A stretch of DNA of 64,000 bases, taken from assembly GCA_018663865.1 (NCBI GenBank), contig JABJPM010000030.1, positions 117 to 64,116 on the forward strand, in the 5' to 3' direction. Shown here piece after piece: positions 1 to 64,000 of the stretch. Every line of letters starts with the position of its first letter. Position 1 is the stretch's first letter. Origin of the DNA: Candidatus Woesearchaeota archaeon (lineage in GTDB: Archaea > Nanobdellota > Nanobdellia > SCGC-AAA011-G17 > PNOQ01). A model generated the notes under the pieces. The model was not told where the DNA came from. It saw only the letters and a program-made list of their open reading frames with translations, and made no database searches. The position numbers were made by a program, and so were the translations under genes.

Positions 1-1091
1 ATTGTCTTTATTCATCTGGTTCACCAATTTTGGGAAATTTTTGGTTGAGAGATAATCTGAATTTTCTTAGTTTAGAATCTTCGTTTCCGTTTGATATGTT
101 GTGGTATCAAGGCACTTGTACGATTCCTGAATGTAATGATAACTTAAAATCTTTAAAAAAATCTAAAAAATCTAAAAAAAGAAACGTGCTATGGGATTGT
201 ACTAATATTAATTTAAATTTTCACTTTGGTGATGAGTTGGAGATTATAGAATATTGCCTTTATAGCTCTGGTCCCCTTATTGGGTATTTTGATAATAATG
301 AATTTCCAGATCATAGTATGTTAATTATAGGAACTACTCCTGATGGAGATCTTATATTGAAGAATAGTTGGGGAGATGGATTTATTGAACATAATGAATT
401 TCCTGGATTAATTCAAGAGGGAAGTTTTATCCCAGAAAATGATTATGATGTTACTTGTTCTAATTTTGATGGAGATGATTTCTGTTTTTGGGGAATAAAA
501 GGGTTGAGATTTGAAGGTTCTAAACCCGCTAGTTGTAATGATCTTAGTTCTTATTGCGGAAGTTCCAAACTAGACTGTAATGATCTTGATGGATCTTCTG
601 ATGGGTGGGGTTGTCAATTTTCTTGTGGTAATGGTTATTGTGATCCTTGGGAAGATTGCCATTTTTGCTTTGAAGATTGTTGGATGCAAGGGGGAAAAGA
701 AAGAAGTTTTTGTTGTGGTGATAATATTTGTAGCGAGGAATATGGGGAAACATGTGATTTGTGTTCACAAGATTGTTGCCCTGGTTTAGAAAATGGGATT
801 TGTGATTTTGCTGAAAGATGTGAAGAGTCTAATGGAGATTGTATAGGTGGGGAGGGGGGTTGTGGTTTTAATCGTTTATGTGTCGAATATAATCCCAATA
901 ATGGGGCAGAACAAGAAACATGCGCTCAAATATGTGATTCTGAATCCAATGCTGCTTGGTATAGAATAGAATGTCCAAGGAACAATAATAATTTTCAATA
1001 TTTAGATATTACTGGATATAATGATTTTGGTCCATATCCTGGCGATATTCCACACGAAGAAGAATGGCGTTGTTGTGAAATTATATCTTAA
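1..1091 (+). CDS. Secreted papain-like (C1) cysteine peptidase C-terminal part plus Cys-rich C-terminal domain; 5' end is cut by the window edge (frame open to nt 3; the track's 'M' at 30 is an internal TTG)
   Basis: Motif 'LKNSWGDGF' resembles the C1 family 'NSWG..WG' block near the catalytic His/Asn. Downstream is very Cys/Asp/Gly-rich. Confidence 0.5.
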   Translation, partial: CLYSSGSPILGNFWLRDNLNFLSLESSFPFDMLWYQGTCTIPECNDNLKSLKKSKKSKKRNVLWDCTNINLNFHFGDELEIIEYCLYSSGPLIGYFDNNEFPDHSMLIIGTTPDGDLILKNSWGDGFIEHNEFPGLIQEGSFIPENDYDVTCSNFDGDDFCFWGIKGLRFEGSKPASCNDLSSYCGSSKLDCNDLDGSSDGWGCQFSCGNGYCDPWEDCHFCFEDCWMQGGKERSFCCGDNICSEEYGETCDLCSQDCCPGLENGICDFAERCEESNGDCIGGEGGCGFNRLCVEYNPNNGAEQETCAQICDSESNAAWYRIECPRNNNNFQYLDITGYNDFGPYPGDIPHEEEWRCCEIIS

Positions 1092-2865
1092 TTTCTATTT
1101 TTCTATTTGTATCTAACGCTTCTAAAATTGTTCTCCCAATTTGAGATTTTTTATGAATTTGAATTTTGCCCTTATTCGAAACTACTGCGGAAAATAAAAA
1201 ATTATCCTCTAATAATATTTCTGCTTGTTTTTTTATCAGTGATTTTGGAACTGTGAATGTTACAAATTTTTTAGATTCCGCTGCATGATAATTTATTATT
1301 TCTTTTTGTTCTTTTTGTTCTTTTATTGTAATTCTTATTCCCAATTTGTCTTCTATATTTGAAATTCTTTTCCCCTTTACTCCTATTAATTTGGGAATTT
1401 CTTTTTCTGGAACATAAATTGTTGCCCTATTGTTTTTTATTTCAACTTTGGCACTTCTTGAATATTGTTTGAATTCTTTATCTAAATATTGTTCTGCAAA
1501 TTTTATTGTTGATGATTTCTCTTCTGAAACTGGGATGACTACCGTGTTTTCCCCATAACTATAAATTTCATAAGATAATCTATTTTCTAAAAAATCATAA
1601 ATCTCTATTACTGGCCTTGCTAAATCGGATTCTGTCATTCCACTTGGGACCTTTACTGTAATCTTTAAAGTTAATACTGATTCTATTTTTCCAGATTCCA
1701 TGAAGATTATTGTATCTATCACGGAAGGGATCATTCCTGTTTCTATCCTCGGAATAAACCTTTGTATTGAGTCAATTGCAGATGCTGAGTGAATTACTCC
1801 TAAACAATTTGAACCGCCTAATCTCAGATCTGTAAATAGTTTGAAGTCGGGAGTATCCCTTATTTCGTCAAAAAGAATATTGTCTGGTCTTGATAAAAAT
1901 AATATGTCATGTATTTCTCCAGATGCAGCAAAGTTCTTAGAATATTGAGTTATATTTTTGGATAATTGTAAGTCCCTCGGAGATTCAACAGTTTTTGTAA
2001 TTTTCCCTTGCTCCGCATAAAATTCCGCGATTGCTTGTGCAAATGTTGATTTTCCAGAACCAACTTCTCCAGCTATTAAAATTCCTCGTGCTTGAGTTTT
2101 TATTCTATCCAAAATACTTTCTTCTATTTCATAATCACTTAATGTTAATTTTTTGATTGGTTTTACGGCAGTTATTTCTAATCCATTTGAAACCGGGGGC
2201 CTAACAATTACAATCCTATAATTTCTGTATTGAACTACTGTTGATCCTGGTCTAGAGATTTCTACAAATGATCCTGGATCCATTTTGGCTTTTTCTACAA
2301 TTTCTTTTGATAATTCCATTAATGTTTCTCTTTTTAATGGTTTTTTTGCAAGTTTTGTTAATTCCCAATTTCCTGGTAATCCTTTTTTTGCTACAGGAAT
2401 TGCATCTTCTTTTAAATGAACTGACATTGTTCTATCATCAAAATATTTTTCTAAAGATAATTTTGTTTTTGGTTTTTGATGTTCTATGAACTCAACTTCT
2501 AATCCATAAACTCTTGCTGATTCTGCTTGTACAATATCGGCTGTGATTAATATCGCGGAATGATCATATGCAATTTGCCTGATTAATGCATCTATTTCTC
2601 CAGATTTTGCAAATCTGATTTGATCTACTGTTGGCCTGTTCCCCATAAATTGCAAATCAATTTTGTTTTGTTTTTTTAATTCTTGAAGTTCTTTCAATTC
2701 TTCTAAACCTAGAAATCCTGTCTCTCTTCTTTTATTTGCCTGCGACTCTATTTCTGCAACAACTGCATTTGGAATAATTATTGTACCATTAATTTTCTTT
2801 TCTTTTATTAGATTAGAAACAATTTTTTCGATAATTACTGAAGTATCTGGAACATAAGTTTTCAT
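1081..2865 (-). CDS. PIN-domain / KH-domain ATPase (archaeal COG1855-type, PilT-like NTPase)
   Basis: N-terminal PIN-like acidic residues; Walker A 'GEVGSGKST'; C-terminal KH-like 'IGVKGKRISNIE'. Confidence 0.7.
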   Translation of the reverse strand: MKTYVPDTSVIIEKIVSNLIKEKKINGTIIIPNAVVAEIESQANKRRETGFLGLEELKELQELKKQNKIDLQFMGNRPTVDQIRFAKSGEIDALIRQIAYDHSAILITADIVQAESARVYGLEVEFIEHQKPKTKLSLEKYFDDRTMSVHLKEDAIPVAKKGLPGNWELTKLAKKPLKRETLMELSKEIVEKAKMDPGSFVEISRPGSTVVQYRNYRIVIVRPPVSNGLEITAVKPIKKLTLSDYEIEESILDRIKTQARGILIAGEVGSGKSTFAQAIAEFYAEQGKITKTVESPRDLQLSKNITQYSKNFAASGEIHDILFLSRPDNILFDEIRDTPDFKLFTDLRLGGSNCLGVIHSASAIDSIQRFIPRIETGMIPSVIDTIIFMESGKIESVLTLKITVKVPSGMTESDLARPVIEIYDFLENRLSYEIYSYGENTVVIPVSEEKSSTIKFAEQYLDKEFKQYSRSAKVEIKNNRATIYVPEKEIPKLIGVKGKRISNIEDKLGIRITIKEQKEQKEIINYHAAESKKFVTFTVPKSLIKKQAEILLEDNFLFSAVVSNKGKIQIHKKSQIGRTILEALDTNRKIEIKI

Positions 2866-2908
2866 ATTTTAGAATATTTTATTTTATTTATAAAGGTTGG
2901 GTTAATGA

Positions 2909-3628
2909 TTATATTTTTCTTATAAATGTTAAAAATGCAGTATGTCCTATCATTCTTATTTGAGGATGCAGAATTAATTTAGTTATATCCCATTTTCGTT
3001 CTATAGTTTCTATTGTATCTAGAACTATTAAATCTGGGTTTTGTTTTGCTTCTTTTATTACTTGGTTTGATTGTGTTAATGATGGTGAATATGAAACAAT
3101 ATATCCCCCAGATTTCAATGCTTCTGAGACGTTTTTTAGTACTGTCCAAGGTTCTTTTACATCTATTGTTGCAATATCAAAATCATTTTCTTCTATTTCT
3201 GTAGAAGCATCTTGAGTAATTAATTTTACATTCTCTATCTCGAAATCTTTCAAATTTCTTTTAACAATTTTTGTATGATCTTCCCTTATATCATAGCTGA
3301 TTATCTCTTTAGCAATCCTTGCCATATACATTGTAAGTGCTCCAGATCCTGATCCGATTTCTAATACTTTAGAATTTTTATTCATCCCCGTGCGGGTGAT
3401 GATTTCTCCTATGTCTTTCGGAGACATTGTCTGAGGGCCACGTTTCATTTTTTCTAAATTATCCTGAAATGATGCCTCAATTATTAAGAATTCATTATCC
3501 TTATTAGAATTAGCTATTTTTTTACTCTTTATTTCTTCTTCTTTTACTACACCAAATTCTGTGTGTAAGTCTCCTTCTTTCCAGAAGAATTTTCTCCCTT
3601 TATGGATTAATATTTTTTTAATTTTCAT
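2909..3628 (-). CDS. trmI: tRNA (adenine-N1)-methyltransferase TrmI/Gcd14 family
   Basis: SAM-binding motif 'VLEIGSGSGALT' and overall TrmI-like layout at 239 aa. Confidence 0.75.
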   Translation of the reverse strand: MKIKKILIHKGRKFFWKEGDLHTEFGVVKEEEIKSKKIANSNKDNEFLIIEASFQDNLEKMKRGPQTMSPKDIGEIITRTGMNKNSKVLEIGSGSGALTMYMARIAKEIISYDIREDHTKIVKRNLKDFEIENVKLITQDASTEIEENDFDIATIDVKEPWTVLKNVSEALKSGGYIVSYSPSLTQSNQVIKEAKQNPDLIVLDTIETIERKWDITKLILHPQIRMIGHTAFLTFIRKI

Positions 3629-3638
3629 GTTTTAAAAG

Positions 3639-3722
3639 TGCAGGTGACAGGACTCGAACCTGCGTAAGCACTAAGCTAATGGATTTTGAGTCCATCCCGT
3701 TTGACCACTCCGGCACACCTGC
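3639..3722 (-). tRNA. tRNA-Leu (anticodon CAA), type II with long variable arm
   Basis: Reverse complement folds as a cloverleaf with acceptor GCAGGTG/CACCTGC, anticodon loop CTCAAAA and T-arm GGTTCGAGTCC. A GC-rich island in an AT-rich background. Confidence 0.85.
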
Positions 3723-3808
3723 GGATGATTTTATTGCTCATATATTGTTTAAAAAGATTATGGAAATGATTTAGTTAACTTTTTATACTAGTTCTTCTAT
3801 AGGATATT

Positions 3809-4030
3809 ATGTCTGACAAAGATAATCTTGAAAAATTTGTTTCTAAAAATGGTTTTGATCTTTGTGTTTTGTGTAAATTTGTAACTGAGTATAAAACTGA
3901 GGTCAATATTGAATCTAGGGAATATTATATTGATGGCGTTGGCCAATTGTGCAATACCTGTTATTCAACTGCAGAAGAAACTTTATTTGAACAAAATTTC
4001 ATAAAAAAATATTTGGACAATTTTTTCTGA
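3809..4030 (+). CDS. Small zinc-ribbon protein (CxxC...CxxC), function unknown
   Basis: Two CxxC pairs (CVLC, CNTC) in a 73-aa ORF. Confidence 0.35.
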   Translation: MSDKDNLEKFVSKNGFDLCVLCKFVTEYKTEVNIESREYYIDGVGQLCNTCYSTAEETLFEQNFIKKYLDNFF

Positions 4031-4073
4031 AATAATGAAAAGGTTATTAAGGAATGAATTGATAATGAATTAA

Positions 4074-4919
4074 ATGCCAACTAATGTTACTTTTGAATAT
4101 GAGAATGCTGAAAAAGAATATTTGCAAGCTAGTACGTTTTCTGAAAAAATAATTTGTCTTAAAAAAATGTTAACTGCTGTCCCCAAACATAAAGGGACTG
4201 AAAACTTACGTAATGATATTAAAAGAAGAATTTCTAAATATAAATCTCTGGTTGATCGAGAAAAAAAAATATCTAAATCTGGCGGAAGAAGTGAATCAAT
4301 AAAAAAAGAAGGCGCCGCAAGAATTGTTCTAATCGGAGTTACAAATTCTGGAAAATCTACTTTACTAAGCACAATCACTAATGCAAAACCCCTGGTTGCA
4401 GATTATGAATATACTACTAAAAAACCAGAAATTGGAACATTGGATTATGATGGTATAATTTTGCAAGTCATTGAAATTCCGGCTATTACGAAAGATTATT
4501 TGGATAAAGAAAAAGGCCCAGCCTATATGGGCATTGTCAGAGATTCAGATTTAATTGTTATTGTATCAAAAAATAAAAAGGGTGTGGATTTGGTCAAAAA
4601 AGAATTAATTGATGCTGGAATAAAATTTAAGGGAATCCTATTGGATGCTAAGAATGCCAATTCTAAAGAGAAAATTTGGAAAAAGTTGGGATTGGTATAT
4701 GTTTATACAAAATCTCCTGGGAAGGAAAAAGAATATCCACCAATTGCCTTGAGAAAGGGATCTAATGTTAAAAGTTTAGCAAATAAAGTTCATAGGGATT
4801 TTATAAAAAACTTCGATTATGCTCGAGTTTGGGGAAAAGGCGCCAAGTTCGATGGTCAAAGGGTCGGGCTGAGACACATATTAAAAGAAAAAGATGTTGT
4901 GGAATTACACCTAAAGTAA
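4074..4919 (+). CDS. DRG/Obg-family GTPase with C-terminal TGS domain (shortened form)
   Basis: DRG-like N-terminal 'KHKGTENLRNDIKRRISKYK'; G1 'GVTNSGKSTLL'; C-terminal TGS-like 'RVWGKGAKFDGQRVGLRHILKEKDVVELH'. Confidence 0.7.
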   Translation: MPTNVTFEYENAEKEYLQASTFSEKIICLKKMLTAVPKHKGTENLRNDIKRRISKYKSLVDREKKISKSGGRSESIKKEGAARIVLIGVTNSGKSTLLSTITNAKPLVADYEYTTKKPEIGTLDYDGIILQVIEIPAITKDYLDKEKGPAYMGIVRDSDLIVIVSKNKKGVDLVKKELIDAGIKFKGILLDAKNANSKEKIWKKLGLVYVYTKSPGKEKEYPPIALRKGSNVKSLANKVHRDFIKNFDYARVWGKGAKFDGQRVGLRHILKEKDVVELHLK

Positions 4920-4952
4920 AGACTTTTAAATCTCAGAATTATTTAGATTATT

Positions 4953-5237
4953 ATGATTGAGTTGGGCGGAAATATTAATTTAGATGGATTTGATAATGTC
5001 GAACAAGGAAAGTTAATTATTATAAAAAAAATTCTTGGTAATTATGTAAAAAACCTTATTGAAAATACAGAAAATTTTGAAAGTATATTGCTCTCTCTCA
5101 AAACTGAAGAAAATAATTTAATTGAAGTAAAATTAAAGTGTGGTGCAAATGAGTTAATTTGCAATTCCAGTGATAATAATATTTTTTTCGCAATGAATAA
5201 TGTGTTGACTGAACTTGAAAGCAATCTGACGCAATAA
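4953..5237 (+). CDS. Hypothetical protein (94 aa)
   Basis: ORF in operon position upstream of rpl21e; no recognisable motif. Confidence 0.3.
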   Translation: MIELGGNINLDGFDNVEQGKLIIIKKILGNYVKNLIENTENFESILLSLKTEENNLIEVKLKCGANELICNSSDNNIFFAMNNVLTELESNLTQ

Positions 5238-5285
5238 AAACATTTATAAAGGGATTAATTCTTCGATTTAACTGAGGTAATCAAA

Positions 5286-5573
5286 ATGCAAAGAACCGGT
5301 GGATTCAGAAGAAAATCAAGAAGCAAGTTACGAAAAAATGTACGATCTAAGGGAAAAATCTCTATTAGAAAGTTCCTTCAAAAATTTATTGAAGGAGATA
5401 GGGTTAATTTAGTTGCTGAACCAGGTGTTCAGGGCGGAATGTATCATCCAAGGTTTCATGGGAAATCAGGAATTATTGGAATTAAACAAGGAAGTAATTA
5501 TTATGTTAAAATAAGGGATGGGAATAAAGATAAGTCTTTATTGGTGCATCCTATTCATTTGAAAAAAGATTAA
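5286..5573 (+). CDS. rpl21e: 50S ribosomal protein L21e
   Basis: 'RKSRSKLRKNVRSKG...GMYHPRFHGKSG' matches the L21e pattern; conserved L21e-RpoF-DUF655 gene order. Confidence 0.9.
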   Translation: MQRTGGFRRKSRSKLRKNVRSKGKISIRKFLQKFIEGDRVNLVAEPGVQGGMYHPRFHGKSGIIGIKQGSNYYVKIRDGNKDKSLLVHPIHLKKD

Positions 5574-5574
5574 A

Positions 5575-5904
5575 ATGGAAATAGTTGAAAAAAGACCGGT
5601 TAGTTTGCCTGAGATGGAAATTCATATTCAGGAAATGAAAAAGCGAGATAAAGAATTAAATTTCCGATCTAAAAAAGTAGAAGAATATTTAAAGAATGTT
5701 CCAAAAGTTAAAGAGTATGAAAAATTAATAAAAGCACTTGAGGAAATTGAAATCTCAAGGTTAAATGAAAAACACATAACACTTATAGTTAATATACTTC
5801 CTGTTGATTTAGACAGTTTAAGAACTGTTTTGTCAGGAGAGAATATCACATTAAAAGACGACGACTTGAAAAAAATAGTGGAAACAGTGATTAAGTATGT
5901 TTGA
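5575..5904 (+). CDS. rpoF: DNA-directed RNA polymerase subunit F (Rpo4)
   Basis: About 110 aa, directly downstream of L21e and upstream of DUF655 (conserved archaeal arrangement). Confidence 0.7.
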   Translation: MEIVEKRPVSLPEMEIHIQEMKKRDKELNFRSKKVEEYLKNVPKVKEYEKLIKALEEIEISRLNEKHITLIVNILPVDLDSLRTVLSGENITLKDDDLKKIVETVIKYV

Positions 5905-6476
5905 GAGAAAAAATGATGAGACAAACAACGAAGGAGGAAGTAGCAATAGTATTGGATTTTCTTCCGCATGGGTATCCTTTCGATTCGAGACCTATGCACC
6001 AGAAGACAGCAATAGCACAAGCTATGGGAAAAAAGTTTTTCACGCTGTTGGAATTGGTTCCAAAAAAAGGAGAATTTCTCCAACCTCATGAAGAAGTATA
6101 TATTGGGGATGGAAAAAGGGATAAGATCCACCACATTGTTGGAAAAGTACCTCTTTCGAAGTTAACTCAGACAGCGAAGATGGAATTAGATTTCGTCATC
6201 GAAAAAATGGTTGATAAAAATGAAGAAAAGTTTATTGCTTTCTTCAATAAAGCTGGACCAATAAATATGAGGGTGCACCAACTGGAATTATTGCCAGGCA
6301 TTGGAAAAAAGCACACTTTAATGATATTGGAAGGGCGTGAAGAATCACCGTTTGAATCGTTTGAGGATTTGAAAAAAAGGGTAAAATTAGTGCCTGATCC
6401 GAAAAAAACAATAGTGCGAAGGATATATGCCGAGTTAGATGATGGGGATAAACACAAACTGTTTGTTCGATCGTAG
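5901..6476 (+). CDS. DUF655-family RNA-binding protein (helix-hairpin-helix)
   Basis: Conserved position after rpoF; 'LELLPGIGKKHTLMILE' HhH-like motif. Confidence 0.65.
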   Translation: MREKMMRQTTKEEVAIVLDFLPHGYPFDSRPMHQKTAIAQAMGKKFFTLLELVPKKGEFLQPHEEVYIGDGKRDKIHHIVGKVPLSKLTQTAKMELDFVIEKMVDKNEEKFIAFFNKAGPINMRVHQLELLPGIGKKHTLMILEGREESPFESFEDLKKRVKLVPDPKKTIVRRIYAELDDGDKHKLFVRS

Positions 6477-6510
6477 GCAAAACCTTTTTAAATAGGCCAA
6501 CAACACAAAT

Positions 6511-6963
6511 ATGAGAATGGAAGATAAGAAATTAAAACACATCATTCGTATATTCGCTGCAGATCTAAATGGTCACAAAGCGATTAAACATGGATTGACA
6601 AAAGTAAAGGGTATAAGCTTTTCTATGGCTAATGCAATTTGTCATCTTTCTGGAATTGATATTAATAAAAAAGCTGGATATCTAGAGGATGCAGAAGTAA
6701 AAAAAATAGAGGCTACTTTAGATAATTTAGATAAATTTCCAACTTGGATGCTAAATAGAAGAAAAGATTATGATGATGGTTCTGATGGACATTTATTGAA
6801 TGTTGATTTAAAATTAAGAACTGAATTCGATGTTAAAAGATTAAAGAAAATAAAGAGTTTCAAAGGGATGAGGCATGCTGTGGGATTAACAGTTAGGGGC
6901 CAAAGAACAAAAGGACATTTCAGGGCTAGAAATAAATCTCTTGGAGTAAAGAGGAAGAAATAA
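6511..6963 (+). CDS. rps13: 30S ribosomal protein S13 (uS13)
   Basis: 'IFAADLNGHKAIKHGLTKVKGIS' and C-terminal 'GLTVRGQRTKGHFRARN' are typical uS13. Confidence 0.9.
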   Translation: MRMEDKKLKHIIRIFAADLNGHKAIKHGLTKVKGISFSMANAICHLSGIDINKKAGYLEDAEVKKIEATLDNLDKFPTWMLNRRKDYDDGSDGHLLNVDLKLRTEFDVKRLKKIKSFKGMRHAVGLTVRGQRTKGHFRARNKSLGVKRKK

Positions 6964-6964
6964 G

Positions 6965-7741
6965 ATGGGACAAATAAAGAAATTTCGAAAAAAATATGAA
7001 ACTCCTATGCATCCTTGGCAAAGAGAGAGACTTATTGAAGAAAAAGAATATGTTTTAAATTATGGTTTCAAAAATAAAAAAGAAATTTGGAAAGAAATTG
7101 CAAAATTGAAAAAAGCAAGATTGCAATCAAAGAAAATTATTGCAAATAAAACTTCTGAACAAGCTCTAAAAGAAAAAGATCAATTATTATCAAGGTTGAT
7201 AAAATTTGGAATTTTAATGAAGGATTCAACTATTGAAGATGTATTGGGATTAAAAGCAACAAATTTCTTCGAGAGAAGATTGCAAACTGTAATTGTTAAA
7301 AAAGGTTTAGCAAGATCTGTTAAACAAGCAAGACAATTTATTGTTCATGGACACATATTTATTGGTGATCAAAAAGTTAGTTCACCCTCATATATGGTAT
7401 CCTTGGCTGATGAGTCCAAACTCTCTTTTAATACAAATTCAACTTTATCTAAAGAAGATCATCCTGAGCGAGCAGTATTAACTAAAAAGGATGAAAAAGT
7501 TTTAGAAGAGATAAAAGAGAAGAAAGAATCTGCTAAAAAAGAAAAAAAAGTAGAAGTTAAAGAAGAGAAAAAAGAATCTCCTAAGGAAGAAAAAAAAGTA
7601 GAAGTTAAAGAAGAGAAAAAAGAATCTCCTAAGGAAGAAAAAAAAGTAGAAGTTAAAGAAGAAAAAAAAGAATCTCCTAAGGAAGAAAAAAAAGTAGAAG
7701 TTAAAGAAGAACCTGTCAAAGTGGCAGGGGCAAGTGAATAA
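6965..7741 (+). CDS. rps4: 30S ribosomal protein S4 (uS4) with repetitive Lys/Glu-rich C-terminal extension
   Basis: uS4 N-terminus '[15 protein letters not shown]', S4 domain, then four 48-nt tandem repeats encoding [16 protein letters not shown]. Confidence 0.9.
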
Positions 7742-8159
7742 AATGAAACCTACATATCAAAATAAACAAAAAAAGATGAAATGGGGTATTGTACATATTT
7801 ATGCTTCTTATAATAATACTATAATTCATGTTACAGATATTACTGGATCAGAAACTATTACAAAGGTTAGTGGTGGAATGGTCACAAAAACGCATAGATT
7901 GGAAGCTAGTCCAACTGTTGCAATGACTGCAGCAAAAATGGCGGCTGAAAATACTTTGGAAAAAGGAATTAATGCTGTACACATTAAAGTTAGGGCACCG
8001 GGAGGTCATAATGGACCGACTGGAACTGGCCCTGGTGCACAGGCAGCAATTCGAACTTTGACTAGAGCTGGATTAAGAATTGGAGATATTGAAGAAGTTA
8101 CTCCTCTTCCACATGATGGTTGTAGAAAAAAAGGCGGAAAACGAGGAAGAAGAGTTTAA
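7734..8159 (+). CDS. rps11: 30S ribosomal protein S11 (uS11)
   Basis: '[17 protein letters not shown]...[23 protein letters not shown]' is canonical uS11. Confidence 0.92.
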
Positions 8160-8161
8160 AG

Positions 8162-8983
8162 ATGGAAATGAAAATAATCGATAAAACTGATGAAAAGTTA
8201 GTATTAGAATTTTCTAATGCTGATGCAGCTGAAGTAAACACATTTAGAAGAATGGTTGTTTCAGGTGTTCCAGTTATGGCGATTGAAGAAGTTGAATTCA
8301 TAAAAAATGATTCTGCTCTTGTTGATGAAATAGTGGCTAATCGATTAGGATTAATACCATTGACTACTCCGACAAATACTTATAATAAAAGAGAAGATTG
8401 TAAATGTGATGGGAAAGGTTGCCCATTATGTCAGGTTGAATTTTCATTAGATGTTAAAGGGCCTTGTGTTGTGTATGCATCTCAATTAATTTCCCAAGAT
8501 GAAAAAATTAAATCTGCTTTTGATGATATGCCAATTACAAGATTATTGGATGGTCAAGAATTAACAATCAATGCCATTGCAGTAATGGGTGAGGGGAGAG
8601 AACATATGAAATATGCTCCTGCTATTGCATTCTATCATCATAAACCAAAATTCATAATCAATAATGATGAAGCAAAATTAAGTAAATTTAAAAATCAATA
8701 TCCTGAAGCAGCAATTAAAGATGGAAAATTTGATGAAGAGGCTTTATTGAATGATAAATTATATAATGCCTGCGAGGGTGTATGTGACGATCTATTAAAG
8801 ATTGAATATGAAGAGGATAAATTTATATTTTATTTAGAATCATTTGGTCAAATGACTGCGAGTGAAGTTATGTCAACTGCGCTTAACAAATTTAATGACA
8901 AATTGGATGATTTTGAAAAATCTATGAAAGGGGGAAAAGGAAAACCACTTGCAGATATCGCTAAAAAATTAATGAATAAATAA
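8162..8983 (+). CDS. rpoD: DNA-directed RNA polymerase subunit D (Rpo3)
   Basis: Position after S11, 273 aa, Cys cluster 'CKCDGKGCPLC'; conserved S13-S4-S11-RpoD order. Confidence 0.85.
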   Translation: MEMKIIDKTDEKLVLEFSNADAAEVNTFRRMVVSGVPVMAIEEVEFIKNDSALVDEIVANRLGLIPLTTPTNTYNKREDCKCDGKGCPLCQVEFSLDVKGPCVVYASQLISQDEKIKSAFDDMPITRLLDGQELTINAIAVMGEGREHMKYAPAIAFYHHKPKFIINNDEAKLSKFKNQYPEAAIKDGKFDEEALLNDKLYNACEGVCDDLLKIEYEEDKFIFYLESFGQMTASEVMSTALNKFNDKLDDFEKSMKGGKGKPLADIAKKLMNK

Positions 8984-8989
8984 TAATTT

Positions 8990-9073
8990 GCAGGGGTGCC
9001 GGAGTGGTCAAACGGACATGGTTAAGGCCCATGTGGCTTAGTGCCTACGCAGGTTCGAGTCCTGTCCCTTGCA
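8990..9073 (+). tRNA. tRNA-Leu, type II. Strict folding gives anticodon AAG in loop TTAAGGC; A34 is atypical, so UAA/other cannot be excluded
   Basis: Near-identical backbone to the tRNA-Leu at 3639-3722 (same acceptor, D-arm, variable arm, T-arm GGTTCGAGTCC); only anticodon-arm and acceptor nucleotides differ. Confidence 0.75.
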
Positions 9074-9085
9074 TGAGGATCAAAA

Positions 9086-9436
9086 ATGAAAAAAACTGGA
9101 TCAACAAACAAAAATCTTGTATCTTTGATACAAGATTTGAAAGAGTATGCAGGTAAAGAGAATTCTGCATTTTGGAAGAGAATAGTTAAAGATTTAGAAA
9201 AGCCATCTAGAAATAGAAGAAAGGTTAATCTTAATAAAATAAATGAAAATACTAACGATGGGGAAACAGTTATAGTTCCTGGTAAAATATTGGGTATTGG
9301 AAATTTAGATCATACAGTTACAGTTGTAGCTTTAAATTTCAGCGAAAGTGCGTCTGAAAAATTGAAAGATAAAATGACAATCAGAGAATTATTTGAAAAA
9401 AACCCAAAAATAAAAGATGCGAGGATTTTAGGATAA
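9086..9436 (+). CDS. rpl18e: 50S ribosomal protein L18e
   Basis: Position after rpoD; 116-aa basic protein with 'PSRNRRKVNL' pattern. Confidence 0.8.
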   Translation: MKKTGSTNKNLVSLIQDLKEYAGKENSAFWKRIVKDLEKPSRNRRKVNLNKINENTNDGETVIVPGKILGIGNLDHTVTVVALNFSESASEKLKDKMTIRELFEKNPKIKDARILG

Positions 9437-9437
9437 A

Positions 9438-9851
9438 ATGATAGTAATTGATGCAACAAATTTAATTTCAGGAAGAATGGCTACTTGGGTAGCTAAACAA
9501 GCATTGCTCGGAGAAGAAATAAATATTGTTAATTGCGAAAGTGCAGTAATTACTGGAAAGAAAAAATCAGTATTAACTAGATATCGTGAAAAATATGAAA
9601 TTGGGGATGCATTAAAAGGCCCTTATTTTCCTAAAATGGCAGATAGATTCATTAGAAGAATGGTCAGAGGAATGTTGCCATATAAACAAAAGAAAGGCAT
9701 AGATGCATACAAACGAGTTATGTGTTATCTTGGAGTTCCAATTGAATTCAATGATAAAAAATTAGAAACAATTAAAAGCGCGGACGTTTCCAACAGCAGA
9801 GTATTATCTTATATTACTGTTGGTGATATTTGTAAAAATCTTAAAAAATGA
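9438..9851 (+). CDS. rpl13: 50S ribosomal protein L13 (uL13)
   Basis: 'IDATNLISGRMATWVAKQALLGEEI' is the uL13 N-terminal signature. Confidence 0.9.
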   Translation: MIVIDATNLISGRMATWVAKQALLGEEINIVNCESAVITGKKKSVLTRYREKYEIGDALKGPYFPKMADRFIRRMVRGMLPYKQKKGIDAYKRVMCYLGVPIEFNDKKLETIKSADVSNSRVLSYITVGDICKNLKK

Positions 9852-10240
9852 AAGTTATACATAAAGCTGGAAAGAGAAAGACTGCAATAGCTCGAGCTAC
9901 AATGAAAGCAGGAAAGGGCGTTGTTAGAATTAATTATACTACTTTGGAAAATTATGAACCAGAAATAGCGAAGTTGAAAATTACTGAACCATTATTAATT
10001 GCAGGCAAAATGTCTGAAAAATATAATTTTCAAATTAATGTTCGTGGCGGGGGATGGCAATCTCAAGCTGAAGCTGCAAGATTGGCAATAGCCAGATGTT
10101 TAATGGAAGCAGACGGAAAGTTAAAAGACAAATTTTTAGAGTATGATAGAAATTTAGTTGTTGCAGATACTAGAAGAAAAGAAGTATGCAAACCTAATGA
10201 TTCTAAAGCAAGAGCTAAAAGACAAAAATCTTACAGATAG
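9848..10240 (+). CDS. rps9: 30S ribosomal protein S9 (uS9)
   Basis: 'GKRKTAIARATMKAGKG...INVRGGGWQSQAEAARLAIARCL...KRQKSYR'. Confidence 0.92.
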   Translation: MKVIHKAGKRKTAIARATMKAGKGVVRINYTTLENYEPEIAKLKITEPLLIAGKMSEKYNFQINVRGGGWQSQAEAARLAIARCLMEADGKLKDKFLEYDRNLVVADTRRKEVCKPNDSKARAKRQKSYR

Positions 10241-10244
10241 AAAA

Positions 10245-10442
10245 ATGATAATACCAATAAGATGTTTCAGTTGTGGAAAGCCAGTAGGGCATTTGTGGGA
10301 GAAATACTTGGAACAAATTAATGCTGGAGAAGATCCAAAAAAAGTTATGGATGATTTAGATATAGAAAGGTATTGCTGTAGGGCTTTGTTTATGGGCCAT
10401 GTAGATATGCTTGAAGATATTGCCCAATTCAAAAAGTTTTAG
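10245..10442 (+). CDS. rpoN: DNA-directed RNA polymerase subunit N (Rpo10). Trimmed from the longer track ORF 10158-10442
   Basis: 'MIIPIRCFSCGKPVG...YCCRALF' zinc-binding RpoN motif; follows rps9 as usual. Confidence 0.85.
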   Translation: MIIPIRCFSCGKPVGHLWEKYLEQINAGEDPKKVMDDLDIERYCCRALFMGHVDMLEDIAQFKKF

Positions 10443-10516
10443 TTATTATTAATTCTTTATTTAGATATCCTAATTTTATAGAAACACTTATATTTTTTTT
10501 TCATTATTATATATTT

Positions 10517-11089
10517 ATGAAGGTAGGTATATTAATTTTTATTTTAATTTTAATAAGCGGATGTCAGACTCCTCAATTGTCTAAACAAATATCGTATGAT
10601 GATAAAATTATTTTTGGAAATGCATTTAATACTCCTTGTGAAAAAGAAGAAACTAAATCTACTGCATTGATTCGTACTTATAAATTTAAATCTCGCGAAG
10701 AAATAACGACTAATTTTCCAATTATTCTTTCAGAGTTAGGTGCATCTGAAAAAATCATAAATGAATATGCATCTGAAAAAAATATTGTTGAAAAATTTCC
10801 AATGTTGTCTGAAAATTATGACGAATATCATAAATTGAAAGAAGAACAAAAAGGGTGCATACCTTGTGGATTTGCAGGTGGATGCGAGTTTGGAATAACT
10901 CATTGTGAAGACGGTTGTTGTGAATTAGATGATTTTGGATTAAATTGTGAGGAGTGTAGTTCTGGCAGTGGACAAAGATGTATTGGTTCTGTATGTACTA
11001 ATATTGATTATGATCCTTTACGCCCAGAAGAGGGGAGAATAACATTTACAATTGAATTTAATACATGGGATGAATTATTACCCTGGTGA
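10517..11089 (+). CDS. Putative lipoprotein with Cys-rich C-terminal domain
   Basis: Signal peptide with lipobox-like 'LISGC'; nine Cys in last 70 residues. Confidence 0.5.
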   Translation: MKVGILIFILILISGCQTPQLSKQISYDDKIIFGNAFNTPCEKEETKSTALIRTYKFKSREEITTNFPIILSELGASEKIINEYASEKNIVEKFPMLSENYDEYHKLKEEQKGCIPCGFAGGCEFGITHCEDGCCELDDFGLNCEECSSGSGQRCIGSVCTNIDYDPLRPEEGRITFTIEFNTWDELLPW

Positions 11090-11125
11090 TAAATTTTAAA
11101 AAGTCTAGTTCTTTTCTTTATTATT

Positions 11126-11530
11126 ATGAGAGATGATATTTGGTTAAATGATCGTTTAGATGTTGTTTGGGATAAAATTATTCCCGAGGTCGAGAGAAAA
11201 AATGAAGTCATTATCCGATTTATAGGAAAATGGAAAAACAAATTTGCCCACATAAAAATGCTTCGAAATGGTTCAACTGAGATTGCAATTAATTCATTGT
11301 TTAAATATCCGGATGTGCCAGATTTCATTTTAGAAACTACTATTGCCCATGAGTTAATACATTATATGCATGGCTTCCAAAGTCCGCATCCTCAATTATT
11401 TAGGCACCCTCATCGAGGGGGAATTGTAGATAAAGAAATAAAAAAAAGAGGATATGCATTTCTATTTGATTTAGAAAAAAGTTGGGTTAAGAATAATTGG
11501 TTTAGATTACATTCTATTTTAATTTCTTAG
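11126..11530 (+). CDS. SprT/DUF45-like zinc metallopeptidase
   Basis: HExxH motif 'AHELIHYMHG' with downstream His. Confidence 0.5.
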   Translation: MRDDIWLNDRLDVVWDKIIPEVERKNEVIIRFIGKWKNKFAHIKMLRNGSTEIAINSLFKYPDVPDFILETTIAHELIHYMHGFQSPHPQLFRHPHRGGIVDKEIKKRGYAFLFDLEKSWVKNNWFRLHSILIS

Positions 11531-11810
11531 GAATTGGATATCGGGTAAATTTTTTACAACTTAAACAAGCATAAATTACCTTATTGTTTTTCGTTCTAAC
11601 CCTTAAATTATCCTTATTAAAATAATTGTAACAATGTTTACAGAATTTTCTATTGTAATATCTTGGAAGTTTAAGATTAAACTTCATTCCTATTTTTCTA
11701 GCTGTACTAATATATTTATTTGAAAGTGATTGTGTTTTCGTTTTCTCAGCTTGTTCGAAAAGAATTTTAATTCTTTCTTTCGCAATTTCAATATTTTTTT
11801 GTTTTCTCAT
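11514..11810 (-). CDS. rnp4: RNase P protein subunit Rpp21/Rpr2
   Basis: 'IAKERIKILFEQAE...KLPRYYNRKFCKHC...RVRTKNNKVIYACLSCKK' matches the Rpp21 zinc-ribbon pattern. Confidence 0.8.
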   Translation of the reverse strand: MRKQKNIEIAKERIKILFEQAEKTKTQSLSNKYISTARKIGMKFNLKLPRYYNRKFCKHCYNYFNKDNLRVRTKNNKVIYACLSCKKFTRYPIPKKLK

Positions 11811-11842
11811 GATATTGATTTATTTTAATTAATTAAAAAGGT

Positions 11843-11990
11843 TTTGAAAAATAAAAGTGGACAGCTTTTTGAGGTTCCCGTATAAAATACAGTACAACTC
11901 AAAACGTGGGCCTGCTTGACTTCCGAGATCGAGACGAGTTCGGGTATAACCAGGTCGCTTTGACCGTCCTAAAATTTGGGTAGATTTAGT
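11843..11990. ncRNA. Candidate structured small RNA (unassigned)
   Basis: GC-rich island (gggcctgcttgacttccgagatcgagacgagttcgggtataaccaggtcgctttgaccgtcc) in an AT-rich intergenic gap; no ORF. Confidence 0.3.
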
Positions 11991-12000
11991 ATTTATAAAC

Positions 12001-12420
12001 TTATTGTTTTTTATGAGAAAGTATTGTTTTTGCTAATCCTGCAATTCGATGATATTGATGCTTTAATCCTCGGTAATCCAATGATTTGGCTAAATCTGAG
12101 TCTCTTGTGACATCATAAATTAATGTTCTCAATGATTCTTCATTTTGAGAATATTTGATAATTTCTTCTGCGTGATCGTAACCTCTTATTTTAAATCCAA
12201 TGCCATTCGGTTTTCGTCTCTTTCTTTTTATTGGTTGAGATTCCCTTTCCAACATTATTTGATCTGCTAAATATCTTTCATAATGTTCTAATTCTCTGGA
12301 ATGTTCACCAAATGATTCTTTAACGTTTTCTAAGGAATATTCTAAATTCGTAAATAATGTTCCAATCTCAGGAGTATTTTCTTCTTCAATTAATTTTTCT
12401 AGGGATTGGTAATCTATCAT
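12001..12420 (-). CDS. Hypothetical protein (139 aa)
   Basis: ORF only; charged, no recognisable motif. Confidence 0.35.
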   Translation of the reverse strand: MIDYQSLEKLIEEENTPEIGTLFTNLEYSLENVKESFGEHSRELEHYERYLADQIMLERESQPIKRKRRKPNGIGFKIRGYDHAEEIIKYSQNEESLRTLIYDVTRDSDLAKSLDYRGLKHQYHRIAGLAKTILSHKKQ

Positions 12421-12456
12421 GAAAATAGTAATAAGAATTGATTAATAAATCTTCTG

Positions 12457-12804
12457 TTACATTATTTTTAATTTACCTGTAATTTTATCAATTATTTCTT
12501 CTTTGTCTGGTCCAATTCCTAAACAAGTCATTGTCCCTGCAGGTATCTCTGTTTTTCCAGCATCCTTTATTATTGAAGCCACCAATTTTTCTTTTTTTGC
12601 TAATCTTTGATATTTTAATAATTCTTTTCGATCTTCAACTTTTAAGATCACTTTCTTCATCCCCATATTTCTCCAATCTAAAATTTTTTGTTTATTCGAG
12701 TTAAGTGTCGCTTCTACTGCTGCATGGGCTACTTGTGCCCCTAATTTTCCCTTGCTCAATTTTAGATCTTTTCTGACCAAAATTACTTGTTTATATTTGT
12801 TCAT
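12457..12804 (-). CDS. pth2: Peptidyl-tRNA hydrolase, archaeal type (Pth2)
   Basis: 'KQVILVRKDLKLSKGKLGAQVAHAA' is the Pth2 signature. Confidence 0.9.
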   Translation of the reverse strand: MNKYKQVILVRKDLKLSKGKLGAQVAHAAVEATLNSNKQKILDWRNMGMKKVILKVEDRKELLKYQRLAKKEKLVASIIKDAGKTEIPAGTMTCLGIGPDKEEIIDKITGKLKIM

Positions 12805-13099
12805 TTTTCAATTTATGGTGAACACTATTTTTTAGTTTGTTCATTACTTTGTGCATAGCAGTTGAAAGTAACCAGTCATCTCCCTCTACAGTGATTAGAC
12901 TATCGGGTGTTTGAATTTTTGCATGGAAAGAGTATTTTGCCCTATCTCCATCTTTATTATGTTTTTTTGCATGCATTACTAAATCCCCTTTTATATCTCT
13001 GGAAATTTTTTCAAAATTAGTGAATGTCAATTCTTTTATTTTTTTAACTTCTTCTTCTGTAAACTCGTCTAATCCTTTTATTGTAATATCATCTCTCAT
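12791..13099 (-). CDS. Small protein with ribosome hibernation factor (HPF/YfiA)-like pattern
   Basis: By-eye alignment to bacterial HPF across the full length (ITIKG..EF.E..KK.....F..I.....V.....K.... / EGDD.L.A.D.L.DKL..Q..KHK). Confidence 0.35.
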   Translation of the reverse strand: MRDDITIKGLDEFTEEEVKKIKELTFTNFEKISRDIKGDLVMHAKKHNKDGDRAKYSFHAKIQTPDSLITVEGDDWLLSTAMHKVMNKLKNSVHHKLKNEQI

Positions 13100-13133
13100 A
13101 GGATTATTTTGTTTGAATTATATTTAATATTTT

Positions 13134-14828
13134 CTATTCTAGAGATTTAGTTACATATGGCCCTTCTTTTTCATAACCCAAATTATAATAATATTTTTTA
13201 ACACCAATTCCAGAAATAATTATCATTTTGTTTTTTTTATTTTGTTTTGCAATTTCTTCCGCCTTTTTTAATAATTTTTTACCAAATCCTTTATGCTGGA
13301 CACTGCCCTCTGCACCAATGTTTGTTGCAACGCCATATACATGTAATTCTCTTATTATTGCTGAAGAAGTTGTTATTTCTTCCCTTAAACTTTCTGAAGG
13401 GAATCTCATTCTTATGAAACCAATTATCAAATCATTTTCAGTATCTTCTGCAGAAATAAAATATTCTGTTCCATTTGATGCACCATATTCATTTATTTTT
13501 ATTTCTACTTTATCCCAATTTATCTCACGTTTTCTTGGTTCTCTGCATCGTATACATTTACATTTCGGTTTATGTTTTTGAAATAGGTATTGTCTGAAAT
13601 TTGTTAGTTCAACTCCTGCTTCCCATTGTTTTGTTGGAACATCTCGCTGTATTCTTTGTATTCGACAATATTCTGGAACTGATTCTTTAAATTCAGCAAT
13701 TATTTCTGCTGCGCTATCTGCAGTCAATGGTTTGAAATTTCCTTTTTTATAATCTAAATATAAGGGGGTTCCTTTTGAAACCATTGTCGGATATATCTTT
13801 AACATGTCTGGACGATAATCTTCGTCTGAAAACAATTGTTTCATTCCTTCTAAATCTTTTTTCTTATCTGTTAATGGCAATCCAGGCATATAATGTGCAG
13901 AAATTTTGAATCCTAAATCTTTTAAGATTCTTATTGAATCAATAGTATCTTTTATTGTGTGTCCCCTATTGACTTTTTTTATAACTTCTTCATAGACACT
14001 TTGGATTCCTAATTCAACCCTAGTACATCCAAGTTTTAATATTTGGTTTCCATGCTCTAATAGTCCCCAATCTGGTTTTGTTTCAATGCACAATGCAACA
14101 CATCTAACTTTTACAGATTCATTTTTTTCTTGTTCTGTTTTTAATTCACATTCTCCCTTCATTTCTAAAAGTTTTTTATGAATTTTTTTGGTTCTTTCCT
14201 CGCTTTGAAAATCCTTTGCAGGTAATTCGAAAAATTTTTTAAATTTTGGATAATCGAGTGTTCCATCTTCTTCGAAAAATAATTTTGAAAAATCATTCAT
14301 TGCTTTAAATGAATATTTTATGAATTCTTCTTGATATTCTTTATCAAATGCTGTGAATGTTCCGCCCATAACAATTAATTCAATCTTATCTACTGAGTGG
14401 CCCAATAAGACGTAATGCTCCAATCTATTAAATACTTGGAGATAAGGGTCATAATTATTTCTTATTGCCCTCATTGTTGCGGGTTCTCCCCCTGTGTAAG
14501 ATTGTGGAACGTTACCAAATTGAGAATTTGGTCCACCTGGACAATATGTACATCTGCCGTGTGGACAAGGAATTGGTTTTGTCATTAATGCTACTGGGGA
14601 TACCCCAGACATTGTCCTAGTTGGTTTTATTACAAAATTATAACTTCCCCTTGGAAGGTAGGTCATAATTTCAACTAAACTGGGAATCGTATTTGGTCTA
14701 TGTTTTTTTATCAAACTATCTCTAAGATCTGCAATTTGTTTTTTTGTTTTCAAATCGTCTTTTTCTATTTCCTTTGCCATCAATTTGCAAAAATCTTGGG
14801 TTTCCATAAGATTTGTCCAAAAGCACAA
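13134..14828 (-). CDS. elp3: Elongator Elp3-like radical-SAM/GNAT tRNA modification enzyme
   Basis: Radical SAM 'CPHGRCTYCPGG', 564 aa, C-terminal GNAT region. Confidence 0.85.
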   Translation of the reverse strand: MCFWTNLMETQDFCKLMAKEIEKDDLKTKKQIADLRDSLIKKHRPNTIPSLVEIMTYLPRGSYNFVIKPTRTMSGVSPVALMTKPIPCPHGRCTYCPGGPNSQFGNVPQSYTGGEPATMRAIRNNYDPYLQVFNRLEHYVLLGHSVDKIELIVMGGTFTAFDKEYQEEFIKYSFKAMNDFSKLFFEEDGTLDYPKFKKFFELPAKDFQSEERTKKIHKKLLEMKGECELKTEQEKNESVKVRCVALCIETKPDWGLLEHGNQILKLGCTRVELGIQSVYEEVIKKVNRGHTIKDTIDSIRILKDLGFKISAHYMPGLPLTDKKKDLEGMKQLFSDEDYRPDMLKIYPTMVSKGTPLYLDYKKGNFKPLTADSAAEIIAEFKESVPEYCRIQRIQRDVPTKQWEAGVELTNFRQYLFQKHKPKCKCIRCREPRKREINWDKVEIKINEYGASNGTEYFISAEDTENDLIIGFIRMRFPSESLREEITTSSAIIRELHVYGVATNIGAEGSVQHKGFGKKLLKKAEEIAKQNKKNKMIIISGIGVKKYYYNLGYEKEGPYVTKSLE

Positions 14829-14856
14829 TATTTAAAAGTTGTGGATTTGTTGTAAA

Positions 14857-15140
14857 AGGGTAGGCTAGACTGGGCGGTTAGCTCTCGCTTGTTATCGCAA
14901 ATGAGCTATATGGTGAAGTCGAATGCCTGATTGAGGCTTTAATCTTTATTATTGGTCTCAACTTGGACGTTGATCCTTTGTCTCATGGGATCGTTGTTTT
15001 TGGGAATCAAGTCAGATCCGGAAGGAAGCAGCTTTTACCTTAAATATCGATGCTTGTGAATCGCAGAGAGGAGGAAAAGTTGAGGTCAACCCAATAATAT
15101 CGTTTATTGTCGATTTCAGGATGCCTGCATTTTAGTTACA
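14857..15140 (+). ncRNA. ffs: Signal recognition particle RNA (7S/SRP RNA); ends approximate
   Basis: Contains 'UCAGAUCCGGAAGGAAGCAGC', matching the universally conserved SRP RNA helix-8 motif. It lies in a roughly 290-nt GC-rich ORF-free island. Confidence 0.75.
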
Positions 15141-15160
15141 TTTATAAATGAATTTATTTT

Positions 15161-15730
15161 TTGATGAATTCCATGACTATAGTAGACTGCGACACAAGAA
15201 ATAGAATATTGATGGAATCTGATTCTGCACCCAGCGGTAGAACTCTATTAAATGCATCCTATGCGCTGGCAAATGGTTCTGAGGTTGGTTGCGCATTTAG
15301 AAATAATAAATGGTTAACATATACTAGTGACAGTCTTGGATCTCTTGAAAAATATTTCGATTTGAAAACAGTTCGACATACGCATCCAATGGCGGATGCT
15401 TCGACTGATGGGGCCGAATTTGAAAATCTTGCACCTTCTTCTGATGATTTAATTTTGTCTTTACTTGATTCTGTAGAGAAACCAATTTTTAATACAATAT
15501 ATACTGTCGCGCCAAATGAAATAAATCCAGTATTGATTGGCTATCGTCCATTCGAATCAGGATATGCAAATTTGAATTCGCCTTATTATGATGATAAGGA
15601 TATATCTTTTGATGTTTATTGGAGGGCCATAGGGACTTCAGACATGGGCCATTCAATGATGACTAAAGAATTTATAGAAGATGAATTGCATCATTGTTTA
15701 CATAGTTGGTTAATTAATCGAGGATATTAG
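15161..15730 (+). CDS. Hypothetical protein (189 aa)
   Basis: ORF only. Confidence 0.35.
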   Translation: MMNSMTIVDCDTRNRILMESDSAPSGRTLLNASYALANGSEVGCAFRNNKWLTYTSDSLGSLEKYFDLKTVRHTHPMADASTDGAEFENLAPSSDDLILSLLDSVEKPIFNTIYTVAPNEINPVLIGYRPFESGYANLNSPYYDDKDISFDVYWRAIGTSDMGHSMMTKEFIEDELHHCLHSWLINRGY

Positions 15731-16209
15731 GTTCTCATTTCAGAAATAATTTCCCCTAGATTCTGTGCTAGAAGATTATACATTTTTTGAATAGTTAATT
15801 CATAAATTGTTTCTTTCAATGTTCCTTGACAAAAATTCAATTCGCTTGTCGAAAATCCTTCTGAGATTGGAAGGGCACAAACCATAGATTTGTCTTGAAA
15901 TTTTTCTTTTGTTTCCTCATCCAATTGAGGATTCACTTCTTTCAATTCTATTTGTACAATGCAACTTTCCTCATTCCGTTCTAGTATTTCATATTCGAAT
16001 AAATTATTATTTTCGTATCCAACAACTTTTGCAGGAGAACAGGTTGAAAAGGCCCTATTAAAACAATTTATGTCTTCTTTACAATCTGTTTGATAATTTG
16101 AAACTATTGCAGAAGTAATTAATAATATTGTAAATATTGCTAAAATTAAACCTTGAATTTTATTTTCTTTTCTCAAAGTTTGTTTTTTCTTTAATGATTT
16201 TTTTTTCAT
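15727..16209 (-). CDS. Membrane-anchored hypothetical protein with extracytoplasmic Cys-containing domain
   Basis: N-terminal TM 'GLILAIFTILLITSAIV', six Cys. Confidence 0.4.
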   Translation of the reverse strand: MKKKSLKKKQTLRKENKIQGLILAIFTILLITSAIVSNYQTDCKEDINCFNRAFSTCSPAKVVGYENNNLFEYEILERNEESCIVQIELKEVNPQLDEETKEKFQDKSMVCALPISEGFSTSELNFCQGTLKETIYELTIQKMYNLLAQNLGEIISEMRT

Positions 16210-16265
16210 ACACTTAAAATTTATTTTTTTGTTTTATATTTGTTTCGATTTAAAAAAGAAAAAAA

Positions 16266-17501
16266 TTAAAGATTCTCTTTTGTGAGAATTTTTATTTTTG
16301 TTTGTGTTCGAGGGATTTTTGAATCCATTGCAATTATGTTTTTGATCTCTGATCTTTCTGCAATTTTAATCAAATCTCGATTTACTACACCATCAAATAC
16401 TATTGTGTTTATGCCTGTTTTTAGGTTTTTAACAGTAGTATTTAATTCTGAAGTTGGAACTTTTCCTAACACGTTTTGTTCCTCATCAAGTATATATGCT
16501 CCCCTTGTACCCATTAAGTCATCTAACATTTTTGCATATGTTTCAGTATCTTTTTTGGATAATTTAGATTCATATTTTGGACTTGTTGTAGGTTTTTGTA
16601 TTGGTTTTGTATATGTTGAAACCTTTTTTTGTAACCTATTAGGGATTGGTTTTTTTCTCGAAATTGGTGCTTTTAATTCGATTTTTGTTTGTTCCATTGA
16701 AACCCTACTTCTCAAAGCTTTGTTTATTTCTTTTTTTGTAAGTTCTTCAACTTCTTTCCCATCTGGCGCTTTAACTACAAAATCAACATCTCCTATTGCT
16801 TTTAGTTCTCTTATGATCAAATCGCCCCCTCTATCTCCATCAACAAATAGTGTAGCTGTTTTTATTTTTGTTAGTTCTGCTATTGTTTTTGGTATAGAAG
16901 TTCCATTTAATGCAATCCCATTTTTGAAACCATTTTTTAATAATGTAAGGACATCTGCTCTTCCCTCTACAATTATTATTTCATCTGAATCTTTAACAGC
17001 TGGTCCAGCTGCAAGTTTTTCTGGTCCAAATTCAACAATTTCCGTCATTCTTACAGATTTTGAAACTTCTTCTGTAATTTCTTGTGTATCTGGAAGTGTA
17101 TTGTGTGTTAATTCTTTCAATAATTCTTTCGCTCTATTAATAACTGCGGTTCTTTTTGAAATTCTAACGTCTTCTATTGATTTTGCAGCTACATTTGCAT
17201 TACATGGTCCAATTCTTTCGATTGTTTCTAATGCTGCAGCAATAATTGCAGTTTCTGTTTTATCTAATGAGGAAGGAATTAGAATCTCTCCATGCGCTTT
17301 TCCAGCAGCAGTTTTCAGATTTACTTCTATTCTTCCTATTTTTCCATTTCTTTGTAATTCTCTCAATTCCAAATCAGAACCTAAAAGCCCTTCAGTTTGG
17401 CCAAAAATTGCACCAATTACATCAGGTCTATCTACTGTTCCTTCGATTGAAATATCAACATGAATTATGTATTTTGCCGTTACTAGGCCTATTTTTCCCA
17501 T
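16266..17501 (-). CDS. dnaG: Archaeal DnaG-like primase (Toprim domain)
   Basis: 'VEGRADVLTLLKNGFKNGIALNGT' and 'FVDGDRGGD' are Toprim motifs; archaeal DnaG N-terminus. Confidence 0.85.
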   Translation of the reverse strand: MGKIGLVTAKYIIHVDISIEGTVDRPDVIGAIFGQTEGLLGSDLELRELQRNGKIGRIEVNLKTAAGKAHGEILIPSSLDKTETAIIAAALETIERIGPCNANVAAKSIEDVRISKRTAVINRAKELLKELTHNTLPDTQEITEEVSKSVRMTEIVEFGPEKLAAGPAVKDSDEIIIVEGRADVLTLLKNGFKNGIALNGTSIPKTIAELTKIKTATLFVDGDRGGDLIIRELKAIGDVDFVVKAPDGKEVEELTKKEINKALRSRVSMEQTKIELKAPISRKKPIPNRLQKKVSTYTKPIQKPTTSPKYESKLSKKDTETYAKMLDDLMGTRGAYILDEEQNVLGKVPTSELNTTVKNLKTGINTIVFDGVVNRDLIKIAERSEIKNIIAMDSKIPRTQTKIKILTKENL

Positions 17502-17734
17502 TTTATTTCCTCCATGAAATATCTTTTAGAATAAGCAGTATTAAATGCACTCTTGTCTGTGCCCGTACTTTTTAATAATGTGAATGTGATAATGATACTT
17601 ATTCTATTTTTTTTTGATTATGTTGCCCGTTTCTAACTCCCAAGCTCATTGCTTGATAGTTATCGTATGCTCCATTGGGTAATTCGCAAAACGGACTGAT
17701 AGAATATGTTCGAAATCCTTTAAAAAGGTTTTGA

Positions 17735-18226
17735 TTATCTAAATTTTTGTAGATTTAAGAATGATTTTGTCTTATTATACACATCATAGGTGTCATTTTT
17801 GATCTCTTTTTTATATACTGAGAACTTATTAGCCATAAAATACTTATCCGAGATGGCCCTTAAAAGCTTTAGGAATGGTTTTTTATCCCATCTTTCCTCA
17901 TAATCCGTGACCATCATTGATTTGAATTTCAAGTTAAGCTTCCCATTTGTTAGTTTTTCTGATTTTCCTTCAATTATTTCATAATCTTTTAGATCTATTT
18001 CGGCTTTTATCTCAATTTTTGTGTAATCGTCCAATTCTTTTGTTCCAGTCCATTGAATATTCACTGATTTTTTATCGCCAGTTGCTTTTTCATCATAGGA
18101 TGTTTCATAGAATGTGTATCTGTTTATATCAAACCAAGATTTTAAAGAATTGTATAAATCAATCATGTTAAATGGAGCATTATATTTTACTGATATTCCT
18201 TTGACAATCATGTCTTTTTCAGCCAT
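17735..18226 (-). CDS. Member A of a three-copy paralogous family of about 163-aa proteins, function unknown
   Basis: Shares length and motifs with 18259-18753 and 38262-38759 (GKLNLKF/NKLDLSL/GKLNFII; DYEERWDKK/KEKWGIS). Confidence 0.5.
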   Translation of the reverse strand: MAEKDMIVKGISVKYNAPFNMIDLYNSLKSWFDINRYTFYETSYDEKATGDKKSVNIQWTGTKELDDYTKIEIKAEIDLKDYEIIEGKSEKLTNGKLNLKFKSMMVTDYEERWDKKPFLKLLRAISDKYFMANKFSVYKKEIKNDTYDVYNKTKSFLNLQKFR

Positions 18227-18258
18227 TTTCTAATTTTAGTAAATTTTATTTATAAGTG

Positions 18259-18753
18259 TTATGCTCTTCGTAATTCTAAATATTCTTTTATTTCATCTGC
18301 CAAGGTATATGCCTTGGCACTTAACATGCTTTTACTCGCAGATATTCTTTCGTTTATTATGTAATCCTCATATAATTTTTTTATAAATTTTCTTTTTTTG
18401 AATTTGCCTTGCCTATCTGTGGTCACTTTGGCATCCATTTTTAAGGAAAGGTCTAATTTGTTTGTTCCAATTTTTTTACCATCAATTTCCACTTCAATGT
18501 CTTTCATTCCCAAGATATTAAATGTAATATTTATTGTATGCAAAAGGTATGGGCCCATGAATTTTTCTGCACACCATTTTATTTCAATTTGTTTTGAATC
18601 GCCCTTTATTCGTTCAACATAAACTTCTTCTTGGAATGTTTTTTTTTCATCACCGTAACCTTCCCAAGTCAACCATTCTTTAATTAAAGAATATAATTCT
18701 CCCATATCAAAGATGCCTTTATCTTTAATTGCAGTGGACATTACTTTTCCCAT
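18259..18753 (-). CDS. Member B of the same about 163-aa paralogous family
   Basis: Tandem to member A; same architecture. Confidence 0.5.
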   Translation of the reverse strand: MGKVMSTAIKDKGIFDMGELYSLIKEWLTWEGYGDEKKTFQEEVYVERIKGDSKQIEIKWCAEKFMGPYLLHTINITFNILGMKDIEVEIDGKKIGTNKLDLSLKMDAKVTTDRQGKFKKRKFIKKLYEDYIINERISASKSMLSAKAYTLADEIKEYLELRRA

Positions 18754-18777
18754 GGGTTAATTTAGAATTAATTGGTT

Positions 18778-19707
18778 TTAAAGTTTTTGGTGATGCTTTT
18801 TTATTATTGTGTAACTTATATCATCATCTCTTTGAGATTTTAAAATATCTTGTTTCATTATTTGGCAAATCTCTTCTGAAGATTTTTCTGTATTTTCGGA
18901 TAGTATTTTTTCTAGATTATTTTCTAAATATATTTCGTGATCATACAGTCCGTCTGAATAAAGTAATAATATGTCTCCAGGGGATATATCTATTTCATTG
19001 ATTTCATAAGGTGGTTTAATGATATCTGATTCGGACCCAGTTTCGTCTGCCCCGGAATAAGAAGATAATGCAAACCCAATTGGCAATGCCGAATTGTGAG
19101 TTTTTTTAAGTCTCAACATCGTGTCATATTGTGCCGAATACAATATTGGTTCATGGGTGTTTGCAGCAATATATCTGAAATTTCCGCTTTCTGAAATCTC
19201 CCCATATAATAATGCTAAACTTGATTTGAAATCATCTGTACTTTTGAATCTGGTATTTAAATTTTCGAATAATGCTACTGGAACTTCGCCCCTTATTGGA
19301 AGATGGTCTAAAATTCCATTCAATAAAGATTGGTGAAATGCTGCATTTATTATTAGTGCTTCATCATTGTGTCCTGCAACATCAGTCATTGCAATTCCTG
19401 CTTTTTTCTTATGTTCCAATATTTTATTGGACAGATTTGATCTATAATTATTAATTATTTCTGTTTTAATATCTTCAGAAATATTTTCTAATGCTGGTAA
19501 AATTATGTGGTCTTTTCCGCCTTCTAAAACATTCTCCGACCATTTATCTAAAGGGTATCTATCTTTGAATGAAATCCAGGTAATTCTATCTCCGCCTTCC
19601 TCTAATAGAGGGATTACAGTTCCGTAAATATCTAAGTTATCCAATTCTGGAAGTTTCCCTGTTTTTGGAGCAACTTTTCTCGATATTTCTAAAGACATTG
19701 ATATCAT
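18778..19707 (-). CDS. PP2C/SpoIIE-family Ser/Thr protein phosphatase
   Basis: 'AMTDVAGHNDEA' (DxxGHG-like) and 'LLLYSDGLYD' metal-binding motifs. Confidence 0.65.
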   Translation of the reverse strand: MISMSLEISRKVAPKTGKLPELDNLDIYGTVIPLLEEGGDRITWISFKDRYPLDKWSENVLEGGKDHIILPALENISEDIKTEIINNYRSNLSNKILEHKKKAGIAMTDVAGHNDEALIINAAFHQSLLNGILDHLPIRGEVPVALFENLNTRFKSTDDFKSSLALLYGEISESGNFRYIAANTHEPILYSAQYDTMLRLKKTHNSALPIGFALSSYSGADETGSESDIIKPPYEINEIDISPGDILLLYSDGLYDHEIYLENNLEKILSENTEKSSEEICQIMKQDILKSQRDDDISYTIIKKHHQKL

Positions 19708-19760
19708 TTTGATTGAGAATTAGTTATTGACTAGTTTATAAACCATTTGGTTTTGAGAAA

Positions 19761-19832
19761 GCCTTCGACGGGACTCGAACCCGCGGCCTGCTGGTTACAA
19801 ACCAGCTGCTCTACCAACTGAGCTACGAAGGC
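19761..19832 (-). tRNA. tRNA-Thr (anticodon TGT)
   Basis: Reverse complement GCCTTCGTAGCTCAGTTGGTAGAGC...anticodon loop TTTGTAA...GGTTCGAGTCCCGTCGAAGGC. Confidence 0.85.
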
Positions 19833-19869
19833 ATGGTTAAAGAAATACGATTTTAATTTAAAAGCTTTT

Positions 19870-20448
19870 TTATTTTACCCTGCTCAAATGTTTTATTTCA
19901 ATTTTGTTAATTGGGGTAATAACTTTAAGCTCATTTTTTAACATTTTTTGTAGATCATATTTCAAGATAGAATCCAATAATGTGTCGAATGTATGTTTTT
20001 TAACTTCTTTTTCTAATGCTAAAATTGCACTTGTTTTCAAAGTAGTGTGCGCGCCACCTTTTATTTTTCCTCTTGTAATTATAATTGGTTTTATTTTTAT
20101 TTTATTTTTATCTTTTGTTTCAAGAGTTAAAGATGCATCAATCTTACTTTTATTTTTCTTTGCCATTCGATTAACTTGAGTATTTAATAATTCATAAGAA
20201 ACAGGCTCAGTGAATCCTTGTTCATCTCTTATTTCTGTAATTTCGAATTTTAATCTCATATTTTGAGATCTAACTCTTGAGACTTTTGATAGATTTACTT
20301 TGACAACTTTCCCCATTAAATCTTGAGGTGTTACTACATAGCTTTGGCCTAATTCTGCGCCTCCAAAACTTTTTGGAGCAAAAATTGAAAACCACTTCTT
20401 TTTCTTCTTCTTATCTAATTTTTTTGATATTTTTCTTTTTGCAGCCAT
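19870..20448 (-). CDS. rps3ae: 30S ribosomal protein S3Ae (eS1)
   Basis: 'KKWFSIFAPKSFGGAELG...KFEITEI' is typical S3Ae. Confidence 0.85.
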   Translation of the reverse strand: MAAKRKISKKLDKKKKKKWFSIFAPKSFGGAELGQSYVVTPQDLMGKVVKVNLSKVSRVRSQNMRLKFEITEIRDEQGFTEPVSYELLNTQVNRMAKKNKSKIDASLTLETKDKNKIKIKPIIITRGKIKGGAHTTLKTSAILALEKEVKKHTFDTLLDSILKYDLQKMLKNELKVITPINKIEIKHLSRVK

Positions 20449-20449
20449 T

Positions 20450-20905
20450 TTATTCTACCAGTAGTTTAGCCTTAGACCTATCAAATTTCCAATCTTTTGG
20501 CATTCTATTTGTTTTTTTATAATACTTAACTAATCTATTAATTTTTGATTCTGTTAATTGAAATCCTCTTTTTGCAGTCATATCTTGTTTGTTATTATCT
20601 CTATGATTTGTAATTGTTATATGTTTTTTAATTAAATTTAATAAATCTTCAGGTAATTTTGTACCTAACTCATTTTCTTTAAGAATTTGACATATTTTCT
20701 TTTTGGTAATTGCTTTCACATCTGGAATTCCATATGAATCTCTTAATGTAATCCCAATTTGACTAGAATCTATATCTGTTTTTCCAAGTTTTATTACTAA
20801 TGCTTCTACTTCTTTCGCACTGTATGTGACCCATTTTTGTTTTTTTCTAATTTCAGGTCTAGTACTTCCAGATTTTCCCTTGTCTCTTGAATGCATTCTT
20901 GCCAT
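20450..20905 (-). CDS. rps15: 30S ribosomal protein S15 (uS15/S13e)
   Basis: 'MARMHSRDKGKSGSTRP...KWV' N-terminus and S15 C-terminal domain. Confidence 0.85.
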   Translation of the reverse strand: MARMHSRDKGKSGSTRPEIRKKQKWVTYSAKEVEALVIKLGKTDIDSSQIGITLRDSYGIPDVKAITKKKICQILKENELGTKLPEDLLNLIKKHITITNHRDNNKQDMTAKRGFQLTESKINRLVKYYKKTNRMPKDWKFDRSKAKLLVE

Positions 20906-21005
20906 TTTTTTATGTTATTGGTGAATTTTTACAGAAATAAAATTTATTCCTGGCATAAGTGAGCATTCACCAACTTATCCTAGGAAAAATGAGTTAATTC
21001 AGTCT

Positions 21006-21263
21006 TTATAAAGCTTTGTATACCTCATCGCCCTTTTCAACTTTATTGGAAATTTGAATCCCTACTGACTTCCCAGCTTCCACATATTCCACTTCTTTTT
21101 TATCAATTTGCATAGATTCTACTTCTTGTTTAAAATCTGTGTTGGGCCCCTTAAAACGGATGTTTTCTCCAATTTGGAGATGGTCATCAGTTATTTTTAT
21201 TGCAGCTACACCTATTTTTTCTAAATAGGTAAAAACTTTACCGATTTTTTTTTCTTCAATCAT
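21006..21263 (-). CDS. Small beta-barrel protein resembling EF-Tu domain 2
   Basis: 'IGKVF...IKITDDHLQIGENIRFKG....GDEVY' pattern. Confidence 0.3.
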   Translation of the reverse strand: MIEEKKIGKVFTYLEKIGVAAIKITDDHLQIGENIRFKGPNTDFKQEVESMQIDKKEVEYVEAGKSVGIQISNKVEKGDEVYKAL

Positions 21264-21345
21264 AGTATCATTTTCCTTAATTTTGAAATATTTAAAGATT
21301 GTGGAACAATAATTTTTTTAAAGGCTTCACCTATTTGTTAAATTA

Positions 21346-21558
21346 ATGAAATTAAATATTTTTAGATATGAGGGATATGTGGTTGTTGGAATTTTGTTAA
21401 CAGTATTCACCTTTGGCAAATTGATGGGATTATATGATATTAGCTCTGATTGGTTTTGGTTTTTGGCTGGTCTAGCTTTGGTATTTGAAGGTACGATTTC
21501 ATTAATTAAACAAAGAAGATTCGATAGGAAGTATAAAATTATTGAGCGCGAGTCCTAA
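21346..21558 (+). CDS. Small two-TM membrane protein
   Basis: Two hydrophobic segments; 70 aa. Confidence 0.3.
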   Translation: MKLNIFRYEGYVVVGILLTVFTFGKLMGLYDISSDWFWFLAGLALVFEGTISLIKQRRFDRKYKIIERES

Positions 21559-22174
21559 CTTTATTTGCAAATTCATCATAGGCATTTAGTTGTTTTTTAG
21601 TCATTCTTCTAAAATTTCCACGAAGAGTTATAGGCATGGTATTTAATATTCCAATATCATCATAGGTCGAATATCCCCTTTTACTTGCCAGTTTCCTTCT
21701 TATGTGCATGTAATTATAATGGTGTACATTTGCTGCTGCGGCTTTTATGTAATTCAAATGATCTATTGGCAATTTGTATTTTTTTATTTTTTTTAATGCC
21801 CTTCTTTCACAATCTAATTCTAAATCTCTACTTAAATCTGATGCTTTTTTTACTAAATCATCCGGATATTCTTTTCCATTCATCCAAGAATATAATACAT
21901 CTAATGAATCTATTTCATTATTCATCCAGGTGTCTGTGTATGCTGGACATTGTTCAATCCATTGATCCATGTGGGCGTGTTCATGAATTAGGATCGGAAT
22001 CCAAATCTCTTTTTCTTTATTTGTCGCAACAACAAGTTCTAGTGGTTCTTCCCCAAAATAGCCGTTTGCAGGAGATCCGTCTACATCAACATAAGTAGTA
22101 TTTCTTAGAATTAATTTAACATTGTGTTTTGATGTTTCTTCTTTGATATTTTCTAGATATTCTTCTAAATTCAA
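21539..22174 (-). CDS. Hypothetical HExxH-motif protein (putative metallohydrolase)
   Basis: 'ILIHEHAHMDQW' motif. Confidence 0.35.
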   Translation of the reverse strand: MNLEEYLENIKEETSKHNVKLILRNTTYVDVDGSPANGYFGEEPLELVVATNKEKEIWIPILIHEHAHMDQWIEQCPAYTDTWMNNEIDSLDVLYSWMNGKEYPDDLVKKASDLSRDLELDCERRALKKIKKYKLPIDHLNYIKAAAANVHHYNYMHIRRKLASKRGYSTYDDIGILNTMPITLRGNFRRMTKKQLNAYDEFANKVRTRAQ

Positions 22175-22215
22175 GTTATTAATTTATGTTTAATATATTT
22201 TATAAGAATTTAGAT

Positions 22216-22288
22216 AGTCCCGCCAGGATTTGAACCTGGGTCACTTGGACCAAAACCAAGTATGCTGGGCCTCTACACTACGGGACTT
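22216..22288 (-). tRNA. tRNA-Gln (anticodon TTG)
   Basis: Reverse complement AGTCCCGTAGTGTAGAGG...anticodon loop TTTTGGT...GGTTCAAATCCTGGCGGGACT; A1:U72 as in archaeal tRNA-Gln. Confidence 0.8.
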
Positions 22289-22396
22289 TCTATTTTAGTT
22301 TGTAAATATGTTGCTTTTAAAGTTTGTGTTTTAGTTAAAGTTTAGGAAAGGTTTTTAAGTTCAATATTTTTCTCTTTTATTATTGAGGGGATTATT

Positions 22397-23440
22397 GTGG
22401 GAAAACAATTTAAAACATTATATATTGTAAAAAAAAGAGATTTAGAAGATTCTCTTTCTGTCGAGGTGAATAATTTATATGCTGCCCATCATCGTGGACA
22501 TGATGTTCATGTGGTATATCCAAAAGATTTATTTGTAAAACACAATGAATTATATGCCATTACACGGCAACCAAATGCTGCCAAATTGTCTAGCATCGAA
22601 TCCTTTGTAGAGTATTTAAAAAATCCTCAATTTATGTTGGATAATAGAGTCCCAGTTAGAGATTTCGATATAATTTTTTCAAGAACTGTGCCAAAGACCC
22701 GGGAGGAATCTTTAAGTGATAATGCTGTGATAAATTATCTTCAATGTATGAAAACTTTATACCCCGGAATTGCATTTATTAATGATCCCGATGCGATTTC
22801 CAAGGCAGGTTCAAAGATATATGATTCGTTGGTACTTGGAGATACTTTGCCAGATACACATATTACAAAAGATGAGGTTCGAATAAAAGAGATTTTAAAA
22901 AAAGGTGATGAATGGATTGCTAAACCTGTTCATGGTTTGGGCGGTACAGATATTATAGGGATTAATAAAGATTATAAGAAAAATTTAGGTGCATTGATTC
23001 AATTATTGTTGAGAGATTTGTATTCTTCAACTGACGAACCTAGGCCATTTATTTTACAAGACAAATTGGAAGGACTTGAAAGGAGATTAGTACTTTTAAA
23101 TGGATCAGAGATAGTTGGATCATATGGAAAAATTTTAAGTGAGGATGATATTCGTGGCAATTCTGAGATGGGTGCAACCTATACTGATTATGATCCTACT
23201 GAAATCGATTTAAAACTGGTTTCAAAAATTGCACCAATTTTACAAAAAGATGGATTGTATTTAACTGCTGTTGATATTATTGGTCCAGAAAATAAAGCTA
23301 ATTTGAAGAATACAAAAATTTTAGAATTGAATGCGCGTTGCCCACAATGGAGCAAAGGAATAAAAGATTGGTCAAAAATTGGGGAGATCAGTGATAAAAT
23401 TATTCAATTCGCGGAGGATCTTCATGCAGAAAAAAATTAA
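22397..23440 (+). CDS. ATP-grasp ligase, RimK/glutathione-synthetase-like (copy 1; GTG start)
   Basis: 'IAKPVHGLGGTDII' phosphate-binding loop and 'ILELNARCP' C-terminal ATP-grasp motif. Confidence 0.65.
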   Translation: MGKQFKTLYIVKKRDLEDSLSVEVNNLYAAHHRGHDVHVVYPKDLFVKHNELYAITRQPNAAKLSSIESFVEYLKNPQFMLDNRVPVRDFDIIFSRTVPKTREESLSDNAVINYLQCMKTLYPGIAFINDPDAISKAGSKIYDSLVLGDTLPDTHITKDEVRIKEILKKGDEWIAKPVHGLGGTDIIGINKDYKKNLGALIQLLLRDLYSSTDEPRPFILQDKLEGLERRLVLLNGSEIVGSYGKILSEDDIRGNSEMGATYTDYDPTEIDLKLVSKIAPILQKDGLYLTAVDIIGPENKANLKNTKILELNARCPQWSKGIKDWSKIGEISDKIIQFAEDLHAEKN

Positions 23441-24410
23441 GGTTGGATTCATGTATTCTGAAAATGATGGAATTTCACCTCATGATTCTTTGGTTACTGG
23501 TTGGCCTACGGGAATAACCTATGCTTCTATTATTGAGGGAATTATGTCTGAAGGCGGGATGCCCTATAATTTAAAATGGGATGATGTTGGGGATAATCTT
23601 AAAGTTTCTAGAATGCACAATTTATCTAATCCAGAAATTATTCGTAATGCATCAATTGATTATTTAGACGTTTTATGTTTTATGGGGTTTGGAAATGTTT
23701 TGGAAGTACGAGAAAATGATAAAGATCTTTGCAAGGTTATTCGTAATTTAGAAGAAAGCGGAATTGTTCCAACTATTAATCCATCAAAAACTGTGCTCAA
23801 TGCTAGAGAAGGCAAAAAAAGATATCTTGTTGATTTATTTGAGAATGGAATTTCTGTTCCAGATACATATATTGTTGATTCTCTTTCAGGTGTAGAAGAT
23901 ATTTCTTCTGAATTGGTTGATAAATATGGGGGATATGTTACTAAACCTCTTAACGGGTTTGGAGGATTTGGAGTTGAAAAATTTCCTGGAGGTGATTTGG
24001 AAAGTGTGAAGGATATTCTTTCCAAAGATGGAGAGATTATTGTACAAGGTTATGTCAATAATATTCAGGAAACTGGGGAAAGATCTGTTTTCATATTTGG
24101 GGATGATATCAAGTATACAGTTCTTAAAAAATCTTCAGGATTCAAAACAAATGTCACTGGAAATATTTCTGGAGTTAGTCGATCGCTTGTTGACTGTACT
24201 TCTGCTGAGAGAAAATTGGCTTATGAAGCCAAGGAATTAATTGCACCTGAAGCATTAATCGCACGTGCAGATTTGATTGGAGATCGGGATAATCCATATG
24301 TGGGAGAATTAACATTATCCTCCATTGGACTACATACTGCGGTTTTTGGAAATGGAAGAAATTTATCAGTTGAAGGATATATTAAATTGATTGAAAATTT
24401 GGTAAGATAA
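23424..24410 (+). CDS. ATP-grasp ligase, RimK-like (copy 2; start trimmed to internal Met)
   Basis: 'VTKPLNGFGGFGVEKF' loop, 'IVQGYV', C-terminal ATP-grasp region. Confidence 0.6.
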   Translation: MQKKIKVGFMYSENDGISPHDSLVTGWPTGITYASIIEGIMSEGGMPYNLKWDDVGDNLKVSRMHNLSNPEIIRNASIDYLDVLCFMGFGNVLEVRENDKDLCKVIRNLEESGIVPTINPSKTVLNAREGKKRYLVDLFENGISVPDTYIVDSLSGVEDISSELVDKYGGYVTKPLNGFGGFGVEKFPGGDLESVKDILSKDGEIIVQGYVNNIQETGERSVFIFGDDIKYTVLKKSSGFKTNVTGNISGVSRSLVDCTSAERKLAYEAKELIAPEALIARADLIGDRDNPYVGELTLSSIGLHTAVFGNGRNLSVEGYIKLIENLVR

Positions 24411-24413
24411 ACA

Positions 24414-25226
24414 ATGTTCTATAATACTATTACTGGGGATGTGGAGGATTCTAATAATTCATTTTCATTTGAAAGTGTTCCAGATTCCAAAGTTTTGATT
24501 GTTGCCCCGCATGGCGGGGAGTATGTGCCTCCGTGCGCTTTCCCCTTTTTAGATTATACTCATCAATTATTTCCTTTGGAAATCGATCAAGCCTCTAATG
24601 AAATTTATAGGGCGAATGGTTATTCTTTTGCAGGAACGTCCATCCATCGCCATGTTATTAATCTGAATAAACGAAAATATAAATTGGAGGAATTCAATGT
24701 TTTTCGAGATGTGGGATTTGATGGTTCACCATTATATTTGGAAGATATGCCAGATTCTATTTCAGAAAGATTGGTCAATCTTTATTATAATCCTTTTTTG
24801 AATTTTGTTAAGAGCGAATTATTCCGAATTCGTGAGAGATTTGATGATGCCTTTTTATTGAATGCCCACACAATGGAATCAAAAATTCCAGAAGTAAATA
24901 AATTTTTGGAACATCGTAAACGCCCAGATTTTTGTTTGGGAACAAATAATATGCATTCAATTGATTATAATTTATTAACTGAATTTCATAGCTCTCTTGA
25001 ATCTCACGCAAGAGATTATTTCGGATCTGATGTGAGTATTGCTATTGATCGCCCATTTGTTGGTCGCGTGGGTTTAACTAGATCATTTGGATGTCCGAAC
25101 GAGAATTTAAACGCTTTATTATTGGAAATTAATCAGGGACTTTATTTTTCAGAAAATGGATCCGATTCAGAAGTTGTTTCTGCATTGAATTCTATTGTTC
25201 AGAATACATTGGATGATATTTTTTAA
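24414..25226 (+). CDS. N-formylglutamate amidohydrolase (FGase)/M14-like zinc hydrolase family protein
   Basis: N-terminal 'VLIVAPHGGEYVPP' resembles FGase family 'PHsG..vP'; 270 aa. Confidence 0.5.
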   Translation: MFYNTITGDVEDSNNSFSFESVPDSKVLIVAPHGGEYVPPCAFPFLDYTHQLFPLEIDQASNEIYRANGYSFAGTSIHRHVINLNKRKYKLEEFNVFRDVGFDGSPLYLEDMPDSISERLVNLYYNPFLNFVKSELFRIRERFDDAFLLNAHTMESKIPEVNKFLEHRKRPDFCLGTNNMHSIDYNLLTEFHSSLESHARDYFGSDVSIAIDRPFVGRVGLTRSFGCPNENLNALLLEINQGLYFSENGSDSEVVSALNSIVQNTLDDIF

Positions 25227-25831
25227 TTTTTTCTTTTATATCTTCCACGTTTGTTAACTTTCTCTAATCTTTGAATGGTTTCTTTATAATTAATTGATTT
25301 TTTGTAACCTTTTAGTGTGTTTTTTATTAATTCTTCGTCGTGTTTATAATGTTTTGATTCAAAAGCTTGTTGTAATAATTTTAAATCTGTTGCTTTGTCT
25401 TCTAATTTATGTGAAATTTTTCCTAATCCAAAATCTATGAAATAAACTTTATTATCTTTTAGAATCATATTAGAAGTTGTTAAATCTCCATGAATTATAT
25501 CATTATCATGCATTAATGCAATTTGTTCTCCAATTAATTTTGCTACTTTTTCTCTTTTATTTTTATTGTATGTACCTAATGTTGTTTTTAATAAATCTCC
25601 TTTTAGATATTCCATCACTATTTTAGAATTATTTTCTTCAACTTTTATTGGATTTGGAACATTAATTAGATCTTTAGCTTTTGTTAGAAGTTTGAATTCT
25701 CTTCTTGTTGGATATTTTGTTTTATTTTTATCAATTACTTTATGCCTGTAACCCTTTGTTATTCTTTCTTTAATTAAATTATTATCTTCTTTATAGAGAA
25801 TTGCTTCTGCACCTTTATGAAGGATTTTCAT
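25223..25831 (-). CDS. bud32: KEOPS-complex Bud32/PRPK small protein kinase
   Basis: 'IVMEYLKGDLL', 'IIHGDLTTSNMIL', 'YFIDFGLG', 'EDKATDLKLL' match Bud32. Confidence 0.85.
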   Translation of the reverse strand: MKILHKGAEAILYKEDNNLIKERITKGYRHKVIDKNKTKYPTRREFKLLTKAKDLINVPNPIKVEENNSKIVMEYLKGDLLKTTLGTYNKNKREKVAKLIGEQIALMHDNDIIHGDLTTSNMILKDNKVYFIDFGLGKISHKLEDKATDLKLLQQAFESKHYKHDEELIKNTLKGYKKSINYKETIQRLEKVNKRGRYKRKN

Positions 25832-26095
25832 CTTTTATTTTTTCTTCTAATCCTAAATTTTTTAACCAATACGGATCAAGATTCTTTTTTGAGAATTTAA
25901 TAACGCATTGATCCATATTTTCAAAAGGCATTACATATTGGTTTGGATCATACCCTGGCCTGGTTTCTAATATTATTTTTGGTTCTGTATATTCCATTCT
26001 ATTTTATAAGGAAATTCAATTATTTATAAATATATTGTAGGAAAAGTATTTATATCACCAATTCTAGAATTTAGTATTAAAAAGGAGGCAAATAA

Positions 26096-26281
26096 ATGAA
26101 AGACGTAAATATATCATGGTGGGAGATGGGTTTAGTTAAACTGTCTGTTATCGCATTTGCATTTTTTGTAATACAAATTTGGCCTGCAGCAATGAATTGG
26201 GTACATGGTGTTAACGCATGGTGGTTCTTTGTACTGTTTGTTGTTTTTGCAATTAAGCCAATGATAACCTATTACAAATAG
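26096..26281 (+). CDS. Small two-TM membrane protein (61 aa)
   Basis: Preceded by AAAGGAGG Shine-Dalgarno; Trp-rich hydrophobic segments. Confidence 0.4.
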   Translation: MKDVNISWWEMGLVKLSVIAFAFFVIQIWPAAMNWVHGVNAWWFFVLFVVFAIKPMITYYK

Positions 26282-26283
26282 AA

Positions 26284-27624
26284 TTACATTCCCGGGATTT
26301 TTCCCTTGAATTTTTTCATCATTTTAGATGGATCGCCCTTCATCATTTTTGACATTTTTTTAGTTTGGCGATATTGTTTTAGCAATTCTCTTACTTCTCC
26401 AGTTTTGGATCCCGAACCTTTTGCTATTCTATCTAATCTTGATCTTGTTAATATCTCTGGATTTTCTAATTCTTCTTTTGTCATGGATTGCATTATTATT
26501 TTCCATTTTTCTAATTTTCCTTCTTGAACTTTTAATGCATCTTTTGGAAGTTTTATTTGTCCCATTCCTGGAACCATTTCCATTAATTTTGATAATGAGC
26601 CCATTTTATTCATTGCAGCCATTTGTTCATACATGTCTAGGAAATTGAATTCTCCTTTTAGAAATCTTTTTCCCAAATCTTGTGCTTGTTCTTCTGTCAT
26701 AGCTTCTTTGGTTTTTTCTAATAAAGCTTTTAGGTCGCCCATTCCTAATAATCTTCCAACAAAACCTTCTGGATTGAATTCTTCTAAATCGTTATTTGTT
26801 TCTCCAGTTCCTATAAATTTAATTGGTGCATTAGTTGTTGCTGCAGCAGAAAGTGCACCTCCGGCTTTTGCAGTTCCATCCATTTTGGTTGCGATAATTC
26901 CCGTGATGTTACATGATTCGTGGAATTTGTTTGCTTGTGTTTCAGCTGTTTGTCCTAAGTCTGCAGAAATAATTAATAATTTTTCATCTGGATTAATATG
27001 TTTATTTAAAGAAGTTATTTCTTCTACTAAATCTTCTGATAAAGCATCTCTTCCTGCAGTATCTATTAATACTATGTCATATTGTGTAAGTTTATCTTTT
27101 ACTTTGTCGTAAATCTTTTTTGGATCTTTTTCTTTTTCATCTGTGAATGTTTGAGTTGATGTTATTTTACCAATTTGTTCAAGTTGTTTCATTGCAGCAG
27201 GTCTATGAACATCTAATCCTAAAAGTGCTACCTTGTAACCTCTTTTACTATAGTAAGTTGCTAATTTTCCTGTTGTTGTAGTTTTACCGTTTCCGAAAAG
27301 TCCAACAAGCATTATTTTGAATGGTCTTTTTTTTGTTATGTTTATTTTTTTAAGTTCTCCACCTAGGAAGACTGTTAATTCTTCGTAAACTATATTTACT
27401 AAGAAATCTCTAGGATTTACTCCCTTCGGAGGTTCTTTGTTTATTGCTTTTTCTTTAATATTTTTGGATAAATTTAATACTAATTTAACATTAACATCTG
27501 CACTCAATAAAGCTCTTTGAATATCTTTTACTAGTTCGTTGATTAAAGCTTCATTTATTATTGGAGCTCCAGCTATCTTTTTGAGCACATTCTTTAAATT
27601 GTTGCTTAGTTTTTCCATTACCAT
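26284..27624 (-). CDS. srp54: Signal recognition particle protein SRP54
   Basis: 'LVGLFGNGKTTTTGKLA', 'DTAGR', Met-rich M domain. Confidence 0.95.
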   Translation of the reverse strand: MVMEKLSNNLKNVLKKIAGAPIINEALINELVKDIQRALLSADVNVKLVLNLSKNIKEKAINKEPPKGVNPRDFLVNIVYEELTVFLGGELKKINITKKRPFKIMLVGLFGNGKTTTTGKLATYYSKRGYKVALLGLDVHRPAAMKQLEQIGKITSTQTFTDEKEKDPKKIYDKVKDKLTQYDIVLIDTAGRDALSEDLVEEITSLNKHINPDEKLLIISADLGQTAETQANKFHESCNITGIIATKMDGTAKAGGALSAAATTNAPIKFIGTGETNNDLEEFNPEGFVGRLLGMGDLKALLEKTKEAMTEEQAQDLGKRFLKGEFNFLDMYEQMAAMNKMGSLSKLMEMVPGMGQIKLPKDALKVQEGKLEKWKIIMQSMTKEELENPEILTRSRLDRIAKGSGSKTGEVRELLKQYRQTKKMSKMMKGDPSKMMKKFKGKIPGM

Positions 27625-27755
27625 TAGAAATCATTGTTATTTGATTGTTTTTAAAGTTTGTTAGTTTAATTAGATTTAAATAGTTAGTTAGACTGTTATT
27701 ACTTATAAGTTGCTAAATTAGGAAGATTTATAAATACTCCTTATTTCTTATTTTA

Positions 27756-28160
27756 ATGAGAATGGCAACAGATTCAAATTTAGTTTCACGTTTAGTGCAA
27801 GACTCTTTTGGAAAAACTTGGAAATCAAATGTTAATATTGATTTTTTAAGTGTTGGAGAACCTGGATGGGTAGTCTCTGAAACTGAAAAATTAAATAGAA
27901 TAGTAAATATGAATTTTTGGAATCGTATAAAGGCAGCTGGTTATTTTGGATGGGGCTCTCCCGAAGTTGCAGGAAAGTTTTTTGAACAAGATGGATCTAA
28001 ACTACAAGTTGCTGAAAAATATAGAAAAAAGGCATTGGACTACACAGATACATACAAAAAAGAAACAGGTAATTATCCTTCTATTGTTCTAGTTGATATG
28101 ATAAGACCAGATAACGGAGAGCATTTACAGAAATTCCGTGAGACTTTAGTTTTTGAGTAA
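27756..28160 (+). CDS. Hypothetical protein (134 aa)
   Basis: ORF; upstream carries the shared promoter-like repeat TTTAATTAGATTTAAATAGTTAG. Confidence 0.4.
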   Translation: MRMATDSNLVSRLVQDSFGKTWKSNVNIDFLSVGEPGWVVSETEKLNRIVNMNFWNRIKAAGYFGWGSPEVAGKFFEQDGSKLQVAEKYRKKALDYTDTYKKETGNYPSIVLVDMIRPDNGEHLQKFRETLVFE

Positions 28161-28177
28161 AAAATTTCTTTTTGTCA

Positions 28178-28262
28178 ATCTTACATTAATTCAAGTTGTT
28201 TTACAACTGAACACCATTTTCTATGAAAATGATTGTTTGTTAGACAGAGAATTAGATATTTA
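28178..28262. repeat. About 80-nt direct repeat copy 1 with internal hairpin (GTTGTtttACAAC)
   Basis: Near-identical to 28722-28805; the copies flank the membrane-protein ORF at 28260-28646. Confidence 0.8.
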
Positions 28263-28646
28263 TATCTTTAACCAAGGAAGAGTTTTATATTTTTTTGGAT
28301 TTAATTTATTTAGCATACCATAAGATAATAAAATAATAACAATACTCCAAAGCCCTTCGTAAGATAGTATGTAACTTGGGTTATTTAAAGAAATACTCCA
28401 AAGTATTAAAACTATAACATTCATAATAATAAAAAAGAGATAAACCCACTTCATTTTTTTGTATAAAGAATAAATGACAAAAGAACCAAGAACAAGGTCC
28501 AATGCTATAAGAAGTGCTGTTAGATTTCCAGAATTATATCTAACCAATATATTTGAAATTATTCCAATAACTATGAGTGCCAGTAAGATGTAATTAATTA
28601 TGTAATTATTTTTCTTAGTTTCCTTTTCACTCCTCTTTTTTCGCAT
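28260..28646 (-). CDS. Four-TM membrane protein (128 aa)
   Basis: Hydrophobic helices throughout. Confidence 0.45.
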   Translation of the reverse strand: MRKKRSEKETKKNNYIINYILLALIVIGIISNILVRYNSGNLTALLIALDLVLGSFVIYSLYKKMKWVYLFFIIMNVIVLILWSISLNNPSYILSYEGLWSIVIILLSYGMLNKLNPKKYKTLPWLKI

Positions 28647-28721
28647 ATAAATTTATTAAATAATATATTATATAAATTTAACCCATATAAATCATTCTTT
28701 ACGATTGTGTTTTCCAGAAAC

Positions 28722-28805
28722 TGTCAACATTACATTAGTTCAAGTTGTTTTACAACTGAACACCATTTTCTATGAAAATGATTGTTCGTTAGATAAAGAA
28801 TTATT
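28722..28805. repeat. About 80-nt direct repeat copy 2
   Basis: Matches 28178-28262 at about 90% identity. Confidence 0.8.
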
Positions 28806-28904
28806 TATTTAATACATGTTTGTTTCAATTGATTTCTGGCGTCTAATACATAACTATTACTGGAAAGAAATATGTCAATAGAAAGAAAAGAAGAATAATT
28901 TTTT

Positions 28905-28953
28905 TATTTGTTAGTTTAATTAGATTTAAATAGTTAGATTTGGTTTCTTTTTT
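28905..28953 (+). promoter_or_regulatory. Conserved promoter-like element (TTTAAATAG TATA-box-like), shared by three genes
   Basis: 'TTTAATTAGATTTAAATAGTTAG' recurs at 27662, 28910 and 29231, each about 25-95 nt upstream of a start codon. Confidence 0.5.
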
Positions 28954-29214
28954 ATGGGAATTTGCGATCATATTAATGGATGTGCTTATGAGCGTAAATC
29001 TGAGGATTATATATGTCAAAACATTTCTAATGCTTCTAATTGTAATTTATATAGAAAACTTTCTAAGTTGCGTTATAAAGGTCTCAAGTATGGTGTGCGT
29101 CGAAGAAGTCCGGAGCTTTCTAAGCTTATTCATGCAATTGAGATAAAGCAGCCTACTCAAGCAGAAGTTGAAGCATCTGTATTTGCTCTTAAACCTTGGT
29201 ACAGAATCATTTAA
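28954..29214 (+). CDS. Small Cys-containing protein, tandem paralog 1 (MGICD...)
   Basis: Shares N-terminus 'MGICD..ER.AY.RK..D..CQNI.N.NLYRKL' and upstream region with 29274-29510. Confidence 0.5.
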   Translation: MGICDHINGCAYERKSEDYICQNISNASNCNLYRKLSKLRYKGLKYGVRRRSPELSKLIHAIEIKQPTQAEVEASVFALKPWYRII

Positions 29215-29273
29215 TTTTTTTAACATTTTTTGAGTTTAATTATATTTAAATAGTTAGATTTTGTTTATTTTTT

Positions 29274-29510
29274 ATGGGAATTTGCGATTATCTTGAGAGA
29301 TATGCTTATAGTCGTAAAAATAGGGATATTATGTGTCAAAATATTCCTAATTATAATTTATATCGAAAATTGAAAGTATATTCTGAGTCAAAATTGGATT
29401 TTCTTGTTTCTAGAAGTAATGTGAGGCCGCTAACTCAAAAGGAAGTTGATGCGGCAAATTATAAAACTAGTTATCGTAAATTTTTTGGAAAATCTAATCG
29501 TCCTCGTTAA
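29274..29510 (+). CDS. Small Cys-containing protein, tandem paralog 2
   Basis: Paralog of 28954-29214. Confidence 0.5.
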   Translation: MGICDYLERYAYSRKNRDIMCQNIPNYNLYRKLKVYSESKLDFLVSRSNVRPLTQKEVDAANYKTSYRKFFGKSNRPR

Positions 29511-29513
29511 AGT

Positions 29514-29708
29514 TTATTTCTTTTTCTTTTGAAAAAATCCTAAGTAAACTATTTCCAATATTGTAAATGTGTTTAGTAATAATGAAGCTATAAACCATTT
29601 TTTTTGTTTATTTCTTGCTGATTTCCATAATGTTACTCCTTTCCATGGAAGTGACCAAATAATTAATGCGGTTATGAACCATTCATTCGATATTATTTCA
29701 AATAACAT
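29514..29708 (-). CDS. Small two-TM membrane protein
   Basis: Two hydrophobic helices; 64 aa. Confidence 0.3.
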   Translation of the reverse strand: MLFEIISNEWFITALIIWSLPWKGVTLWKSARNKQKKWFIASLLLNTFTILEIVYLGFFQKKKK

Positions 29709-29787
29709 ATTATCTTTGGTTGGTTAGTGTTTTTATAGTTTTGTTTTTTTGGGGAAGTTTTTTAAATTCTTAATTGTTTAATTTATT

Positions 29788-31602
29788 ATGAAATGGTTTT
29801 TTATCTTGTTGATATTTGTATTAGTTTTATTTTTAGTTAATTTTGTTAGTTCTGATGATTGTGGCATTGATACCTGTGGTGGATTTTCGCAACCAGATAT
29901 TTTTGATCAAACTAGTATGAGTTATAATTATTGCATTCGTGATTCAGATTGTGTTCAGGAATTTAGGATAACCAACTTGGGAAGTCCAGTTAATTTTGAG
30001 AATTGGAGAGTGCTTGGTTCTAGCCATAGAAGTGAATTAGATATTGATTATCCTTGTAATTGGAATCCTACCGGCGGATATACTTTTTCTGCTGTTGATG
30101 GTTGTATGCCTCCTTCTGGAGGTGAATGTGTTTCACCATTCTATTTAAATGTGGATAGTTCATCTGGTGTAATTACCCTTCCTGCAGACACTTATCCTGT
30201 GGGAGTTGTAGGGGTTAGTTATGGCGGTGCATGTTCGGGCGGTGGATGGGCAGAAGGTTTTAATTGGTATAATTTAAATCCTTTTGCAGATGATTTAGCT
30301 TTTTCTGATCCTGGTTGCGTTGCCGATGAACCTTGTGAAATTTCAATTGCTAGTCAAGATGAAGGAAGAAAGTTTTATGGTGATGTGGCTGTGAGTGGAA
30401 CTGATGATTGTTCAAATTCGCTTTACCTCGATCAAAGTGAGATAACTAAAGAATACTCAGATGGGGCGATTAGGTTTACAATCCCTGCAAATACCTTTTG
30501 TTCTGGCGATATTGAATTGAAAATTTATGATTTAATAGATCATATTAATATTGAAGATCAAAGTGGTGGATGGGTTAGTTTTGTTATGGATGAAGGAGAA
30601 GGGGTTATTGATCCAATTGTTATTGAAGTTTCACCCAATCAATGTTATATTGATCAGAGTTGCGATATTACGATTACTGTTGTTGAAGGAACTATTGATG
30701 TTGATGTTCATTCAATTGAATTTTTCAAAGGTGATGATAGTTTTTGGGAATTAATTGCACTTGATAGTGGGGATGTCATAATTAATGGAAATGTAATTTC
30801 TTATACTCTGCCGCCGAATCTGGTTAATGTAGGGGAGATGAATGTTATATATTCTATATTAAGTACACTTGATATTTTAGATTTGAAAACTATAACGATG
30901 ATTGAATCTCAATCGTCTACATGTATTCCTGATGGCTGTAATGATATTTGTCCGAGTTATTGTACTGCTTCAGATGATCCTGATTGTGGTGCCACTGGTT
31001 GTTGTGGTGATTTTTCTATTGGATTGGGAGAGGTTTGCGAACTTGGTCATGATGGTTCTGCCGGAACCTCTGATGATGATTTGGGTGGAGAAAATTGTAC
31101 TAGTATTCCTGGTGGATTTGATGGTGGAACTCTAGGTTGTTTAGACGATTGTACGTTTGATATTGGTGGATGTTATAATAATGATTTTGTTTGTGGAGAT
31201 AATATTATTCAAACTCCAAATGATGATGGTTTAAATGAAACTTGCGATGGAAGTGCAAATTTTTCTGAAACGTGTATTACTGAAGGATTTGATGATGGAA
31301 CTTTAAGTTGTTTAACTGATTGTACTGGTTTTGATCCAAGTGATTGTAGTTCTCCTGCCCCTGTTGTCGGGCCGGATGAATACATAGTATATACTTCTTG
31401 TGAAGAAGATGGGGATGGAAATCAGTATGGGGTTTCGAATTGGACTTTGTATGCGGGAAATGGTTCCCAATTAAATAGTAGTAGTGCTTTATGTATTTTA
31501 TATAGTTCTGAAGTTCCGTTTTCTGGAATTATAGGAATTCTATTATTTCTTGTGGTGATATTTGGATTCTATTATAGAGAAAATTACCAACCTAAACTTT
31601 GA
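29788..31602 (+). CDS. Large Cys/Asp-rich secreted surface protein with N-terminal signal peptide and C-terminal TM anchor
   Basis: Signal peptide 'FFILLIFVLVLFLVNFVSS'; DDxG/Cys-rich repeats; C-terminal 'IIGILLFLVVIFGFYY'. Last seven codons lie inside the 66-bp repeat. Confidence 0.6.
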   Translation: MKWFFILLIFVLVLFLVNFVSSDDCGIDTCGGFSQPDIFDQTSMSYNYCIRDSDCVQEFRITNLGSPVNFENWRVLGSSHRSELDIDYPCNWNPTGGYTFSAVDGCMPPSGGECVSPFYLNVDSSSGVITLPADTYPVGVVGVSYGGACSGGGWAEGFNWYNLNPFADDLAFSDPGCVADEPCEISIASQDEGRKFYGDVAVSGTDDCSNSLYLDQSEITKEYSDGAIRFTIPANTFCSGDIELKIYDLIDHINIEDQSGGWVSFVMDEGEGVIDPIVIEVSPNQCYIDQSCDITITVVEGTIDVDVHSIEFFKGDDSFWELIALDSGDVIINGNVISYTLPPNLVNVGEMNVIYSILSTLDILDLKTITMIESQSSTCIPDGCNDICPSYCTASDDPDCGATGCCGDFSIGLGEVCELGHDGSAGTSDDDLGGENCTSIPGGFDGGTLGCLDDCTFDIGGCYNNDFVCGDNIIQTPNDDGLNETCDGSANFSETCITEGFDDGTLSCLTDCTGFDPSDCSSPAPVVGPDEYIVYTSCEEDGDGNQYGVSNWTLYAGNGSQLNSSSALCILYSSEVPFSGIIGILLFLVVIFGFYYRENYQPKL

Positions 31603-31647
31603 ATCAATTTATCCAAATTGAATTTTTCTATATCTTTCAATTCTTGT
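31582..31647. repeat. Perfect 66-bp direct repeat, copy 1 (also encodes the C-terminal seven codons of the surface protein)
   Basis: Identical to 32448-32513. Confidence 0.95.
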
Positions 31648-31697
31648 TTGCCAAACACCAGAAAAGGATTTATAAATACGCAATTACTAGTTATATC

Positions 31698-32252
31698 ATG
31701 CGTTTACTACCTGAAAAAAATATTTTGGATAAGTTTTGTATAAAATTCTGCAGATTAATCGAAAGATATACAGAATATATAATTGTTTCTGGATTTGTAG
31801 TAATTTCTTCAGGTAGGGCAAGATCTACTGAAGACATAGATATGATAATCCCTAATCAAACTAAAGAGAAATTCGAAATTATTCATAAAAGTCTCGAAAA
31901 TGACGGATTTGTTTGTTTACAATCAAATAATTATGAAGAGATATATGATTATTTAATTAATGATACTAGTGTTAGATATACTCTAAAAAATAAACCTCTT
32001 CCTGAAATGGAATTAAAATTTGCAAAAGATAAATTAGATGATTATCAAATAAAAACAAAAACAAAATTGGAATTGACAGGATTGGATATTTGGTTTAGTT
32101 CTATAGAAATGAATATTGCATTTAAAGAAAATTATCTTAAAAGCAAGAAAGATTTAGAGGATGCGCGACATTTAAGAATTGTTTACGAAGAATTAATAAA
32201 TGAGGAAGAAATAATTAATATTAAAAGAATGATAATGGAGTCAAGGTTATGA
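31698..32252 (+). CDS. Minimal nucleotidyltransferase-fold protein
   Basis: NTase motif 'ISSGRARSTEDIDMII' (hG[GS]...D[IL]D). Confidence 0.5.
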   Translation: MRLLPEKNILDKFCIKFCRLIERYTEYIIVSGFVVISSGRARSTEDIDMIIPNQTKEKFEIIHKSLENDGFVCLQSNNYEEIYDYLINDTSVRYTLKNKPLPEMELKFAKDKLDDYQIKTKTKLELTGLDIWFSSIEMNIAFKENYLKSKKDLEDARHLRIVYEELINEEEIINIKRMIMESRL

Positions 32253-32449
32253 AAGATCAAAGAATCGCATCTGTAGAAACTTGGGCAAAATATGTTCGAT
32301 CAAATAAAAATTGGAAAAATGAACACACGAAATTTATTAATGCCCAATTTAAAAAACATGATAGAATATTAAGTAAATTATCTAAAGAAAAAATAATAAA
32401 ATTATATGGTATTAAAAATGTTAGTGGATACACTAAATTGCTGAAATAA
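32249..32449 (+). CDS. Small basic protein (66 aa), possible partner of the nucleotidyltransferase
   Basis: Translationally coupled overlap ATGA with upstream ORF. Confidence 0.3.
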   Translation: MKDQRIASVETWAKYVRSNKNWKNEHTKFINAQFKKHDRILSKLSKEKIIKLYGIKNVSGYTKLLK

Positions 32450-32513
32450 TTACCAACCTAAACTTTGAATCAATTTATCCAAATTGAATTTTTCTATATC
32501 TTTCAATTCTTGT
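32448..32513. repeat. Perfect 66-bp direct repeat, copy 2 (encodes the C-terminal 21 codons of FtsY on the minus strand)
   Basis: Identical to 31582-31647. Confidence 0.95.
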
Positions 32514-33505
32514 CCAGTACCAAGATAGAGAATTGGTTTATCAGTTACGTGAGAAATTGAGATTGCAGTTCCACCTTTTTCATCAACATCTGCTTTAGAA
32601 AGAATTATGCCATCTATTCCAACGGATTTGTTAAATGTTGTGGCTTGTTCTATGCAATCATTTCCAGTAATTGATTCCCCTACAAATATTTTTAAATCAG
32701 GTTTTGCAATACGAACTATTTTTTTTAGTTCATCTCTCAAATTAATATTTGAATGCATCCTTCCGGCAGTATCTATCAGGACCACATCTACTTTTTTCGC
32801 CTTGGCATGTTGTATCGCATCAAATGCTACTGCCGCAGCATCTGAACCGTAATCATGTTTTATTAGTTTAACATCTAATTTGTCTGCCCAGATCTGTAAT
32901 TGATCTATTGCTGCTGCCCTGAATGTGTCTGAGGCTGATAGGGCAATCTTTAGGTCATTTGATTGTAATAGTTTTGTCAATTTTGCGGTTGTTGTTGTTT
33001 TTCCAGAACCGTTCACCCCTAGAAGTAAAATAACATATGGTTTTTCAGATTCTTTTATTTTATCGACCAAATCAAAATTTGAATCTTTAAATAATTCTTT
33101 TATTGCGTCTTTTAATGAGTCGCCAATTATTTGTTCTATATTATTTTTGTTTAATGGCACATTTACCAAATCCACTTTTAATGATTCTTTTATTTTTTCT
33201 ATTGCCTCTACTGCAACATTGTTTTCTAATAATGCTAATTCTAATTCCCAGAATAAATTTTCGAATTCTTTTTCAGAAATCTTTTTTGTGGTTACTTTTT
33301 CTTTTAATTTGGAAGCTAGAGATTGTTTTGGTTCTTTTTCAATTATTGCCTGTATTTTTTCTTTTGTTTCTTTTTCAATTATTGTGTCAGGTTCAACTTT
33401 CTCTTCTTTGATCATTTCTACAATTTCTTCTTGTGCTTTTTCTTCAACCTCTTGAGAGATATTTTTTACTGCACCCTTTATCTTCTTTTTTAGAAACTTA
33501 AACAT
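32450..33505 (-). CDS. ftsY: SRP receptor FtsY
   Basis: 'LLGVNGSGKTTTTAKL', 'DTAGR', acidic/lysine-rich N-terminal A domain. Confidence 0.93.
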   Translation of the reverse strand: MFKFLKKKIKGAVKNISQEVEEKAQEEIVEMIKEEKVEPDTIIEKETKEKIQAIIEKEPKQSLASKLKEKVTTKKISEKEFENLFWELELALLENNVAVEAIEKIKESLKVDLVNVPLNKNNIEQIIGDSLKDAIKELFKDSNFDLVDKIKESEKPYVILLLGVNGSGKTTTTAKLTKLLQSNDLKIALSASDTFRAAAIDQLQIWADKLDVKLIKHDYGSDAAAVAFDAIQHAKAKKVDVVLIDTAGRMHSNINLRDELKKIVRIAKPDLKIFVGESITGNDCIEQATTFNKSVGIDGIILSKADVDEKGGTAISISHVTDKPILYLGTGQELKDIEKFNLDKLIQSLGW

Positions 33506-33558
33506 GATTTGAATGTAAATAAAGAGTTTTATAAAGGTTTTTGTGTTGTTTTTTTTAT

Positions 33559-33927
33559 ATGAAATATCTAAATGAATTGAAGGATTTGGGTTTACCCGAA
33601 AATGAGTATGCTATTTTTGGTAGTGGTCCATTGGCAATAAGATCATTGAGAGAAAATTTAGATATTGATATTGTCGTTTCCGAAAATCTTTGGAATAATT
33701 TAATTGATAAGTATGGTTTAAGTGGCAGGTGTGTATGTATTGGTAATGTTGATGTTTATCGAGATTGGTTTGGGATGGATATTGATGATTTAATTAAAAA
33801 CTCTGAAATTATTGAGGGTTTTAGATATGTATGTTTAAATGATGTTGTTAAATGGAAAGAAAATACTTCTAGAGATAAAGATAAAAAAGATTTAATTTTA
33901 ATTAGGGATTATCTTAAGAATAATTAA
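33559..33927 (+). CDS. Nucleotidyltransferase-fold small protein
   Basis: 'FGSGPLAIRSLRENLDIDIVV' NTase-like motif. Confidence 0.4.
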   Translation: MKYLNELKDLGLPENEYAIFGSGPLAIRSLRENLDIDIVVSENLWNNLIDKYGLSGRCVCIGNVDVYRDWFGMDIDDLIKNSEIIEGFRYVCLNDVVKWKENTSRDKDKKDLILIRDYLKNN

Positions 33928-34594
33928 TTTTATTTTTGATTTTTTTGATTGCCCTTTTTCTTCCTTTGTCTCTTTCTTCTTTTAATTCTGGTGAATCATA
34001 GATTTCCTCTTTTGTTATTATCATCATATCTAGTCCGCCGGAATATAAATCATGTATTGCAAAATTTAATGCAGTTTCTGCTAAATCTATTCCTTGTTCT
34101 AAAGTTATATTATTTGAATCTAGTGGATCTCTTCTTCCTTTTGCTAGGGATATAATTTGTTCTGAATCTAAATATTCTTCTACATATTGCGAACCGCTAC
34201 CCATGTATATTCCTAATCTTTCTTCTACTCCACCCAATGGCCAACAAGTATAAAGTTTTGGTTCTTCTTCAAAATTTGTTGCTAAAAATAACCCATTATA
34301 GGTATCGTCTGGAATTTGATTGTCCCATCTATTAAGGTTCAATCCCAATAATTCCGGAAATATTCCTGTTTCAACAATTTGTTCGATGTCGTACTTATCC
34401 TCTTTTAATTCTTCTAAGAAGTTTTCAAATTCTTGGTCATAGATTCCTGCAATTCCAAAGACTGCATTTCTACTTTTGTTAATATGTAATTTTCTAATAA
34501 TACTTTTTTGATCTCCGGCAGTCCCTTGCAAATCGGATGCCATTATTATTCCTTTTTTCCCTTTTTCCGCTTTTAATCCTAATACTGTAGTCAT
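33914..34594 (-). CDS. Proteasome beta-type / HslV-like N-terminal-nucleophile peptidase
   Basis: Thr directly after Met ('MTTVLGL'), 'GIIMASD' and 'GSGSQY' family motifs. Confidence 0.6.
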   Translation of the reverse strand: MTTVLGLKAEKGKKGIIMASDLQGTAGDQKSIIRKLHINKSRNAVFGIAGIYDQEFENFLEELKEDKYDIEQIVETGIFPELLGLNLNRWDNQIPDDTYNGLFLATNFEEEPKLYTCWPLGGVEERLGIYMGSGSQYVEEYLDSEQIISLAKGRRDPLDSNNITLEQGIDLAETALNFAIHDLYSGGLDMMIITKEEIYDSPELKEERDKGRKRAIKKIKNKINYS

Positions 34595-34618
34595 TCAATA
34601 TTTGAATTAGGGTAGAAC

Positions 34619-35410
34619 TTATAATACTTTGGAATTGAAAACTTTTTCAAATTGTATTGTAGAATCATCTATTTTATTTTTCTTTATTAATTTTTTCAAG
34701 TCTTGAATATCTTTATTTTCTGGATCTTCAGGAAGTTTTTTTATTGGTTTCTCTTTTTTCTCAATAACTTTTTTTATTTTTTTTCTCAATAACTTTTTTA
34801 TTGTTTTTTCATCAACTTTGGAAACTTCTGAATATGCATGTTGTTTTAATAATGACATTTTAAGATGAGCCTTTAAATCGCTCAATTCTTTCGCCAATTC
34901 ATCATTCCTTTTGAAGGCGATTGTTTTGTTAAATATCTTCATCACTTCTGGAAAAATTGATAATGCTCTATCGTAGTTTTGTTCTCTAATCATGGTTTTT
35001 ATTGTTTCTAATAATAAACTTAATTCTGCTTTGTGAATTTTGTGCCCATATACTTTATATGCTTGTGAATAATTGTGTTGCAAGTATGAATAAAATCTTT
35101 CTGGAATTTCTCCGATTTTATGAAATAGATAGTCATTAACATCTGTCAACTTTTTATTTATTGCTTCAATATCATCTGTCTTTGTAACCCTTATTAATTC
35201 TTGGACTTTCATCAAAAGAATTAATTTATTTTGAGTAATCTGATAGTCTTCATAGTGAATGTGCCTTAGTTCATTTCCCAGATTCAGATATTCTTCTTGT
35301 AGTTTAGAATAAAGAGCTAATGCCATAGTAAATTTTCTGTTTTTTAAATTTTCATCTATCGCTTCTTTTATTAGCGTGAATTTTAATTTGTTTTTTTTCT
35401 TGAAAAACAT
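34619..35410 (-). CDS. Hypothetical alpha-helical protein (263 aa)
   Basis: ORF; lysine-rich C-terminus with a small internal tandem duplication. Confidence 0.35.
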   Translation of the reverse strand: MFFKKKNKLKFTLIKEAIDENLKNRKFTMALALYSKLQEEYLNLGNELRHIHYEDYQITQNKLILLMKVQELIRVTKTDDIEAINKKLTDVNDYLFHKIGEIPERFYSYLQHNYSQAYKVYGHKIHKAELSLLLETIKTMIREQNYDRALSIFPEVMKIFNKTIAFKRNDELAKELSDLKAHLKMSLLKQHAYSEVSKVDEKTIKKLLRKKIKKVIEKKEKPIKKLPEDPENKDIQDLKKLIKKNKIDDSTIQFEKVFNSKVL

Positions 35411-35432
35411 ATAAGAATTTAGATTAGTTATT

Positions 35433-35978
35433 TTATAAAAGTTTTTGTTGAGATAGTTTTGAATAATAATGTTTTAAATTTTTAATTATGCAATTTTCAA
35501 GATCATTTGTGACATTTCTTTTTCCTAATCTTATATCTGCCAATTGATTTTCATATGCATCTATTTCTGCAATAATTGTAGTTTGAATTATATAATCTTC
35601 TTTCTGTTCTATTGAATAGTTTTCAGATTTTAATATTGATAATTGGGGAAAATATTTTTCAGGATGCATGTATGCTTGCTTTGCATGCCTTAGTTCGTGT
35701 TCCATAGTAGATAAAAAATTTTCCTTTGTACTTCCTATGAACCATGTGAATGAGGTTGGATAAACGACAATGTCTGATTTTGTCCCCATTATTCCACTAA
35801 GTAAATTTTGATTTGGATTAATAACAGTCCTCATTGCAATTTCGTTTTCTAAATCTATATTTTTGTATTGATTTGTTGAATCATATTTTATAGAATTTAC
35901 AAATGCCCTTTTCAATTCCAATTTATTTAGAAATTCTTGCCTCAATTCTGGATTTTCTTTTGATTCTTCAAACAACAT
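35433..35978 (-). CDS. Hypothetical HExxH-motif protein
   Basis: 'MEHELRHAKQ' motif. Confidence 0.35.
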   Translation of the reverse strand: MLFEESKENPELRQEFLNKLELKRAFVNSIKYDSTNQYKNIDLENEIAMRTVINPNQNLLSGIMGTKSDIVVYPTSFTWFIGSTKENFLSTMEHELRHAKQAYMHPEKYFPQLSILKSENYSIEQKEDYIIQTTIIAEIDAYENQLADIRLGKRNVTNDLENCIIKNLKHYYSKLSQQKLL

Positions 35979-35979
35979 T

Positions 35980-37590
35980 TTACATCATTGGGGGCATTCC
36001 ACCTTGTGGAATTTCTTGCCCATTTGTTGATGCTGCAATTATGTCATCGATTCTTAAAATCAATTCCGCAACTTCTGAAGCAGATTTTATTGCCTGAGTT
36101 TTAACCTTGAGTGGTTCTAAAACTTTTGCATCCCAAGAGTTTACAATTTTCCCATTATAAACATCTATTCCTGCCCATTTTTCATTGTTATCATGTTTAA
36201 CTTTCATTTCAGTTAACATATCGATAGGATCAAGGCCAGCATTTTCTGCCAATGTTTTTGGAATTATTTCTAGTGCTTCTGCAAATGCAAGAACTGCTAG
36301 TTGCTCTCTTCCACTTAATGTGTGTGCATATTCTTTCAATTGTTTGGAAACTTCCATTTCTGGTGAACCTGCGCCCGCTACAATTTTCCCATCGTTTAGT
36401 GCTGCAGTTATATCTCCTAATGCGTCAGTTATTGCTCTTTCAACTTCGTCAACAACGTGTTCTGTTCCACCCCTAACTAAGATTGTTACTGCTTTTGGAT
36501 TTTCACATTTTGTTATGAAAGTCATTTTTTCATTACTGATTTTTCTTTCCTCAACAAGCCCTGCGAACCCTAAATCTTCTTTTGATAATTCTTTCAAGTT
36601 ACTTACAATCTTTCCTGAAGTTGCTTTTGCAATTTTCCTCATGTCGGATTCTTTCACCCTTCTCAATGCAAAAATTCCTTTTTTTGCTAAGAAATATTGT
36701 GCCATATCATCAATTCCTTTTTGACAGATAACTACTTTTGCTCCAGAATCATTTATTCTATCAGTCATTTCTTTTAGGATTGATTCCTCTTTATCTAAGA
36801 AAGATTGTAGTTGTGCCGGATCTGAAATTTGTATTTTCGCATCTATCTCTGTATCTTTGATTTCTAATGGTATGTCAATTAATGCGACGTTAGCATTTTC
36901 TAATTTCTTTGGCATTTCTGAATGTGTTCTTTCTTTGTCTATAACAATTCCTTTGATTAATTCAGAATCTTCTATGCCCTCGCCAACTTTTTTTTCAATT
37001 TTAATATTATCTTTATCTGTTTTTTCTGTTGTTACTTGAGTTATTGCGTGTAAACAAATATCGGAAATTTTATCTTTTGCAGATTCTACTCCTTTTCCAG
37101 TCATTGCTGTTTCAGCAATATATTTTAATAATTCTTGATCGTTTATGTTTATATCTTCGGCGATCTCATTTAGAATTTTGTTTGCTTTTTCAGATGCCAA
37201 TCTGTAACCTCTTGTGATGACAGTTGGATGAATTTTTTCATCTAATAATTTTTCAGCATTTTTCAATAATTCTCCTGCAATAATTACTGCAGTTGTTGTT
37301 CCATCGCCAACTTCATTTTCTTGAGTTTTTGCAACTTCAACAATCATTTTTGCAGTTGGATGTTCTACTGCAATTTCATCTAGAATTGTAACACCATCAT
37401 TTGTGATTGTTACATTATTATAAGGATCTACTAACATTTTATCCATTCCTTTTGGACCTAATGTTGTTCTAACTGTTTCTGCAACTATTTTTGCAGCCAT
37501 AATGTTGTTTCTTTGTGCATCTTTGCCTAATGTTCTTTGTGCATCTTCTGGTAGAATATATACTGGTTGTTTATCTGTCATTTTTATCAT
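35980..37590 (-). CDS. ths: Thermosome subunit (group II chaperonin)
   Basis: '[11 protein letters not shown]', '[15 protein letters not shown]' are canonical. Confidence 0.95.
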
Positions 37591-37711
37591 AACCTCCGGA
37601 GCTAGTTTTTTGACGCTTGATCCTTTTATAAATGTTTTGGTTTTGTCCCTTTTCAGTAGGGATATTTTTTATCACAGATAACTTTATTAATTTGCAAGTA
37701 TTATTTTTATT

Positions 37712-38248
37712 ATGAAAACCGGCATAAAGATTGTTGATGCGATGACTGCGAATCCAATTTCTGTCAATGCAGATGAAAATGTATTGAATTGTGTTAAAAA
37801 GATGATTGATGAACAAGTTGGAAGTGTGCTTGTTGTTGATGAAACCAAATTATTGGGTATTGTTACTGAGCGAGACTTATTGAATAAGGTTATTGCTAAG
37901 AATGTAGACCTTAAGAAAACTCCCATTAGCGAAGTAATGTCAAAAAAACCAATTTATGCTGAACCTGAATTAGATATTTATGATGCAATGGTTTTAATGA
38001 GAATTGAAGAAATTAGAAGGTTGCCTGTTATTGATAAGGGAATTGTGGTTGGAGTTCTCACCCACAAAGACATATTAAGTATTCAACCAGAATTATATGA
38101 TATTGTTATTGAATCTTTCAAAATTAAAGATGGTGATCGAAAAGCTTCGCTGAATGGATTTATGGAAGGAAATTGCTATGCTTGCAAATCTCATGGACCT
38201 TTAACCAAGATTGGTGGCAAGTGGTTATGCGATTCTTGCAAAGAGTAA
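37712..38248 (+). CDS. CBS-domain pair protein with C-terminal zinc ribbon
   Basis: Two CBS repeats ('VLVVDE..LLGIVTERDLL', 'LPVIDKGIVVGVLTHKDIL'); 'CYACKSHG...CDSCK'. Confidence 0.7.
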   Translation: MKTGIKIVDAMTANPISVNADENVLNCVKKMIDEQVGSVLVVDETKLLGIVTERDLLNKVIAKNVDLKKTPISEVMSKKPIYAEPELDIYDAMVLMRIEEIRRLPVIDKGIVVGVLTHKDILSIQPELYDIVIESFKIKDGDRKASLNGFMEGNCYACKSHGPLTKIGGKWLCDSCKE

Positions 38249-38261
38249 AGTTTATTAATCG

Positions 38262-38759
38262 TTGATTCTAAAGTTTAATATGGTCAGTGAAACTATAAAG
38301 GTTTTTTCTAAACACAATATGAAATATCATGGCGTTTTTGATTTGAGTAGATTATATTCTGAAATGAAAGGCTGGATTGTTGATAATGATTATTCCTTTG
38401 AAGAAAAAGAGCATGCAGATAAAGTAAAAGATAAAGGGCATGAGATAAAATATGTTTTATTGGGTGAGAAAAAAGTTACTGATTACATCAAGTACAAGGT
38501 TAGTATTGAAATAATCGCTGCTGAAGTAAATTCCCTTTCTGAAAATTTAGTTAGTGGAAAATTAAACTTTATTATTGATACTGATCTAGAATTGGATTAT
38601 AAAGAAAAATGGGGAATTTCTAGGATGGCCATGTTTTTCTTCAACATTTATAATAATTATTTGGTTAAGGATGAAATTGAAAATCATGAAGAAAAATTAT
38701 ATGATGAATCATTGAATTTGCAGGACTTGGCAAAAGATGTTTTGGAATTCAATCGTTAG
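38262..38759 (+). CDS. Member C of the about 163-aa paralogous family (see 17735-18753)
   Basis: Shared motifs GKLNFII / KEKWGISR. Confidence 0.5.
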   Translation: MILKFNMVSETIKVFSKHNMKYHGVFDLSRLYSEMKGWIVDNDYSFEEKEHADKVKDKGHEIKYVLLGEKKVTDYIKYKVSIEIIAAEVNSLSENLVSGKLNFIIDTDLELDYKEKWGISRMAMFFFNIYNNYLVKDEIENHEEKLYDESLNLQDLAKDVLEFNR

Positions 38760-38783
38760 TTTTTTAAAGGTTTTAATCAATTT

Positions 38784-39428
38784 ATGCGTATGAACAAAAG
38801 AGGGCAATTTTATTTAATTATTGTATTCATATTATCTTTAGCCATATTTGGAGTAACTTATCAAGTGAACAGTATTTCTGAGGCAGTTATTTGGGAGGAT
38901 TTCAATAGTGTTTCTCAAAATTATTTATCTGAATCAACGAAGGTTGCAAATAATGCTGTTAAAGAACATACACTTGTTGCTGACGAATTGGAATTGTTTT
39001 CCACCTCATTTCTAGAATATGCTCAGAAACGAAATCCAAATTTGGGATTGTTATTTGTATATGGGGATAAAGATAACATTTCTATTAAAAATTATTTGGA
39101 TTCTGCAGGGGCCGTCAATGGTGAAAAAATATTTGGAAACAATCAAGAATTTGTACAAGATGTCACAGTGCGAATTGGGGGAAAAGATTTCATTTACAAG
39201 GTCCCAATTACTTCGCAAAATTTTGGTGAAGATTGGAGTGGTCTAACTGTGGATAATAGTCCTTTCAATTTAAGTATCGCTGGAATTTTGCACCCTTTCA
39301 ATTTGACTTCTGGCAATCCAGAATTCAAAGTTATTTTGAGAACTGAAAGTGGAGATCTCAATGAGACGTATGGTTCTGGAGAATGGGATCCTAGTTTTTC
39401 ACCCAATATTCAACAGTTTACAAATTAG
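38784..39428 (+). CDS. Type IV pilin-like protein (class III signal peptide)
   Basis: 'MRMNKRGQ|FYLIIVFILSLAIFGV' N-terminus. Confidence 0.55.
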   Translation: MRMNKRGQFYLIIVFILSLAIFGVTYQVNSISEAVIWEDFNSVSQNYLSESTKVANNAVKEHTLVADELELFSTSFLEYAQKRNPNLGLLFVYGDKDNISIKNYLDSAGAVNGEKIFGNNQEFVQDVTVRIGGKDFIYKVPITSQNFGEDWSGLTVDNSPFNLSIAGILHPFNLTSGNPEFKVILRTESGDLNETYGSGEWDPSFSPNIQQFTN

Positions 39429-39441
39429 AAATATATAAAAG

Positions 39442-39978
39442 ATGGAAAAGATTAAACGAAATATGAAAAGAGGAATTTCACCTTTAATATCGTACATTTT
39501 AATTATTACTTTGTCAGTTAGTATTGGTTTTTTAGTTATAAATGCGTTAACTTCTGAAGTTGATAAATTTGAGATTGATCCGATGGTGGGATATTGCGAT
39601 GATGTAAGTATTTCTGTTGAGGGGGTCTGCCTTAATGGAAGTATGATTAAAGTAAATGTTACGAGTACAGGGTCTTTTTCTGTCCATAAGTTTTCTTTTG
39701 GGAGAGTGACCAATGTTTCTGCCTTGCAATGGTGTGATGTGAATTTGTCTGCATCCCCCTTAGATTTTGGGATTGAGACTATATATGGGATTAGTCGTGG
39801 TGCTGATTTTAATGTTGCTGTGAATGAGTCTACAAAAGCATGTGATTATTTGTATCCCACCTCTACTGCAGGAATTGCAGAAATTAGAGTAATGCCTTGG
39901 ATAAAACCTGAGGGAGAATTAATAAGTTGTAAAAATAAAGAAGTAATAATTAAGGAGGGAATAAATGGGAATTGTTAA
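39442..39978 (+). CDS. Archaeal type IV pilin
   Basis: 'MKRGISPLISYILIITLSVSIGFLV' class III signal. Confidence 0.65.
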   Translation: MEKIKRNMKRGISPLISYILIITLSVSIGFLVINALTSEVDKFEIDPMVGYCDDVSISVEGVCLNGSMIKVNVTSTGSFSVHKFSFGRVTNVSALQWCDVNLSASPLDFGIETIYGISRGADFNVAVNESTKACDYLYPTSTAGIAEIRVMPWIKPEGELISCKNKEVIIKEGINGNC

Positions 39979-40453
39979 TAAAAAAGGAGTTTCACCATTA
40001 GTAGCAAGTATATTGTTAGTTGCAATTGTTATTGTTATCGCATTTCTTGTATTTTGGTGGTATGGGGATTATGTTGCTGAGAATTTAGATAAATCTGGAA
40101 TAACTGCAGATCAAGCATGCATGCAAGATGTAGGATTTAGTATAACTAATGTTAATTGTTTACAAAATTCATTAGATACTAATAAATTAGTGTATTTTGA
40201 TTTAGAAAATACTGGTGACATTGGACTGAGTGCTTTCAAAGTAAGTATTGATGGCAATTTGGCTGATGATGTAAAATCAATATCTCAAGAAGTTAGGGAG
40301 GGTGTAACTAGCAAATTAAGTTTCGAGTATGATTTTGATGTTGTTGGAAATACTTTAACTACTGATATTGTTCCATTGATTTGGGCTGGTGGAGGTACAA
40401 AGTATTGCAAAGATAAAACTCAGACAATAAATGTGGTTTGTTTGTCTGCATAA
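39965..40453 (+). CDS. Archaeal type IV pilin
   Basis: 'NKKGVSPLVASILLVAIVIVIAFLV'. Confidence 0.7.
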   Translation: MGIVNKKGVSPLVASILLVAIVIVIAFLVFWWYGDYVAENLDKSGITADQACMQDVGFSITNVNCLQNSLDTNKLVYFDLENTGDIGLSAFKVSIDGNLADDVKSISQEVREGVTSKLSFEYDFDVVGNTLTTDIVPLIWAGGGTKYCKDKTQTINVVCLSA

Positions 40454-40492
40454 AGGTTAACTTTATATATTTCTTTTTTTATTTTTCTTTTT

Positions 40493-40903
40493 ATGTTTAA
40501 AAAAGGGGTTTCATCACTAATTGCTACTATTTTATTAATTGGAATTACTATTGGATTATCTTTATTGGTTGTCAATTGGGCCAAAGACAGTGTTGAAGAT
40601 CAAACCGATAATCCTGTTTTTGATATTGAAACTAGGGAAATTTGCAGGAGTGCTTTGACGGACTTTGAATTTGTTTTTGAGAGTGTGCGTGTCAATATTC
40701 AAAACAAAGGTCCAAATGATTTTAGTTCTGTTGCAATTCTTTGGACGGCCGAGAATGGTTCAATTGGATATAATTCTTTAACTTCGAGTATTTCTGGATT
40801 TGGATTCGGAAATGCTAGTTCTGATAGTGGAGTGTATTCTGGAGTGAAAGTAATTCCTTATGTTTCTGGATTGGAATGTGATGGATTCTATGTTGAAATT
40901 TAA
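40493..40903 (+). CDS. Archaeal type IV pilin
   Basis: 'MFKKGVSSLIATILLIGITIGLSLLV'. Confidence 0.7.
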   Translation: MFKKGVSSLIATILLIGITIGLSLLVVNWAKDSVEDQTDNPVFDIETREICRSALTDFEFVFESVRVNIQNKGPNDFSSVAILWTAENGSIGYNSLTSSISGFGFGNASSDSGVYSGVKVIPYVSGLECDGFYVEI

Positions 40904-40979
40904 ACCACAATATTTAAATAGATATAATTTTATTTTAGATATAATTATATTTAATTATAATTAAAAAGGAGGTAAGAAA

Positions 40980-41414
40980 ATGAATAATAAAAAAGGAGTT
41001 TCTCCATTAATCGCTACTGTGATGATTGTTGGAATTGTTATTGCTCTATCTTTTTTAGTTACTACTTGGATAACTGGTAGTGTTGAAGATACGATTGATG
41101 ATACTGATTGTGAAATGGAAGCTCAAGAGAGATGTAGTGAATTAACTAGTGCTGTGAAGTTATCTGTTAATGGTGCGGGTAATAAACTTATTGTTTCTAA
41201 TGAGGGTGCAACTGATATAAAGGGATTGAATGTAGTTCATTATGATAAGGATGGAAATTCTAATTCGGGGTCTGAATTTGATCTGAGTGCATATAAATCA
41301 AATATTAATACTAGTATAGGGAGTAGCGATATTGCTTTCAAAGTGTTTATGGTTGGAACTGATGCAGATGAATTATGTAGTGTGGAATGTTCTCCAGTAT
41401 TATTAGAACTATAA
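40980..41414 (+). CDS. Archaeal type IV pilin (recent paralog pair, copy 1)
   Basis: 'MNNKKGVSPLIATVMIVGIVIALSFLVTTWITGSVED'. N-terminal 40 aa and about 75 bp upstream are nearly identical to copy 2. Confidence 0.75.
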   Translation: MNNKKGVSPLIATVMIVGIVIALSFLVTTWITGSVEDTIDDTDCEMEAQERCSELTSAVKLSVNGAGNKLIVSNEGATDIKGLNVVHYDKDGNSNSGSEFDLSAYKSNINTSIGSSDIAFKVFMVGTDADELCSVECSPVLLEL

Positions 41415-41528
41415 TTTTTTCTTTTTTTCTTTAATTTTTTTCTTTTAATATTACCACAATATTCAAATAGATATAATCTTATTTTTTACATATTCATATT
41501 TAATTATAATTAAAAAGGAGGTGAAAAA

Positions 41529-41957
41529 ATGAATAATAAAAAAGGAGTTTCGGCATTAATTGCTACAGTGTTAATTGTTGGAATTGTTATTGCTCTATCT
41601 TTTTTAGTTACTACTTGGATAACTGGTACTGTTGAAAATGATATTGGTAATATTGATTGCGAAATTGAGGCTCAAAATCTTTGTTTAGAATTGACTGACG
41701 ATCTTAAACTTAGTTCTGGTACAAGCGCAGTGATTTTTACTAATGAGGGTCCAACTGATATAAAAAATATCACAATTGTACAATTTGCACTCAATGGGTC
41801 TACAATATCCAGTAATGATCCTTCCGGGATAAATAGTTATTCGAGTCATGCTCAATCAACTGACGCGGGCGCTTTCCAAATGAAGGCATTCATAACGGTG
41901 TTTGGTGAAGATGGGCTGTGTGAAGTTGGTTGTAATCCTGTTACAATCGAAATATAA
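41529..41957 (+). CDS. Archaeal type IV pilin (recent paralog pair, copy 2)
   Basis: 'MNNKKGVSALIATVLIVGIVIALSFLVTTWITGTVEND'. Confidence 0.75.
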   Translation: MNNKKGVSALIATVLIVGIVIALSFLVTTWITGTVENDIGNIDCEIEAQNLCLELTDDLKLSSGTSAVIFTNEGPTDIKNITIVQFALNGSTISSNDPSGINSYSSHAQSTDAGAFQMKAFITVFGEDGLCEVGCNPVTIEI

Positions 41958-42021
41958 TTTTTTCTTTTTTTCTTTAATTTTTTTAGAAAGATATTTAAAT
42001 GAAATTTTTCATTTTTAGTGT

Positions 42022-42531
42022 ATGTATAAGAAGGGTGATATTTGGATTTCTGCAATTTTATATTTTGCTTTGGGCGTCATTCTGTTATCCATAATTTTGG
42101 CTGCAGGTTTGCCGGCCATAACTAAAATGAAAGATGATTTCACTGTTAAGCAAACTAAGGATTTAATGATTAATTTAGATGGGAGTATTAGGACAGTTTA
42201 TCATGAAGGTCCCGGGTCCCAAAGGATTGTTAGTTTGGATATTGGAAGGGGAGATTTTTTTATAAAAGAAGATTTGGAAGTTATTGAATGGAGTATTGAA
42301 AGTTCTGCATTAATTTCTGAAGTTGGGGTGGAAATTCAAGAAGGAAATTTATTCATATTAACAGAGGATTCTGCAGTTAGTGGAAAGTACTTAGTAAATT
42401 TAAAATTAGATTATACGGATGTCAATCTTAATTTATCCTATTCTGGTCCAGAAAGACTTTCTGGAGAGGTTGGATTATCAATTGCAAATGGAGGAGAAAG
42501 CCCGATTAATGTGGTTATGACTCAATTATGA
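42022..42531 (+). CDS. Pilin-like / pilus assembly membrane-anchored protein
   Basis: 'MYKKGDIWISAILYFALGVILLSIILAAGL' N-terminal helix; in-operon position. Confidence 0.45.
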   Translation: MYKKGDIWISAILYFALGVILLSIILAAGLPAITKMKDDFTVKQTKDLMINLDGSIRTVYHEGPGSQRIVSLDIGRGDFFIKEDLEVIEWSIESSALISEVGVEIQEGNLFILTEDSAVSGKYLVNLKLDYTDVNLNLSYSGPERLSGEVGLSIANGGESPINVVMTQL

Positions 42532-44123
42532 AAAAATTACATGAAATGTCAAAAAAAGAATTACCGGATTTACCTAGTAAATCCCATACAGTATTTAATA
42601 TTGAACCAAATACGGTGAAACCAGAGTTTCCAGATGTTAATAAGGAAGAGATAAATTTTAGATATGGTTTATTGAAACCATATGCTTATGCCCACATTTA
42701 TTGGGATGAAAAATTAAAGGAATTGATTTATTATGTTGATGAGCCAGAATTAAATTCAGAAGAAAAAAAAACTCTGATATTATTAGAGGATGGGATTAGA
42801 GAATTAATCAATATCAGTTATCTGAGTCTTGAAAAAGATGAGAAGATGATTGAGTATTTAGAGAAAAATGTTAAAGTTTTGTTAAGCGAATTGAGGATTA
42901 CCCCTCCGCGAGATTCTTTTTTGAAATTAATGTATTATATATACAGGGATTTTGTTGGAATGGGAAAAATTGAACCTTTGCTGAATGATTATTTTATAGA
43001 AGATATAGAATGTAATGGTGCGGGATATCCATTGTATGTAGTGCATAGAAAATATCGAAATATTAAAACTAATGTTATTTACAAAGATGTCCCAGAATTA
43101 GCTAGTTTTGTTGAAAAGTTGGCTCAAAAAACTGGGAAATATGTTTCTTATGCAACCCCCTTATTGGATGGGGCGTTGCCCGATGGATCAAGAGTAAATG
43201 CGACCTATACAGGGGATATCTCTTCTAGGGGTCCGACTTTCACAATAAGAAAATTTACTAAAAATCCTTGGCCACCAACACAATTGATCAAGTTTGGAAC
43301 CATCTCTCCAAATATACTAGCCTATTTGTGGATGGCTGTTGAATATGGGAAAAATATAATGGTTATCGGTGGAACTGGTTCTGGAAAAACAACTTTGCTC
43401 AATGCTTTAACGTTTTTCATCCCTCCTCAAGCAAGAATTGTATCTATTGAGGATACAAGAGAATTAAATTTGGAGCACTCGAATTGGTTGCCTTCTGTTT
43501 CTAGGGAAGGAGTTGGATTGGCAAATCTTGTTGGTCAAAAATATGGGGAAGTAACAATGTTTAATTTACTTAAGGAAAGTTTTAGGCAGAATCCAGATTA
43601 TGTTATTGTTGGTGAGATTAGGGGAGAAGAGGCCTATGTTTTGTTTCAGGGAATGGCATCCGGACATCCTTCTTTTGGTACTATGCATGCAGATTCTGTA
43701 GATACGATGGTTAAACGTTTAGAAACCCCGCCTATTAATCTATCTGCGTCATTGGTTGAAACTATGGATGTTGTGATTTCTATGACTTCCACAAAAAGAG
43801 GTGGAAAATCTGTTAGAAGATTAAAAGATGTTAATGAAATTATCAGTATTGGAAAAGAAGGTGGAAATATTGTAAATAAACCATTTATTTGGAATCCAAT
43901 TAGCGATAAATATGATTATGTGGCAGAATCACATATTTTTAATAAATTGATTAAACAACAAGGATTGAGTGAAGAGAATATTATCCAAGAATGGAAAAAT
44001 AGAACATTGTTATTGATTGCAATGTATAATGCTGGAATGTTTGATTTTCATGAAGTGCAAAAAGTAATCGATACTTATTATAAATCTCCAGATGGGGTTT
44101 TGCATAAATTTGGGATAAAATGA
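42528..44123 (+). CDS. Type IV pilus/secretion ATPase (FlaI/TadA/VirB11 superfamily)
   Basis: Walker A 'GGTGSGKTTLLNAL', 'VGEIRGEE', His box region. Confidence 0.85.
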   Translation: MKKLHEMSKKELPDLPSKSHTVFNIEPNTVKPEFPDVNKEEINFRYGLLKPYAYAHIYWDEKLKELIYYVDEPELNSEEKKTLILLEDGIRELINISYLSLEKDEKMIEYLEKNVKVLLSELRITPPRDSFLKLMYYIYRDFVGMGKIEPLLNDYFIEDIECNGAGYPLYVVHRKYRNIKTNVIYKDVPELASFVEKLAQKTGKYVSYATPLLDGALPDGSRVNATYTGDISSRGPTFTIRKFTKNPWPPTQLIKFGTISPNILAYLWMAVEYGKNIMVIGGTGSGKTTLLNALTFFIPPQARIVSIEDTRELNLEHSNWLPSVSREGVGLANLVGQKYGEVTMFNLLKESFRQNPDYVIVGEIRGEEAYVLFQGMASGHPSFGTMHADSVDTMVKRLETPPINLSASLVETMDVVISMTSTKRGGKSVRRLKDVNEIISIGKEGGNIVNKPFIWNPISDKYDYVAESHIFNKLIKQQGLSEENIIQEWKNRTLLLIAMYNAGMFDFHEVQKVIDTYYKSPDGVLHKFGIK

Positions 44124-45163
44124 AATATGGATTTAAGAAGAAAAATGAAATTGAGAAAGCGATCCCAGTAGATGCAATTCAGATTTCTCAACGTGAAAAA
44201 AAGAAATTTATGAAAGAGTTAAAGTTGGGGGATAAACAAATAAAAAAAGCCCTTAAAAAAGAAACAACAAAGAAAAAAGTTACTGATACGGTAGTTTATA
44301 AAACAAATCCCTATTCGAAATTATCTAATTTTTTTATGGAAAATTTATCGTTTGAAGTTATTAAAAAAAATCCGCCTTATGTCAAACCTTTGTTGAATGC
44401 ATTATCTTCTTCAAATGTTAGAATTCTATCAAGGACATATTTGAGTGTAATTTTATTTACGGCTTTAATTTCATTGCCAATATTTTTAATATCACTATAT
44501 ATATTTACAAAAAGTATTTTGTTATCTTTATTCTTTTCTTTATTTGGCACAGTTTCTGTTTTTGGAATTGTTTATGGATATCCATTCATGATTTCTAATG
44601 ATAGAAAGGTTAAAATTGATCAAGAACTTGTTTTCGGAATTGCACATATGGCTTCGATTGCTGGGTCTGGTGCTCAACCAATAAAAATTTTTAAATTATT
44701 GGTAGATTCAAATGAATACGACGAATTGAAAGAGGAACTAAAGAGGGTTTTAAATTATGTCAATGTTTTTGGACTCAATTTATCAAATGCTTTAAGGGAA
44801 GTTGCAAAATCTACTCCTTCTGGAGACTTGAGAGAGTTGTTTAATGGGATGGTTTCCACAATTGAAACTGGGGGAGATATCAGGCAATATTTGCAAGACA
44901 AATCTTCAGATAGTTTAAATAAATATAGGTTGGATCAGAAGAAGAGATTAGAAACTATCGCAACATATTCTGAATTTTATACTGGGTTTTTGATTGCTGG
45001 CCCATTATTGTTTATTGTTACTTTTGCCATATTGGAAAAAATTTCTCCAGAAGTATCTGGCATTCCTATTGCCTTATTGGCAAAATTGGGAACATTTGTT
45101 TTGTTGCCATTTTTGAATATACTGTTTATATTATTTTTAGAAACTAACCGGAGTGTGTCTTAA
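44120..45163 (+). CDS. Pilus assembly platform membrane protein (TadB/TadC-FlaJ-like), part 1
   Basis: Polytopic membrane protein; overlaps the ATPase stop (ATGA). Confidence 0.55.
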   Translation: MKYGFKKKNEIEKAIPVDAIQISQREKKKFMKELKLGDKQIKKALKKETTKKKVTDTVVYKTNPYSKLSNFFMENLSFEVIKKNPPYVKPLLNALSSSNVRILSRTYLSVILFTALISLPIFLISLYIFTKSILLSLFFSLFGTVSVFGIVYGYPFMISNDRKVKIDQELVFGIAHMASIAGSGAQPIKIFKLLVDSNEYDELKEELKRVLNYVNVFGLNLSNALREVAKSTPSGDLRELFNGMVSTIETGGDIRQYLQDKSSDSLNKYRLDQKKRLETIATYSEFYTGFLIAGPLLFIVTFAILEKISPEVSGIPIALLAKLGTFVLLPFLNILFILFLETNRSVS

Positions 45164-46018
45164 ATGAAATTTAAAACAAGACACGCAATTGGAATATTTG
45201 TTGGTGCATTAATACTGTTATTCGCCATATTTGTATTATATCCTCTTGAATCAAGATGGTTTAAACCTATGTTGGGAATTGCATTTCTTGCAGCAGTCAT
45301 TCAGTTTTGGTTAGATGTCCTTGCTGAAAATAAATCCAACAAAGATGTGGAGGCAAACTTTTTAGAATTTGTTAGGGCGGTTTCAGATGGTGCAAAAACT
45401 GGTATTCCAATTCCAAAAGCAATTACTGAATTAAAAAATAATGATTTTGGTGCATTAACACCATACATAAAAAAATTGATTTATCAAATTGAATGGGGAG
45501 TATCCCTTAGGGAGGCATTTTTGAGGTTTTCAAAAGATACTAAAAATCCTTTGATTAAACGTTCTATGGCAATTGTTATTGAGGCCGAACAAAGTGGAGG
45601 GCATATTGATAAAGTGCTTGAATCCATTACTACTTCTGTTTTGGAAATTAAAAAAATTAAAGATGAACGAAGGGCAAATATTTTCTCTCAAGTTTTGCAA
45701 GGATATTTTATTTTCATAATGTTTGTTGGAATTATGATTGCTTTGCAAGTGTTTTTATTACCTCAATTAACGCAAGTTGGGGGGAGTGTTTTACAAGGAG
45801 TTAGTCTTGAGGATACTGGCGCTTCAGCATCTACTGCGATATATGCAACATCTATTGATTTTAATATGATTTTCACATTTTTGTTATTGATTCAAGGATT
45901 TTTTACTGGATTAATGGTTGGAAAGTTTTCAGAAGGAAGTTTAAAGTTTGGATTAAAACATTCTCTTGTTTTAATGTTTATTGGGTATATGGCATTCACT
46001 ATTGCCGTAGGATTTTAA
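45164..46018 (+). CDS. Pilus assembly platform membrane protein (TadC/FlaJ-like), part 2
   Basis: Polytopic membrane protein directly following part 1. Confidence 0.55.
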   Translation: MKFKTRHAIGIFVGALILLFAIFVLYPLESRWFKPMLGIAFLAAVIQFWLDVLAENKSNKDVEANFLEFVRAVSDGAKTGIPIPKAITELKNNDFGALTPYIKKLIYQIEWGVSLREAFLRFSKDTKNPLIKRSMAIVIEAEQSGGHIDKVLESITTSVLEIKKIKDERRANIFSQVLQGYFIFIMFVGIMIALQVFLLPQLTQVGGSVLQGVSLEDTGASASTAIYATSIDFNMIFTFLLLIQGFFTGLMVGKFSEGSLKFGLKHSLVLMFIGYMAFTIAVGF

Positions 46019-46019
46019 A

Positions 46020-46748
46020 ATGAATAAGAAAGGTTTATCTCATGTGGACTGGGTAATAAGTTTTGGAATATTTGTTATATTTGTTTTGCTGTTATTTATT
46101 TGGTTTGGCCCATCTTTAACAACAGAGTTTTCAGATGAATATTTGGGTGAAATTGCTGTTGAAGGGTTTAAGGATGCTAGCTATCATGAAGTATATAATT
46201 ATCCAATATTTTTTGAAGTTGCTAATGAAGTGCATGATTGCGAGATTAATGTTAAGGGCATGAGTGGTTTAGGAATTAATATTGAGAATATATTTTTGAT
46301 TGATAATAATGATTCTGAGGTGAGCAATGTGACTATTCATAATGATAATTTAATATTTTTGACAAGTGTTAATCCCGGGAGCGTATATGAGTATAATATG
46401 TATGTTTCTGATTATTTTAATAATACTCATCCTTCTGCCAATGGATCCTCGGTTGAATATAATGCGACCCTTGGCGTAGGTGAACGATTATATGGATTTT
46501 CTGAAAAAAGATTTAATGATCTTTCTTCATTAGATTATTCTGATTTTAAAGCGGAATTGAAATATCCTTTAAATAGGGATGCGAGTGTTTATGTTTATGA
46601 TTCTGTTGACTTTTCAACATTATTATTTAATTATAATGTTAGTGAACCTACTGCAGATGATAATGTTTATGTAGTTAGTTGGTCAGATGTATTAATAAAT
46701 GAAAGTGGGGGAATTGAACAAATTACTGTTTTGATCAAAACATGGTAA
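46020..46748 (+). CDS. Pilin-like protein
   Basis: 'MNKKGLSHVDWVISFGIFVIFVLLLFIWF' class III-like N-terminus. Confidence 0.55.
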   Translation: MNKKGLSHVDWVISFGIFVIFVLLLFIWFGPSLTTEFSDEYLGEIAVEGFKDASYHEVYNYPIFFEVANEVHDCEINVKGMSGLGINIENIFLIDNNDSEVSNVTIHNDNLIFLTSVNPGSVYEYNMYVSDYFNNTHPSANGSSVEYNATLGVGERLYGFSEKRFNDLSSLDYSDFKAELKYPLNRDASVYVYDSVDFSTLLFNYNVSEPTADDNVYVVSWSDVLINESGGIEQITVLIKTW

Positions 46749-47119
46749 ATAAAAGGGGATATATACAAACTTTGGAGGCGGTTGTTGCCATACTCATATT
46801 ATTAAGTGTTATTTTATTTTCTATTTCTTTGAGGGGAGTGGATGAACCTCGGGTCCCGGAAGATATTGCATTACTGCAAAAAAATATATTGGGCCAAGTT
46901 CAAAATAATCAGGAATATAGGGATTGTGTTTTTTATGTGGACACTTGTTCAGGATTTTCTAGTTTATTTGATTTAATTCCCGAAACTATTGATAAGAATT
47001 ATACTGTTGATGATTCGGTTTTTATCAAAACAGATGTTAACCTTTATGTTGATAGTGTTATAATTGTCAATGAAACAAATTCTGCCAAGACTTTCACATT
47101 ATATCTTTGGAGAAAATAG
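46742..47119 (+). CDS. Pilin-like protein (minor pilin candidate)
   Basis: 'MVNKRGYIQTLEAVVAILILLSVILFSI'. Confidence 0.55.
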   Translation: MVNKRGYIQTLEAVVAILILLSVILFSISLRGVDEPRVPEDIALLQKNILGQVQNNQEYRDCVFYVDTCSGFSSLFDLIPETIDKNYTVDDSVFIKTDVNLYVDSVIIVNETNSAKTFTLYLWRK

Positions 47120-47180
47120 TTTTGGTATGGAAATCTTTATAAGTTAAGTTTTGTCTACTTTCGAATAAGAGGTTATATAG

Positions 47181-47813
47181 ATGATAAAAAAATTCAAAGT
47201 TATTTTTAATAAATTAATCGGTAGATTATTGCGTAAAAAATCAGGTATTAAATTAGGGTTTTATGGTCCGCCAAATGCGGGTAAAACTACTTTGGCGAAT
47301 CGAATTTGCATGGATTGGATTGGCGAAGAAATGGGGGGTGCATCAAATGTGCCTCATGAAACTAGAGAAATTAAAATTAAAGAAAAAGTTGAAATTGAAA
47401 GTAATGGTAAAAAATTATCTTTTAATCTTATTGATACTCCTGGGATCGCAACACAGATCGATTATGAGGATTTTTTAAAACATAAGATAAGTAAAACTAA
47501 AGCAAAAAAAAGGGCCAAGGAAGCAACAAAAGGAGTCATAGAGGCAATTAAATGGCTTGACGATGTGGATTGTGTTGTTGTCGTTTTAGATTCTACTAAG
47601 AACCCATATTCACAAGTTAATATTACAATAATTGGAAATTTAGCTGCTAGAAATATTCCTGTTTTGATTGTTGGGAATAAAGTTGATTTGAAAGCTTCCA
47701 AATTAAAGAAGATAGAATCTGCATTTCCACAGTACGATGTGATTGGAATTTCTGCCAGTAAGGGCAAAAATATAGAAAACTTTTATAAGGAGGTATTTCG
47801 ATTAGTTAAATAA
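47181..47813 (+). CDS. Small Ras/Arf-like GTPase (archaeal predicted GTPase)
   Basis: G1 'GPPNAGKTTLANRI', G3 'DTPG', G4 'GNKVDL'. Confidence 0.7.
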   Translation: MIKKFKVIFNKLIGRLLRKKSGIKLGFYGPPNAGKTTLANRICMDWIGEEMGGASNVPHETREIKIKEKVEIESNGKKLSFNLIDTPGIATQIDYEDFLKHKISKTKAKKRAKEATKGVIEAIKWLDDVDCVVVVLDSTKNPYSQVNITIIGNLAARNIPVLIVGNKVDLKASKLKKIESAFPQYDVIGISASKGKNIENFYKEVFRLVK

Positions 47814-47814
47814 A

Positions 47815-48201
47815 ATGTTATCTTTTCAATATTTACCTCATAGAGAATATTCCGGCTTGACAACGGATGAAAAATTAAAGAAAGTTTTTCGAATTGTTAA
47901 GAAGGATAAAATTGTGTTAATGCAAGGCAGACTTAAGCCACACGAGGAAGCACAATTAATTGAAAGAACTATGGGTCAGATTACAAAAAATTTTTCAGGT
48001 ATATCTTTTTGTACTATTTTGCCAGAACAAACTGGGAAAGGCAAGAAAAATAAAGATGAGAAAAAGGTTCCAATGATGTTAAAATCTGCATTCTATAATG
48101 CATTTTTAAGAAATAGAGATACATTGACAATAATTGGCCCTGCCAATTTAGTAAAAGAAATAAGGAAAAATCCAAATAGGATTGATCTAATGATGGATTA
48201 A
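47815..48201 (+). CDS. Small conserved protein co-transcribed with the GTPase
   Basis: 1-nt spacing after GTPase gene; 128 aa. Confidence 0.35.
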   Translation: MLSFQYLPHREYSGLTTDEKLKKVFRIVKKDKIVLMQGRLKPHEEAQLIERTMGQITKNFSGISFCTILPEQTGKGKKNKDEKKVPMMLKSAFYNAFLRNRDTLTIIGPANLVKEIRKNPNRIDLMMD

Positions 48202-48202
48202 A

Positions 48203-48574
48203 ATGCCACACCAATGCGTAAGATGCGGAAATTTTCATGAGGATGGAGCAAAAGAGTTATTGAGTGGATGTTCTTGTGGGAGTAAATTCTTTTTCTTTAT
48301 GAGCGATAAAGCTTTGAAAAAAGTTAAAAAAATTTCTACTGAGCTATCTAAAGAAGATCGATTACAAATTGAAGAGGACATAAAAGAAATTGTGGATATT
48401 AAAAAAGATGATGAACCAATAATTTTAGATATAGAATCTGTTAGAGTTATTAAGCCTGGAAAATATGAATTAAACTTGGTTGATTTATTTCGAGGCAAAC
48501 CTGTTGTCTATAAGTACGGTAATGGGAAATACATGATTGACCTTGCATCCGCGTTTGGCGAAGACAAAATTTAG
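48203..48574 (+). CDS. Zinc-ribbon protein co-transcribed with the GTPase
   Basis: 'CVRCGNFH...CSCGSKFF' zinc ribbon. Confidence 0.4.
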   Translation: MPHQCVRCGNFHEDGAKELLSGCSCGSKFFFFMSDKALKKVKKISTELSKEDRLQIEEDIKEIVDIKKDDEPIILDIESVRVIKPGKYELNLVDLFRGKPVVYKYGNGKYMIDLASAFGEDKI

Positions 48575-48680
48575 GTCCGTTGGGGCTCCTTCTAATCGAA
48601 TTCAGAGTTACCAAAAGATTTATAAACCGTTCACAACTGTCCAATTGTAACATATTTATTAACTTATGGAGGGTTAAAAG

Positions 48681-49943
48681 ATGAACAAATATTTGAAAAT
48701 GTTAACAGTTGTAATGTTGCTTTTAGTAACAGCTTTCAATGTTTCGGCTACAGAAGATGCTGAGATATCAACTGTGACTATCGATGATATTGAATTCGAT
48801 TTTGATTCAAATGGTACTAATTACATTTATGCTCCTGTTTATTTAGGTTCTACTTTTGAAGTAGTTGTTGAATGGACTGGTCTTGATGTATTGAATGGTA
48901 CTATTCTTGAAGATGTCGAAATTGAAGTAGAATTCGATGGTGATGAGTATGAAAGTGAAGAATTTGATATTGAATCAAACCATATCGGAAGGCAAGTTTT
49001 CGAAATCGAAATAGCTGATGACGAAGATTTACTTGAGGGAACTCAATATATTACTATTACTATGACTAGTGATAATGGTACTCCTTTGGATATTGTAAGT
49101 ATTGAATTAGATATCAAAAGGGAAAGACATTCAATAGAAATCTTTGATGTTAATTTCAGAAATGGATTACAAGCAAATGCTGGTGAAATTTTCACTGCAA
49201 GTATTGGTGTGTCCAATGAAGGAAGAGAAAACGAAGAAGATGTTTATGTTGTTATGAACATTCCTGAATTAGGTTTGACTACTCGAACTGATAGATTTGA
49301 TTTATTTACAGAAGACTACAACTTTACAGATGATGATGATGAATATAAGATGTACAAGCAATTATTGGTTAATCTACCATTGACTGTGCCATCCGGTGTA
49401 TATGATGTACACTTTAAGGTATACTTTGATGATGGAGATAACTACAACGAAGAAGTTTATACTTTGGTAGTTGGTGCTGGTCAAGCTTATGAATCTCAAA
49501 TCAGTATGGATACACAAAGCCAAATTGCTGGAGCAGGCGATGCTATAGTTTACAAGGTTTTGTTTGAAAATCCAAATGTAGAGTATGATATTGAAGTTAT
49601 TGGTTTAAACTTTGGAACATATGAAGTTAGAATCGAAGAAAACATGGCTTACATTTTTGTTTCTATAAATGAAGATGTAAATCTTGGTGAATATAATTTC
49701 AATGTTGCAGTTAAAGCTGGATCAAATGTTTTAGAAGATTTTGATGTTTCAACTAGAATTACAAACAATGCCAACTCTGGTAATAGTGCGAATTTTAGTG
49801 ATGCAAAACAAGGTCTTGAAATTGGTTTCGCTGTTTTATTGGTGATCTTAGTTATTTTAGGTATCGTTTTGGTAGCTAAAAGATTAGGAAAAGGCGATGA
49901 ATTAGAAGAACCTATGCTTGATGAAGATCAAACATACTACTAA
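48681..49943 (+). CDS. Acidic secreted surface protein with signal peptide and C-terminal TM anchor
   Basis: 'LKMLTVVMLLLVTAFNVSATED' signal; 'GFAVLLVILVILGIVLVAKRLGK' anchor; strong GGAGGG SD. Confidence 0.6.
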   Translation: MNKYLKMLTVVMLLLVTAFNVSATEDAEISTVTIDDIEFDFDSNGTNYIYAPVYLGSTFEVVVEWTGLDVLNGTILEDVEIEVEFDGDEYESEEFDIESNHIGRQVFEIEIADDEDLLEGTQYITITMTSDNGTPLDIVSIELDIKRERHSIEIFDVNFRNGLQANAGEIFTASIGVSNEGRENEEDVYVVMNIPELGLTTRTDRFDLFTEDYNFTDDDDEYKMYKQLLVNLPLTVPSGVYDVHFKVYFDDGDNYNEEVYTLVVGAGQAYESQISMDTQSQIAGAGDAIVYKVLFENPNVEYDIEVIGLNFGTYEVRIEENMAYIFVSINEDVNLGEYNFNVAVKAGSNVLEDFDVSTRITNNANSGNSANFSDAKQGLEIGFAVLLVILVILGIVLVAKRLGKGDELEEPMLDEDQTYY

Positions 49944-49975
49944 AACTTTTTTTCTTTTTTTCTTTTTAAATTAAT
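49940..49975 (+). terminator. Oligo-T terminator-like element TTTTTTTCTTTTTTTCTTTTT (family recurring after surface/pilin genes)
   Basis: Same T-rich motif after genes ending at 41414, 41957, 49943, 50742, 53990. Confidence 0.4.
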
Positions 49976-50055
49976 TATGGGAACATATATATATATGTAA
50001 AATTATTATTTCTTTTATAATATTAAAGGAGAGTGATAATAAATGAAAAAAAATA

Positions 50056-50742
50056 ATGTTTGGAATTTTATTTTTGGCTGTGATTATGATTTCTAGTTGT
50101 AGTCCTGAAATGAGTCCTGAAAGTAAAAGTTTGCAATTAAATGTGCCTAGTGGCGGTGGCGCGACTCGCATATGCGAGGATAATGATGGTGGAAGAAATT
50201 ATTATCTCCAAGGAGATGTTTATTATCACTCTGCCCCTGAGAAGAGATTTACAGATACTTGTGTAAGTGATAATGGTGATGGGACCCCTGTTGAGTCTTC
50301 AAGGTTATTGAAGGAATATTATTGCGATGATTTTTCTGAAATTATGCATATTAATTATGGTTGTGTTAATGGATGTTTAGATGGAGTTTGTTTAGATGAA
50401 CCAAGTTATATGGATCCTACTCAATGTGTTTTTCAAATTGCCACGGAAGGATATGGGGATCAGGATGTTGTAGTGGGTTGTGATCAAGATCAATTTGTTG
50501 GAAAAATTACCCACATTTTATGCCCAGTTTCAGATGATAATCATTATTTGATTTCTACAGGATGGATGACTAATACATTGCCTTTTGAAATGGGCTATAC
50601 TTGTGTAGATTCAAATACTGGTGAATGGAAAAAACCTACTAGAATATCGGCATATTGTTGTAATATACTTGATTATGATTTAGCTGGAAAAGAAATTCAT
50701 AAAACTAGTATAGATAAATCGGGGAATTTAATTTCCTCTTAA
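50056..50742 (+). CDS. Cys-rich lipoprotein with conserved leader (family copy 1)
   Basis: 'MFGILFLAVIMISSCSPEMS' lipobox. 5' region is about 95% identical to 53547-53645 and 63941-64000. The upstream ATG is out of frame because of an A8 versus A7 tract. Confidence 0.6.
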   Translation: MFGILFLAVIMISSCSPEMSPESKSLQLNVPSGGGATRICEDNDGGRNYYLQGDVYYHSAPEKRFTDTCVSDNGDGTPVESSRLLKEYYCDDFSEIMHINYGCVNGCLDGVCLDEPSYMDPTQCVFQIATEGYGDQDVVVGCDQDQFVGKITHILCPVSDDNHYLISTGWMTNTLPFEMGYTCVDSNTGEWKKPTRISAYCCNILDYDLAGKEIHKTSIDKSGNLISS

Positions 50743-50878
50743 TTTTTTTCTTTTTTTCTTTTTAAATTCTTTTTAAATATTTATAAAGGATGTTTACTGC
50801 ATTATACTAATTAAAATACCACAGTGTTTTTATATAAAACTCAGACTTCTCTTAAGTAATAAAAGGGGGTTTAAACAA

Positions 50879-53497
50879 ATGAGTGATAAAAAATTAAGTT
50901 TAGTATTATTGATGTTATTTATTTTACCTATTGCATTTGCAAGTAATAGTTTTACGTTTTATTCTGGGGCGGAATTCGAAAGTGTATGTCCTAGGTCTAC
51001 TGGATTATATTCAGATGTAATTGAGAACAATGGGGATACCGTATTGGATTTTAGTGTTTCTGCTTCTGGCAGTGCATCATCTTTTTCTACTAGTGTCCCA
51101 ACAGGATTCACATTATATCCTGGAGAGATAAAAAATATTTATACATATGTTACTCCAACATCTAGTGTTGATGTTGGGAATTATGTTTTAACATTGGATG
51201 TAAATGCTAATGGAATTTCTAAAACAATTAATCATGATGTAATTGTGGGAGATTGTTATGGTTATACATTTGATGTATTAGATGAACAAAAAAACATTTG
51301 CCCATGCGGTGATGAAAAATTTGGATTTGAATTAACTAATTTTGGAGAATATTCCGAAACTTATGAATTGAGTATTGGCGGATCATATTCTAATGAAGTT
51401 GTTTTAAGTCAAAATATTGTATCCTTAATTTCTGGCGGAAGTAAAATAATTTATGCATATGTGCAATCTTCTTGCGATAGTGCCCCTGGAGATTATGAAT
51501 TTAGTATAAATGTTGATCCGGTATCTGGAACTTCTGTAAAGTCTCAAGTTGCTTTGTTGAAGATTGATGGTTGCTATGAATTTGATATTAATACTGAAAA
51601 AGATTTAATTAATATTTGTGAACATTCTGTAGAAAATATACCTATCACTGTTGAAAATACTGGTATGTCTTCGAATGTTTTCAATTTCGATTTGGATGGG
51701 CCTTTGTGGGCTAATTTAGAGAAAAATAAATTGAATATTGTTTCTGGTTCAGAGGGAATAGTAAATTTAGAATTAGTACCGGATTATGGTGTTGAAGGGA
51801 GTTTCCAAATTACATTTAGTGCAACTCCTGAAAATGGTGTTGTAAAAGCAGTTAATGTATTTGATGTTAATGTTAAGAAATGTTACGATATTTCTGTTTC
51901 ATTAGAAAAAGATGAAGACAAAATCTGTAATGCATTAGAAAATACCTACAATGTTTTGGTTAGAAATCAAGGAGAATTTGAAAAAGAATTTTTTGTTGAT
52001 ATTGATGGGCCAAACTGGGTAAGCGTAGATGAAACCTCTGTTTTATTGGGTGCTGGAGAAGAAAAGCAATTGACTTTGAGAGTTTTCCCACAGTACAATA
52101 CTCCTGCTGCAGAATACAATGTCGAAGTTAGTGTAACTGCAAAAGATAGTAATAAAATAGCAAGTAAAGATTCAATGGTTATTGAAACGGCGACTCAAAC
52201 TGAATGTTATGATGCATTATTGAGTTTGGAAGAAAAATCATTAAATATTTATTATGATGCTAGTGCAACAATTCCGATTATTGTTGAAAATAAAGGGGCA
52301 GATGTGGCTACATATAGTTTGTCTGTAAGTGGGACTGCATCAAATTTTGTGTATTTAAATCCATCCACAATTGATGTAGAACAAGGTAAATCTGAAATTG
52401 TATATCTTTATGTTGCACCTTCAAATAAGGTTTCCAATGGAGATTATGAGGCTAGCATCGCAGTGAGATTGGATGATTCTACAATTTTAGCATCTGACGA
52501 TATTAAAATAACTGTGACTGATAGTCCAGAGGATATTCCTGAATATTCTCCTGAAGATGAAAATTCAAAATCTTTCTTTGAAAAGATTATTGAACTTTTC
52601 TCCAATTTAGTCGGAGGATCTGAAGATGTTATTGATACACCATTATTGAATATTACTCCGGAAGTAATTGAAGAAGAAACTCCAGAAGTAATTGAAGAAG
52701 AAACTCCAGAAGTAGTCGGGGAATTGATGAATATTGGGGAAGAAATCGATTTTGAAGTTGGAGAAGAAGATCACGTAATGAAAATTAAAGAACGATCTGG
52801 CGAAGTATTATTGATGGAATCAAATTCAGTGTATGTTCAATTATATCCTGGAGATGTTAAGAAAGTAGATGTCAATGGTGATAGTGCAGAAGATATCGAA
52901 TTAACATTTAGCGGATTCGTTGGCGATAAAGCAGATGTAAGTTATGTTTTATTGGAACAACCAGAATTGATTGATGATTCTGGAATGGAAGATATTAGTG
53001 GAGAGGTAGTCAAAGAACCTGAAGATGATGGTAATGGTTTCTTTGGAAATTTTTTCAATAGCTTAAAATCAATTTTCGTTGGATTTGGTGGAGCAATTGT
53101 TTCATATGGATTACAAATTGGAATCTTCATTTTGCTTATTGCTGCAATTGTGGCAATGAACAAAACAAAATTTTGGGAAAAAATTGCAAAATTCTTTGAA
53201 GAAGAAGTTGAAGAAGGAGTTGTTTCAAAAAGTGAAGAAACTCCGCTTGAAGTCAAAGAGGAAAAAAAGGTTGAATCTCTTGATGCGAAAGAGGTTGATG
53301 ACCTTGTTATAGAATCTTTTGATGATGAAAAAGAAATAAAAGAATCTGAGGAAGAAACTAAAGAAGAACCTGCGAAAAAAGAAGTAAAACCTAAGATAGA
53401 AAAAAAAGCCAAAAAAGAAAAAAAACCTAAGAAAAAGAAAGAAGAGCCAAAAGAAGAAGAAGAAGATGAGTTCGTTATCGAGTTTGATGACGATTAA
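50879..53497 (+). CDS. Very large (872 aa) surface protein: signal peptide, repeated beta-rich domains, C-terminal TM helix and K/E-rich tail
   Basis: 'LVLLMLFILPIAFASNS' signal; recurring 'GDCY/KCYD/DGCYEFD' domain starts; 'TPEVIEEE' x3; TM 'GLQIGIFILLIAAIVAM'. Confidence 0.6.
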   Translation: MSDKKLSLVLLMLFILPIAFASNSFTFYSGAEFESVCPRSTGLYSDVIENNGDTVLDFSVSASGSASSFSTSVPTGFTLYPGEIKNIYTYVTPTSSVDVGNYVLTLDVNANGISKTINHDVIVGDCYGYTFDVLDEQKNICPCGDEKFGFELTNFGEYSETYELSIGGSYSNEVVLSQNIVSLISGGSKIIYAYVQSSCDSAPGDYEFSINVDPVSGTSVKSQVALLKIDGCYEFDINTEKDLINICEHSVENIPITVENTGMSSNVFNFDLDGPLWANLEKNKLNIVSGSEGIVNLELVPDYGVEGSFQITFSATPENGVVKAVNVFDVNVKKCYDISVSLEKDEDKICNALENTYNVLVRNQGEFEKEFFVDIDGPNWVSVDETSVLLGAGEEKQLTLRVFPQYNTPAAEYNVEVSVTAKDSNKIASKDSMVIETATQTECYDALLSLEEKSLNIYYDASATIPIIVENKGADVATYSLSVSGTASNFVYLNPSTIDVEQGKSEIVYLYVAPSNKVSNGDYEASIAVRLDDSTILASDDIKITVTDSPEDIPEYSPEDENSKSFFEKIIELFSNLVGGSEDVIDTPLLNITPEVIEEETPEVIEEETPEVVGELMNIGEEIDFEVGEEDHVMKIKERSGEVLLMESNSVYVQLYPGDVKKVDVNGDSAEDIELTFSGFVGDKADVSYVLLEQPELIDDSGMEDISGEVVKEPEDDGNGFFGNFFNSLKSIFVGFGGAIVSYGLQIGIFILLIAAIVAMNKTKFWEKIAKFFEEEVEEGVVSKSEETPLEVKEEKKVESLDAKEVDDLVIESFDDEKEIKESEEETKEEPAKKEVKPKIEKKAKKEKKPKKKKEEPKEEEEDEFVIEFDDD

Positions 53498-53567
53498 TCT
53501 CCTTATTTTTTTTCATTAATTTTTTAAACTTTCAATTCCGATTATTTCTCAAGGAGAGTGATAATAA

Positions 53568-53990
53568 ATGAAAAAAATAATGTTCGGAATTTCATTTTTA
53601 GTTGTGATTATGATTTCTAGTTGTAGTCCTGAAATGAGTCAAAGATATGATCTCGGAATTACGTCCAATGAATGCATTGATTTGGATGGAGATGGATTTG
53701 GAGATGAATGCCCATTGGGAATCGATTGTAATGATGAAGATGATTCTAGGTGGTTTTGGAGACCTTTCTATCTTGATGAAGATCAGGATTCTTATGGTGC
53801 TGAAGAATTAGTTACATTTGAATGTTGGGGAAATTTTGAAAATTCGCAATATCCGTTGGATGAGATGGCTTTTAATAAATTAGATTGTGAGGATTTAAAT
53901 AGGAATATTAATCCTGGTGCAAAGGAAATTTGTGGCAATGGGGTTGATGAAAATTGTGACGGATTCGACCTTAGATGTTTGAAGAAATAA
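53568..53990 (+). CDS. Cys-rich lipoprotein with conserved leader (family copy 2)
   Basis: 'MKKIMFGISFLVVIMISSCSPEMSQ'. Confidence 0.6.
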   Translation: MKKIMFGISFLVVIMISSCSPEMSQRYDLGITSNECIDLDGDGFGDECPLGIDCNDEDDSRWFWRPFYLDEDQDSYGAEELVTFECWGNFENSQYPLDEMAFNKLDCEDLNRNINPGAKEICGNGVDENCDGFDLRCLKK

Positions 53991-54004
53991 TTTTTTTCTT
54001 TTTT

Positions 54005-56839
54005 TTATAATCTCAAACTAGTTATTTTGGAAACTCCGCTTTGCATGGAAACACCATAGATTTGATTTGCCTCCGATATTATAGAATCATTATGCGAGAT
54101 TACGATATATTGTGCACTAGAGGAATATTTTGCAAATAATTTTCCTAATTTTTCTGAATTATGTTTATCCAATGCTGCATCCACTTCGTCTAAAATGTAA
54201 AATGATGCAGGGTTATATTCTTGGATTGCGAATATGAATGCAAGTGCAGCCATTGTTTTTTCTCCTCCAGATAAACTTCGTATATCTAAATATTTTCTTG
54301 ATGCGATTCGCACGGTTATGTCCAATCCTGCATCCAAGGGGGCCTCGGGATTTTCTAAAACTAATGATGCTTCCCCTTTTGTTGACAAGCTGTTAAATAT
54401 CTCTCTAAATCGATTATTTAAGTGGGTATATGTTTTCATGAATACTTTTGTTTTATCTTGCTCTATTTCAAGTATCATGCCCATAATGTCATCTTTTTCT
54501 GATCTCAAAGTGTCCGTTTTTTCTACTAGTATGGCATGTTCTTTTGCTAATTGATCATAAATTTCTAAAGCTTTCATATTTACATTGCCCAATCTTATCA
54601 TTAATACTTCAAAATCTTTTATTTCTTTTTTTAATACTTCAATGTTTAAGTTTTTCTTTATTTTTCCTTCTTTATAATCTTCTGCCTCTTTTTTCAGCCC
54701 GGCTATGGATGCAATTGCCCCTGCTTTTTCTATTGCAATTGTATTTATTTTATTTTCAATTATCCTAACTTTTTCATTTTTTTCAGAAATTCTGATGTTC
54801 TGTCTATCGATATCATCTGTCAATTTATTTCGTTTTGAAAATAATGATTTTTGTTTTGCATAAAATTCTTTCTCTTTAGTTTCACTATCTTTCAGACTTC
54901 CGGATTTGAATTTCATTAATCCTTGAATACCATCTAATTCTTGATTAAATTCTAATGTTTCTTTATCTAAATCGGCCATTATCTGATATGTTTTTTCATT
55001 TTCATTTCCTAGATATTCAATTTTGTTATCAAAATTTGATATGGCCGCTTTCAATTCAAATTCTTGAGTCATTAATTGTGTTTTTTGTTCATTGAGCATT
55101 GATGGTTTGTTTGATGATTCTAGGTCTCTTTCTAATTTCAATATTTCATCTTCCACATTATCTTGTTTGAATCCGATTCTTGTTTTTTCCCTGGATCCAC
55201 CTATCATTGCTCCACTTTTCTCTACTAAATCTCCTTCAAGTGTCACCATCCTTATTCTGCCCATTCCCACTCTTCTTGCAATTTGGATACTTTCTACAAT
55301 CAATGTATTTCCGAATATATTTTCAAATGCTGATTTATATTTAGGATTAAATTTGATTAAGTTTAATGCAACGCCATGCACCCCTTCTTTTTTTGTTAAA
55401 TCATTTAAACTTGGATGAAGCAATCTTGGTTTTATTCTATTTAATGGCAAGAATGTAGCTACCCCAGTTCTATTTTTTTTCAATGTACGTATGCATTCTT
55501 CTGCAACTGTATCGTCTGCAGTCACCACACTTTTCATTTTTCCACCTGCAGTAACTTCTAATGCTAATCCATATTTTGATGAGACTTTCCCTAATTCTGC
55601 GATTGTGCCGTGCACTCCTGGAAAATCAAGGATAGATTCTATTGCACTGTTTGATGCCCCACCAGATGATCCAAGTTTGGATTTTAATCTTGCTAATTCA
55701 TTAATTTTTACATTCATATCTATCTTTGAAGGGATTTTTTTGGATATGCTCGATTGTTGTTTTTCAATTTTTGATATTTTTGAATCTAATTTCTTTTTTT
55801 CATCAACAAAGGATTTTATTTTTTTATTATTTTCCTGAATGCTTGATTTCAATTGTGATTTTCTACCTTCTATTTTTTTAATTTCGTTTTTTATCATTTC
55901 CAATCTGGATTGAGATTTAACAACATCTGTTTTTATATCGGTAATATTTTCCCGTATATTTATTTGATCTTTCTCTCCTCGTTTTTCCAAATCTTCATTT
56001 ATTTCAGTTAATTCTGATTTTTTCTTGTTCAATTCAATTGTCAATTCATCCATCGTTTCCTTGAACTTTCGATAATTGAGTTTATGTTTTTCTATTATTT
56101 CAATGATATTATCTAATTTTTTTTCTTTTTCTTTTATTTGAATATGAATATATGTTGCTTTATTATCTTTAATTTTGTTTTTCAATTCTAAATATTTCGT
56201 CGCTTGATCTTTATCTTTCTTAAGTTCTCTAAGATTTGCATCTCGTTCTGTCAATAGGATATTTGCTTCTGTTAATTTTTCATCAACTTTTCCCAATTCC
56301 AATAATGATTTGTTTTTCTTTTCTTCGAATACAGATATTCCTGCGATTTCTTCAATCAATTGCCTTCTTTCTAATGGTTTCATTGTCATAAAATGTACAA
56401 TGTCTCCTTGAAGAATTATGTTGTGCCCATCTGGATCAATTTTTGCGATTCTTAAAATGTCCACAATTTGTTGACGGGTCATTGTTTTATTATTTAATTT
56501 GTAAACGGATTGCCCGTTTTGTTTTACAATTCTTGAGACTTTCAATTCTTTCCCTTCTACTGGGAATTCTTTTTCTGAATTATCAAAGTAAATAGAAACT
56601 TCCGCTGTCTTTGAAGGATTTTTGTTCTTTCCTCCGTTATAAATTAAGTTTGATGATTTTTCTGCCCTCATGGATTTTGCAGATGTTTTTCCTAAAACAA
56701 AACATAACGCATCCATGATGTTGGATTTTCCAGAACCATTTGGTCCAAGAACACAATTAAATTCTGTACCAAATTTTAAATCTGTTTTTTTTGCGAATGA
56801 CTTGAAGCCGGTCATACTTAGTCTTGTCACTGTAGTCAT
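54005..56839 (-). CDS. smc: SMC chromosome segregation ATPase
   Basis: Walker A 'GPNGSGKSNIMDA', hinge 'VHGTIAELG...LEVTAGG', signature 'LSGGEKTMAALAFIFAIQ', Walker B 'FYILDEVDAALD'. Confidence 0.9.
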   Translation of the reverse strand: MTTVTRLSMTGFKSFAKKTDLKFGTEFNCVLGPNGSGKSNIMDALCFVLGKTSAKSMRAEKSSNLIYNGGKNKNPSKTAEVSIYFDNSEKEFPVEGKELKVSRIVKQNGQSVYKLNNKTMTRQQIVDILRIAKIDPDGHNIILQGDIVHFMTMKPLERRQLIEEIAGISVFEEKKNKSLLELGKVDEKLTEANILLTERDANLRELKKDKDQATKYLELKNKIKDNKATYIHIQIKEKEKKLDNIIEIIEKHKLNYRKFKETMDELTIELNKKKSELTEINEDLEKRGEKDQINIRENITDIKTDVVKSQSRLEMIKNEIKKIEGRKSQLKSSIQENNKKIKSFVDEKKKLDSKISKIEKQQSSISKKIPSKIDMNVKINELARLKSKLGSSGGASNSAIESILDFPGVHGTIAELGKVSSKYGLALEVTAGGKMKSVVTADDTVAEECIRTLKKNRTGVATFLPLNRIKPRLLHPSLNDLTKKEGVHGVALNLIKFNPKYKSAFENIFGNTLIVESIQIARRVGMGRIRMVTLEGDLVEKSGAMIGGSREKTRIGFKQDNVEDEILKLERDLESSNKPSMLNEQKTQLMTQEFELKAAISNFDNKIEYLGNENEKTYQIMADLDKETLEFNQELDGIQGLMKFKSGSLKDSETKEKEFYAKQKSLFSKRNKLTDDIDRQNIRISEKNEKVRIIENKINTIAIEKAGAIASIAGLKKEAEDYKEGKIKKNLNIEVLKKEIKDFEVLMIRLGNVNMKALEIYDQLAKEHAILVEKTDTLRSEKDDIMGMILEIEQDKTKVFMKTYTHLNNRFREIFNSLSTKGEASLVLENPEAPLDAGLDITVRIASRKYLDIRSLSGGEKTMAALAFIFAIQEYNPASFYILDEVDAALDKHNSEKLGKLFAKYSSSAQYIVISHNDSIISEANQIYGVSMQSGVSKITSLRL

Positions 56840-56927
56840 ATGGTTTTTTCCTCTTTTTTATTTAAATAGTTTTTGCTAGATTTATGAAATTAGTTATGTT
56901 TATAATATCTTCTTTTCTCCCACATAT

Positions 56928-57455
56928 ATGATAAATTTAAGTGAATTGGTGAGGAAAGAGGATAAAACCAGTTTTTTTAATTCTTTAAAATTTGCTCATT
57001 CTTCTGATGTTTATCTTGCGGAAGAAATTGGGGATTTTCTAGCTAATAAGGGCAGAATTTATGTCCCCTCTTTTAAACAGTTTCCTATGCCAATCCTTGA
57101 TTCCTATTTTAGTTTTTATTATGTCAAAATGCATGATGTTTTTTTAGAATATCTTGATGAGGAATACTGGAATGTTCATGATGAAGACAATAAATTTATT
57201 GGATTGTGGCCAGAGGAAGAAAAAAGGATTATTAGGCCAAGTGAGTACACCTATGCGATGGCTAATGTTGAACAAGGATTCGAATCTGGAGACCAGGTAC
57301 ATTCTTTAACTTTCAAGTATTTTCAAAAAATACCTTTAGTGCTAATAGTTGATGTCCAAAAGAATATGAATTTTGAATATTCTGAAAATTCTGTTTTAGA
57401 CAAAATTAAGGATAAGTTTGAAGAAATTATTCTTCGTGAACCAGAGTTAAATTAG
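56928..57455 (+). CDS. Hypothetical protein (175 aa)
   Basis: ORF only. Confidence 0.35.
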   Translation: MINLSELVRKEDKTSFFNSLKFAHSSDVYLAEEIGDFLANKGRIYVPSFKQFPMPILDSYFSFYYVKMHDVFLEYLDEEYWNVHDEDNKFIGLWPEEEKRIIRPSEYTYAMANVEQGFESGDQVHSLTFKYFQKIPLVLIVDVQKNMNFEYSENSVLDKIKDKFEEIILREPELN

Positions 57456-58797
57456 AGTCTTTATTTATTATTCCTTCTGCTGCTAAAATCCCAGTTAATC
57501 CTGCCCCCACAATGCCCCTTGATTTTCCGGCCCCATCACCAACCGCATATAAATTATTCATGGATGTTTCCATTGTTTTTCCTTTTGTTTTGTAGATTGT
57601 GTCGCAAAATTTTGCTTCTGGGATGTATAACAATGTGGATGGATGTCCAAATCCAGGAATTATTTTATCTAGTTGATCTATCATTTCTGTTATGCCTGAA
57701 TAAAATCTTTCTGGGAATGCCAGAGATATGTCTCCAGGAGTATATTTATTCAGGGTTGGATTTAATCTATCAAAACCCCTCTCTTTACTAAAAAATGTTT
57801 CTTCTTTTGATCTTGATCCTCTTTTTAAATCGCCCCATCTTTGAGCTAACGGTTCACCGTCTCCCAACCGGTAGGTATTTTTTATTACTCTTTTTATGTA
57901 TTCTTTTGGATCTGTTTCAGGCTCGGTTAGTGGCAAACTTACTAATATTGCCAGGTTACTATTTTCAGTTCCATTGTCTGATTTCGAATGTCCGTTTACC
58001 AAGGAATATGAATCCCCATTTATTTTTATGCTGTCCGATTTCGATTCTAATGTAACTTGCCCACCAGGGTTTACACAAAAAGTTCTTACAGGGTCATTAT
58101 GTGACAAACTTCTAAAATAAAATTTTGCATCATAGGAAATATCGGTAATTGGATCAAGAATCCATTTTGGAACTTCGATTCGTGCACCCAATTGTATTGG
58201 CCCATGATTATATTCTATTTCTAATTTATCTGCCTGATTCCTCCACCATTCTGAATTTCCCCTTCCAGGGCCAACTATGAGATTTTTTGTTATTAATTTT
58301 TCCCCATCATCTAATGTTAATTCGTATTCATTATTTTCTTTTTTTATTTCTTGAACTCCCGTTTTCATTCGAAATTCAATATTATTATCTTCTAATCTAG
58401 ATTTAAATTTCTTCATTATTGATGGCGCAATATCTGTCCCCATGTGCCTAGTTTTATGAAGTAAAAATTCTAAGTTATGCTTGGCAGCGTCTTCTTTTAA
58501 TGCTCTGCCTTCATCAGTATTTGCATTAGAAATTTTATCTGGATTTATTCCTAATGATAAAAAGTAATTTTCAATGTGGTCCGCATAACCTTTTGATTCT
58601 TGTTCAGAAATTCTTAATTCTTCCAAATCCATTCCAACTCTTGGGTGAAATACAAGTTTTCCATCTGTTAATGCTCCTGCACCCCCTGGAATGCGTTTTT
58701 TATCAATTATTAATGTTTTATAGGATTCATGGGAAAGCCTTTCTGCTGCAAATAATCCTGAAGGTCCAGCCCCAATAATGATTACGTCATAATTCAT
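57427..58797 (-). CDS. FAD-dependent oxidoreductase (uncharacterised COG2509-like family)
   Basis: 'YDVIIIGAGPSGLFAA' Rossmann FAD motif; 'NLYAVGDGAG' C-terminal motif. Confidence 0.7.
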   Translation of the reverse strand: MNYDVIIIGAGPSGLFAAERLSHESYKTLIIDKKRIPGGAGALTDGKLVFHPRVGMDLEELRISEQESKGYADHIENYFLSLGINPDKISNANTDEGRALKEDAAKHNLEFLLHKTRHMGTDIAPSIMKKFKSRLEDNNIEFRMKTGVQEIKKENNEYELTLDDGEKLITKNLIVGPGRGNSEWWRNQADKLEIEYNHGPIQLGARIEVPKWILDPITDISYDAKFYFRSLSHNDPVRTFCVNPGGQVTLESKSDSIKINGDSYSLVNGHSKSDNGTENSNLAILVSLPLTEPETDPKEYIKRVIKNTYRLGDGEPLAQRWGDLKRGSRSKEETFFSKERGFDRLNPTLNKYTPGDISLAFPERFYSGITEMIDQLDKIIPGFGHPSTLLYIPEAKFCDTIYKTKGKTMETSMNNLYAVGDGAGKSRGIVGAGLTGILAAEGIINKDSNLTLVHEE

Positions 58798-58890
58798 GCA
58801 TGGTTTGAAGAGAAATTTATTTAATAAGGATTGTTATAATGGTGCATATAAGTATTTTTAAAGTAAGTTTTCCTTTTTTATTTTTTAGAG

Positions 58891-59169
58891 ATGGTTTATT
58901 TATTAGATGAAAAATTAGTTCTGGATAGCTTTGAACGTGGAGATCGATATTCTAATTTTGAAGTCCGTGGCGAAATTAAAGAAGTTAATGAAATTTTGGG
59001 TAAAATATATGGCGGGAATAAGATAGTTGATTTATGTATTAATTTTCAGGCTTATGAATTTGAGAATGTAAGGGTCCAATATATAAAAAATTGGAGTTTA
59101 AATGTTAGGGTTTTCACCCCAGATAATAAAAAAATAGATTGTTTGGAAAATTTAATTAGGGAAATTTGA
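58891..59169 (+). CDS. Hypothetical protein (92 aa)
   Basis: ORF only. Confidence 0.3.
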   Translation: MVYLLDEKLVLDSFERGDRYSNFEVRGEIKEVNEILGKIYGGNKIVDLCINFQAYEFENVRVQYIKNWSLNVRVFTPDNKKIDCLENLIREI

Positions 59170-59769
59170 TTAATAGTCCCCTAAATTTTTTTGAGCTTCT
59201 GCCTTCGCAATTCGCTTATATGTTGCCCAAGTTTGCCTGAATAATTCTGGATGTTTTTTCCAATTCGCCTTTAGAAATGCTTGAGTAATTGGGTTTGCCG
59301 GATAACCTGGCCCTGTTTCGCCGTAGATTTTCCTTAATTTATCAATTTCTGCATCTCTTGTAACTTTTGCTAAGATAGACGCCGCACCAGGTTCTATGTA
59401 GTTTAAATCTGCTTTGTGTTCAGTCACGAATTTCACATTTTTATCTTCAACTCTTTCTTTTACAAATTCCTCATATGATTGAATATTTGTTGAAGGGCAA
59501 TCTAATATTGCTTTTTCTGGTTTTAACTCGTTAATTATTTGTGCAGTTGCGACCCCTTCTAATTTATTTAAGTTTGAATCTGGAGAATTTAATGCATTAT
59601 CAATCTCCTGAGGAGATAAAATTATAATTTTGTATGAAGTGACTATTTTTTTAATAACTTCAAACATATCTTCTCTTTTTGCAGGAGGAATTAATTTTGA
59701 GTCTTTAACGCCCATATTTCTTAATTGTTCTGCTTGTTCTGGAGTTACCACTACACCAGCCATAACCAT
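59170..59769 (-). CDS. rnhB: RNase HII, C-terminal roughly 90% (lacks the N-terminal catalytic GIDEAG block in this frame)
   Basis: 'MVMAGVVV...DSKLI...' continues a canonical RNase HII. The upstream in-frame sequence reads ...TAGGPVLGPMVMAGVVV immediately after a TGA. Confidence 0.8.
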   Translation of the reverse strand: MVMAGVVVTPEQAEQLRNMGVKDSKLIPPAKREDMFEVIKKIVTSYKIIILSPQEIDNALNSPDSNLNKLEGVATAQIINELKPEKAILDCPSTNIQSYEEFVKERVEDKNVKFVTEHKADLNYIEPGAASILAKVTRDAEIDKLRKIYGETGPGYPANPITQAFLKANWKKHPELFRQTWATYKRIAKAEAQKNLGDY

Positions 59770-59813
59770 TGGACCAAGGACAGGACCCCCTGCGGTGAGA
59801 AAAACTAGTTGCT

Positions 59814-60848
59814 TTACTCATTTCCGGCTTCGTCGATGCCACAAGTCAATGATTTTCCTTTTTCAGTTTTATTCCATTCCGTATCCATTTGTTTTACCAA
59901 TTCCTCTTTTTTTAACAATCTTAGTTTTTTTCTGATTGTTTTTCTTGGAATGTTTGTATCTCTCGATAAATCGCATATCTTTTTAAATTTATCTAGGGAA
60001 GTTAAAATTACTTTTTTATCATTTAATAAGATTTCTGTTATTATTTTTTTCTTGGCCCAAACGGTTTTATTTTTTATTTTCATATAACTTATCTTTTTTT
60101 CTGTTTTTAATTCTCTTAAAACATCTAATATTCTTGCTGGAGATCTATTAAATTTTTTAGATAATTCGAGTGTTCTAGTTGGTTTTATTAAAGTTTTTTC
60201 TATATTTTTTTTAAGAAATCCTTTTGAGTAGTGTGGTTCTTTTAAACTATTGATCATTCTTGCAAATTTAAATTGTTTTTCTGGATGTAATTCGGCAATG
60301 TTTAATTTATTTGTTTTTTCTAGTTGACAACCATATATCCAATAGTTTCTGTCTTGTGATTCGAATGTATGTTCTATATTAAAATGATTCAGAATATTTT
60401 CTAATATTATATATCTTTTTGATTGAGATATTCTTATACTTCTTGAATTATTATTTTTTGGATTGTGTTTAATATTGCCTTCCCCTGCAAAAAACCCTCT
60501 CAATATTCTCGAATAATTTATTTTTTCTTTTAATGTTTTGTTTACTATACTTTTCCATTCCTTTACGAAATTCACATCTGCTAGTCTATAAATATAATAT
60601 GTCTTTTTTGCTCTAATGTCTTGATAATATCTTATTTTTATATTTCCTATTTTATTGAAAAGTTTTCTTTTTGATGGGGAATATACATAAATTCTTGGTT
60701 TATTGTCTCCGGTATATATCGAATTAATTGTTTCATGAAAAAATAATATTAATTCTATGCAGTTATTTGTAAATGTTATTTCAGAAATTGTTTTATTGTC
60801 TCCTTCTGCTAACCATAATCCAACGCATTCTGATATTTGTTTATTCAT
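59814..60848 (-). CDS. LAGLIDADG homing-endonuclease-like ORF with HTH-like C-terminal region, ending in the RNase HII N-terminal catalytic motif (...SLTCGIDEAGNE*)
   Basis: Two LAGLIDADG-type motifs ('CVGLWLAEGD' at residues 8-17, 'GFFAGEGN' about 108 aa later); K-rich wHTH-like segment; last 8 residues GIDEAG = RNase HII motif I. Confidence 0.6.
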   Translation of the reverse strand: MNKQISECVGLWLAEGDNKTISEITFTNNCIELILFFHETINSIYTGDNKPRIYVYSPSKRKLFNKIGNIKIRYYQDIRAKKTYYIYRLADVNFVKEWKSIVNKTLKEKINYSRILRGFFAGEGNIKHNPKNNNSRSIRISQSKRYIILENILNHFNIEHTFESQDRNYWIYGCQLEKTNKLNIAELHPEKQFKFARMINSLKEPHYSKGFLKKNIEKTLIKPTRTLELSKKFNRSPARILDVLRELKTEKKISYMKIKNKTVWAKKKIITEILLNDKKVILTSLDKFKKICDLSRDTNIPRKTIRKKLRLLKKEELVKQMDTEWNKTEKGKSLTCGIDEAGNE

Positions 60849-60945
60849 ACTTAAAAAAGTATTTTTTTATTTATAAATTTCATGTTGGTGTTTGGCAAGC
60901 ATTTTGGAAATAAATGTGAAAAAATATTAAAAAATTTAAATGAAT

Positions 60946-61019
60946 AGCGGGAGAAGGATTTGAACCTCCGACCTCCGGGTTATGAGCCCGACGAGCACTC
61001 CTAACTGCTCCATCCCGCT
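60946..61019 (-). tRNA. tRNA-Met (CAT), probably initiator (A1:U72, three G:C pairs in anticodon stem)
   Basis: Reverse complement AGCGGGATGGAGCAGTTAGGAGTGCTCGTCGGGCTCATAACCCGGAGGTCGGAGGTTCAAATCCTTCTCCCGCTA. Confidence 0.8.
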
Positions 61020-61065
61020 ATTATAATAAAGAGAAAATTTAATTAGTTTTTAAAGGTTATGTTTT

Positions 61066-62025
61066 TTAAAATAAATTGAATAATTTTCCTATGAATAATA
61101 TATAAAGAATTACTAACATCCACCCTTCCCATTGTGTAACTTCTCTATCTTGAGTTGTGAAATAATATGTTAATGTTGCTATGATCATTACTGGTAAAGC
61201 AAATGTTAACATTGAAGCAGGAATTATTAATTTTCCGAATAATGCTGGAATTCCCATTACTGCTAATGTATTGAAAATATTAGATCCTAAAACATTACCT
61301 ATTGCCATTTCTGGATTTCCTTTTTTAGCTGCAGTTATAGAAACAAATAATTCAGGTAATGATGTTCCTAGCGCTATTGCACTTACTGCAATTATTTCTG
61401 TTGCGATATTAAGTATTTCGGAGATTTGGATTACAGAATCGATAGTATATTTTGCTCCGAAAAATATAAAGATTGTACTTAATATTAAAGTCCACCAAAC
61501 TTTTTTGTCTAGTTTTTGTTTTTTAATTTTTTTTCTCTTTTTTATTTCTTTTTTTATTTCTTTATCTTTTTTTGAAGTTGAAATTGTATATTTCATATAT
61601 ACAAATAATAGTGCTAGTGAAAGTATTGCTTCAAAAGTTGAAAAATGTTGGTCCCATATTGCTATTGTGAATAGCATTGTCGCACCAAATAATATTGGTA
61701 AATCAACGTGAACTAACCCATAATGAACTTTAAGTTTTTTCCCCATTATTGCTGCTACACCAAGTACTAAGAATATGTTTGCAATATTTGATCCAATTAC
61801 ATTACCAACTACAATTTCTGATGAATTTTGCATTACTGCAAAAAGAGAAGATATTAACTCCGGCAGTGATGTACCGATTGCAACTATTGTAACTCCTACA
61901 ATAAATGCGGGCATTTTTAAGTGCAATCCAATTTTTTCTGCTGAATCTGTAAAATAATCTGAAGCTTTGATTAGTGTGTACAATCCTGCTATGAAAATTA
62001 TTATCCAGATTGTTATGTTTAACAT
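61066..62025 (-). CDS. Ca2+/Na+ antiporter (CaCA family)
   Basis: Duplicated alpha-repeat 'GTSLPELISSLFA' / 'GTSLPELFVSITAA'. Confidence 0.85.
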   Translation of the reverse strand: MLNITIWIIIFIAGLYTLIKASDYFTDSAEKIGLHLKMPAFIVGVTIVAIGTSLPELISSLFAVMQNSSEIVVGNVIGSNIANIFLVLGVAAIMGKKLKVHYGLVHVDLPILFGATMLFTIAIWDQHFSTFEAILSLALLFVYMKYTISTSKKDKEIKKEIKKRKKIKKQKLDKKVWWTLILSTIFIFFGAKYTIDSVIQISEILNIATEIIAVSAIALGTSLPELFVSITAAKKGNPEMAIGNVLGSNIFNTLAVMGIPALFGKLIIPASMLTFALPVMIIATLTYYFTTQDREVTQWEGWMLVILYILFIGKLFNLF

Positions 62026-62100
62026 TAGAATTATTTTAATTTTTTGTTTTAAATATGTTTTGGAAAGTTTTAAAAGTAAGTTTATGATTTAATTTCTTAT

Positions 62101-62184
62101 GCCGAGATCGCATAGCCTGGTTATTGCACTGGATTGCTAATCCAGGTCCTTTGGGACTCCTGGGTTCAAATCCCAGTCTCGGCG
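62101..62184 (+). tRNA. tRNA-Ser (anticodon GCT), type II
   Basis: GCCGAGATCGCATAGCCTGGTT...anticodon loop TTGCTAA...long variable arm...GGTTCAAATCCCAGTCTCGGCG. Confidence 0.85.
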
Positions 62185-62253
62185 TATTCCTTATTAAGCA
62201 AAAGCCCTTAAAGCTATAGAACATTTTATAAATAATAATTTCTTTTTATTATT

Positions 62254-62718
62254 ATGAAATTATATTCAATCTTATTACTATTAGCTTTAACTATTTTTAT
62301 TAGTTCTTGTTCTGGAAATATCAGTTCTCAACAAATTGGATGTGACCCTACTGAAGATCAGTTTTATTTAGTAGAAAATATTGGATATACAATTGATAGT
62401 GATTCTGATGCTTTGGAAGCGTTTAAAGAATATTCTTGTTCTTATGATGATGAAGGAGGTAGTTTTGGAATGACAGATTGTATTAGAAATAATATGGCTG
62501 TTGATGAAGCCATTGGAAGCATTATAAGAAAATATGATTCAATAACTTTAAAAGATGGTTCTTTAATAGATTCTGTTTGGGTATTGTGGAGTAATCAAGC
62601 TTTCGATAAGGAAGGAAATTTTTATTATTGTGAACATATTTCAATCAATGATGGACCAGGACAATTTTGTGATGAAACTGGATGCTCTCCTTTACCAGAA
62701 GGGAAACAACCTGAATAA
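62254..62718 (+). CDS. Lipoprotein (154 aa)
   Basis: 'LLLLALTIFISSCSGNIS' lipobox. Confidence 0.55.
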   Translation: MKLYSILLLLALTIFISSCSGNISSQQIGCDPTEDQFYLVENIGYTIDSDSDALEAFKEYSCSYDDEGGSFGMTDCIRNNMAVDEAIGSIIRKYDSITLKDGSLIDSVWVLWSNQAFDKEGNFYYCEHISINDGPGQFCDETGCSPLPEGKQPE

Positions 62719-62770
62719 TAAATAATAGGAGGAAAAACTAAGAAACAATAGTTTTTGCTTAATAGGCCTT

Positions 62771-62788
62771 CAGCCCAGTCTCGGCGTT
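62771..62788 (+). repeat. Duplicate of the tRNA-Ser 3' end (CCCAGTCTCGGCGT), att-site-like
   Basis: 14-nt exact match to 62171-62185, 600 bp downstream of the tRNA. Confidence 0.6.
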
Positions 62789-62827
62789 TTTATTTTATTG
62801 AAAATGTTAGAATTGAAATAGAGTAAT

Positions 62828-63850
62828 TTATTTTAATCTTGATTTTATTTCTTCAACTAATTTTGGATTTATGTAAAAATTCATAGTCATTGTTGGATTA
62901 TTTTTCCAAACATGATCTTTTTTAACATATTTTTTGTGTCCTAATTTTGCAGCTATATTTGTGTATAGCTCATTAACTTCTTGTTTTGTTGGAGATTTAT
63001 TTTTATTTAAAAAGTTTTGAGTTGTTTTTGTTGCATAATAAGATCTTACTATATGTGGATAAAATTCTTTTCCACAATATTGTTTGAATGCTTTTTTGAA
63101 ATGCATATCTGAATAAGGGTGATTTGTATTTGGATTGACAAATATAAAATCATGATCTTTTTTATTGTTCATCCTTTGTTTTAATTGTTTAATATATTCT
63201 TTAGGAAATTCATTTGATAATTCTAATGGTACTCCATCTTTTGCTTTGTATTTGAATGTTACATTATTTTTATTTATTGTTATATCTTTTTTCTTTAATG
63301 TTGATAATCCTTTGTGTTTATGAGTTTTATAATAAATTTCACTTCCAACTCGCATGTATGTTTTTAATAATGTATACATTGGTAAAGCAATATCTTCTTT
63401 TGTTAAGGATTTTTGAATATTTATTTTTAGTTTAGAATAATATTTTTCAAATTCTTTCTCTGTGTTGTATTTTTTTGTTTTTGCCCTTTCTTTTTTTTCT
63501 AGGGTGTAAACATATGAATATGTGTTTGATGGATTTTTATAAATTACATCCCAATGTGCATTCGATGATTCGTCATGAATTGTTAGGTCTTTTGCAAAAA
63601 GAGAATATGCCTTGTCAAGTTTTTCATTATTGGGTAGCATGTTTATTCTTGCACCCTGTGGTTTTTCATTAAATTGCCCTTTCAAGAAAGTATTATCTTT
63701 TTTGTCTATTAAGACTTTGAAATTATTGTGATCTTTGAATAATTGAATTACTTTCATTGCATTTGGAAATTGACTTTTTGATTTTTTCCAAGAAGTTTTT
63801 GTTTTTTCATACACTTGAAGATCTTCTGTTTTGATTCTGTATGTTTTCAT
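62828..63850 (-). CDS. Tyrosine-recombinase / type IB topoisomerase-fold protein
   Basis: Box-II-like 'YPHIVRSYYATK' (HxxR...AT) followed by 'KLGH'; 340 aa; adjacent to the tRNA-Ser 3'-end duplication. Confidence 0.45.
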   Translation of the reverse strand: MKTYRIKTEDLQVYEKTKTSWKKSKSQFPNAMKVIQLFKDHNNFKVLIDKKDNTFLKGQFNEKPQGARINMLPNNEKLDKAYSLFAKDLTIHDESSNAHWDVIYKNPSNTYSYVYTLEKKERAKTKKYNTEKEFEKYYSKLKINIQKSLTKEDIALPMYTLLKTYMRVGSEIYYKTHKHKGLSTLKKKDITINKNNVTFKYKAKDGVPLELSNEFPKEYIKQLKQRMNNKKDHDFIFVNPNTNHPYSDMHFKKAFKQYCGKEFYPHIVRSYYATKTTQNFLNKNKSPTKQEVNELYTNIAAKLGHKKYVKKDHVWKNNPTMTMNFYINPKLVEEIKSRLK

Positions 63851-63959
63851 TATGTTTATTTTGGTTTATTTTATTAAAAAGGTTTGTTTTTTTGACCAAT
63901 ATATATATATATATGTATATTTTTATTATGATTATATATTAAAGGAGAGTGATAATAAA

Positions 63960-64000
63960 TGAAAAAAATAATGTTTGGAATTTTATTTTTGGCTGTGATT
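63960..64000 (+). CDS. Cys-rich lipoprotein family copy 3 (5' end only; cut by window end)
   Basis: 'MKKIMFGILFLAVI' and upstream RBS/(TA)n region identical to copy 1. Confidence 0.5.

What the first reader, a model, noticed from the sequence alone, without database searches (positions are those of the whole stretch)
22397..25226. Two tandem RimK-like ATP-grasp ligases plus an FGase/M14-like zinc hydrolase: candidate peptide-ligase/tagging system
Two adjacent ATP-grasp enzymes carry the motifs KPVHGLGGTDII / LELNARCP and KPLNGFGGFGVE. They are followed, 3 nt later, by a protein with an N-formylglutamate-amidohydrolase-like N-terminus (VLIVAPHGGEYVPP). Comparative-genomics work on amidoligases is reported to describe ATP-grasp plus FGase/M14-type hydrolase pairings, predicted to make and trim peptide tags or small peptide metabolites. 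Two distinct ligases suggest two successive ligation steps, for example a gamma-glutamyl-type modification of a protein C-terminus or a dipeptide metabolite. The Bud32 kinase lies convergently downstream. A reduced symbiont genome retaining this triad implies an important function.
Basis: partly seen in the sequence, partly recalled or inferred. Interest (0 to 1): 0.65.

Follow-up and report, generated by a model that had tools for sequence, protein, structure and literature searches.

The report
Two-ligase plus amidohydrolase operon, Woesearchaeota
A small archaeal symbiont carries a compact operon of two different ATP-driven amide-bond-forming enzymes and a zinc-type amide-cutting enzyme; it probably builds and trims a short peptide, but it is rare, mobile among relatives, and its product is unknown.

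Summary
Window 22397-25226 encodes three co-directional, overlapping or abutting genes. AG1 is a GshB-like ATP-grasp ligase. AG2 is a second, very divergent GshB/RimK-class ATP-grasp ligase whose real start is 23424. FG is an FGase-family amidohydrolase. None reaches the curated cut-off of any named enzyme (GshB, RimK, LysX, MptN, HutG).

The family is tiny. I found it only in Woesearchaeota (DPANN) assemblies: 4 cluster representatives at E<1e-30 among 1.84 billion. AG1-AG2 is the invariant core, adjacent in every locus of the clade. FG follows in about half of the contexts. In one context an Amidohydro_2 gene sits there instead, and in another no hydrolase is adjacent.

AG1's nearest relatives are bacterial 'PRK12458' GshB-like ligases. 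These are adjacent to, or fused with, FGase and MATCAP/QEGLA carboxypeptidase domains. That gives independent support for a functional ligase-FGase link.

All three genes are under purifying selection. However, they lie in a ~3.7 kb block whose synonymous divergence is far deeper than its flanks, so it is an exchanged accessory cassette, not a conserved core function.

Best reading: stepwise ATP-dependent assembly of a short, probably glutamate-type peptide, with a dedicated hydrolase. Whether the acceptor is a metabolite or a protein tail is unresolved. It is a new variant of a predicted but uncharacterised kind.

The parts
22288..22396 (+). Intergenic leader and presumed promoter of the operon. 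It has a purine-rich stretch plus the TATA-like TTTTTAAG (22352-22359) and a Shine-Dalgarno-like GAGGGG (22385-22390), 6 nt before the GTG start.
   Evidence: Read directly from the sequence. The promoter assignment is inference only. The AG1 start agrees with the public gene call P0180.
22397..23440 (+). AG1: GshB-like ATP-grasp ligase, 347 aa, with GSH-S_N and GSH-S_ATP domains. The catalytic set is conserved: K176, R229/R230, R253-G-N255, D293 and E310-x-N312.
   Evidence: Pfam. NCBIfam PRK12458 132 bits against a cut-off of 408, and GshB 111 against 272. Profile alignment to E. coli GshB 1GSA residues 23-300, E 2.6e-20. Invariant columns. dN/dS 0.05-0.22.
23424..24410 (+). AG2: second, highly divergent three-domain ATP-grasp ligase of the GshB/RimK/DcsG/LysX class, 328 aa. 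It overlaps AG1 by 17 nt. The Mg-binding E-x-N motif is replaced by an invariant E295-L-T297.
   Evidence: Searches give weak GshB/RimK/MptN/DcsG hits, all below cut-off. Alignments A2/A4. AF2 model pLDDT 88. Foldseek best hits are DcsG, RimK, GshB and LysX at TM 0.63-0.72 and 15-20% identity. hhalign against AG1 gives only 60% probability over the core. dN/dS 0.19-0.31.
24414..25226 (+). FG: FGase-family (PF05013) metal amidohydrolase, 270 aa. Family motifs are conserved: PHGG (H33), PLEIDQ, HRH (78-80), NAHxME (H152) and LEINQ (E238). It is not a HutG equivalog.
   Evidence: Pfam 90 bits. TIGR02017 hutG 60 bits against a cut-off of 279. 28% identity to Burkholderia HutG over residues 24-247. 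Invariant columns. dN/dS 0.18-0.27. The structure model failed (pLDDT 40).
22215..22287 (-). tRNA-Gln(UUG), directly upstream of the operon. It is conserved at this position in the syntenic relatives and marks the interior of the variable block.
   Evidence: ARAGORN. Present at the same place in L001, L007 and L009.
21539..22174 (-). MP211: 211-aa protein of unknown function with an invariant H-x-H-x-H...Q-W-x-E motif. It is divergently oriented. It lies in the same deeply diverged block as the operon but occurs only in the syntenic context, so membership in the system is doubtful.
   Evidence: Weak DUF6782 hit below cut-off. Alignment A3 shows the 'E' of the apparent HExxH is Leu in L007. dS 1.44 like the cassette. 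No PDB or PADLOC match.

Best explanation
AG1, AG2 and FG form one operon that makes and turns over a short amide-linked product.

Shown:
- AG1 and AG2 are two non-redundant GshB/RimK-class ATP-grasp carboxylate-amine ligases with conserved ATP-binding and catalytic residues.
- They are always encoded together, with overlapping reading frames.
- FG is an FGase-family metal amidohydrolase.
- All three genes are under purifying selection.

Inferred:
- Each ligase activates a carboxylate as an acyl-phosphate and adds one kind of amino acid, so the pair acts in sequence, or as a heteromer, to put two different amide bonds on one acceptor.
- By analogy with GshB, MptN/CofF, RimK and MyfA/MyfB, the added residues are most likely glutamate-type or small amino acids, and the product is a free di/tripeptide-like metabolite or a glutamylated small molecule.
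- FG's only characterised relative cleaves N-formyl-L-glutamate. FG therefore most likely hydrolyses the terminal N-acyl-amino-acid bond of the same product, for turnover, length control or salvage.

The cassette is an accessory, horizontally exchanged trait of some marine Woesearchaeota. It is not a core DPANN function.
For: Domain assignments and conserved catalytic residues.

Operon structure: 17-nt overlap and 3-nt gap.

AG1-AG2 adjacency holds in every locus of the clade, across five different genomic contexts.

The ligase-FGase link is independently recurrent:
- A flavobacterial PRK12458 ligase is followed by an FGase::MATCAP fusion.
- An FGase::GshB-like single-polypeptide fusion is followed by MATCAP.
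- A MATCAP gene sits next to a GshB-like ligase.

Points favouring a small-molecule product:
- AG1 keeps the GshB N-terminal substrate domain.
- A relative sits in a cluster of an aminomutase plus three ATP-grasp ligases.
- In L008 and L011 the alternative partner is an Amidohydro_2 hydrolase.
- No carrier or precursor gene is conserved with the pair, and no acidic-tailed small protein is in the window.
- Sequential action of two ATP-grasp glutamate ligases on a cofactor has a precedent in MyfA/MyfB (PMC8141765).

Purifying selection: dN/dS 0.05-0.31.
Against: - No substrate is identified, and nothing here distinguishes a free acceptor from a protein C-terminus.
- RimK has the same three-domain architecture as GshB yet modifies a protein.
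- FG is absent next to the pair in three contexts, so it is not obligatory, or it lies elsewhere in those genomes.
- The window FG is closer to HutG than to the FGase domains of the bacterial cassettes, so the archaeal pairing may have arisen independently.
- AG2 lacks the canonical Asn of the E-x-N metal site and could be a non-catalytic partner.
- The pair is repeatedly co-directional with ribosomal protein genes, which fits the protein-tagging rival better.
Confidence: 0.45

Rival explanations
1. This is a protein C-terminal tagging cycle resembling RimK/RimB or TTL/MATCAP. AG1 and AG2 add amino acids, for example glutamates or a two-residue tail, to the C-terminus of a cellular protein. 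The target would plausibly be a ribosomal protein, and FG would be the eraser that trims the tail.
For: - AG2 is structurally as close to RimK, including the RimK-RpsF complex 5zk6, as to GshB.
- Both ligases hit the rimK_fam model weakly.
- In three of five independent contexts the pair lies in tight co-directional arrays with ribosomal protein genes: eno-AG1-AG2-uS2, uS2-Amidohydro_2-AG1-AG2 and AG1-AG2-FG-eL33-uL16. In the window it lies about 1.5 kb from uS15/eS1. My rough post hoc estimate of the chance of this is about 0.01-0.02.
- The bacterial sister cassettes carry MATCAP-family carboxypeptidases. Their characterised eukaryotic members remove C-terminal Tyr/Glu and polyglutamate from tubulin tails (PMC10499314).
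Against: - Known protein taggers of this class need one ligase, not two different ones.
- No common candidate target is conserved next to the pair.
- Archaea lack bS6, the RimK substrate (established knowledge).
- The only characterised FGase acts on a small molecule.
- DPANN genomes are dense in translation genes, so adjacency is weak evidence, and contexts B and C may not be independent.
- No MATCAP homologue is in the window.
Confidence: 0.3
2. The pair synthesises a homo- or hetero-poly-amino-acid, such as poly-glutamate or a cyanophycin-like storage or envelope polymer, and FG acts as the depolymerase or exo-hydrolase.
For: - RimK and MyfB make polyglutamate in vitro (PMC8141765; the PDB 5zct title).
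- FGase is, to my recollection, grouped with the M14-like zinc hydrolases, a group I recall also containing poly-gamma-glutamate hydrolases. This rests on my own knowledge and was not tested.
- MATCAP relatives deglutamylate long chains.
Against: - None of the three proteins shows an obvious signal peptide or membrane anchor on reading the translations (no prediction tool was run), and no export gene is conserved alongside them.
- Two dissimilar ligases argue for two different bonds rather than processive polymerisation.
- No primer or carrier is evident.
Confidence: 0.1
3. This is ordinary primary metabolism that has been mis-read. AG1 would be a true glutathione synthase (with AG2 replacing GshA), or the ligases would be LysX/ArgX or MptN/CofF-type enzymes, and FG would be HutG of histidine catabolism.
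For: GshB, MptN and HutG are the best-scoring named models. JGI labels the ligases 'glutathione synthase/RimK-type ligase-like' and NCBI labels FG 'N-formylglutamate amidohydrolase'.
Against: - All curated cut-offs are missed by a factor of 2.5 or more: GshB 111 against 272; PRK12458 132 against 408; MptN 64 and 43 against 350; LysX 13-22 against 276; rimK_fam 38-43 against 143; hutG 60 against 279.
- In the exhaustive search the AG1 clade is separated from all GshB-like proteins by a drop from about 315 to 131 bits.
- No LysW-like carrier is present.
- The distribution is far too narrow for a primary pathway.
Confidence: 0.05
4. There is no functional system. The three genes are merely neighbours in a compact genome, and FG works independently of the ligases.
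For: FG is missing next to the pair in three contexts. FG diverges on its own schedule: it is 34% identical in L007 where AG1 is 69%.
Against: - The order AG1-AG2-FG, with overlaps or gaps of a few nt, is kept in two unrelated genomic contexts, A and D.
- FGase-ligase fusions and adjacencies recur in bacteria.
Confidence: 0.1

Closest known systems
Bacterial 'PRK12458' GshB-like ligase + FGase + MATCAP/QEGLA (TIGR02421, ex-DUF1704) cassettes, e.g. in Flavobacteriales; uncharacterised
   Same: - These are the nearest sequence relatives of AG1 outside its own clade.
- A GshB-like ATP-grasp ligase is physically coupled to an FGase-family hydrolase, either by adjacency or by fusion.
   Different: - The bacterial cassettes have one ligase and a MATCAP-family HExxH carboxypeptidase. 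The archaeal operon has a second ATP-grasp ligase and no MATCAP.
- AG1 scores 132 bits against the subfamily cut-off of 408.
- The window FG is not detectably closer to the bacterial cassette FGase domains than to HutG.
E. coli glutathione synthetase GshB (PDB 1GSA)
   Same: Same domain architecture (GSH-S_N plus ATP-grasp). Aligned over GshB residues 23-300 with conserved counterparts of K160, R210, R225/R233-G-N, D273 and E281-x-N283.
   Different: - Scores 99-111 bits against equivalog cut-offs of 272-299.
- No GshA partner was seen.
- The hairpin between the metal ligands is longer, and the C-terminal motif is ELNxRCPQW rather than EINVTSPTC.
- AG1 is paired with a second ATP-grasp ligase.
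RimK / RimB (RimABK) ribosomal protein S6 glutamylation-trimming system
   Same: An ATP-grasp ligase of the same class is paired with a dedicated hydrolase that reverses its product. AG2 superposes on RimK as well as on anything else.
   Different: - The hydrolase is a retropepsin in that system and an FGase here.
- That system has a single ligase.
- The substrate bS6 does not exist in archaea.
- rimK_fam scores are 38-43 against a cut-off of 143.
MyfA/MyfB (methylofuran) and MptN/CofF (tetrahydrosarcinapterin, F420) glutamate ligases
   Same: GshB/RimK-class ATP-grasp enzymes that glutamylate small-molecule cofactors. MyfA and MyfB act sequentially (PMC8141765). MptN is among the best NCBIfam hits for both AG1 and AG2.
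   Different: - Scores are far below cut-off (64 and 43 against 350).
- No methanogenic or methylotrophic cofactor pathway is expected in DPANN (my own knowledge, not tested).
- Those systems have no associated hydrolase.
HutG N-formylglutamate amidohydrolase
   Same: Same Pfam family. Full-length alignment at about 28% identity with the family motifs conserved.
   Different: Scores 60 bits against the equivalog cut-off of 279. It is operonic with ligases rather than with hut genes.

Membership tests
ATP-grasp superfamily (GshB/RimK class) | Three-domain ATP-grasp fold with conserved ATP-binding lysines, a Gly-rich loop, catalytic Arg and the D/E...E-x-N metal site | tested here: met
   AG1: alignment to 1GSA with all counterparts conserved. 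AG2: AF2 model pLDDT 88, Foldseek probability 1.0 to DcsG/RimK/GshB/LysX. Its residues are conserved except Asn->Thr297.
Glutathione synthase GshB (TIGR01380 / PRK05246 equivalogs) | Score at or above the curated equivalog cut-off | tested here: not met
   AG1 scores 98.9 against 299 and 111.5 against 272. AG2 scores 32.7 and 30.3.
Glutathione synthase GshB | A gamma-glutamylcysteine-forming partner (GshA) in the genome | not testable with these tools
   Only 64 kb of the genome is available, and no such gene was noticed beside the operon.
PRK12458 GshB-like subfamily with FGase/MATCAP partners | Score at or above the subfamily cut-off (408 bits) | tested here: not met
   AG1 scores 132 bits. 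The true members P0018 and P0030 score 427 and 440.
PRK12458 GshB-like subfamily with FGase/MATCAP partners | FGase-family hydrolase adjacent to or fused with the ligase | tested here: met
   In the window FG starts 3 nt after AG2. Bacterial counterparts are shown.
PRK12458 GshB-like subfamily with FGase/MATCAP partners | MATCAP/QEGLA (PF08014, TIGR02421) carboxypeptidase in the cassette | tested here: not met
   phmmer and tblastn with two MATCAP domains found no homologue in the window. MP211 is not MATCAP-like.
RimK family alpha-L-glutamate ligases (TIGR00768) | Score at or above the cut-off (143.4 bits) | tested here: not met
   AG1 scores 37.8 and AG2 scores 43.4.
LysX/ArgX-LysW amino-group carrier system | LysX equivalog score, and a small LysW-like carrier with an acidic C-terminal tail | tested here: not met
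   LysX_arch scores 13.4 and 21.9 against a cut-off of 275.6. The only small ORF in the window with an acidic tail is a hydrophobic, probably spurious one. The rest of the genome was not available.
MptN / CofF cofactor glutamate ligases | Equivalog score (MptN cut-off 350) | tested here: not met
   AG1 scores 64 and AG2 scores 42.6.
FGase family (PF05013) | Pfam gathering score and conserved family motifs (N-terminal PHxG, central H-S/T-M, C-terminal E-I-x-Q/R) | tested here: met
   90.4 bits against 28.9, covering profile positions 2-218 of 219. H33, H152 and E238 are invariant in 7 sequences. The fold itself could not be confirmed because the model failed.
HutG N-formylglutamate deformylase (TIGR02017) | Equivalog score (278.75 bits) | tested here: not met
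   60 bits.
Known anti-phage defence systems (PADLOC) | Any model hit for the cassette proteins | tested here: not met
   0 families for AG1, AG2, FG and MP211.

The most novel reading that the evidence does not exclude
The AG1-AG2 pair is an archaeal writer, and FG or Amidohydro_2 the eraser, of a templated-independent C-terminal peptide tail on a ribosomal or other translation protein. This would be a DPANN analogue of RimK/RimB and of the eukaryotic tubulin TTL/MATCAP cycle, using two different ligases to add a defined two-residue or mixed tail. The bacterial GshB-like/FGase/MATCAP cassettes would then represent the prokaryotic ancestor-type of ligase/carboxypeptidase tail-editing cycles.
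Probability: 0.15. Interest if true: 0.75.

Novelty: new variant of a known kind. Interest (0 to 1): 0.45.

Why it matters
ATP-grasp amidoligases paired with dedicated hydrolases are a recurring but largely uncharacterised theme in prokaryotes. RimK/RimB is one of the few studied examples.

This operon defines a small, sharply separated archaeal clade. It has two dissimilar ligases, one carrying an unusual E-x-T metal site, and a swappable hydrolase partner.

Working out its product would have two consequences. It would assign function to the much more widespread bacterial GshB-like/FGase/MATCAP(QEGLA) cassettes. It would also show whether DPANN symbionts make a specialised peptide metabolite or edit protein tails.

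The value is moderate. The components are recognisable, the distribution is narrow, and no computation available here can name the substrate.

Tried and rejected
1. MP211 (21539-22174) as a miniature MATCAP/zincin partner: rejected. The apparent HExxH is really H-x-H-x-H, with the Glu replaced by Leu in L007. The only hit is a sub-threshold DUF6782 match, with no PDB hit. It occurs only in the syntenic context.

2. FG structure prediction: the model was useless (pLDDT 40 from a 7-sequence alignment), so no fold search was run on it.

3. The afdb50 fold library was not available.

4. Iyer et al. 2009 (PMC3268129) is not held.

5. tblastn of FG against plasmids found only HutG genes at about 27% identity, with no informative context.

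6. The genome contigs and metagenome-contig scans found only 6 and 3 loci, all Woesearchaeota-type.

7. AG2 as a recent duplicate of AG1: rejected. hhalign gives 60% probability over 107 columns only.

8. Defence-system membership: no PADLOC hit.

9. A LysW-like or acidic-tail carrier in the window: none found.

10. Testing whether the window FG shares ancestry with the FGase domains of the bacterial cassettes: no support, as it is closer to HutG.
Full report
**1. What is in the sequence**

Window 22397-25226 holds three co-directional ORFs.

- AG1 is 22397-23440 (347 aa). It uses a GTG start 6 nt after a GAGGGG Shine-Dalgarno-like site.
- AG2 was listed as 23379-24410. Its real start is the ATG at 23424, preceded by GGAGG and overlapping AG1 by 17 nt. 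The 328-aa product is identical to a publicly called protein, 'hypothetical protein HON86_03145 [Candidatus Woesearchaeota archaeon]'.
- FG is 24414-25226 (270 aa). It starts 3 nt after the AG2 stop.

A tRNA-Gln lies just upstream on the minus strand at 22215-22287. The convergent downstream gene is a bona fide Bud32 (TIGR03724, 185 bits against a cut-off of 125). G+C is about 30% throughout.

**2. Family assignments**

Pfam:
- AG1 hits GSH-S_ATP (1.3e-20) plus GSH-S_N.
- AG2 hits GSH-S_ATP (7.5e-8).
- FG hits FGase (2.4e-25) over nearly the whole profile.

NCBIfam shows that no curated equivalog is reached.

| Model | AG1 (bits) | AG2 (bits) | Cut-off |
|---|---|---|---|
| PRK12458 | 132 | – | 408 |
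| GshB (PRK05246) | 111 | – | 272 |
| MptN | 64 | 43 | 350 |
| rimK_fam | 38 | 43 | 143 |
| LysX | 13 | 22 | 276 |

FG scores 60 bits against the hutG cut-off of 279.

A profile of AG1 aligns with E. coli GshB (1GSA) over residues 23-300. Counterparts of K160, R210, the R-G-N loop, D273 and E281-x-N283 are conserved.

AG2 keeps the lysines, the Gly-rich loop, E219-R220, R253, D283 and E295. However, the canonical Asn of E-x-N is an invariant Thr (T297) in all 12 sequences.

The AF2 model of AG2 is confident (pLDDT 88). It is a full three-domain ATP-grasp enzyme, roughly equidistant from DcsG, RimK, GshB and LysX (TM 0.63-0.72, 15-20% identity). AG1 and AG2 are not recent duplicates (hhalign 60% probability over the core only).

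FG conserves the family's PHGG, H-T-M and E-I-N-Q motifs. It aligns at 28% identity with a Burkholderia HutG. Its structure model failed (pLDDT 40).

**3. Distribution**

The word-indexed search of 5.8 billion clusters found only 8 (AG1), 7 (FG) and 15 (AG2) clusters.

An exhaustive HMMER search of 1.84 billion representatives with the AG1 profile found only four representatives at E<1e-30. After a distant member at 315 bits and a 125-aa fragment (162 bits), scores fall to 131 bits and below, into generic GshB-like proteins.

All named genome hits are Candidatus Woesearchaeota or 'archaeon' MAGs. The metagenome scan added three loci. The module is therefore a rare, lineage-restricted trait.

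**4. Conserved anatomy across contexts**

AG1 and AG2 are adjacent, with overlapping frames, in every locus of the clade. They occur in five different neighbourhoods:

- **A:** uS15/eS1 ... tRNA-Gln-AG1-AG2-FG-(Bud32). Seen in the window, L001, L002, L007, L009 and the P0171 contig.
- **B:** enolase-AG1-AG2-uS2. Seen in L003, L004, L010, L018 and L020.
- **C:** uS2-Amidohydro_2-AG1-AG2-CorA. Seen in L008.
- **D:** AG1-AG2-FG-eL33-uL16. Seen in L005, L006, L019 and L026-28.
- **F:** NTP_transferase-AG1-AG2. Seen in L025.

FG follows the pair in contexts A and D only. In C an Amidohydro_2 gene overlaps the AG1 start. The same Amidohydro_2-ligase pairing recurs with the distant AG1-like protein P0016, which has no AG2 beside it.

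The ligase pair is therefore the core, and the hydrolase is a variable accessory.

**5. Link between ligase and FGase**

The nearest outgroup of AG1 is the bacterial PRK12458 GshB-like subfamily. I found three arrangements:

- In Flavobacteriales contigs this ligase is followed, with overlap, by a 662-aa FGase::MATCAP fusion. The MATCAP part is NCBIfam TIGR02421 'QEGLA' (376 bits).
- In another contig a MATCAP gene precedes the ligase.
- In a third, the ligase is itself fused to an N-terminal FGase domain (P0060, 624 aa) and is followed by MATCAP.

These domain shuffles are Rosetta-stone evidence that GshB-like ligases and FGase-family hydrolases act on the same thing.

Characterised eukaryotic MATCAP/TMCP enzymes are carboxypeptidases. 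They remove C-terminal Tyr/Glu and shorten polyglutamate chains (PMC10499314).

The window has no MATCAP homologue. The window FG is closer to HutG than to the cassette FGase domains. The archaeal pairing may therefore be an independent recruitment of the same enzyme type.

Other GshB-like relatives sit in multi-ligase clusters. One example is a KamA-like aminomutase plus three ATP-grasp ligases.

**6. Evolutionary behaviour**

Against the closest syntenic relative (L001), nucleotide identity is 0.80-0.91 in the flanks. It drops sharply to 0.58-0.66 between about 21560 and 25226, which spans MP211, tRNA-Gln, AG1, AG2 and FG.

Synonymous divergence is 0.49-0.97 for the flanking genes but 1.35-1.75 for the four block genes. 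The block therefore has a deeper history than its surroundings, rather than merely faster protein evolution.

Outside the window's own lineage (the P0171 contig, context A), the most similar cassette with DNA in hand (AG1 82%, AG2 70%, FG 59%) lies in a different genomic context, D. Gene content between the flanks also varies: an extra 189-aa gene in L001, and DUF885 and 216-aa genes in the P0171 contig.

All three genes are under purifying selection, with dN/dS 0.05-0.31. In the least saturated comparison the values are 0.05 for AG1 and 0.19 for AG2.

This is a functional but exchangeable accessory cassette. That undercuts the argument that retention in a reduced genome signals an essential role.

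**7. Mechanism**

*Shown:*
- Two distinct, conserved ATP-grasp ligases that are translationally coupled.
- An FGase-family hydrolase.
- A recurrent ligase-FGase association.

*Inferred:* the two ligases make two different amide bonds on one acceptor through acyl-phosphate intermediates, and FG hydrolyses a terminal N-acyl-amino-acid (probably glutamate-type) bond of that product.

I favour a small-molecule product (0.45) for these reasons:
- AG1 keeps the GshB substrate domain.
- Two-ligase pathways are typical of small peptides and cofactor tails, as with MyfA/MyfB.
- The hydrolase partners (FGase, Amidohydro_2) are small-molecule enzyme families.
- No carrier or precursor gene travels with the pair, and none with an acidic tail is in the window.

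The main rival is RimK-like protein-tail editing (0.3). It is kept alive by two observations: the repeated co-directional embedding among ribosomal protein genes in contexts B, C and D, and the MATCAP partners of the bacterial relatives.

Polymer synthesis, mis-read primary metabolism and mere adjacency are less likely. Primary-metabolism identities fail every membership test.

**8. Verdict**

The system is a new two-ligase variant of the uncharacterised family of GshB-like ligase/FGase cassettes. To my recollection such cassettes were predicted in Iyer et al. 2009, but I could not verify this. Its product and acceptor are unknown. Interest is moderate.

Noticed in passing
window 21560-25230 compared with L001: A sharply bounded block (MP211, tRNA-Gln, AG1, AG2, FG) has 58-66% nucleotide identity and dS 1.35-1.75. 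The flanks have 80-91% identity and dS 0.49-0.97. Gene content between the flanks also differs among relatives: an extra 189-aa gene in one, and DUF885 and 216-aa genes in another. It looks like a recombination or replacement hot spot next to tRNA-Gln.
   Followed up: yes
window 21539-22174 (-): MP211 is a 211-aa protein with an invariant H-x-H-x-H...QW.E motif, superficially HExxH. It has only a sub-threshold DUF6782 hit and no structural relative. Its 3' end overlaps the convergent 70-aa membrane-protein gene (21346-21558) by 20 nt. That membrane-protein gene is 98.5% identical in L001, whereas MP211 is only 52% identical.
   Followed up: partly
L018 3715-7624; L008 4685-8026; L006 5983-9640: The AG1-AG2 pair is embedded co-directionally among ribosomal protein genes in three different arrangements. 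It is inserted between enolase and uS2 (a pair I recall as conserved neighbours in archaea; not tested). It lies downstream of uS2. It lies upstream of eL33-uL16. This may hint at a translation-related role, or it may be chance in dense genomes.
   Followed up: partly
L013 6001-9010; L029 265-4055; L012 3-2122: Bacterial (Flavobacteriales and other) cassettes combine a GshB-like ligase, FGase and MATCAP/QEGLA domains in three fusion or adjacency permutations. MATCAP is the family of the eukaryotic tubulin detyrosinase/deglutamylase. A prokaryotic ligase + carboxypeptidase cassette of this kind seems uncharacterised in the literature I could search.
   Followed up: partly
L022 1339-5486: An operon of a lysine-2,3-aminomutase-like radical SAM enzyme, a Ddl-like ATP-grasp, a 328-aa divergent ATP-grasp and a GshB-like ligase. 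It is probably a beta-amino-acid peptide pathway.
   Followed up: no
L008 5297-6004 and L011 7304-8008: A 234-235-aa Amidohydro_2/TatD-like protein (N-terminus MIIDCH[AT]HIGYEND) overlaps the start of AG1-type genes in two distant lineages. It appears to be an alternative hydrolase partner to FGase.
   Followed up: partly
window 17735-18226 (-) and 18259-18753 (-): Tandem paralogues (163 and 164 aa, 26% identical, E 1.6e-11) with no family hit. They are conserved next to a SpoIIE/PP2C-type phosphatase gene (18778-19707) in relatives.
   Followed up: partly
window 28954-29214 (+) and 29274-29510 (+): Two small tandem paralogues (86 and 78 aa, 36% identical), both starting MGICD and Cys/Arg/Lys-rich. 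Their function is unknown.
   Followed up: partly
window 29788-31602 (+): A 604-aa protein with an N-terminal signal-like segment, many Cys/Asp/Gly-rich repeats and a C-terminal membrane anchor. It is probably a DPANN surface or adhesion protein. L008 has a similar 536-aa protein (10043-11653).
   Followed up: no
AG2, window 24306-24314 (E295-L-T297): The near-universal ATP-grasp E-x-N magnesium-binding motif is E-x-T in every AG2 sequence, while the rest of the catalytic set is kept. This may signal altered metal use or a non-canonical role.
   Followed up: partly

Follow-up and report, generated by a model that had tools for sequence, protein, structure and literature searches.

Protein changes among near-identical strains of a marine woesearchaeon are almost confined to the pilin genes of a type IV adhesion-pilus locus

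Main finding

The genes at 38,784–47,119 of a 64-kb window (the whole stretch of DNA analysed) are an ordinary-looking type IV adhesion-pilus cluster from a tiny marine DPANN (Woesearchaeota) archaeon, and among near-identical wild strains the protein changes are almost confined to its pilin genes. Systems of this kind are already known; the interesting part is the population signal, which is the new element here. Taken together, the data likely describe a complete non-archaellum type IV pilus system, in which the paralogous pilin genes g5 and g6 form a long-standing pair whose front was homogenised recently and the pilin surface is diversifying.

Gene content of the locus

The locus comprises twelve co-oriented plus-strand ORFs, whose coordinates, checked on the 64-kb window, coincide exactly with those of a preliminary description of this DNA; they encode one FlaI/GspE2-family ATPase, a FlaJ/TadC platform in the form of two genes, and nine proteins with a class III (prepilin) N-terminus (Table 1). 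The single secretion ATPase claimed there is recognized by its T2SSE match and the Walker A motif GGTGSGKTTLLNAL (GGTGSGKT) at residue 281, and the two polytopic platform proteins by one T2SSF domain in each, protein A covering positions 6–244 and protein B positions 318–544 of the 555-position FlaJ model. By PDB sequence matches GspE2 and FlaI are much closer to the ATPase than CpaF is (2oap, 6.7e-115; FlaI, 1.9e-80; CpaF, 1e-48).

Table 1. Features of the pilus locus (positions in the window; the arrow marks the predicted cut in class III-like N-termini).
Feature	Coordinates	Strand	Remarks
g1, 214 aa, pilin-like, predicted minor pilin	38784..39428	+	MRMNKRG↓QFYLIIVF...; class III-like N-terminus, kept in orthologues
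g2, 178 aa, pilin-like, predicted exposed minor pilin	39442..39978	+	..KRG↓ISPLISYIL; 6 Cys, 5 sequons
g3, 162 aa, pilin, PilA-type N-terminus	39965..40453	+	KKG↓VSPLVASILLV; TIGR02537 match
g4, 136 aa, pilin	40493..40903	+	KKG↓VSSLIATILLIG
g5 promoter/leader	40904..40979	+	BRE/TATA ACCACAATATTTAAATAG (40904-40921), SD AAAAAGGAGGT (40963-40973)
g5, 144 aa, PilA-like, candidate major pilin	40980..41414	+	TIGR02537 26 bits
g5 stop codon and T-rich tail	41410..41441	+	TATAATTTTTTCTTTTTTTCTTTAATTTTTTT; likely archaeal oligo-T terminator (putative role)
g6 promoter/leader	41453..41528	+	ACCACAATATTCAAATAG (41453-41470), SD (41512-41522)
g6, 142 aa, g5 paralogue	41529..41957	+	N-terminal 40 aa: 34/40 identical; head 37% identical
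g6 stop codon and T-rich tail, second copy	41953..41984	+	identical to 41410-41441
TATA-like element, putative g7-g12 operon promoter	41990..42002	+	GATATTTAAATGA; ~20 nt ahead of g7 start; read from the sequence
g7, 169 aa, pilin-like	42022..42531	+	KKG↓DIWISAILYF; 4-nt overlap with ATPase start
Assembly ATPase, 531 aa, FlaI/GspE2 family	42528..44123	+	T2SSE (PF00437) 2e-31
Platform protein A, 347 aa	44120..45163	+	one T2SSF (PF00482) domain; N-terminal half of FlaJ
Platform protein B, 284 aa	45164..46018	+	one T2SSF (PF00482) domain; C-terminal half of FlaJ
g11, 242 aa, pilin-like	46020..46748	+	KKG↓LSHVDWVISFGIF; 7 sequons
g12, 125 aa, pilin-like	46742..47119	+	KRG↓YIQTLEAVVAIL; class III screen

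Class III signals are characterized by a charged residue at -2 and G, A or S at -1, followed by the H-domain (PMC4371748). In a simple rule-based screen, which is not the FlaFind program itself, the N-termini follow these published rules in nine of nine pilin-like locus proteins, each with [KR]-G and then a hydrophobic stretch of about 20 residues, so that the earlier count of eight or nine class III pilins becomes nine; the motif is retained in the orthologues of locus proteins, and in the remaining 56 kb a single further ORF, of 70 aa and probably spurious, fits the screen. The H-domain is common to g3–g6, and the TIGR02537 model (arch_flag_Nterm) is matched above its cut-off by g3 (35 bits, cut-off 20) and g5, while PF07790 (Pilin_N, DUF1628) stays sub-threshold, also for g3, with 12–16 bits against a cut-off of 25.2.

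The best conserved of the pilin-like genes is g7, whose identity to the orthologues of the relatives L001, L002, L007 and L003 is 86, 89, 66 and 44%, respectively; the corresponding values are 80, 80, 62 and 41% for g1 and 58, 59, 40 and 32% for g11. For g7, 39 homologues were found, with a Pfam DUF7289 match in 14 of 33, and its AlphaFold model (pLDDT 82.5) consists of a helix (4–62) and a beta domain in the pilin "lollipop" shape, with no fold match in the PDB. The g4 protein is devoid of the Cys-rich C-terminal extension of 140–220 aa found in the relatives' orthologues, of which that of L002 carries a sub-threshold MopE-like motif.

The best NCBIfam models are FlaI for the ATPase and FlaJ for the platform proteins, as would be expected of an archaellum (motility) locus, but such an identity is extremely unlikely. 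In fact, the ATPase reaches 391.8 bits against the FlaI model NF058587, under its cut-off of 550, and the platform proteins 51–109 bits against FlaJ models with cut-offs of 400–570. Pfam searches of the nine pilin-like proteins give nothing for archaellin, FlaF or FlaG at E ≤ 1; more generally, neither the proteins of the locus nor the further window ORFs that were tested match the Pfam models of FlaH, FlaF, FlaG or archaellins, nor do they include a KaiC-like P-loop ORF (FlaH) (about 20 smaller window ORFs were covered by the motif screen alone). The claimed lack of FlaH, FlaF and FlaG is thus confirmed for these proteins, and it is because of these absences, archaellins included, and of the ATPase score below the FlaI equivalog cut-off that the locus is read as non-archaellum. 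As also claimed, no prepilin peptidase was found, as none of the polytopic ORFs in the 64-kb window carries a GxGD motif of the PibD/FlaK/EppA type; its use as an argument for a pilus and against an archaellum has to be dropped, the absence of the peptidase being uninformative on this point. Genes for class III signal peptidases are usually unlinked. The description of a non-archaellum type IV pilus locus in a small, AT-rich archaeon is supported, and the close relatives are Woesearchaeota/Pacearchaeota MAGs in which the gene order of the locus is identical.

The g5/g6 pair

The AlphaFold model of g5 (pLDDT 92.3) is a pilin "lollipop" made of a 50-residue N-terminal helix (9–58) and a beta-sandwich, whose sole full-length PDB match by Foldseek is 8fj5, the Haloferax volcanii pilus (probability 1.0, TM 0.48/0.51, 17% identity, with a weak E-value of 7e-3). 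The profile of the g5 family matches 8fk7, Natrinema PilA2 8gi2 (6e-5), 8rey, Iho670 and 8fj5 (4e-3) in the PDB, and the pilin heads share four conserved Cys. An allele of g6 in L012/L013 carries G6E, at the -1 position, and no head closer to that of g6 was found in a library of 1.84 billion proteins.

The two genes belong to a repeat with a period of 549 bp, in which 40,904–41,147 and 41,453–41,696 match at 86%; the similarity includes 67 of the 76 nt upstream and 34 of the first 40 residues, and the two copies do not differ in the 32 nt that span the stop codon and the T-rich tail. The shared N-terminus and upstream sequence noticed at first are therefore real, and an assembly artefact is excluded because the same arrangement recurs in several independent assemblies, each at least 99.7% identical. 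The upstream similarity, which had been taken as a sign of duplication, can be so read only in part: BRE/TATA and SD are kept upstream of orthologues whose proteins are just 29–39% identical, so that some of it is functional conservation. The core motif, of which the window has just two exact copies, is kept upstream of the orthologues in L001, L002, L007 and L003. Since the N-terminal module is strongly conserved between species, purifying selection likewise accounts for part of the 5' similarity.

Beyond this module the two genes are much more distant. Among the residues that g5 and g6 have in common, another codon is used for 3 of 32 in the N-terminus (9%) and for 18 of 37 in the head (49%; p = 5e-4). 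When g5 is compared in this way with its orthologue P0002, the only pilin that a sister population has at this place, the two parts are alike (10/35 vs 15/47). The heads of g5 and P0002 are 47% identical, against 37% for both g5–g6 and g6–P0002, which leaves the g6 head as their outgroup. The head halves have diverged as much as the genes of different species; in particular, comparison of the window with L001 gives a dS of about 1.0–1.2 for four of the six genes analysed, which is close to that of the g5/g6 heads. A young 5' module, old heads and a g5 head nearer to the sister pilin than to g6 argue for a mosaic history, which is the probable one, with 5' gene conversion as its likely mechanism; a three-sequence site-pattern test gave no significant signal of such conversion (all sites, p = 0.35). 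The claim of a very recent duplication including the promoter consequently holds for the promoter and the first 40 codons, which are young, and fails for the heads, which are old.

It is unlikely that the whole 549-bp unit, with promoter, gene and terminator, was duplicated in tandem very recently and that positive selection then drove the heads apart at extreme speed. This scenario would fit the near-identity of the 5' module and terminator, the presence of one gene at this position in closer single-copy relatives (L009–L011, L001, L002 and L007) and the positive selection on pilin heads seen in the population; however, positive selection leaves the codons of unchanged residues alone, so that a codon difference of 49% at conserved head residues, against 9% in the N-terminus, strains it, as does a g5 head that resembles the pilin of the sister population more than it does g6. 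Under the mosaic history, g5 and g6 would have no fresh duplication behind them: the pair itself would be old, or an old head would have been fused to a new front. Their exposed heads would have split long ago, and the front module (promoter, signal peptide, N-terminal helix) would have been homogenised recently, most likely by gene conversion.

Two programmed sources of variation were also considered and rejected. As a target of a diversity-generating retroelement g5 would need a template, and the window holds no second copy of its variable segment and the scanned ORFs no reverse transcriptase; as to pilE/pilS-type antigenic variation, g5 and g6 are both full ORFs with promoter, SD and terminator, and there are no further partial copies.

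Variation in the wild population

The population set consists of some 20 metagenome contigs that share 99.7% identity or more with the window, with SNVs called from consensus contigs. The pilin-like genes hold 24 nonsynonymous and no synonymous SNVs, compared with 6 nonsynonymous and 17 synonymous in the rest of 16,284–58,574 (Fisher p = 3.7e-8), and the ATPase and platform genes have none in 3.5 kb (contig coverage of the ATPase about 17x). Twelve of the nonsynonymous changes fall in g5, every one in the head; g2 has five, and no SNV that is synonymous in all frames; four of the five lie in codons 128–140, and N128D abolishes a sequon; g12 has two (D67G and S70P) and g1 one. In this survey of pilin variation across metagenomes, as foreseen in the preliminary description, the contrast of 24:0 with 6:17 points to diversifying selection that acts on the surface of the pilus, with recognition of a partner or host, or evasion of viruses, as its possible agent. 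The pattern of diversifying duplication that had been claimed from g5 and g6 does not follow from the comparison of the paralogues alone, in which dN/dS is about 0.5 and synonymous sites are saturated.

Could consensus noise, strain-mixture chimeras or relaxed constraint produce an excess of this kind? Three divergent clusters do occur at or near contig ends elsewhere in the window, and the same samples possibly stand behind some assemblies; but the end clusters are mixed (37 nonsynonymous and 28 synonymous), whereas the pilin SNVs are exclusively nonsynonymous, mid-contig and in several cases seen in multiple assemblies, and synonymous changes would be expected even under relaxed constraint. 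An artefact is thus very unlikely. The events are not all independent, as one allele (L015/L038) bears 10 of the 24 pilin SNVs and assemblies may share raw data.

A broader reading is put forward tentatively and with less than even confidence: in this near-clonal marine woesearchaeon the pilus surface may be the main, perhaps the sole, target of ongoing positive selection, with the module of promoter, signal peptide and helix serving as a recombination anchor for head swapping or for alternative expressed paralogues. If true, this would be an archaeal counterpart to pilin antigenic or host-range variation, and would single out g5/g6, g2 and g12 as the genes that set the host (or virus) specificity of a DPANN archaeon.

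Proposed assembly and function

In the proposed mechanism, Sec would insert the nine prepilin-like proteins, a class III signal peptidase whose gene lies at another place in the genome would cut them after the K/R-G motif, and the FlaI/GspE2-type ATPase would polymerise the pilins on the two half-size FlaJ/TadC platform proteins. The candidates for the major pilin are g5 and g6, because they are PilA-like and each apparently forms a monocistronic unit that has its own strong promoter, SD and terminator, while g1, g2, g3, g4, g7, g11 and g12 would be minor pilins acting in the priming, capping or decoration of the fibre. In wild populations the pilin-like genes, g5 foremost, gather solely amino-acid-changing differences. 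The pilins are a good candidate for the contact surface of the cell and may mediate attachment to a host.

The functions of archaeal type IV filament systems are diverse (PMC4858521; bioRxiv 10.64898/2026.04.22.720090), and this diversity, the numerous minor pilin-like genes and sub-threshold matches to the BasE and UpsF/UpsA models would suit a non-adhesive assembly, that is, a short pseudopilus, a bindosome-like surface structure or an Ups/Com-like pilus for DNA exchange or uptake. Such an assembly is nevertheless quite unlikely: the BasE, UpsF and UpsA scores are far under their cut-offs and lower than those of FlaI/GspE2, neither substrate-binding proteins with class III signals nor DNA-processing genes occur in or adjoining the locus, and g5 resembles filament-forming PilA pilins in both fold and family.

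Comparison with known systems

The pilins described here appear to resemble those of the H. volcanii PilA1-6 adhesion pili (PilB3/PilC3) in their K/R-G/A↓(V/I)SP(L/V)I... N-terminus of TIGR02537/Pilin_N type, with Pilin_N sub-threshold in the locus, and in having several paralogues whose H-domains are almost identical and whose heads differ (PMC4371748). Further likenesses to this type of system are the match of g5 to the H. volcanii pilus, the DUF7289 matches among g7 homologues and an ATPase nearest to the A. fulgidus GspE2 and FlaI type. The H. volcanii PilA system corresponds to clade 2 of Makarova 2016 and to system 2 of bioRxiv 10.64898/2026.04.22.720090, which has a single platform gene, although two tadC genes are present in many clade 2 loci (Makarova 2016). 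In contrast to system 2, the platform is here split into two genes; moreover, H. volcanii pilA1-6 are unlinked, whereas the pilins of the present archaeon lie inside the machinery locus, their heads have four conserved Cys, and the sequence identity is very low (17% in the fold alignment).

The Epd pilus of Methanococcus maripaludis (system 1, or clade 1, reported in some DPANN) has the ATPase EpdL, the platform genes EpdJ and EpdK and many pilins, and resembles the locus in combining one ATPase, two platform genes and many class III signal proteins in a single cluster; as in EppA substrates, Gln is found at +1 in g1 and in the g7 orthologues of L003–L006. However, the major Epd pilin is about 70 aa long, without a globular head and with Q at +1 and E at +5, whereas g5 and g6 are 142–144 aa long, their head is a beta-sandwich and their residues +1 to +3 read V/I-S-P; in addition, an EppA-type peptidase is absent from the window, and the ATPase is, by similarity matches, much nearer to GspE2/FlaI than to CpaF.

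The bacterial Tad/Flp pilus (CpaF, TadB, TadC) likewise relies on one ATPase without a retraction ATPase and on a platform made of two single-T2SSF proteins, but the pilins of the locus are of the archaeal class III type with large heads and not Flp, its ATPase matches CpaF with 1e-48 and archaeal GspE2 with 7e-115, and the secretin and other Tad accessory genes are absent here.

In bacterial pilin diversification, such as the antigenic variation of Neisseria pilE/pilS and the PilA allele groups of Pseudomonas, a constant N-terminal module is joined to hypervariable exposed heads and amino-acid-changing polymorphism is concentrated in the pilins. In comparison with Neisseria pilE/pilS, both copies are here complete, promoter-bearing genes, silent cassettes are absent and the recombination mechanism is putative; the likeness to the Neisseria and Pseudomonas systems lies in the conserved N-terminal module and in the concentration of amino-acid-changing SNVs in the pilins.

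Organisation of the locus and its genomic context

The pilus locus consists of twelve tightly packed ORFs in one orientation, in which seven genes for pilin-like proteins (g1 to g7) are followed by a secretion ATPase, two polytopic membrane proteins (platforms A and B) and two further pilin-like genes, g11 and g12. The twelve genes, the ATPase and the two platform proteins of the preliminary description are confirmed, and the pilin-like genes, put there at eight or nine, are nine. The ATPase matches T2SSE (2e-31) and contains the Walker A motif GGTGSGKTTLLNAL; its top curated model is FlaI, with 391.8 bits, well below the equivalog cut-off of 550, and the closest solved structures are Archaeoglobus fulgidus GspE2 (2oap, 6.7e-115) and, at a greater distance, FlaI (1.9e-80) and CpaF (1e-48). 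Each polytopic membrane protein has one T2SSF domain, and the platform is therefore a split FlaJ/TadC. The gene that ends 24 nt before g1 encodes a 165-aa cytoplasmic protein without a family match; the related loci L001, L002 and L007 have it in a syntenic position, and L003 lacks it.

Location of the pilus genes, of neighbouring genes and of g4 orthologues
Feature	Sequence	Positions	Strand	Length
Second secretion-ATPase-like gene	window	1081-2865	-	594 aa
Protein upstream of g1	window	38262-38759		165 aa
Pilus locus, g1 to g12	window	38784-47119	+	
g5, pilin	window	40980-41414	+	
g6, pilin	window	41529-41957	+	
ATPase	window	42528-44123	+	531 aa
Platform A	window	44120-45163	+	
Platform B	window	45164-46018	+	
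oapA, oapB, oapC	window	47181-48574		
Predicted surface protein	window	48681-49943		420 aa
First predicted lipoprotein	window	50056-50742		
Predicted surface protein	window	50879-53497		872 aa
Second predicted lipoprotein	window	53568-53990		
g4 orthologue	L001	6054-6890		
g4 orthologue	L002	6057-6905		
g4 orthologue	L007	4679-5761		

The locus is not an archaellum. Archaellin, FlaF and FlaG models found no match among the nine pilin-like proteins, the P-loop ORFs of the window included no KaiC-like FlaH, and the search for a prepilin peptidase gave no polytopic ORF with a GxGD motif in the 64 kb. The earlier statement that these genes are absent thus holds within the scope of the GxGD screen, the FlaF/FlaG models and the P-loop ORFs; its use of the missing peptidase as an argument for the pilus type is not valid, because this gene is generally unlinked and its absence is uninformative in this respect.

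The neighbourhood includes thermosome, SRP54, FtsY, SRP RNA, 5S rRNA, ribosomal proteins, SMC and Elp3, and the pilus locus therefore sits in the core chromosome. A minus-strand gene encodes a protein with PIN, T2SSE-like ATPase and KH domains, which is a second secretion-ATPase-like gene of RNA-associated type and not a pilus ATPase. Directly 3' of the locus lie the genes for an OapA-like GTPase, OapB (PF09846) and OapC (PF09845), syntenic in L001, L002, L003 and L007; this origin-associated set hints at a replication origin nearby. In one contig of the population (L018/L042), oapB has a nonsense mutation (48125 T>A, L104*).

Signal peptides, family and fold of the pilin-like proteins

In archaeal class III signal peptides, position -1 must be G, A or S, position -2 must be charged, and an H-domain must follow the cleavage site (PMC4371748). 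The nine N-termini of the locus fit these requirements: a rule-based screen found that all of them begin with a short charged stretch whose last residues are K/R-G and continue with some 20 hydrophobic residues, and it found only one other ORF of this type, of 70 aa and probably spurious, in the remaining 56 kb. The motif is retained in the orthologues of related loci. The curated TIGR02537 model of the archaellin/pilin N-terminus is passed by g3 and g5, and a Pfam search of the nine proteins gave only sub-threshold matches to Pilin_N, DUF7266 and DUF7288.

A word-indexed homologue search with g5 recovered only 3 proteins, and a full HMM scan was required to reach the family: a profile built from g5, g6 and one metagenomic relative retrieved 942 representatives from a library of 1.84 billion proteins; their alignment has an NxG motif and conserves four cysteines and the KKGISPLIATVLIIGFTIVLAVLVITWI helix. 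With this alignment as input, the AlphaFold model of g5 (pLDDT 92.3) combines an N-terminal helix of 50 residues with a beta-sandwich head. Its sole full-length fold match in the PDB is the type IV pilus subunit of Haloferax volcanii, 8fj5 (prob 1.0, TM 0.48/0.51, E 7e-3), the remaining matches being limited to the FN3-like head; the PDB sequence matches of the g5/g6 profile are 8fk7 (3e-8), Natrinema PilA2 8gi2 (6e-5), 8rey, Iho670 and 8fj5. The class III N-termini, the match of g5 to 8fj5 and the ATPase and platform domains together support the interpretation as a pilus.

The g7 gene overlaps the ATPase start and is the best conserved of the pilin-like genes. Its model has a helix and a beta domain (pLDDT 82.5) and gave no meaningful match in a fold search against the PDB; 14 of 33 g7 homologues match DUF7289 (Pfam). 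The g4 orthologues of relatives reach 278-360 aa in total and have an additional Cys-rich C-terminal extension, possibly an adhesin tip domain; g4 of the window, with 136 aa, has neither the extension nor a remnant of it.

Expression signals

Only g5 and g6 have sizeable upstream spacers. Both show a BRE/TATA-like motif, ACCACAATATT(T/C)AAATAG, about 60 nt upstream of the start codon and the sequence AAAAAGGAGGT ahead of it, and the T-rich tails behind their stop codons are identical. The g5 orthologues in L001, L002, L007 and L003 have the same BRE/TATA and SD elements in their upstream regions, although the proteins share just 29-39% identity. Judging from these signals, g5 and g6 would be monocistronic and strongly expressed, and they are therefore candidates for the major pilins. 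Another TATA-like element precedes g7, and g1-g4 and g7-g12 would form operons.

Conservation in related archaea

The ATPase search returned seven archaeal loci at 55-85% identity (Woesearchaeota, Pacearchaeota and unclassified archaeal MAGs), an eighth match being a distant Clostridium relative. The four closest loci retain the order g1-g2-g3-pilin(s)-g7-ATPase-platformA-platformB-g11-g12-oapABC. Identities to L001, L002, L007 and L003 are, respectively, 86%, 89%, 66% and 44% for g7, 85%, 85%, ~76% and 69% for the ATPase, 80%, 80%, 62% and 41% for g1, and 38%, 39%, 36% and 29% for g5, so that the gene at the major-pilin position evolves by far the fastest.

Origin of the g5/g6 pair

The 549-bp tandem unit is real, since independent assemblies with 99.7% or more identity to the window contain it as well. 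One scaffold (L019) was considered as a g6-deletion variant and rejected; it has an N gap at a 32-36-nt repeat and is hence no evidence of deletion. The unit is a mosaic: 67 of 76 nt match upstream of the two genes and dS is ~0.15 over the first 40 codons, whereas in the remaining codons dS reaches ~1.3-1.5 with 37% amino-acid identity. To calibrate these values, six genes were compared between the window and L001: dS is ~0.95-1.2 in five of them (ATPase, g1, g7, platform B and oapA) and 0.53 in the thermosome.

In the sister population L009-L011 the flanks show ~85% nucleotide identity, and only one pilin, the g5 orthologue P0002, lies between g4 and g7. Head identities are 47% for g5-P0002 and 37% for both g5-g6 and g6-P0002, and the 1.84-billion-protein library contains no closer head of the g6 type. 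When only residues identical in both proteins are counted, the codons of g5 and g6 differ at 3/32 positions in the N-terminus and at 18/37 in the head (p = 5e-4), while the comparison of g5 with P0002 is homogeneous (10/35 and 15/47). The heads therefore split before the lineages of the window and of L009 parted, and the 5' modules, consisting of promoter, signal peptide and N-terminal helix, are younger than that parting. The duplication, previously described as very recent, is thus better read as a pair of old heads with a recently homogenised 5' module.

The most economical reading is concerted evolution of this module, probably by gene conversion; the alternative is a recombinant origin of g6. 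A three-sequence site-pattern test for 5' gene conversion, less informative than the codon-identity test, was not significant (p = 0.35), a hand recount of site patterns in the repeat unit only was marginal, and purifying selection on the module is strong as well; for the test result and this selection, gene conversion is rated as probable only. More generally, near-identical fronts and a common promoter need not imply recent duplication of a pilin pair.

Variation within the population

Exact-protein look-ups retrieved contigs from about 20 assemblies that match the window at 99.7% identity or more over 36022-58574, and ten more covered 16284-37624. The pilin-like genes contain 24 distinct SNVs, each nonsynonymous in at least one reading frame, and no synonymous one, distributed as g5 12, g2 5, g12 2 and one each in g1, g3, g4, g6 and g7. 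At equal or higher coverage no SNV was found in the ATPase, both platform genes, g11 and oapC, and the only one in oapA is synonymous; over the rest of the surveyed window (16284-58574), 6 SNVs are nonsynonymous and 17 synonymous. The contrast between the pilin-like genes and the rest gives a Fisher p of 3.7e-8 (1e-6 without anchor genes), with the provisos that contigs are consensus sequences, that ten SNVs lie on one haplotype and that some assemblies may share samples. The pilin variation across metagenomes, proposed earlier as a check, is thus an amino-acid-only polymorphism restricted to the pilin-like genes, and it bears the signature of diversifying selection that is specific to the pilus surface.

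These counts exclude three divergent clusters at or near contig ends (25346-25472, 28965-29004 and 52425-52595), with mixed changes, 37 nonsynonymous to 28 synonymous. They are short, highly divergent stretches, each in single population contigs, two abutting contig ends, and are probably strain-mixture chimeras or recombination with a divergent strain.

The g5 allele of the L015/L038 MAG (GCA_018669415.1) lies mid-contig and has ten substitutions, none synonymous, that change eight head codons (89-116); nine of the ten fall on the first or second position of a codon. An origin from a diversity-generating retroelement (DGR) was rejected, as no reverse transcriptase was found among the ORFs scanned in the window and no template repeat in its sequence. 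N-glycosylation sequons are lost through g2 N128D and g5 N110D/S112I. In two assemblies 99.8% identical to the window (L012 and L013), codon 6 of g6 is changed from Gly to Glu (window 41545); Gly6 occupies position -1 at the predicted prepilin cleavage site, so Glu should block processing and g6 may be off in these strains.

Unlike the pilins, the two large predicted surface proteins downstream have almost no amino-acid polymorphism: the 420-aa protein, with a signal peptide and a C-terminal TM, has one nonsynonymous and one synonymous SNV, and the other predicted surface proteins downstream, including the 872-aa protein with a FixG_C Ig-like domain, have none. Two predicted lipoproteins share near-identical signal peptides, MFGI(L/S)FL(A/V)VIMISSCSPEMS, and differ in their Cys-rich bodies; the second contains a Cu-binding_MopE motif (5e-10), and a similar sub-threshold motif occurs in the C-terminal extension of the L002 g4 orthologue.

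Significance and comparison with known systems

DPANN lineages are mostly uncultured and, to our knowledge, their means of recognising and holding partner cells are largely unknown. Among the genes surveyed, g5 above all, then g2 and g12, encode nearly the sole proteins that differ between near-identical wild strains, which makes them concrete candidates for a surface used in contact or recognition, or for a receptor attacked by viruses. Host attachment may be the role of the pilus, and evasion of viruses would explain the diversification of the pilins equally well.

As an archaeal type IV pilus system, the locus is ordinary and of an already known kind, and it is the population signal that is new. 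Type IV filament loci that combine a single ATPase with two platform genes and numerous pilins are known, including in DPANN ('system 1', some 4A; bioRxiv 10.64898/2026.04.22.720090), and the split platform found here is a hallmark of system 1; two tadC genes are also present in clade 1 and many clade 2 loci (Makarova et al. 2016). By sequence and model, the pilins and ATPase look more like the euryarchaeal PilA/PilB type, with a TIGR02537/Pilin_N N-terminus (Pilin_N sub-threshold), the 8fj5 fold and a GspE2/FlaI-like ATPase, than like Epd pilins, which are head-less with a +1 Gln. In H. volcanii, PilA1-6 are paralogous pilins with a common H-domain and differing heads (PMC4371748), and g5 and g6 likewise differ in their heads over a near-identical N-terminus.

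Follow-up and report, generated by a model that had tools for sequence, protein, structure and literature searches.

The Erp lipoproteins of Borrelia burgdorferi (OspE/OspF/Elp, with the upstream homology box) combine conserved promoter and operator DNA, a conserved leader and conserved first mature residues with independent, recombining bodies (PMC10016077). They are bacterial and Lgt/Lsp-dependent, and multicopy cp32 prophage plasmids carry their genes at a single allelic site. In the tandem lpl cluster of Staphylococcus aureus, a highly conserved DNA segment is a site of homologous recombination, which shuffles the variable parts of the genes (PMC2568036). The Vlp of Mycoplasma hyorhinis and the vlhA proteins of Mycoplasma gallisepticum form lipoprotein gene families with a conserved 5′ region for the prolipoprotein signal, in organisms with a reduced genome that depend on other cells. 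Simple repeats are located within or close to their promoters, poly-A in vlp and GAA repeats in vlhA. Phase variation of Vlp is noted in PMC11868660, which makes a length beyond composition decisive for calling a repeat hypermutable.

Archaeal lipoproteins with a lipobox, studied in Haloferax volcanii with AliA/AliB, begin with positive charge, followed by a hydrophobic stretch and the lipobox. In haloarchaea, many lipoproteins are exported by the Tat route. The archaeal lipobox motif is [LVI][ASTVI][GAS]C; DPANN are reported to have lipoproteins and AliA prevalently, AliA with some gaps (PMC12462473). For archaeal lipoproteins, we found no account in the papers searched of a near-invariant leader that is common to unrelated paralogs and homogenised in the genome. 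DPANN archaea live on other cells, which they probably contact through their surface proteins. Little is known of how these surface repertoires are built and varied; the family described here gives one case.

Host and cassette anatomy

The window, that is, the whole analysed stretch of 64,000 nucleotides (64 kb), has a GC content of 30.8%, matches Woesearchaeota MAGs closely and contains an archaeal SRP RNA. Near-identical MAG contigs are present in GCA_018692575.1 and GCA_018647965.1. NCBI gives the name Candidatus Woesearchaeota archaeon to proteins identical to the product of the first cassette gene (MBT4835622.1 and others). By these matches the window is assigned to the Archaea and the host to the marine Woesearchaeota (DPANN). 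Contigs and loci from other assemblies carry L numbers below, and proteins P numbers.

The cassette AAGGAGAGTGATAATAA-ATG-A7/8-TAATGTT... is located at 50026, 53551 and 63942 (copies 1, 2 and 3, all on the forward strand). Its 27-nt core AAGGAGAGTGATAATAAATGAAAAAAA occurs exactly three times in the window, at these positions, with no occurrence expected from 100 shuffles. This confirmed the three near-identical cassettes of the preliminary description. The ribosome binding site (RBS) is the same in all three copies: AAGGAGAGTGAT, of Shine-Dalgarno type, at 50026–50037, 5 nt before the first ATG of copy 1 (ATG1), at 53551–53562 in copy 2 and at 63942–63953 in copy 3. It is complementary to the 3′ end of archaeal 16S rRNA. 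The 36-nt signal-peptide and lipobox part is identical between copies 1 and 2. The promoter had also been described as near-identical; this did not hold, as upstream of the RBS copies 1 and 3 have only a TA tract and about 8 nt in common. Copy 1 has a unique sequence, GTAAAATTATTATTTCTTTTATAATATT, between TA tract and RBS (49997–50024).

Copies 2 and 3 encode MKK, IMFGILFLAVIMI and I-S-S-C in succession, as does copy 1 in its A7 form. The ISSC fits the archaeal lipobox, in support of the proposed lipoprotein nature. The leaders are without twin arginine and hence of the Sec type, a difference from the haloarchaeal Tat substrates. A tether, SPEMSP(E/K)xxSLQLN(V/I)P, is common to copies 1 and 3 and extends the likeness past the 95 nt recognised before. 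Folding of 5′ UTR and leader revealed no RNA structure in the three copies (z-scores −1.3, −0.03 and −0.17), and these values ruled out an RNA element within the cassette.

The copy 2 gene (53568–53990, 140 amino acids) starts with ATG and A7 (53571–53577) and the leader MKKIMFGISFLVVIMISSC; its Cys codon is at 53622–53624, and the body after the leader has a MopE-like putative metal-binding motif (PF11617). The 5′ end of copy 3 (63959–64000, A7 at 63962–63968) is cut by the window end at 64000, and its body was taken from other assemblies. In L022/L023, the full gene codes for 150 amino acids beginning MKKIMFGILFLAVIMISSCSPEMSPKDRSLQLNIPSSSS....

Promoter and gene of copy 1 are bracketed by two exact 26-nt direct repeats. 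The left repeat, TTTTTTTCTTTTTTTCTTTTTAAATT (49947–49972), is T-rich and terminator-like; the right one (50743–50768) matches it perfectly. The lipoprotein frame covers 228 amino acids from an internal ATG (50056–50742) and includes a hydrophobic region, the lipobox ISSC, the Cys codon (50098–50100), the tether SPEMSPESKSLQLNVP (50101–50148) and two Cys-rich domains, A (about residues 40–120) and B (about 120–230). Codon usage of copy 1 is native; a foreign source of the body was ruled out by a GC3 of 0.20, like that of native genes. Copy 1 is missing from the syntenic site in L045, between orthologous flanking genes, and is a lineage-specific insertion. This more distant lineage also lacks the block with copy 3 and a topo IB.

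Bodies and further copies

BLASTP similarity among the cassette proteins ends after residues 36–44, and the bodies beyond the cassette are indeed unrelated, as first described. The copy 1 body seemed to be an orphan in a word-indexed search. This was overturned by an exhaustive HMMER search: 596 hits in two domain families identified two widespread, uncharacterised Cys-rich domains. Pfam/NCBIfam names were obtained only for copy 2 (PF11617) and P0027 (DUF285). Structure predictions were too poor for a fold search (pLDDT 37 for copy 1 and 44 for copy 3).

A first metagenome DNA scan with a 26-mer of the signal peptide gave no match. A search for further cassette copies, as proposed in the preliminary description, yielded at least two more elsewhere in the same population, P0027 and P0025, assigned to the same genome by sample co-occurrence and not by a closed genome. 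P0027 combines the DUF285 body with a cassette of 85% identity and is from the same sample as a window-type contig; the sample of P0025 also contains a window-type contig. Sister lineages place the leader on other bodies. The L001/L005 lineage has one leader on two different bodies, with cassettes of 98% identity, and the leader MKKIMFGILFLAVVMISGC heads the distant protein P0102. Across lineages, the leader is found on at least six unrelated bodies, including domains A and B, the MopE-like type, DUF285 and others. An nhmmer profile detected no silent or partial cassettes besides the known copies in the window and six loci, which ruled out an archive of silent cassettes as in antigenic variation. 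No recombinase site adjoins the cassettes.

A proposed portable module for export and anchoring

We consider it reasonably probable that these genes form a family of Sec-type lipobox lipoproteins, with a shared portable 5′ module, unrelated and fast-evolving Cys-rich extracellular bodies, and a fixed A8 in copy 1. The module comprises a strong RBS, ATG-AAA-AAA-ATA, the signal peptide to I-S-S-C and a Ser/Pro-rich tether after the Cys; most copies also have a presumed TA-microsatellite promoter about 45–60 nt before the ATG. Judged from this anatomy, the module would give all bodies one translation start and one export route. A lipid would be attached at the Cys by an AliA/AliB-type pathway, and all bodies would be held by the same flexible surface stalk. 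Comparison indicates that the module has been transferred to further bodies at other loci, that gene conversion keeps the copies within a genome alike and that selection holds the leader amino acids near constant. Lipidation, export and promoter use of the module are predictions from sequence. The leader amino acids are conserved unusually strongly, which points to a route of export and lipidation that is either demanding or dedicated.

The family resembles Erp in having one leader and tether on unrelated bodies, with patches at the junction: conserved leader and first mature residues are followed by independent bodies, as the end of BLASTP similarity shows. No homology to Erp was detected, with no Pfam/NCBIfam match. 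In contrast to Erp, the host is archaeal and the genes lie at scattered chromosomal loci, with no cp32 allelic site. The presumed promoter is of an archaeal TATA type with a TA microsatellite, and promoter DNA is common to some copies only: the RBS is identical in all copies, and a TA tract precedes copies 1 and 3 and the cassettes of L035, L038, L041 and L045, but not copy 2. The lpl genes of S. aureus are likewise paralogous lipoprotein genes with a conserved segment serving recombination; there it is central in the ORF of tandem homologs, whereas here it is the 5′ end of non-homologous bodies at dispersed loci. The solution is of a bacterial style but found in an archaeon: a single module for export, anchoring and tethering sits on many small Cys-rich domains and recombination keeps it uniform, with the displayed domains evolving fast. 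Searching with the leader would be a simple way to catalogue the surface lipoproteins of the clade.

The frameshift in copy 1

The A tract covers codons 2–4, where A7 is in frame and A8 and A6 are out of frame. In copy 1, A8 (50046–50053) leads ATG1 into an out-of-frame stretch of 17 codons, MKKNNVWNFIFGCDYDF* (50043–50096). The A7/A8 difference and the displaced MKKI start noticed before were thereby confirmed on the sequence. The MKK start is absent from the A8 allele, and the lipoprotein frame opens only from the second ATG (ATG2, 50056) with MFGILFLAVIMISSC.... The A tract of copy 1 runs into TAATGTTTGG. Sequencing error as the source of A8 was ruled out by its recurrence across different assemblers and samples. 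In a sister lineage (L036/L037, both samples) the tract is fixed at A6; this allele reads ATGAAAAAATAATG, an MKK-stop overlapping an ATG. These are two independent frameshifts at one A tract with intact ORFs, which exceeds a simple decay model. In the module reading, A8 adds one nucleotide to the Lys-Lys codons and is fixed; it uncouples RBS and ATG1 from the lipoprotein frame, so that copy 1 is probably silenced or weakly made in the population.

Copy 1 might instead be expressed despite A8, by +1 ribosomal slippage on AAA-AAA-A, by RNA-polymerase slippage on A8/T8 or by initiation at ATG2; with A6, ribosomes could re-initiate where stop and start overlap (TAATG). This concerns the state of copy 1 only and is compatible with a portable module. 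The 228-codon ORF is intact in a genome of 31% GC and has native codon usage, and a +1 shift on A8 restores the native N-terminus MKKIMFG.... The overlap in the A6 allele fits this explanation as well, and two A7 contigs, L032 and L033, begin 17–23 nt upstream of the ATG, a position that would suit transcript ends. Against it, folding of the 5′ UTR and leader showed neither a stimulatory element nor RNA structure, and ATG2 is about 23 nt from the RBS. A8 is also short for efficient slippage, judged by bacterial systems. We regard expression by these routes as possible but unlikely. By frame arithmetic, only +1 or −2 restores the frame, and −1 frameshifting on A-AAA-AAT does not.

Divergence and probable homogenisation

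Among copy 3 orthologs, synonymous divergence is similar in cassette (pS 0.28–0.41) and body (0.36–0.39), while non-synonymous divergence differs (pN 0–0.03 in the cassette vs. 0.20–0.22 in the body). The pN/pS of the bodies is about 0.5–0.6. A constraint at the nucleotide level was thus ruled out, and the equal synonymous divergence makes protein-level constraint together with homogenisation within the genome the preferred explanation. For the paralogs copy 1 and copy 3, cassette pS and pN are both 0. Their cassettes are 100% identical, compared to 97% and 92% between copy 3 and its orthologs.

Differences between close relatives are clustered. Over 9.7 kb, L040 has three differences from the window, none more than 5 nt from the cassette; over 3.66 kb, L029 has ten differences from L022, none more than 39 nt from cassette and tether. 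Cassette history is best described as concerted evolution of a portable module for export, anchoring and tethering, or as its recent transfer. Recombination had been suggested before as a way of shuffling or switching these lipoproteins. The first part stands, in that the cassette appears to have been moved or homogenised by recombination: paralogs are identical at synonymous sites, 28–41% of which differ between orthologs, patches are clustered, copy 1 is an insertion and further copies exist. The switching by the A tract is not supported.

A plain paralog family would require only recent duplication and ordinary signal-peptide constraint, with no ongoing recombination and no special role of a module. 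The identity of copies 1 and 3 could reflect a single recent duplication instead of ongoing conversion; since copy 1 is lineage-specific, one recent copying event accounts for that pair. The small mosaic patches and the junctions in L034/L035 (below) could be mis-resolved repeat bubbles of metagenome assembly and not conversion. The lack of silent cassettes and of a recombinase site beside the cassettes is also in agreement with simple duplication. Other comparisons speak against it. The copy 2 cassette is nearer to its paralogs in the same genome, copies 1 and 3 (92%), than to its own ortholog (84%), although orthologs exist elsewhere. The same was observed for the orthologs of copy 2 in L047 and copy 3 in L036 (88% against 84%), from SUTE22-labelled samples assumed to be one species. 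Two assemblies have the same 3-nt variant, ACGCCG, one of them in copy 1 and the other in copy 3. The leader on at least six unrelated bodies requires repeated transfer of a module and not duplication of whole genes. We consider plain duplication improbable.

Stability of the A tract and the TA tract

A length change in the A tract would shift the frame, and thus the repeat is positioned as expected of a switch. The contingency-locus explanation proposes that the A tract, and perhaps the TA tract, switch surface lipoproteins by slipped-strand mispairing, with copy 1 caught in the OFF state. In its favour, homologous cassettes have three tract lengths (A6, A7 and A8), and both frameshifted genes retain long intact ORFs; pN/pS on the A6 branch is about 0.7 (derived) and not 1. 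Phase variation of A7/A8, as first suggested, was not supported by the comparison of strains. Samples are largely from one fjord time series, apparently, so that assembly counts are not fully independent: copy 1 is A8 in the window and in 14/14 other assemblies with the native upstream context, copy 2 is A7 in 16/16 assemblies covering it and copy 3 is A7 in 10/10. Nine of the 14 assemblies were found via copy 2 and not via the tract, so their selection could not favour A8. At the consensus level, tract length is invariant in its native context, and A6 is fixed in both samples of its lineage.

A7 is joined to body 1 in 4–5 contigs from four samples, all short and of low coverage. They begin within or at the repeat boundary or have the upstream DNA of another copy: L034 has copy 3 upstream DNA with body 1, and L035 has new upstream DNA with body 1. 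No contig links A7 to the native upstream DNA of copy 1. This structure is expected from repeat-collapsed assembly or recombination, not from slippage in place.

The tract length is also ordinary for the genome. A/T runs of at least 7 nt number 148 in the window vs. 130 ± 12 expected from composition, with 14 A8 runs in total; the A tract does not exceed composition as a hypermutable repeat would by the definition of PMC11868660. A signal peptide that starts with MKK is ordinarily encoded with ATG-AAA-AAA, and the window has 18 ATGA6+ sites. Population data are needed before a start-proximal homopolymer difference in an AT-rich genome is taken for phase variation. The A8 of copy 1 is most plausibly a stable frameshift, and not a tract flipping at a rate visible between samples. 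A switching A tract has, in our judgement, only a small chance of being correct. A full DPANN contingency system, in which TA/ATT repeats in the TATA box, A6/A7/A8 repeats and cassette recombination together vary the Cys-rich proteins displayed to the host cell, is very doubtful; the L034/L035 junctions would show its re-pairing of promoter, leader and body if they were real. To our knowledge, such a system would be the first of phase or antigenic variation in Archaea to be based on repeats and recombination.

The present host shares with Mycoplasma a reduced genome and a dependence on other cells. Compared to the Mycoplasma systems, where repeats are long and visibly heterogeneous and switching was shown experimentally, the coding A tract here is invariant across samples in its native context and the only polymorphism is one TA unit. 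The TA tracts had been described as (TA)6–7 upstream of copies 1 and 3. Both copies have the tract, with lengths of (AT)6 at 49985–49996, ending 46 nt before ATG1, and (AT)8 at 63899–63914, ending 44 nt before the ATG. The proposed length heterogeneity was found in copy 1, with one more unit, (AT)7, in 2/14 assemblies (ERZ27237607 and ERZ27237599), but not in copy 3, which is constant in 10 assemblies. Tracts of (TA)≥5 occur twice in 64 kb vs. 0.3 expected, both at cassette promoters, and their repeat number is thus beyond composition. Over-representation, confinement to these promoters and the one-unit variation are consistent with slippage at this site, as is an (ATT)8–9 repeat at the same place in a sister lineage. 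TA and ATT repeats have a position comparable to those of vlp and vlhA.

The TA tract is probably the TATA-box region of an archaeal promoter. Promoter positions over other genes, with seven usable genes only, gave weak support for a TATA box at −50 to −60. Transcription is predicted to begin about 20–30 nt ahead of the ATG, some 25 nt downstream of the TA tract. As a true unstable microsatellite, the tract may tune promoter strength. Of the promoter-proximal sequences, only those of copy 3 and the L035 context are identical. Shorter TA tracts are located 49–60 nt before the ATG at the cassette loci of L038, L041 and L045.

Cassette anatomy and distribution

The modular anatomy of a lipoprotein cassette, the dispersal of this module to new loci, its homogenisation within the genome and a fixed frameshift in one copy are established. 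A 27-nt core (AAGGAGAGTGATAATAAATGAAAAAAA) has three exact matches in the window, at 50026 (copy 1), 53551 (copy 2) and 63942 (copy 3), against none expected from 100 dinucleotide-preserving shuffles. The three near-identical cassettes of the preliminary description, with ribosome-binding site, start codon and A tract, signal peptide and lipobox, were confirmed. Copies 1 and 2 do not differ in the 36 nt that code for VIMISSCSPEMS. Copies 1 and 3 have an exact stretch of 72 nt in common downstream of the A tract; 5' of the ribosome-binding site, they share the TA tract and a few bases, nothing more. Copy 3 is truncated by the window end at 64000, and its full protein of 150 aa was taken from two other contigs (L022/L023).

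The window encodes an archaeal SRP RNA, a 5S rRNA and six tRNAs at a GC content of 30.8%. NCBI proteins identical to copy 1 are labelled Candidatus Woesearchaeota archaeon, and two MAGs have near-identical contigs (GCA_018692575.1, GCA_018647965.1). Judging from record names such as SI39no09_200m and SI073_bin58, the samples may come from an oxygen-poor fjord water column. Copies 1 and 2 are located inside a cell-surface cluster on the + strand, together with a type-IV-filament ATPase, two platform proteins and two large proteins (420 and 872 aa) with C-terminal membrane anchors. Two more lipobox proteins, at 10517 and 62254-62718, have other leaders (MKVGILIFILILISGC; MKLYSILLLLALTIFISSC), so the shared cassette is not used by all lipoproteins of the genome.

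The bodies behind the common leader are unrelated, as had been proposed. Similarity stops after 36 residues between copies 3 and 1, after ~44 residues between copies 3 and 2 and after 39 residues between copy 1 and the 294-aa protein P0025 (leader MKKIMFGILFLAAIMISSCTPEMSPKDNQLNIP). P0025 and P0027, a DUF285 body with the leader MGNKIILGILVLAVIMISSCSLQMSPESKSLQLNVP on a 74-kb contig, are further cassette copies found in the search for them; both samples also yielded a window-type contig. A more distant lineage (contigs L001, L003-L005) has its own leader version, MKKIVFGVLFLAVVLVVSGC, with identical ribosome-binding site and ATG-A7. It heads two distinct bodies, with an (ATT)8-9 repeat in front.

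The copy-1 body (50160-50742) was resolved by an exhaustive HMMER search, with 596 hits at E <= 0.001 (proteins P0028-P0177), into two Cys-rich extracellular domains that are widespread and uncharacterised. Domain A covers ~residues 40-120 of copy 1 (CxDSDGGxNY...EYYC...GCxxGxC) and occurs in up to eight repeats in large proteins. Domain B covers ~residues 120-230 (YMDPTxC...FVGxVTHIxCP...GTGWxxNTLP...YTC...YCCxI). Neither has a Pfam model. Several small homologs have related leaders, including MKKIMFGILFLAVVMISGC on P0102. The bodies contain 6-12 cysteines, 5-7% of their residues.

The A tract and its stability

Copy 1 has an A8 tract after the start codon (50046-50053), copies 2 and 3 have A7. 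The MKKI start of copy 1 is out of frame, as noted before: the frame of the first ATG reads MKKNNVWNFIFGCDYDF and stops, and the long ORF opens only at the internal ATG2 (50056), giving MFGILFLAVIMISSC....

The length difference had suggested slipped-strand phase variation. The same loci were gathered from many metagenome assemblies by exact-protein look-ups and tabulated, and the cross-sample consensus did not support switching. Behind its own upstream DNA, copy 1 had A8 in 14/14 other assemblies; A7 was present in 16/16 assemblies for copy 2 and 10/10 for copy 3. Nine of the 14 copy-1 assemblies were reached via the copy-2 protein, a selection that could not favour A8, so A8 is a real and stable consensus. 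The 14/14 agreement in native context rules out an error. The copy-3 ortholog of a sister lineage (L036/L037, two samples) has A6 (ATGAAAAAATAATG), resulting in MKK and a stop overlapping the internal ATG. This allele is also fixed, and the downstream ORF is also intact. The tract has therefore mutated at least two times, once per lineage, consistent with homopolymers as indel hot spots, and is stable inside each lineage. A hypermutable repeat should exceed the composition-based expectation (PMC11868660); the A tract does not. A first-order Markov model of the window, built on base composition plus the frequencies of neighbouring bases, predicts 130 +/- 12 A/T runs of at least 7; 148 are present, along with 18 ATGA6+ sites. 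The tract is thus ordinary MKK coding in an AT-rich genome.

The copy-1 protein cluster also includes 232-aa forms starting MKKIMFGILF..., that is, A7. All contigs joining A7 to the copy-1 body are 1.2-1.6 kb long, with ~2x coverage where given. Two (L032, L033) start 23 and 17 nt 5' of the ATG, exactly at the onset of the likeness between copies 1 and 3. In L034, the copy-1 body follows 660 nt of DNA from upstream of copy 3, with the topoisomerase IB gene in it. L035 has a third upstream context: the end of a membrane-protein gene, then copy-3-type promoter-proximal DNA with (TA)5. Its spacing of 68 nt equals that upstream of P0025 and hints at the P0025 locus. None of the retrieved contigs combines A7 with copy 1's own upstream DNA. 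Together with the exact 72-nt identity of copies 1 and 3, this makes the A7 contigs look like repeat-collapsed products of the assembly graph. Alternatively, they could be real recombinants, and L032 and L033 could be real A7 alleles or transcripts. True switching or re-pairing of promoters and bodies, if true, would sharply raise the importance of the family.

Predicted expression and promoter repeats

Initiation at the first ATG would be driven by the ribosome-binding site 5 nt upstream. The leader would direct Sec export, the cysteine would be lipidated via an AliA/AliB-type pathway (PMC12462473), and the Ser/Pro/Gly-rich tether may keep the disulfide-bonded domain off the membrane. With A8, ribosomes from the first ATG would pass ATG2 in the wrong frame, and ~23 nt separate ATG2 from the ribosome-binding site. 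Output from copy 1 should thus be strongly lowered or absent, unless MKKIMFG... is restored by +1 slippage of ribosomes on the A run or by slippage of the polymerase.

A (TA)6-7 tract had been described for copies 1 and 3. The tracts are present, but their lengths are (AT)6 in copy 1 (49985-49996) and (AT)8 in copy 3 (63899-63914). Copy 2 has no microsatellite. At 44-46 nt 5' of the ATG, the tract would have the position expected of a TATA box, given a leader of 20-30 nt. The copy-1 tract has one extra unit in two samples (ERZ27237607, ERZ27237599); the copy-3 tract is constant in 10/10 assemblies. Three other loci (L038, L041, L045) have shorter TA tracts 49-60 nt 5' of the ATG, and two pilin-like genes have a similar promoter layout. 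In the sister lineage with the ATT repeat (L001, - strand, 540-600; L003, ~1150-1215; L004; L005), the microsatellite separates a TATA-like TTTATATATGG from the same ribosome-binding site, with nine units in L001 and eight in L003-L005. It recalls the GAA repeats that are a feature of Mycoplasma vlhA.

Four tandem small genes (39976-41700) form a second window family with repeated 5' ends. Their products have in common a hydrophobic N-terminal stretch, NKKGVSPL(V/I)A..., that is pilin/class III signal-like. Ribosome-binding site, promoter and terminator are conserved blocks particular to this family and recur every 490-549 nt.

Concerted evolution and recombination

Nei-Gojobori counts were compared for cassette codons 5-24 and the bodies. 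Copy-3 orthologs of three species have a pS of 0.28-0.41 in the cassette and 0.36-0.39 in the body, and a pN of 0-0.03 and 0.20-0.22. Between the paralogous copies 1 and 3, pS and pN are 0 in the cassette and 0.67 and 0.48 in the body. For copy 2 against copy 1 or 3, pS is 0.19 in the cassette and 0.62-0.63 in the body, and pN is 0.04 and 0.50-0.56. These counts show very strong protein-level constraint on the leader, fast evolution of the bodies and no nucleotide-level constraint on the cassette.

In the identity matrix, the copy-2 cassette of the window is 92% identical to copies 1 and 3, yet 84% to its own ortholog in L047. The L047 copy-2 ortholog and the L036 copy-3 ortholog, from SUTE22-labelled samples assumed to represent one species, share 88%, and the L001 and L005 cassettes 98%. 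Cassettes thus cluster by genome, the signature that gene conversion or repeated module transfer would leave. With the module present at new loci, this bears out the recombination-driven shuffling suggested earlier.

Two strain comparisons agree with such conversion or transfer. Over 9.7 kb, only three sites distinguish L040 from the window (AGTCCT to ACGCCG; 50102, 50103, 50106). Over 3.66 kb, L029 and L022 have ten differences, all <=39 nt from cassette and tether, and the L029 changes bring the copy-3 tether closer to that of copy 1. Mis-resolved assembly bubbles inside a repeat can also yield small patches.

Recombination patches also occur outside the cassettes in the same population, which is near-clonal with clustered divergent patches (52425-52684, 61647-62057). 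They affect the 872-aa surface protein in L019 and a Na/Ca exchanger in L006, L027 and L028, and suggest frequent homologous recombination with diverged relatives. The PEVIEEET repeat of the 872-aa protein has a 24-nt indel in L007 and L017. A 25-nt deletion in the SMC gene (54433-54457) of JGI 3300037805 (L013) results in ORFs of 127 and 536 aa.

Relation to known systems

The Mycoplasma Vlp/vlhA families, with promoter repeats and proven switching as added features, are not homologs. The closest functional parallel, also not a homolog, is the Borrelia Erp or 'upstream homology box' family, in which conserved promoter DNA, leader and first mature residues precede recombining bodies of independent origin (PMC10016077). 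The archaeal lipobox pathway is the probable biochemistry of the cassette lipoproteins, not a homolog. No description of a shared-leader lipoprotein family in Archaea was found in the literature searched. The cassette family extends a known evolutionary pattern to a new host group, as a real and tidy case of it.

Insertion sites and variable islands

In a more distant lineage (L045), copy 2 has an ortholog whose ribosome-binding site is related, with TATATATA at -52. Copy 1 is absent there between the orthologs of the genes for the 420-aa and 872-aa proteins, and the block of copy 3 and topoisomerase IB is missing too. By synteny, this shows a gain of copies. A perfect 26-nt T-rich direct repeat (49947-49972 and 50743-50768) brackets the lineage-specific copy-1 gene unit and may be a duplicated terminator used for insertion. 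Similar, inexact T-rich motifs follow pilin-like genes at 41415 and 41958.

Strains diverge ~20 nt past the 3' end of tRNA-Ser GCT (62100-62185; divergence at window 62205-64000 and L006 18640-20423). The window continues with a 154-aa lipoprotein, topoisomerase IB (PF01028) and cassette copy 3, L006 and JGI 3300072015 with a GNAT acetyltransferase and/or a tyrosine integrase. The region is a tRNA-associated variable island, and copy 3 may thus be carried along by a mobile element. In L006, a strain otherwise near-identical to the window, the tRNA has a 32-nt insertion (TTTGAGGTAACTTAACGGTTCCTTAAGGTGAA; ~18566-18597) just 5' of the anticodon, and ARAGORN made no call for this copy. The insertion resembles a non-canonical tRNA intron that is polymorphic for presence or absence.

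Tandem repetition of a 48-nt unit, ~5 times (7487-7726), codes for a Lys/Glu-rich stretch. RNase HII (59170-60848, - strand) looks interrupted in every assembly covering it: its N-terminal GIDEAG motif closes a 344-aa ORF with a faint LAGLIDADG_3 match and, after ~29 nt with stop codons, RGPVLGPMVMAGV... resumes in a 199-aa ORF. In L038, a related species, RNase HII is uninterrupted, with 217 aa.
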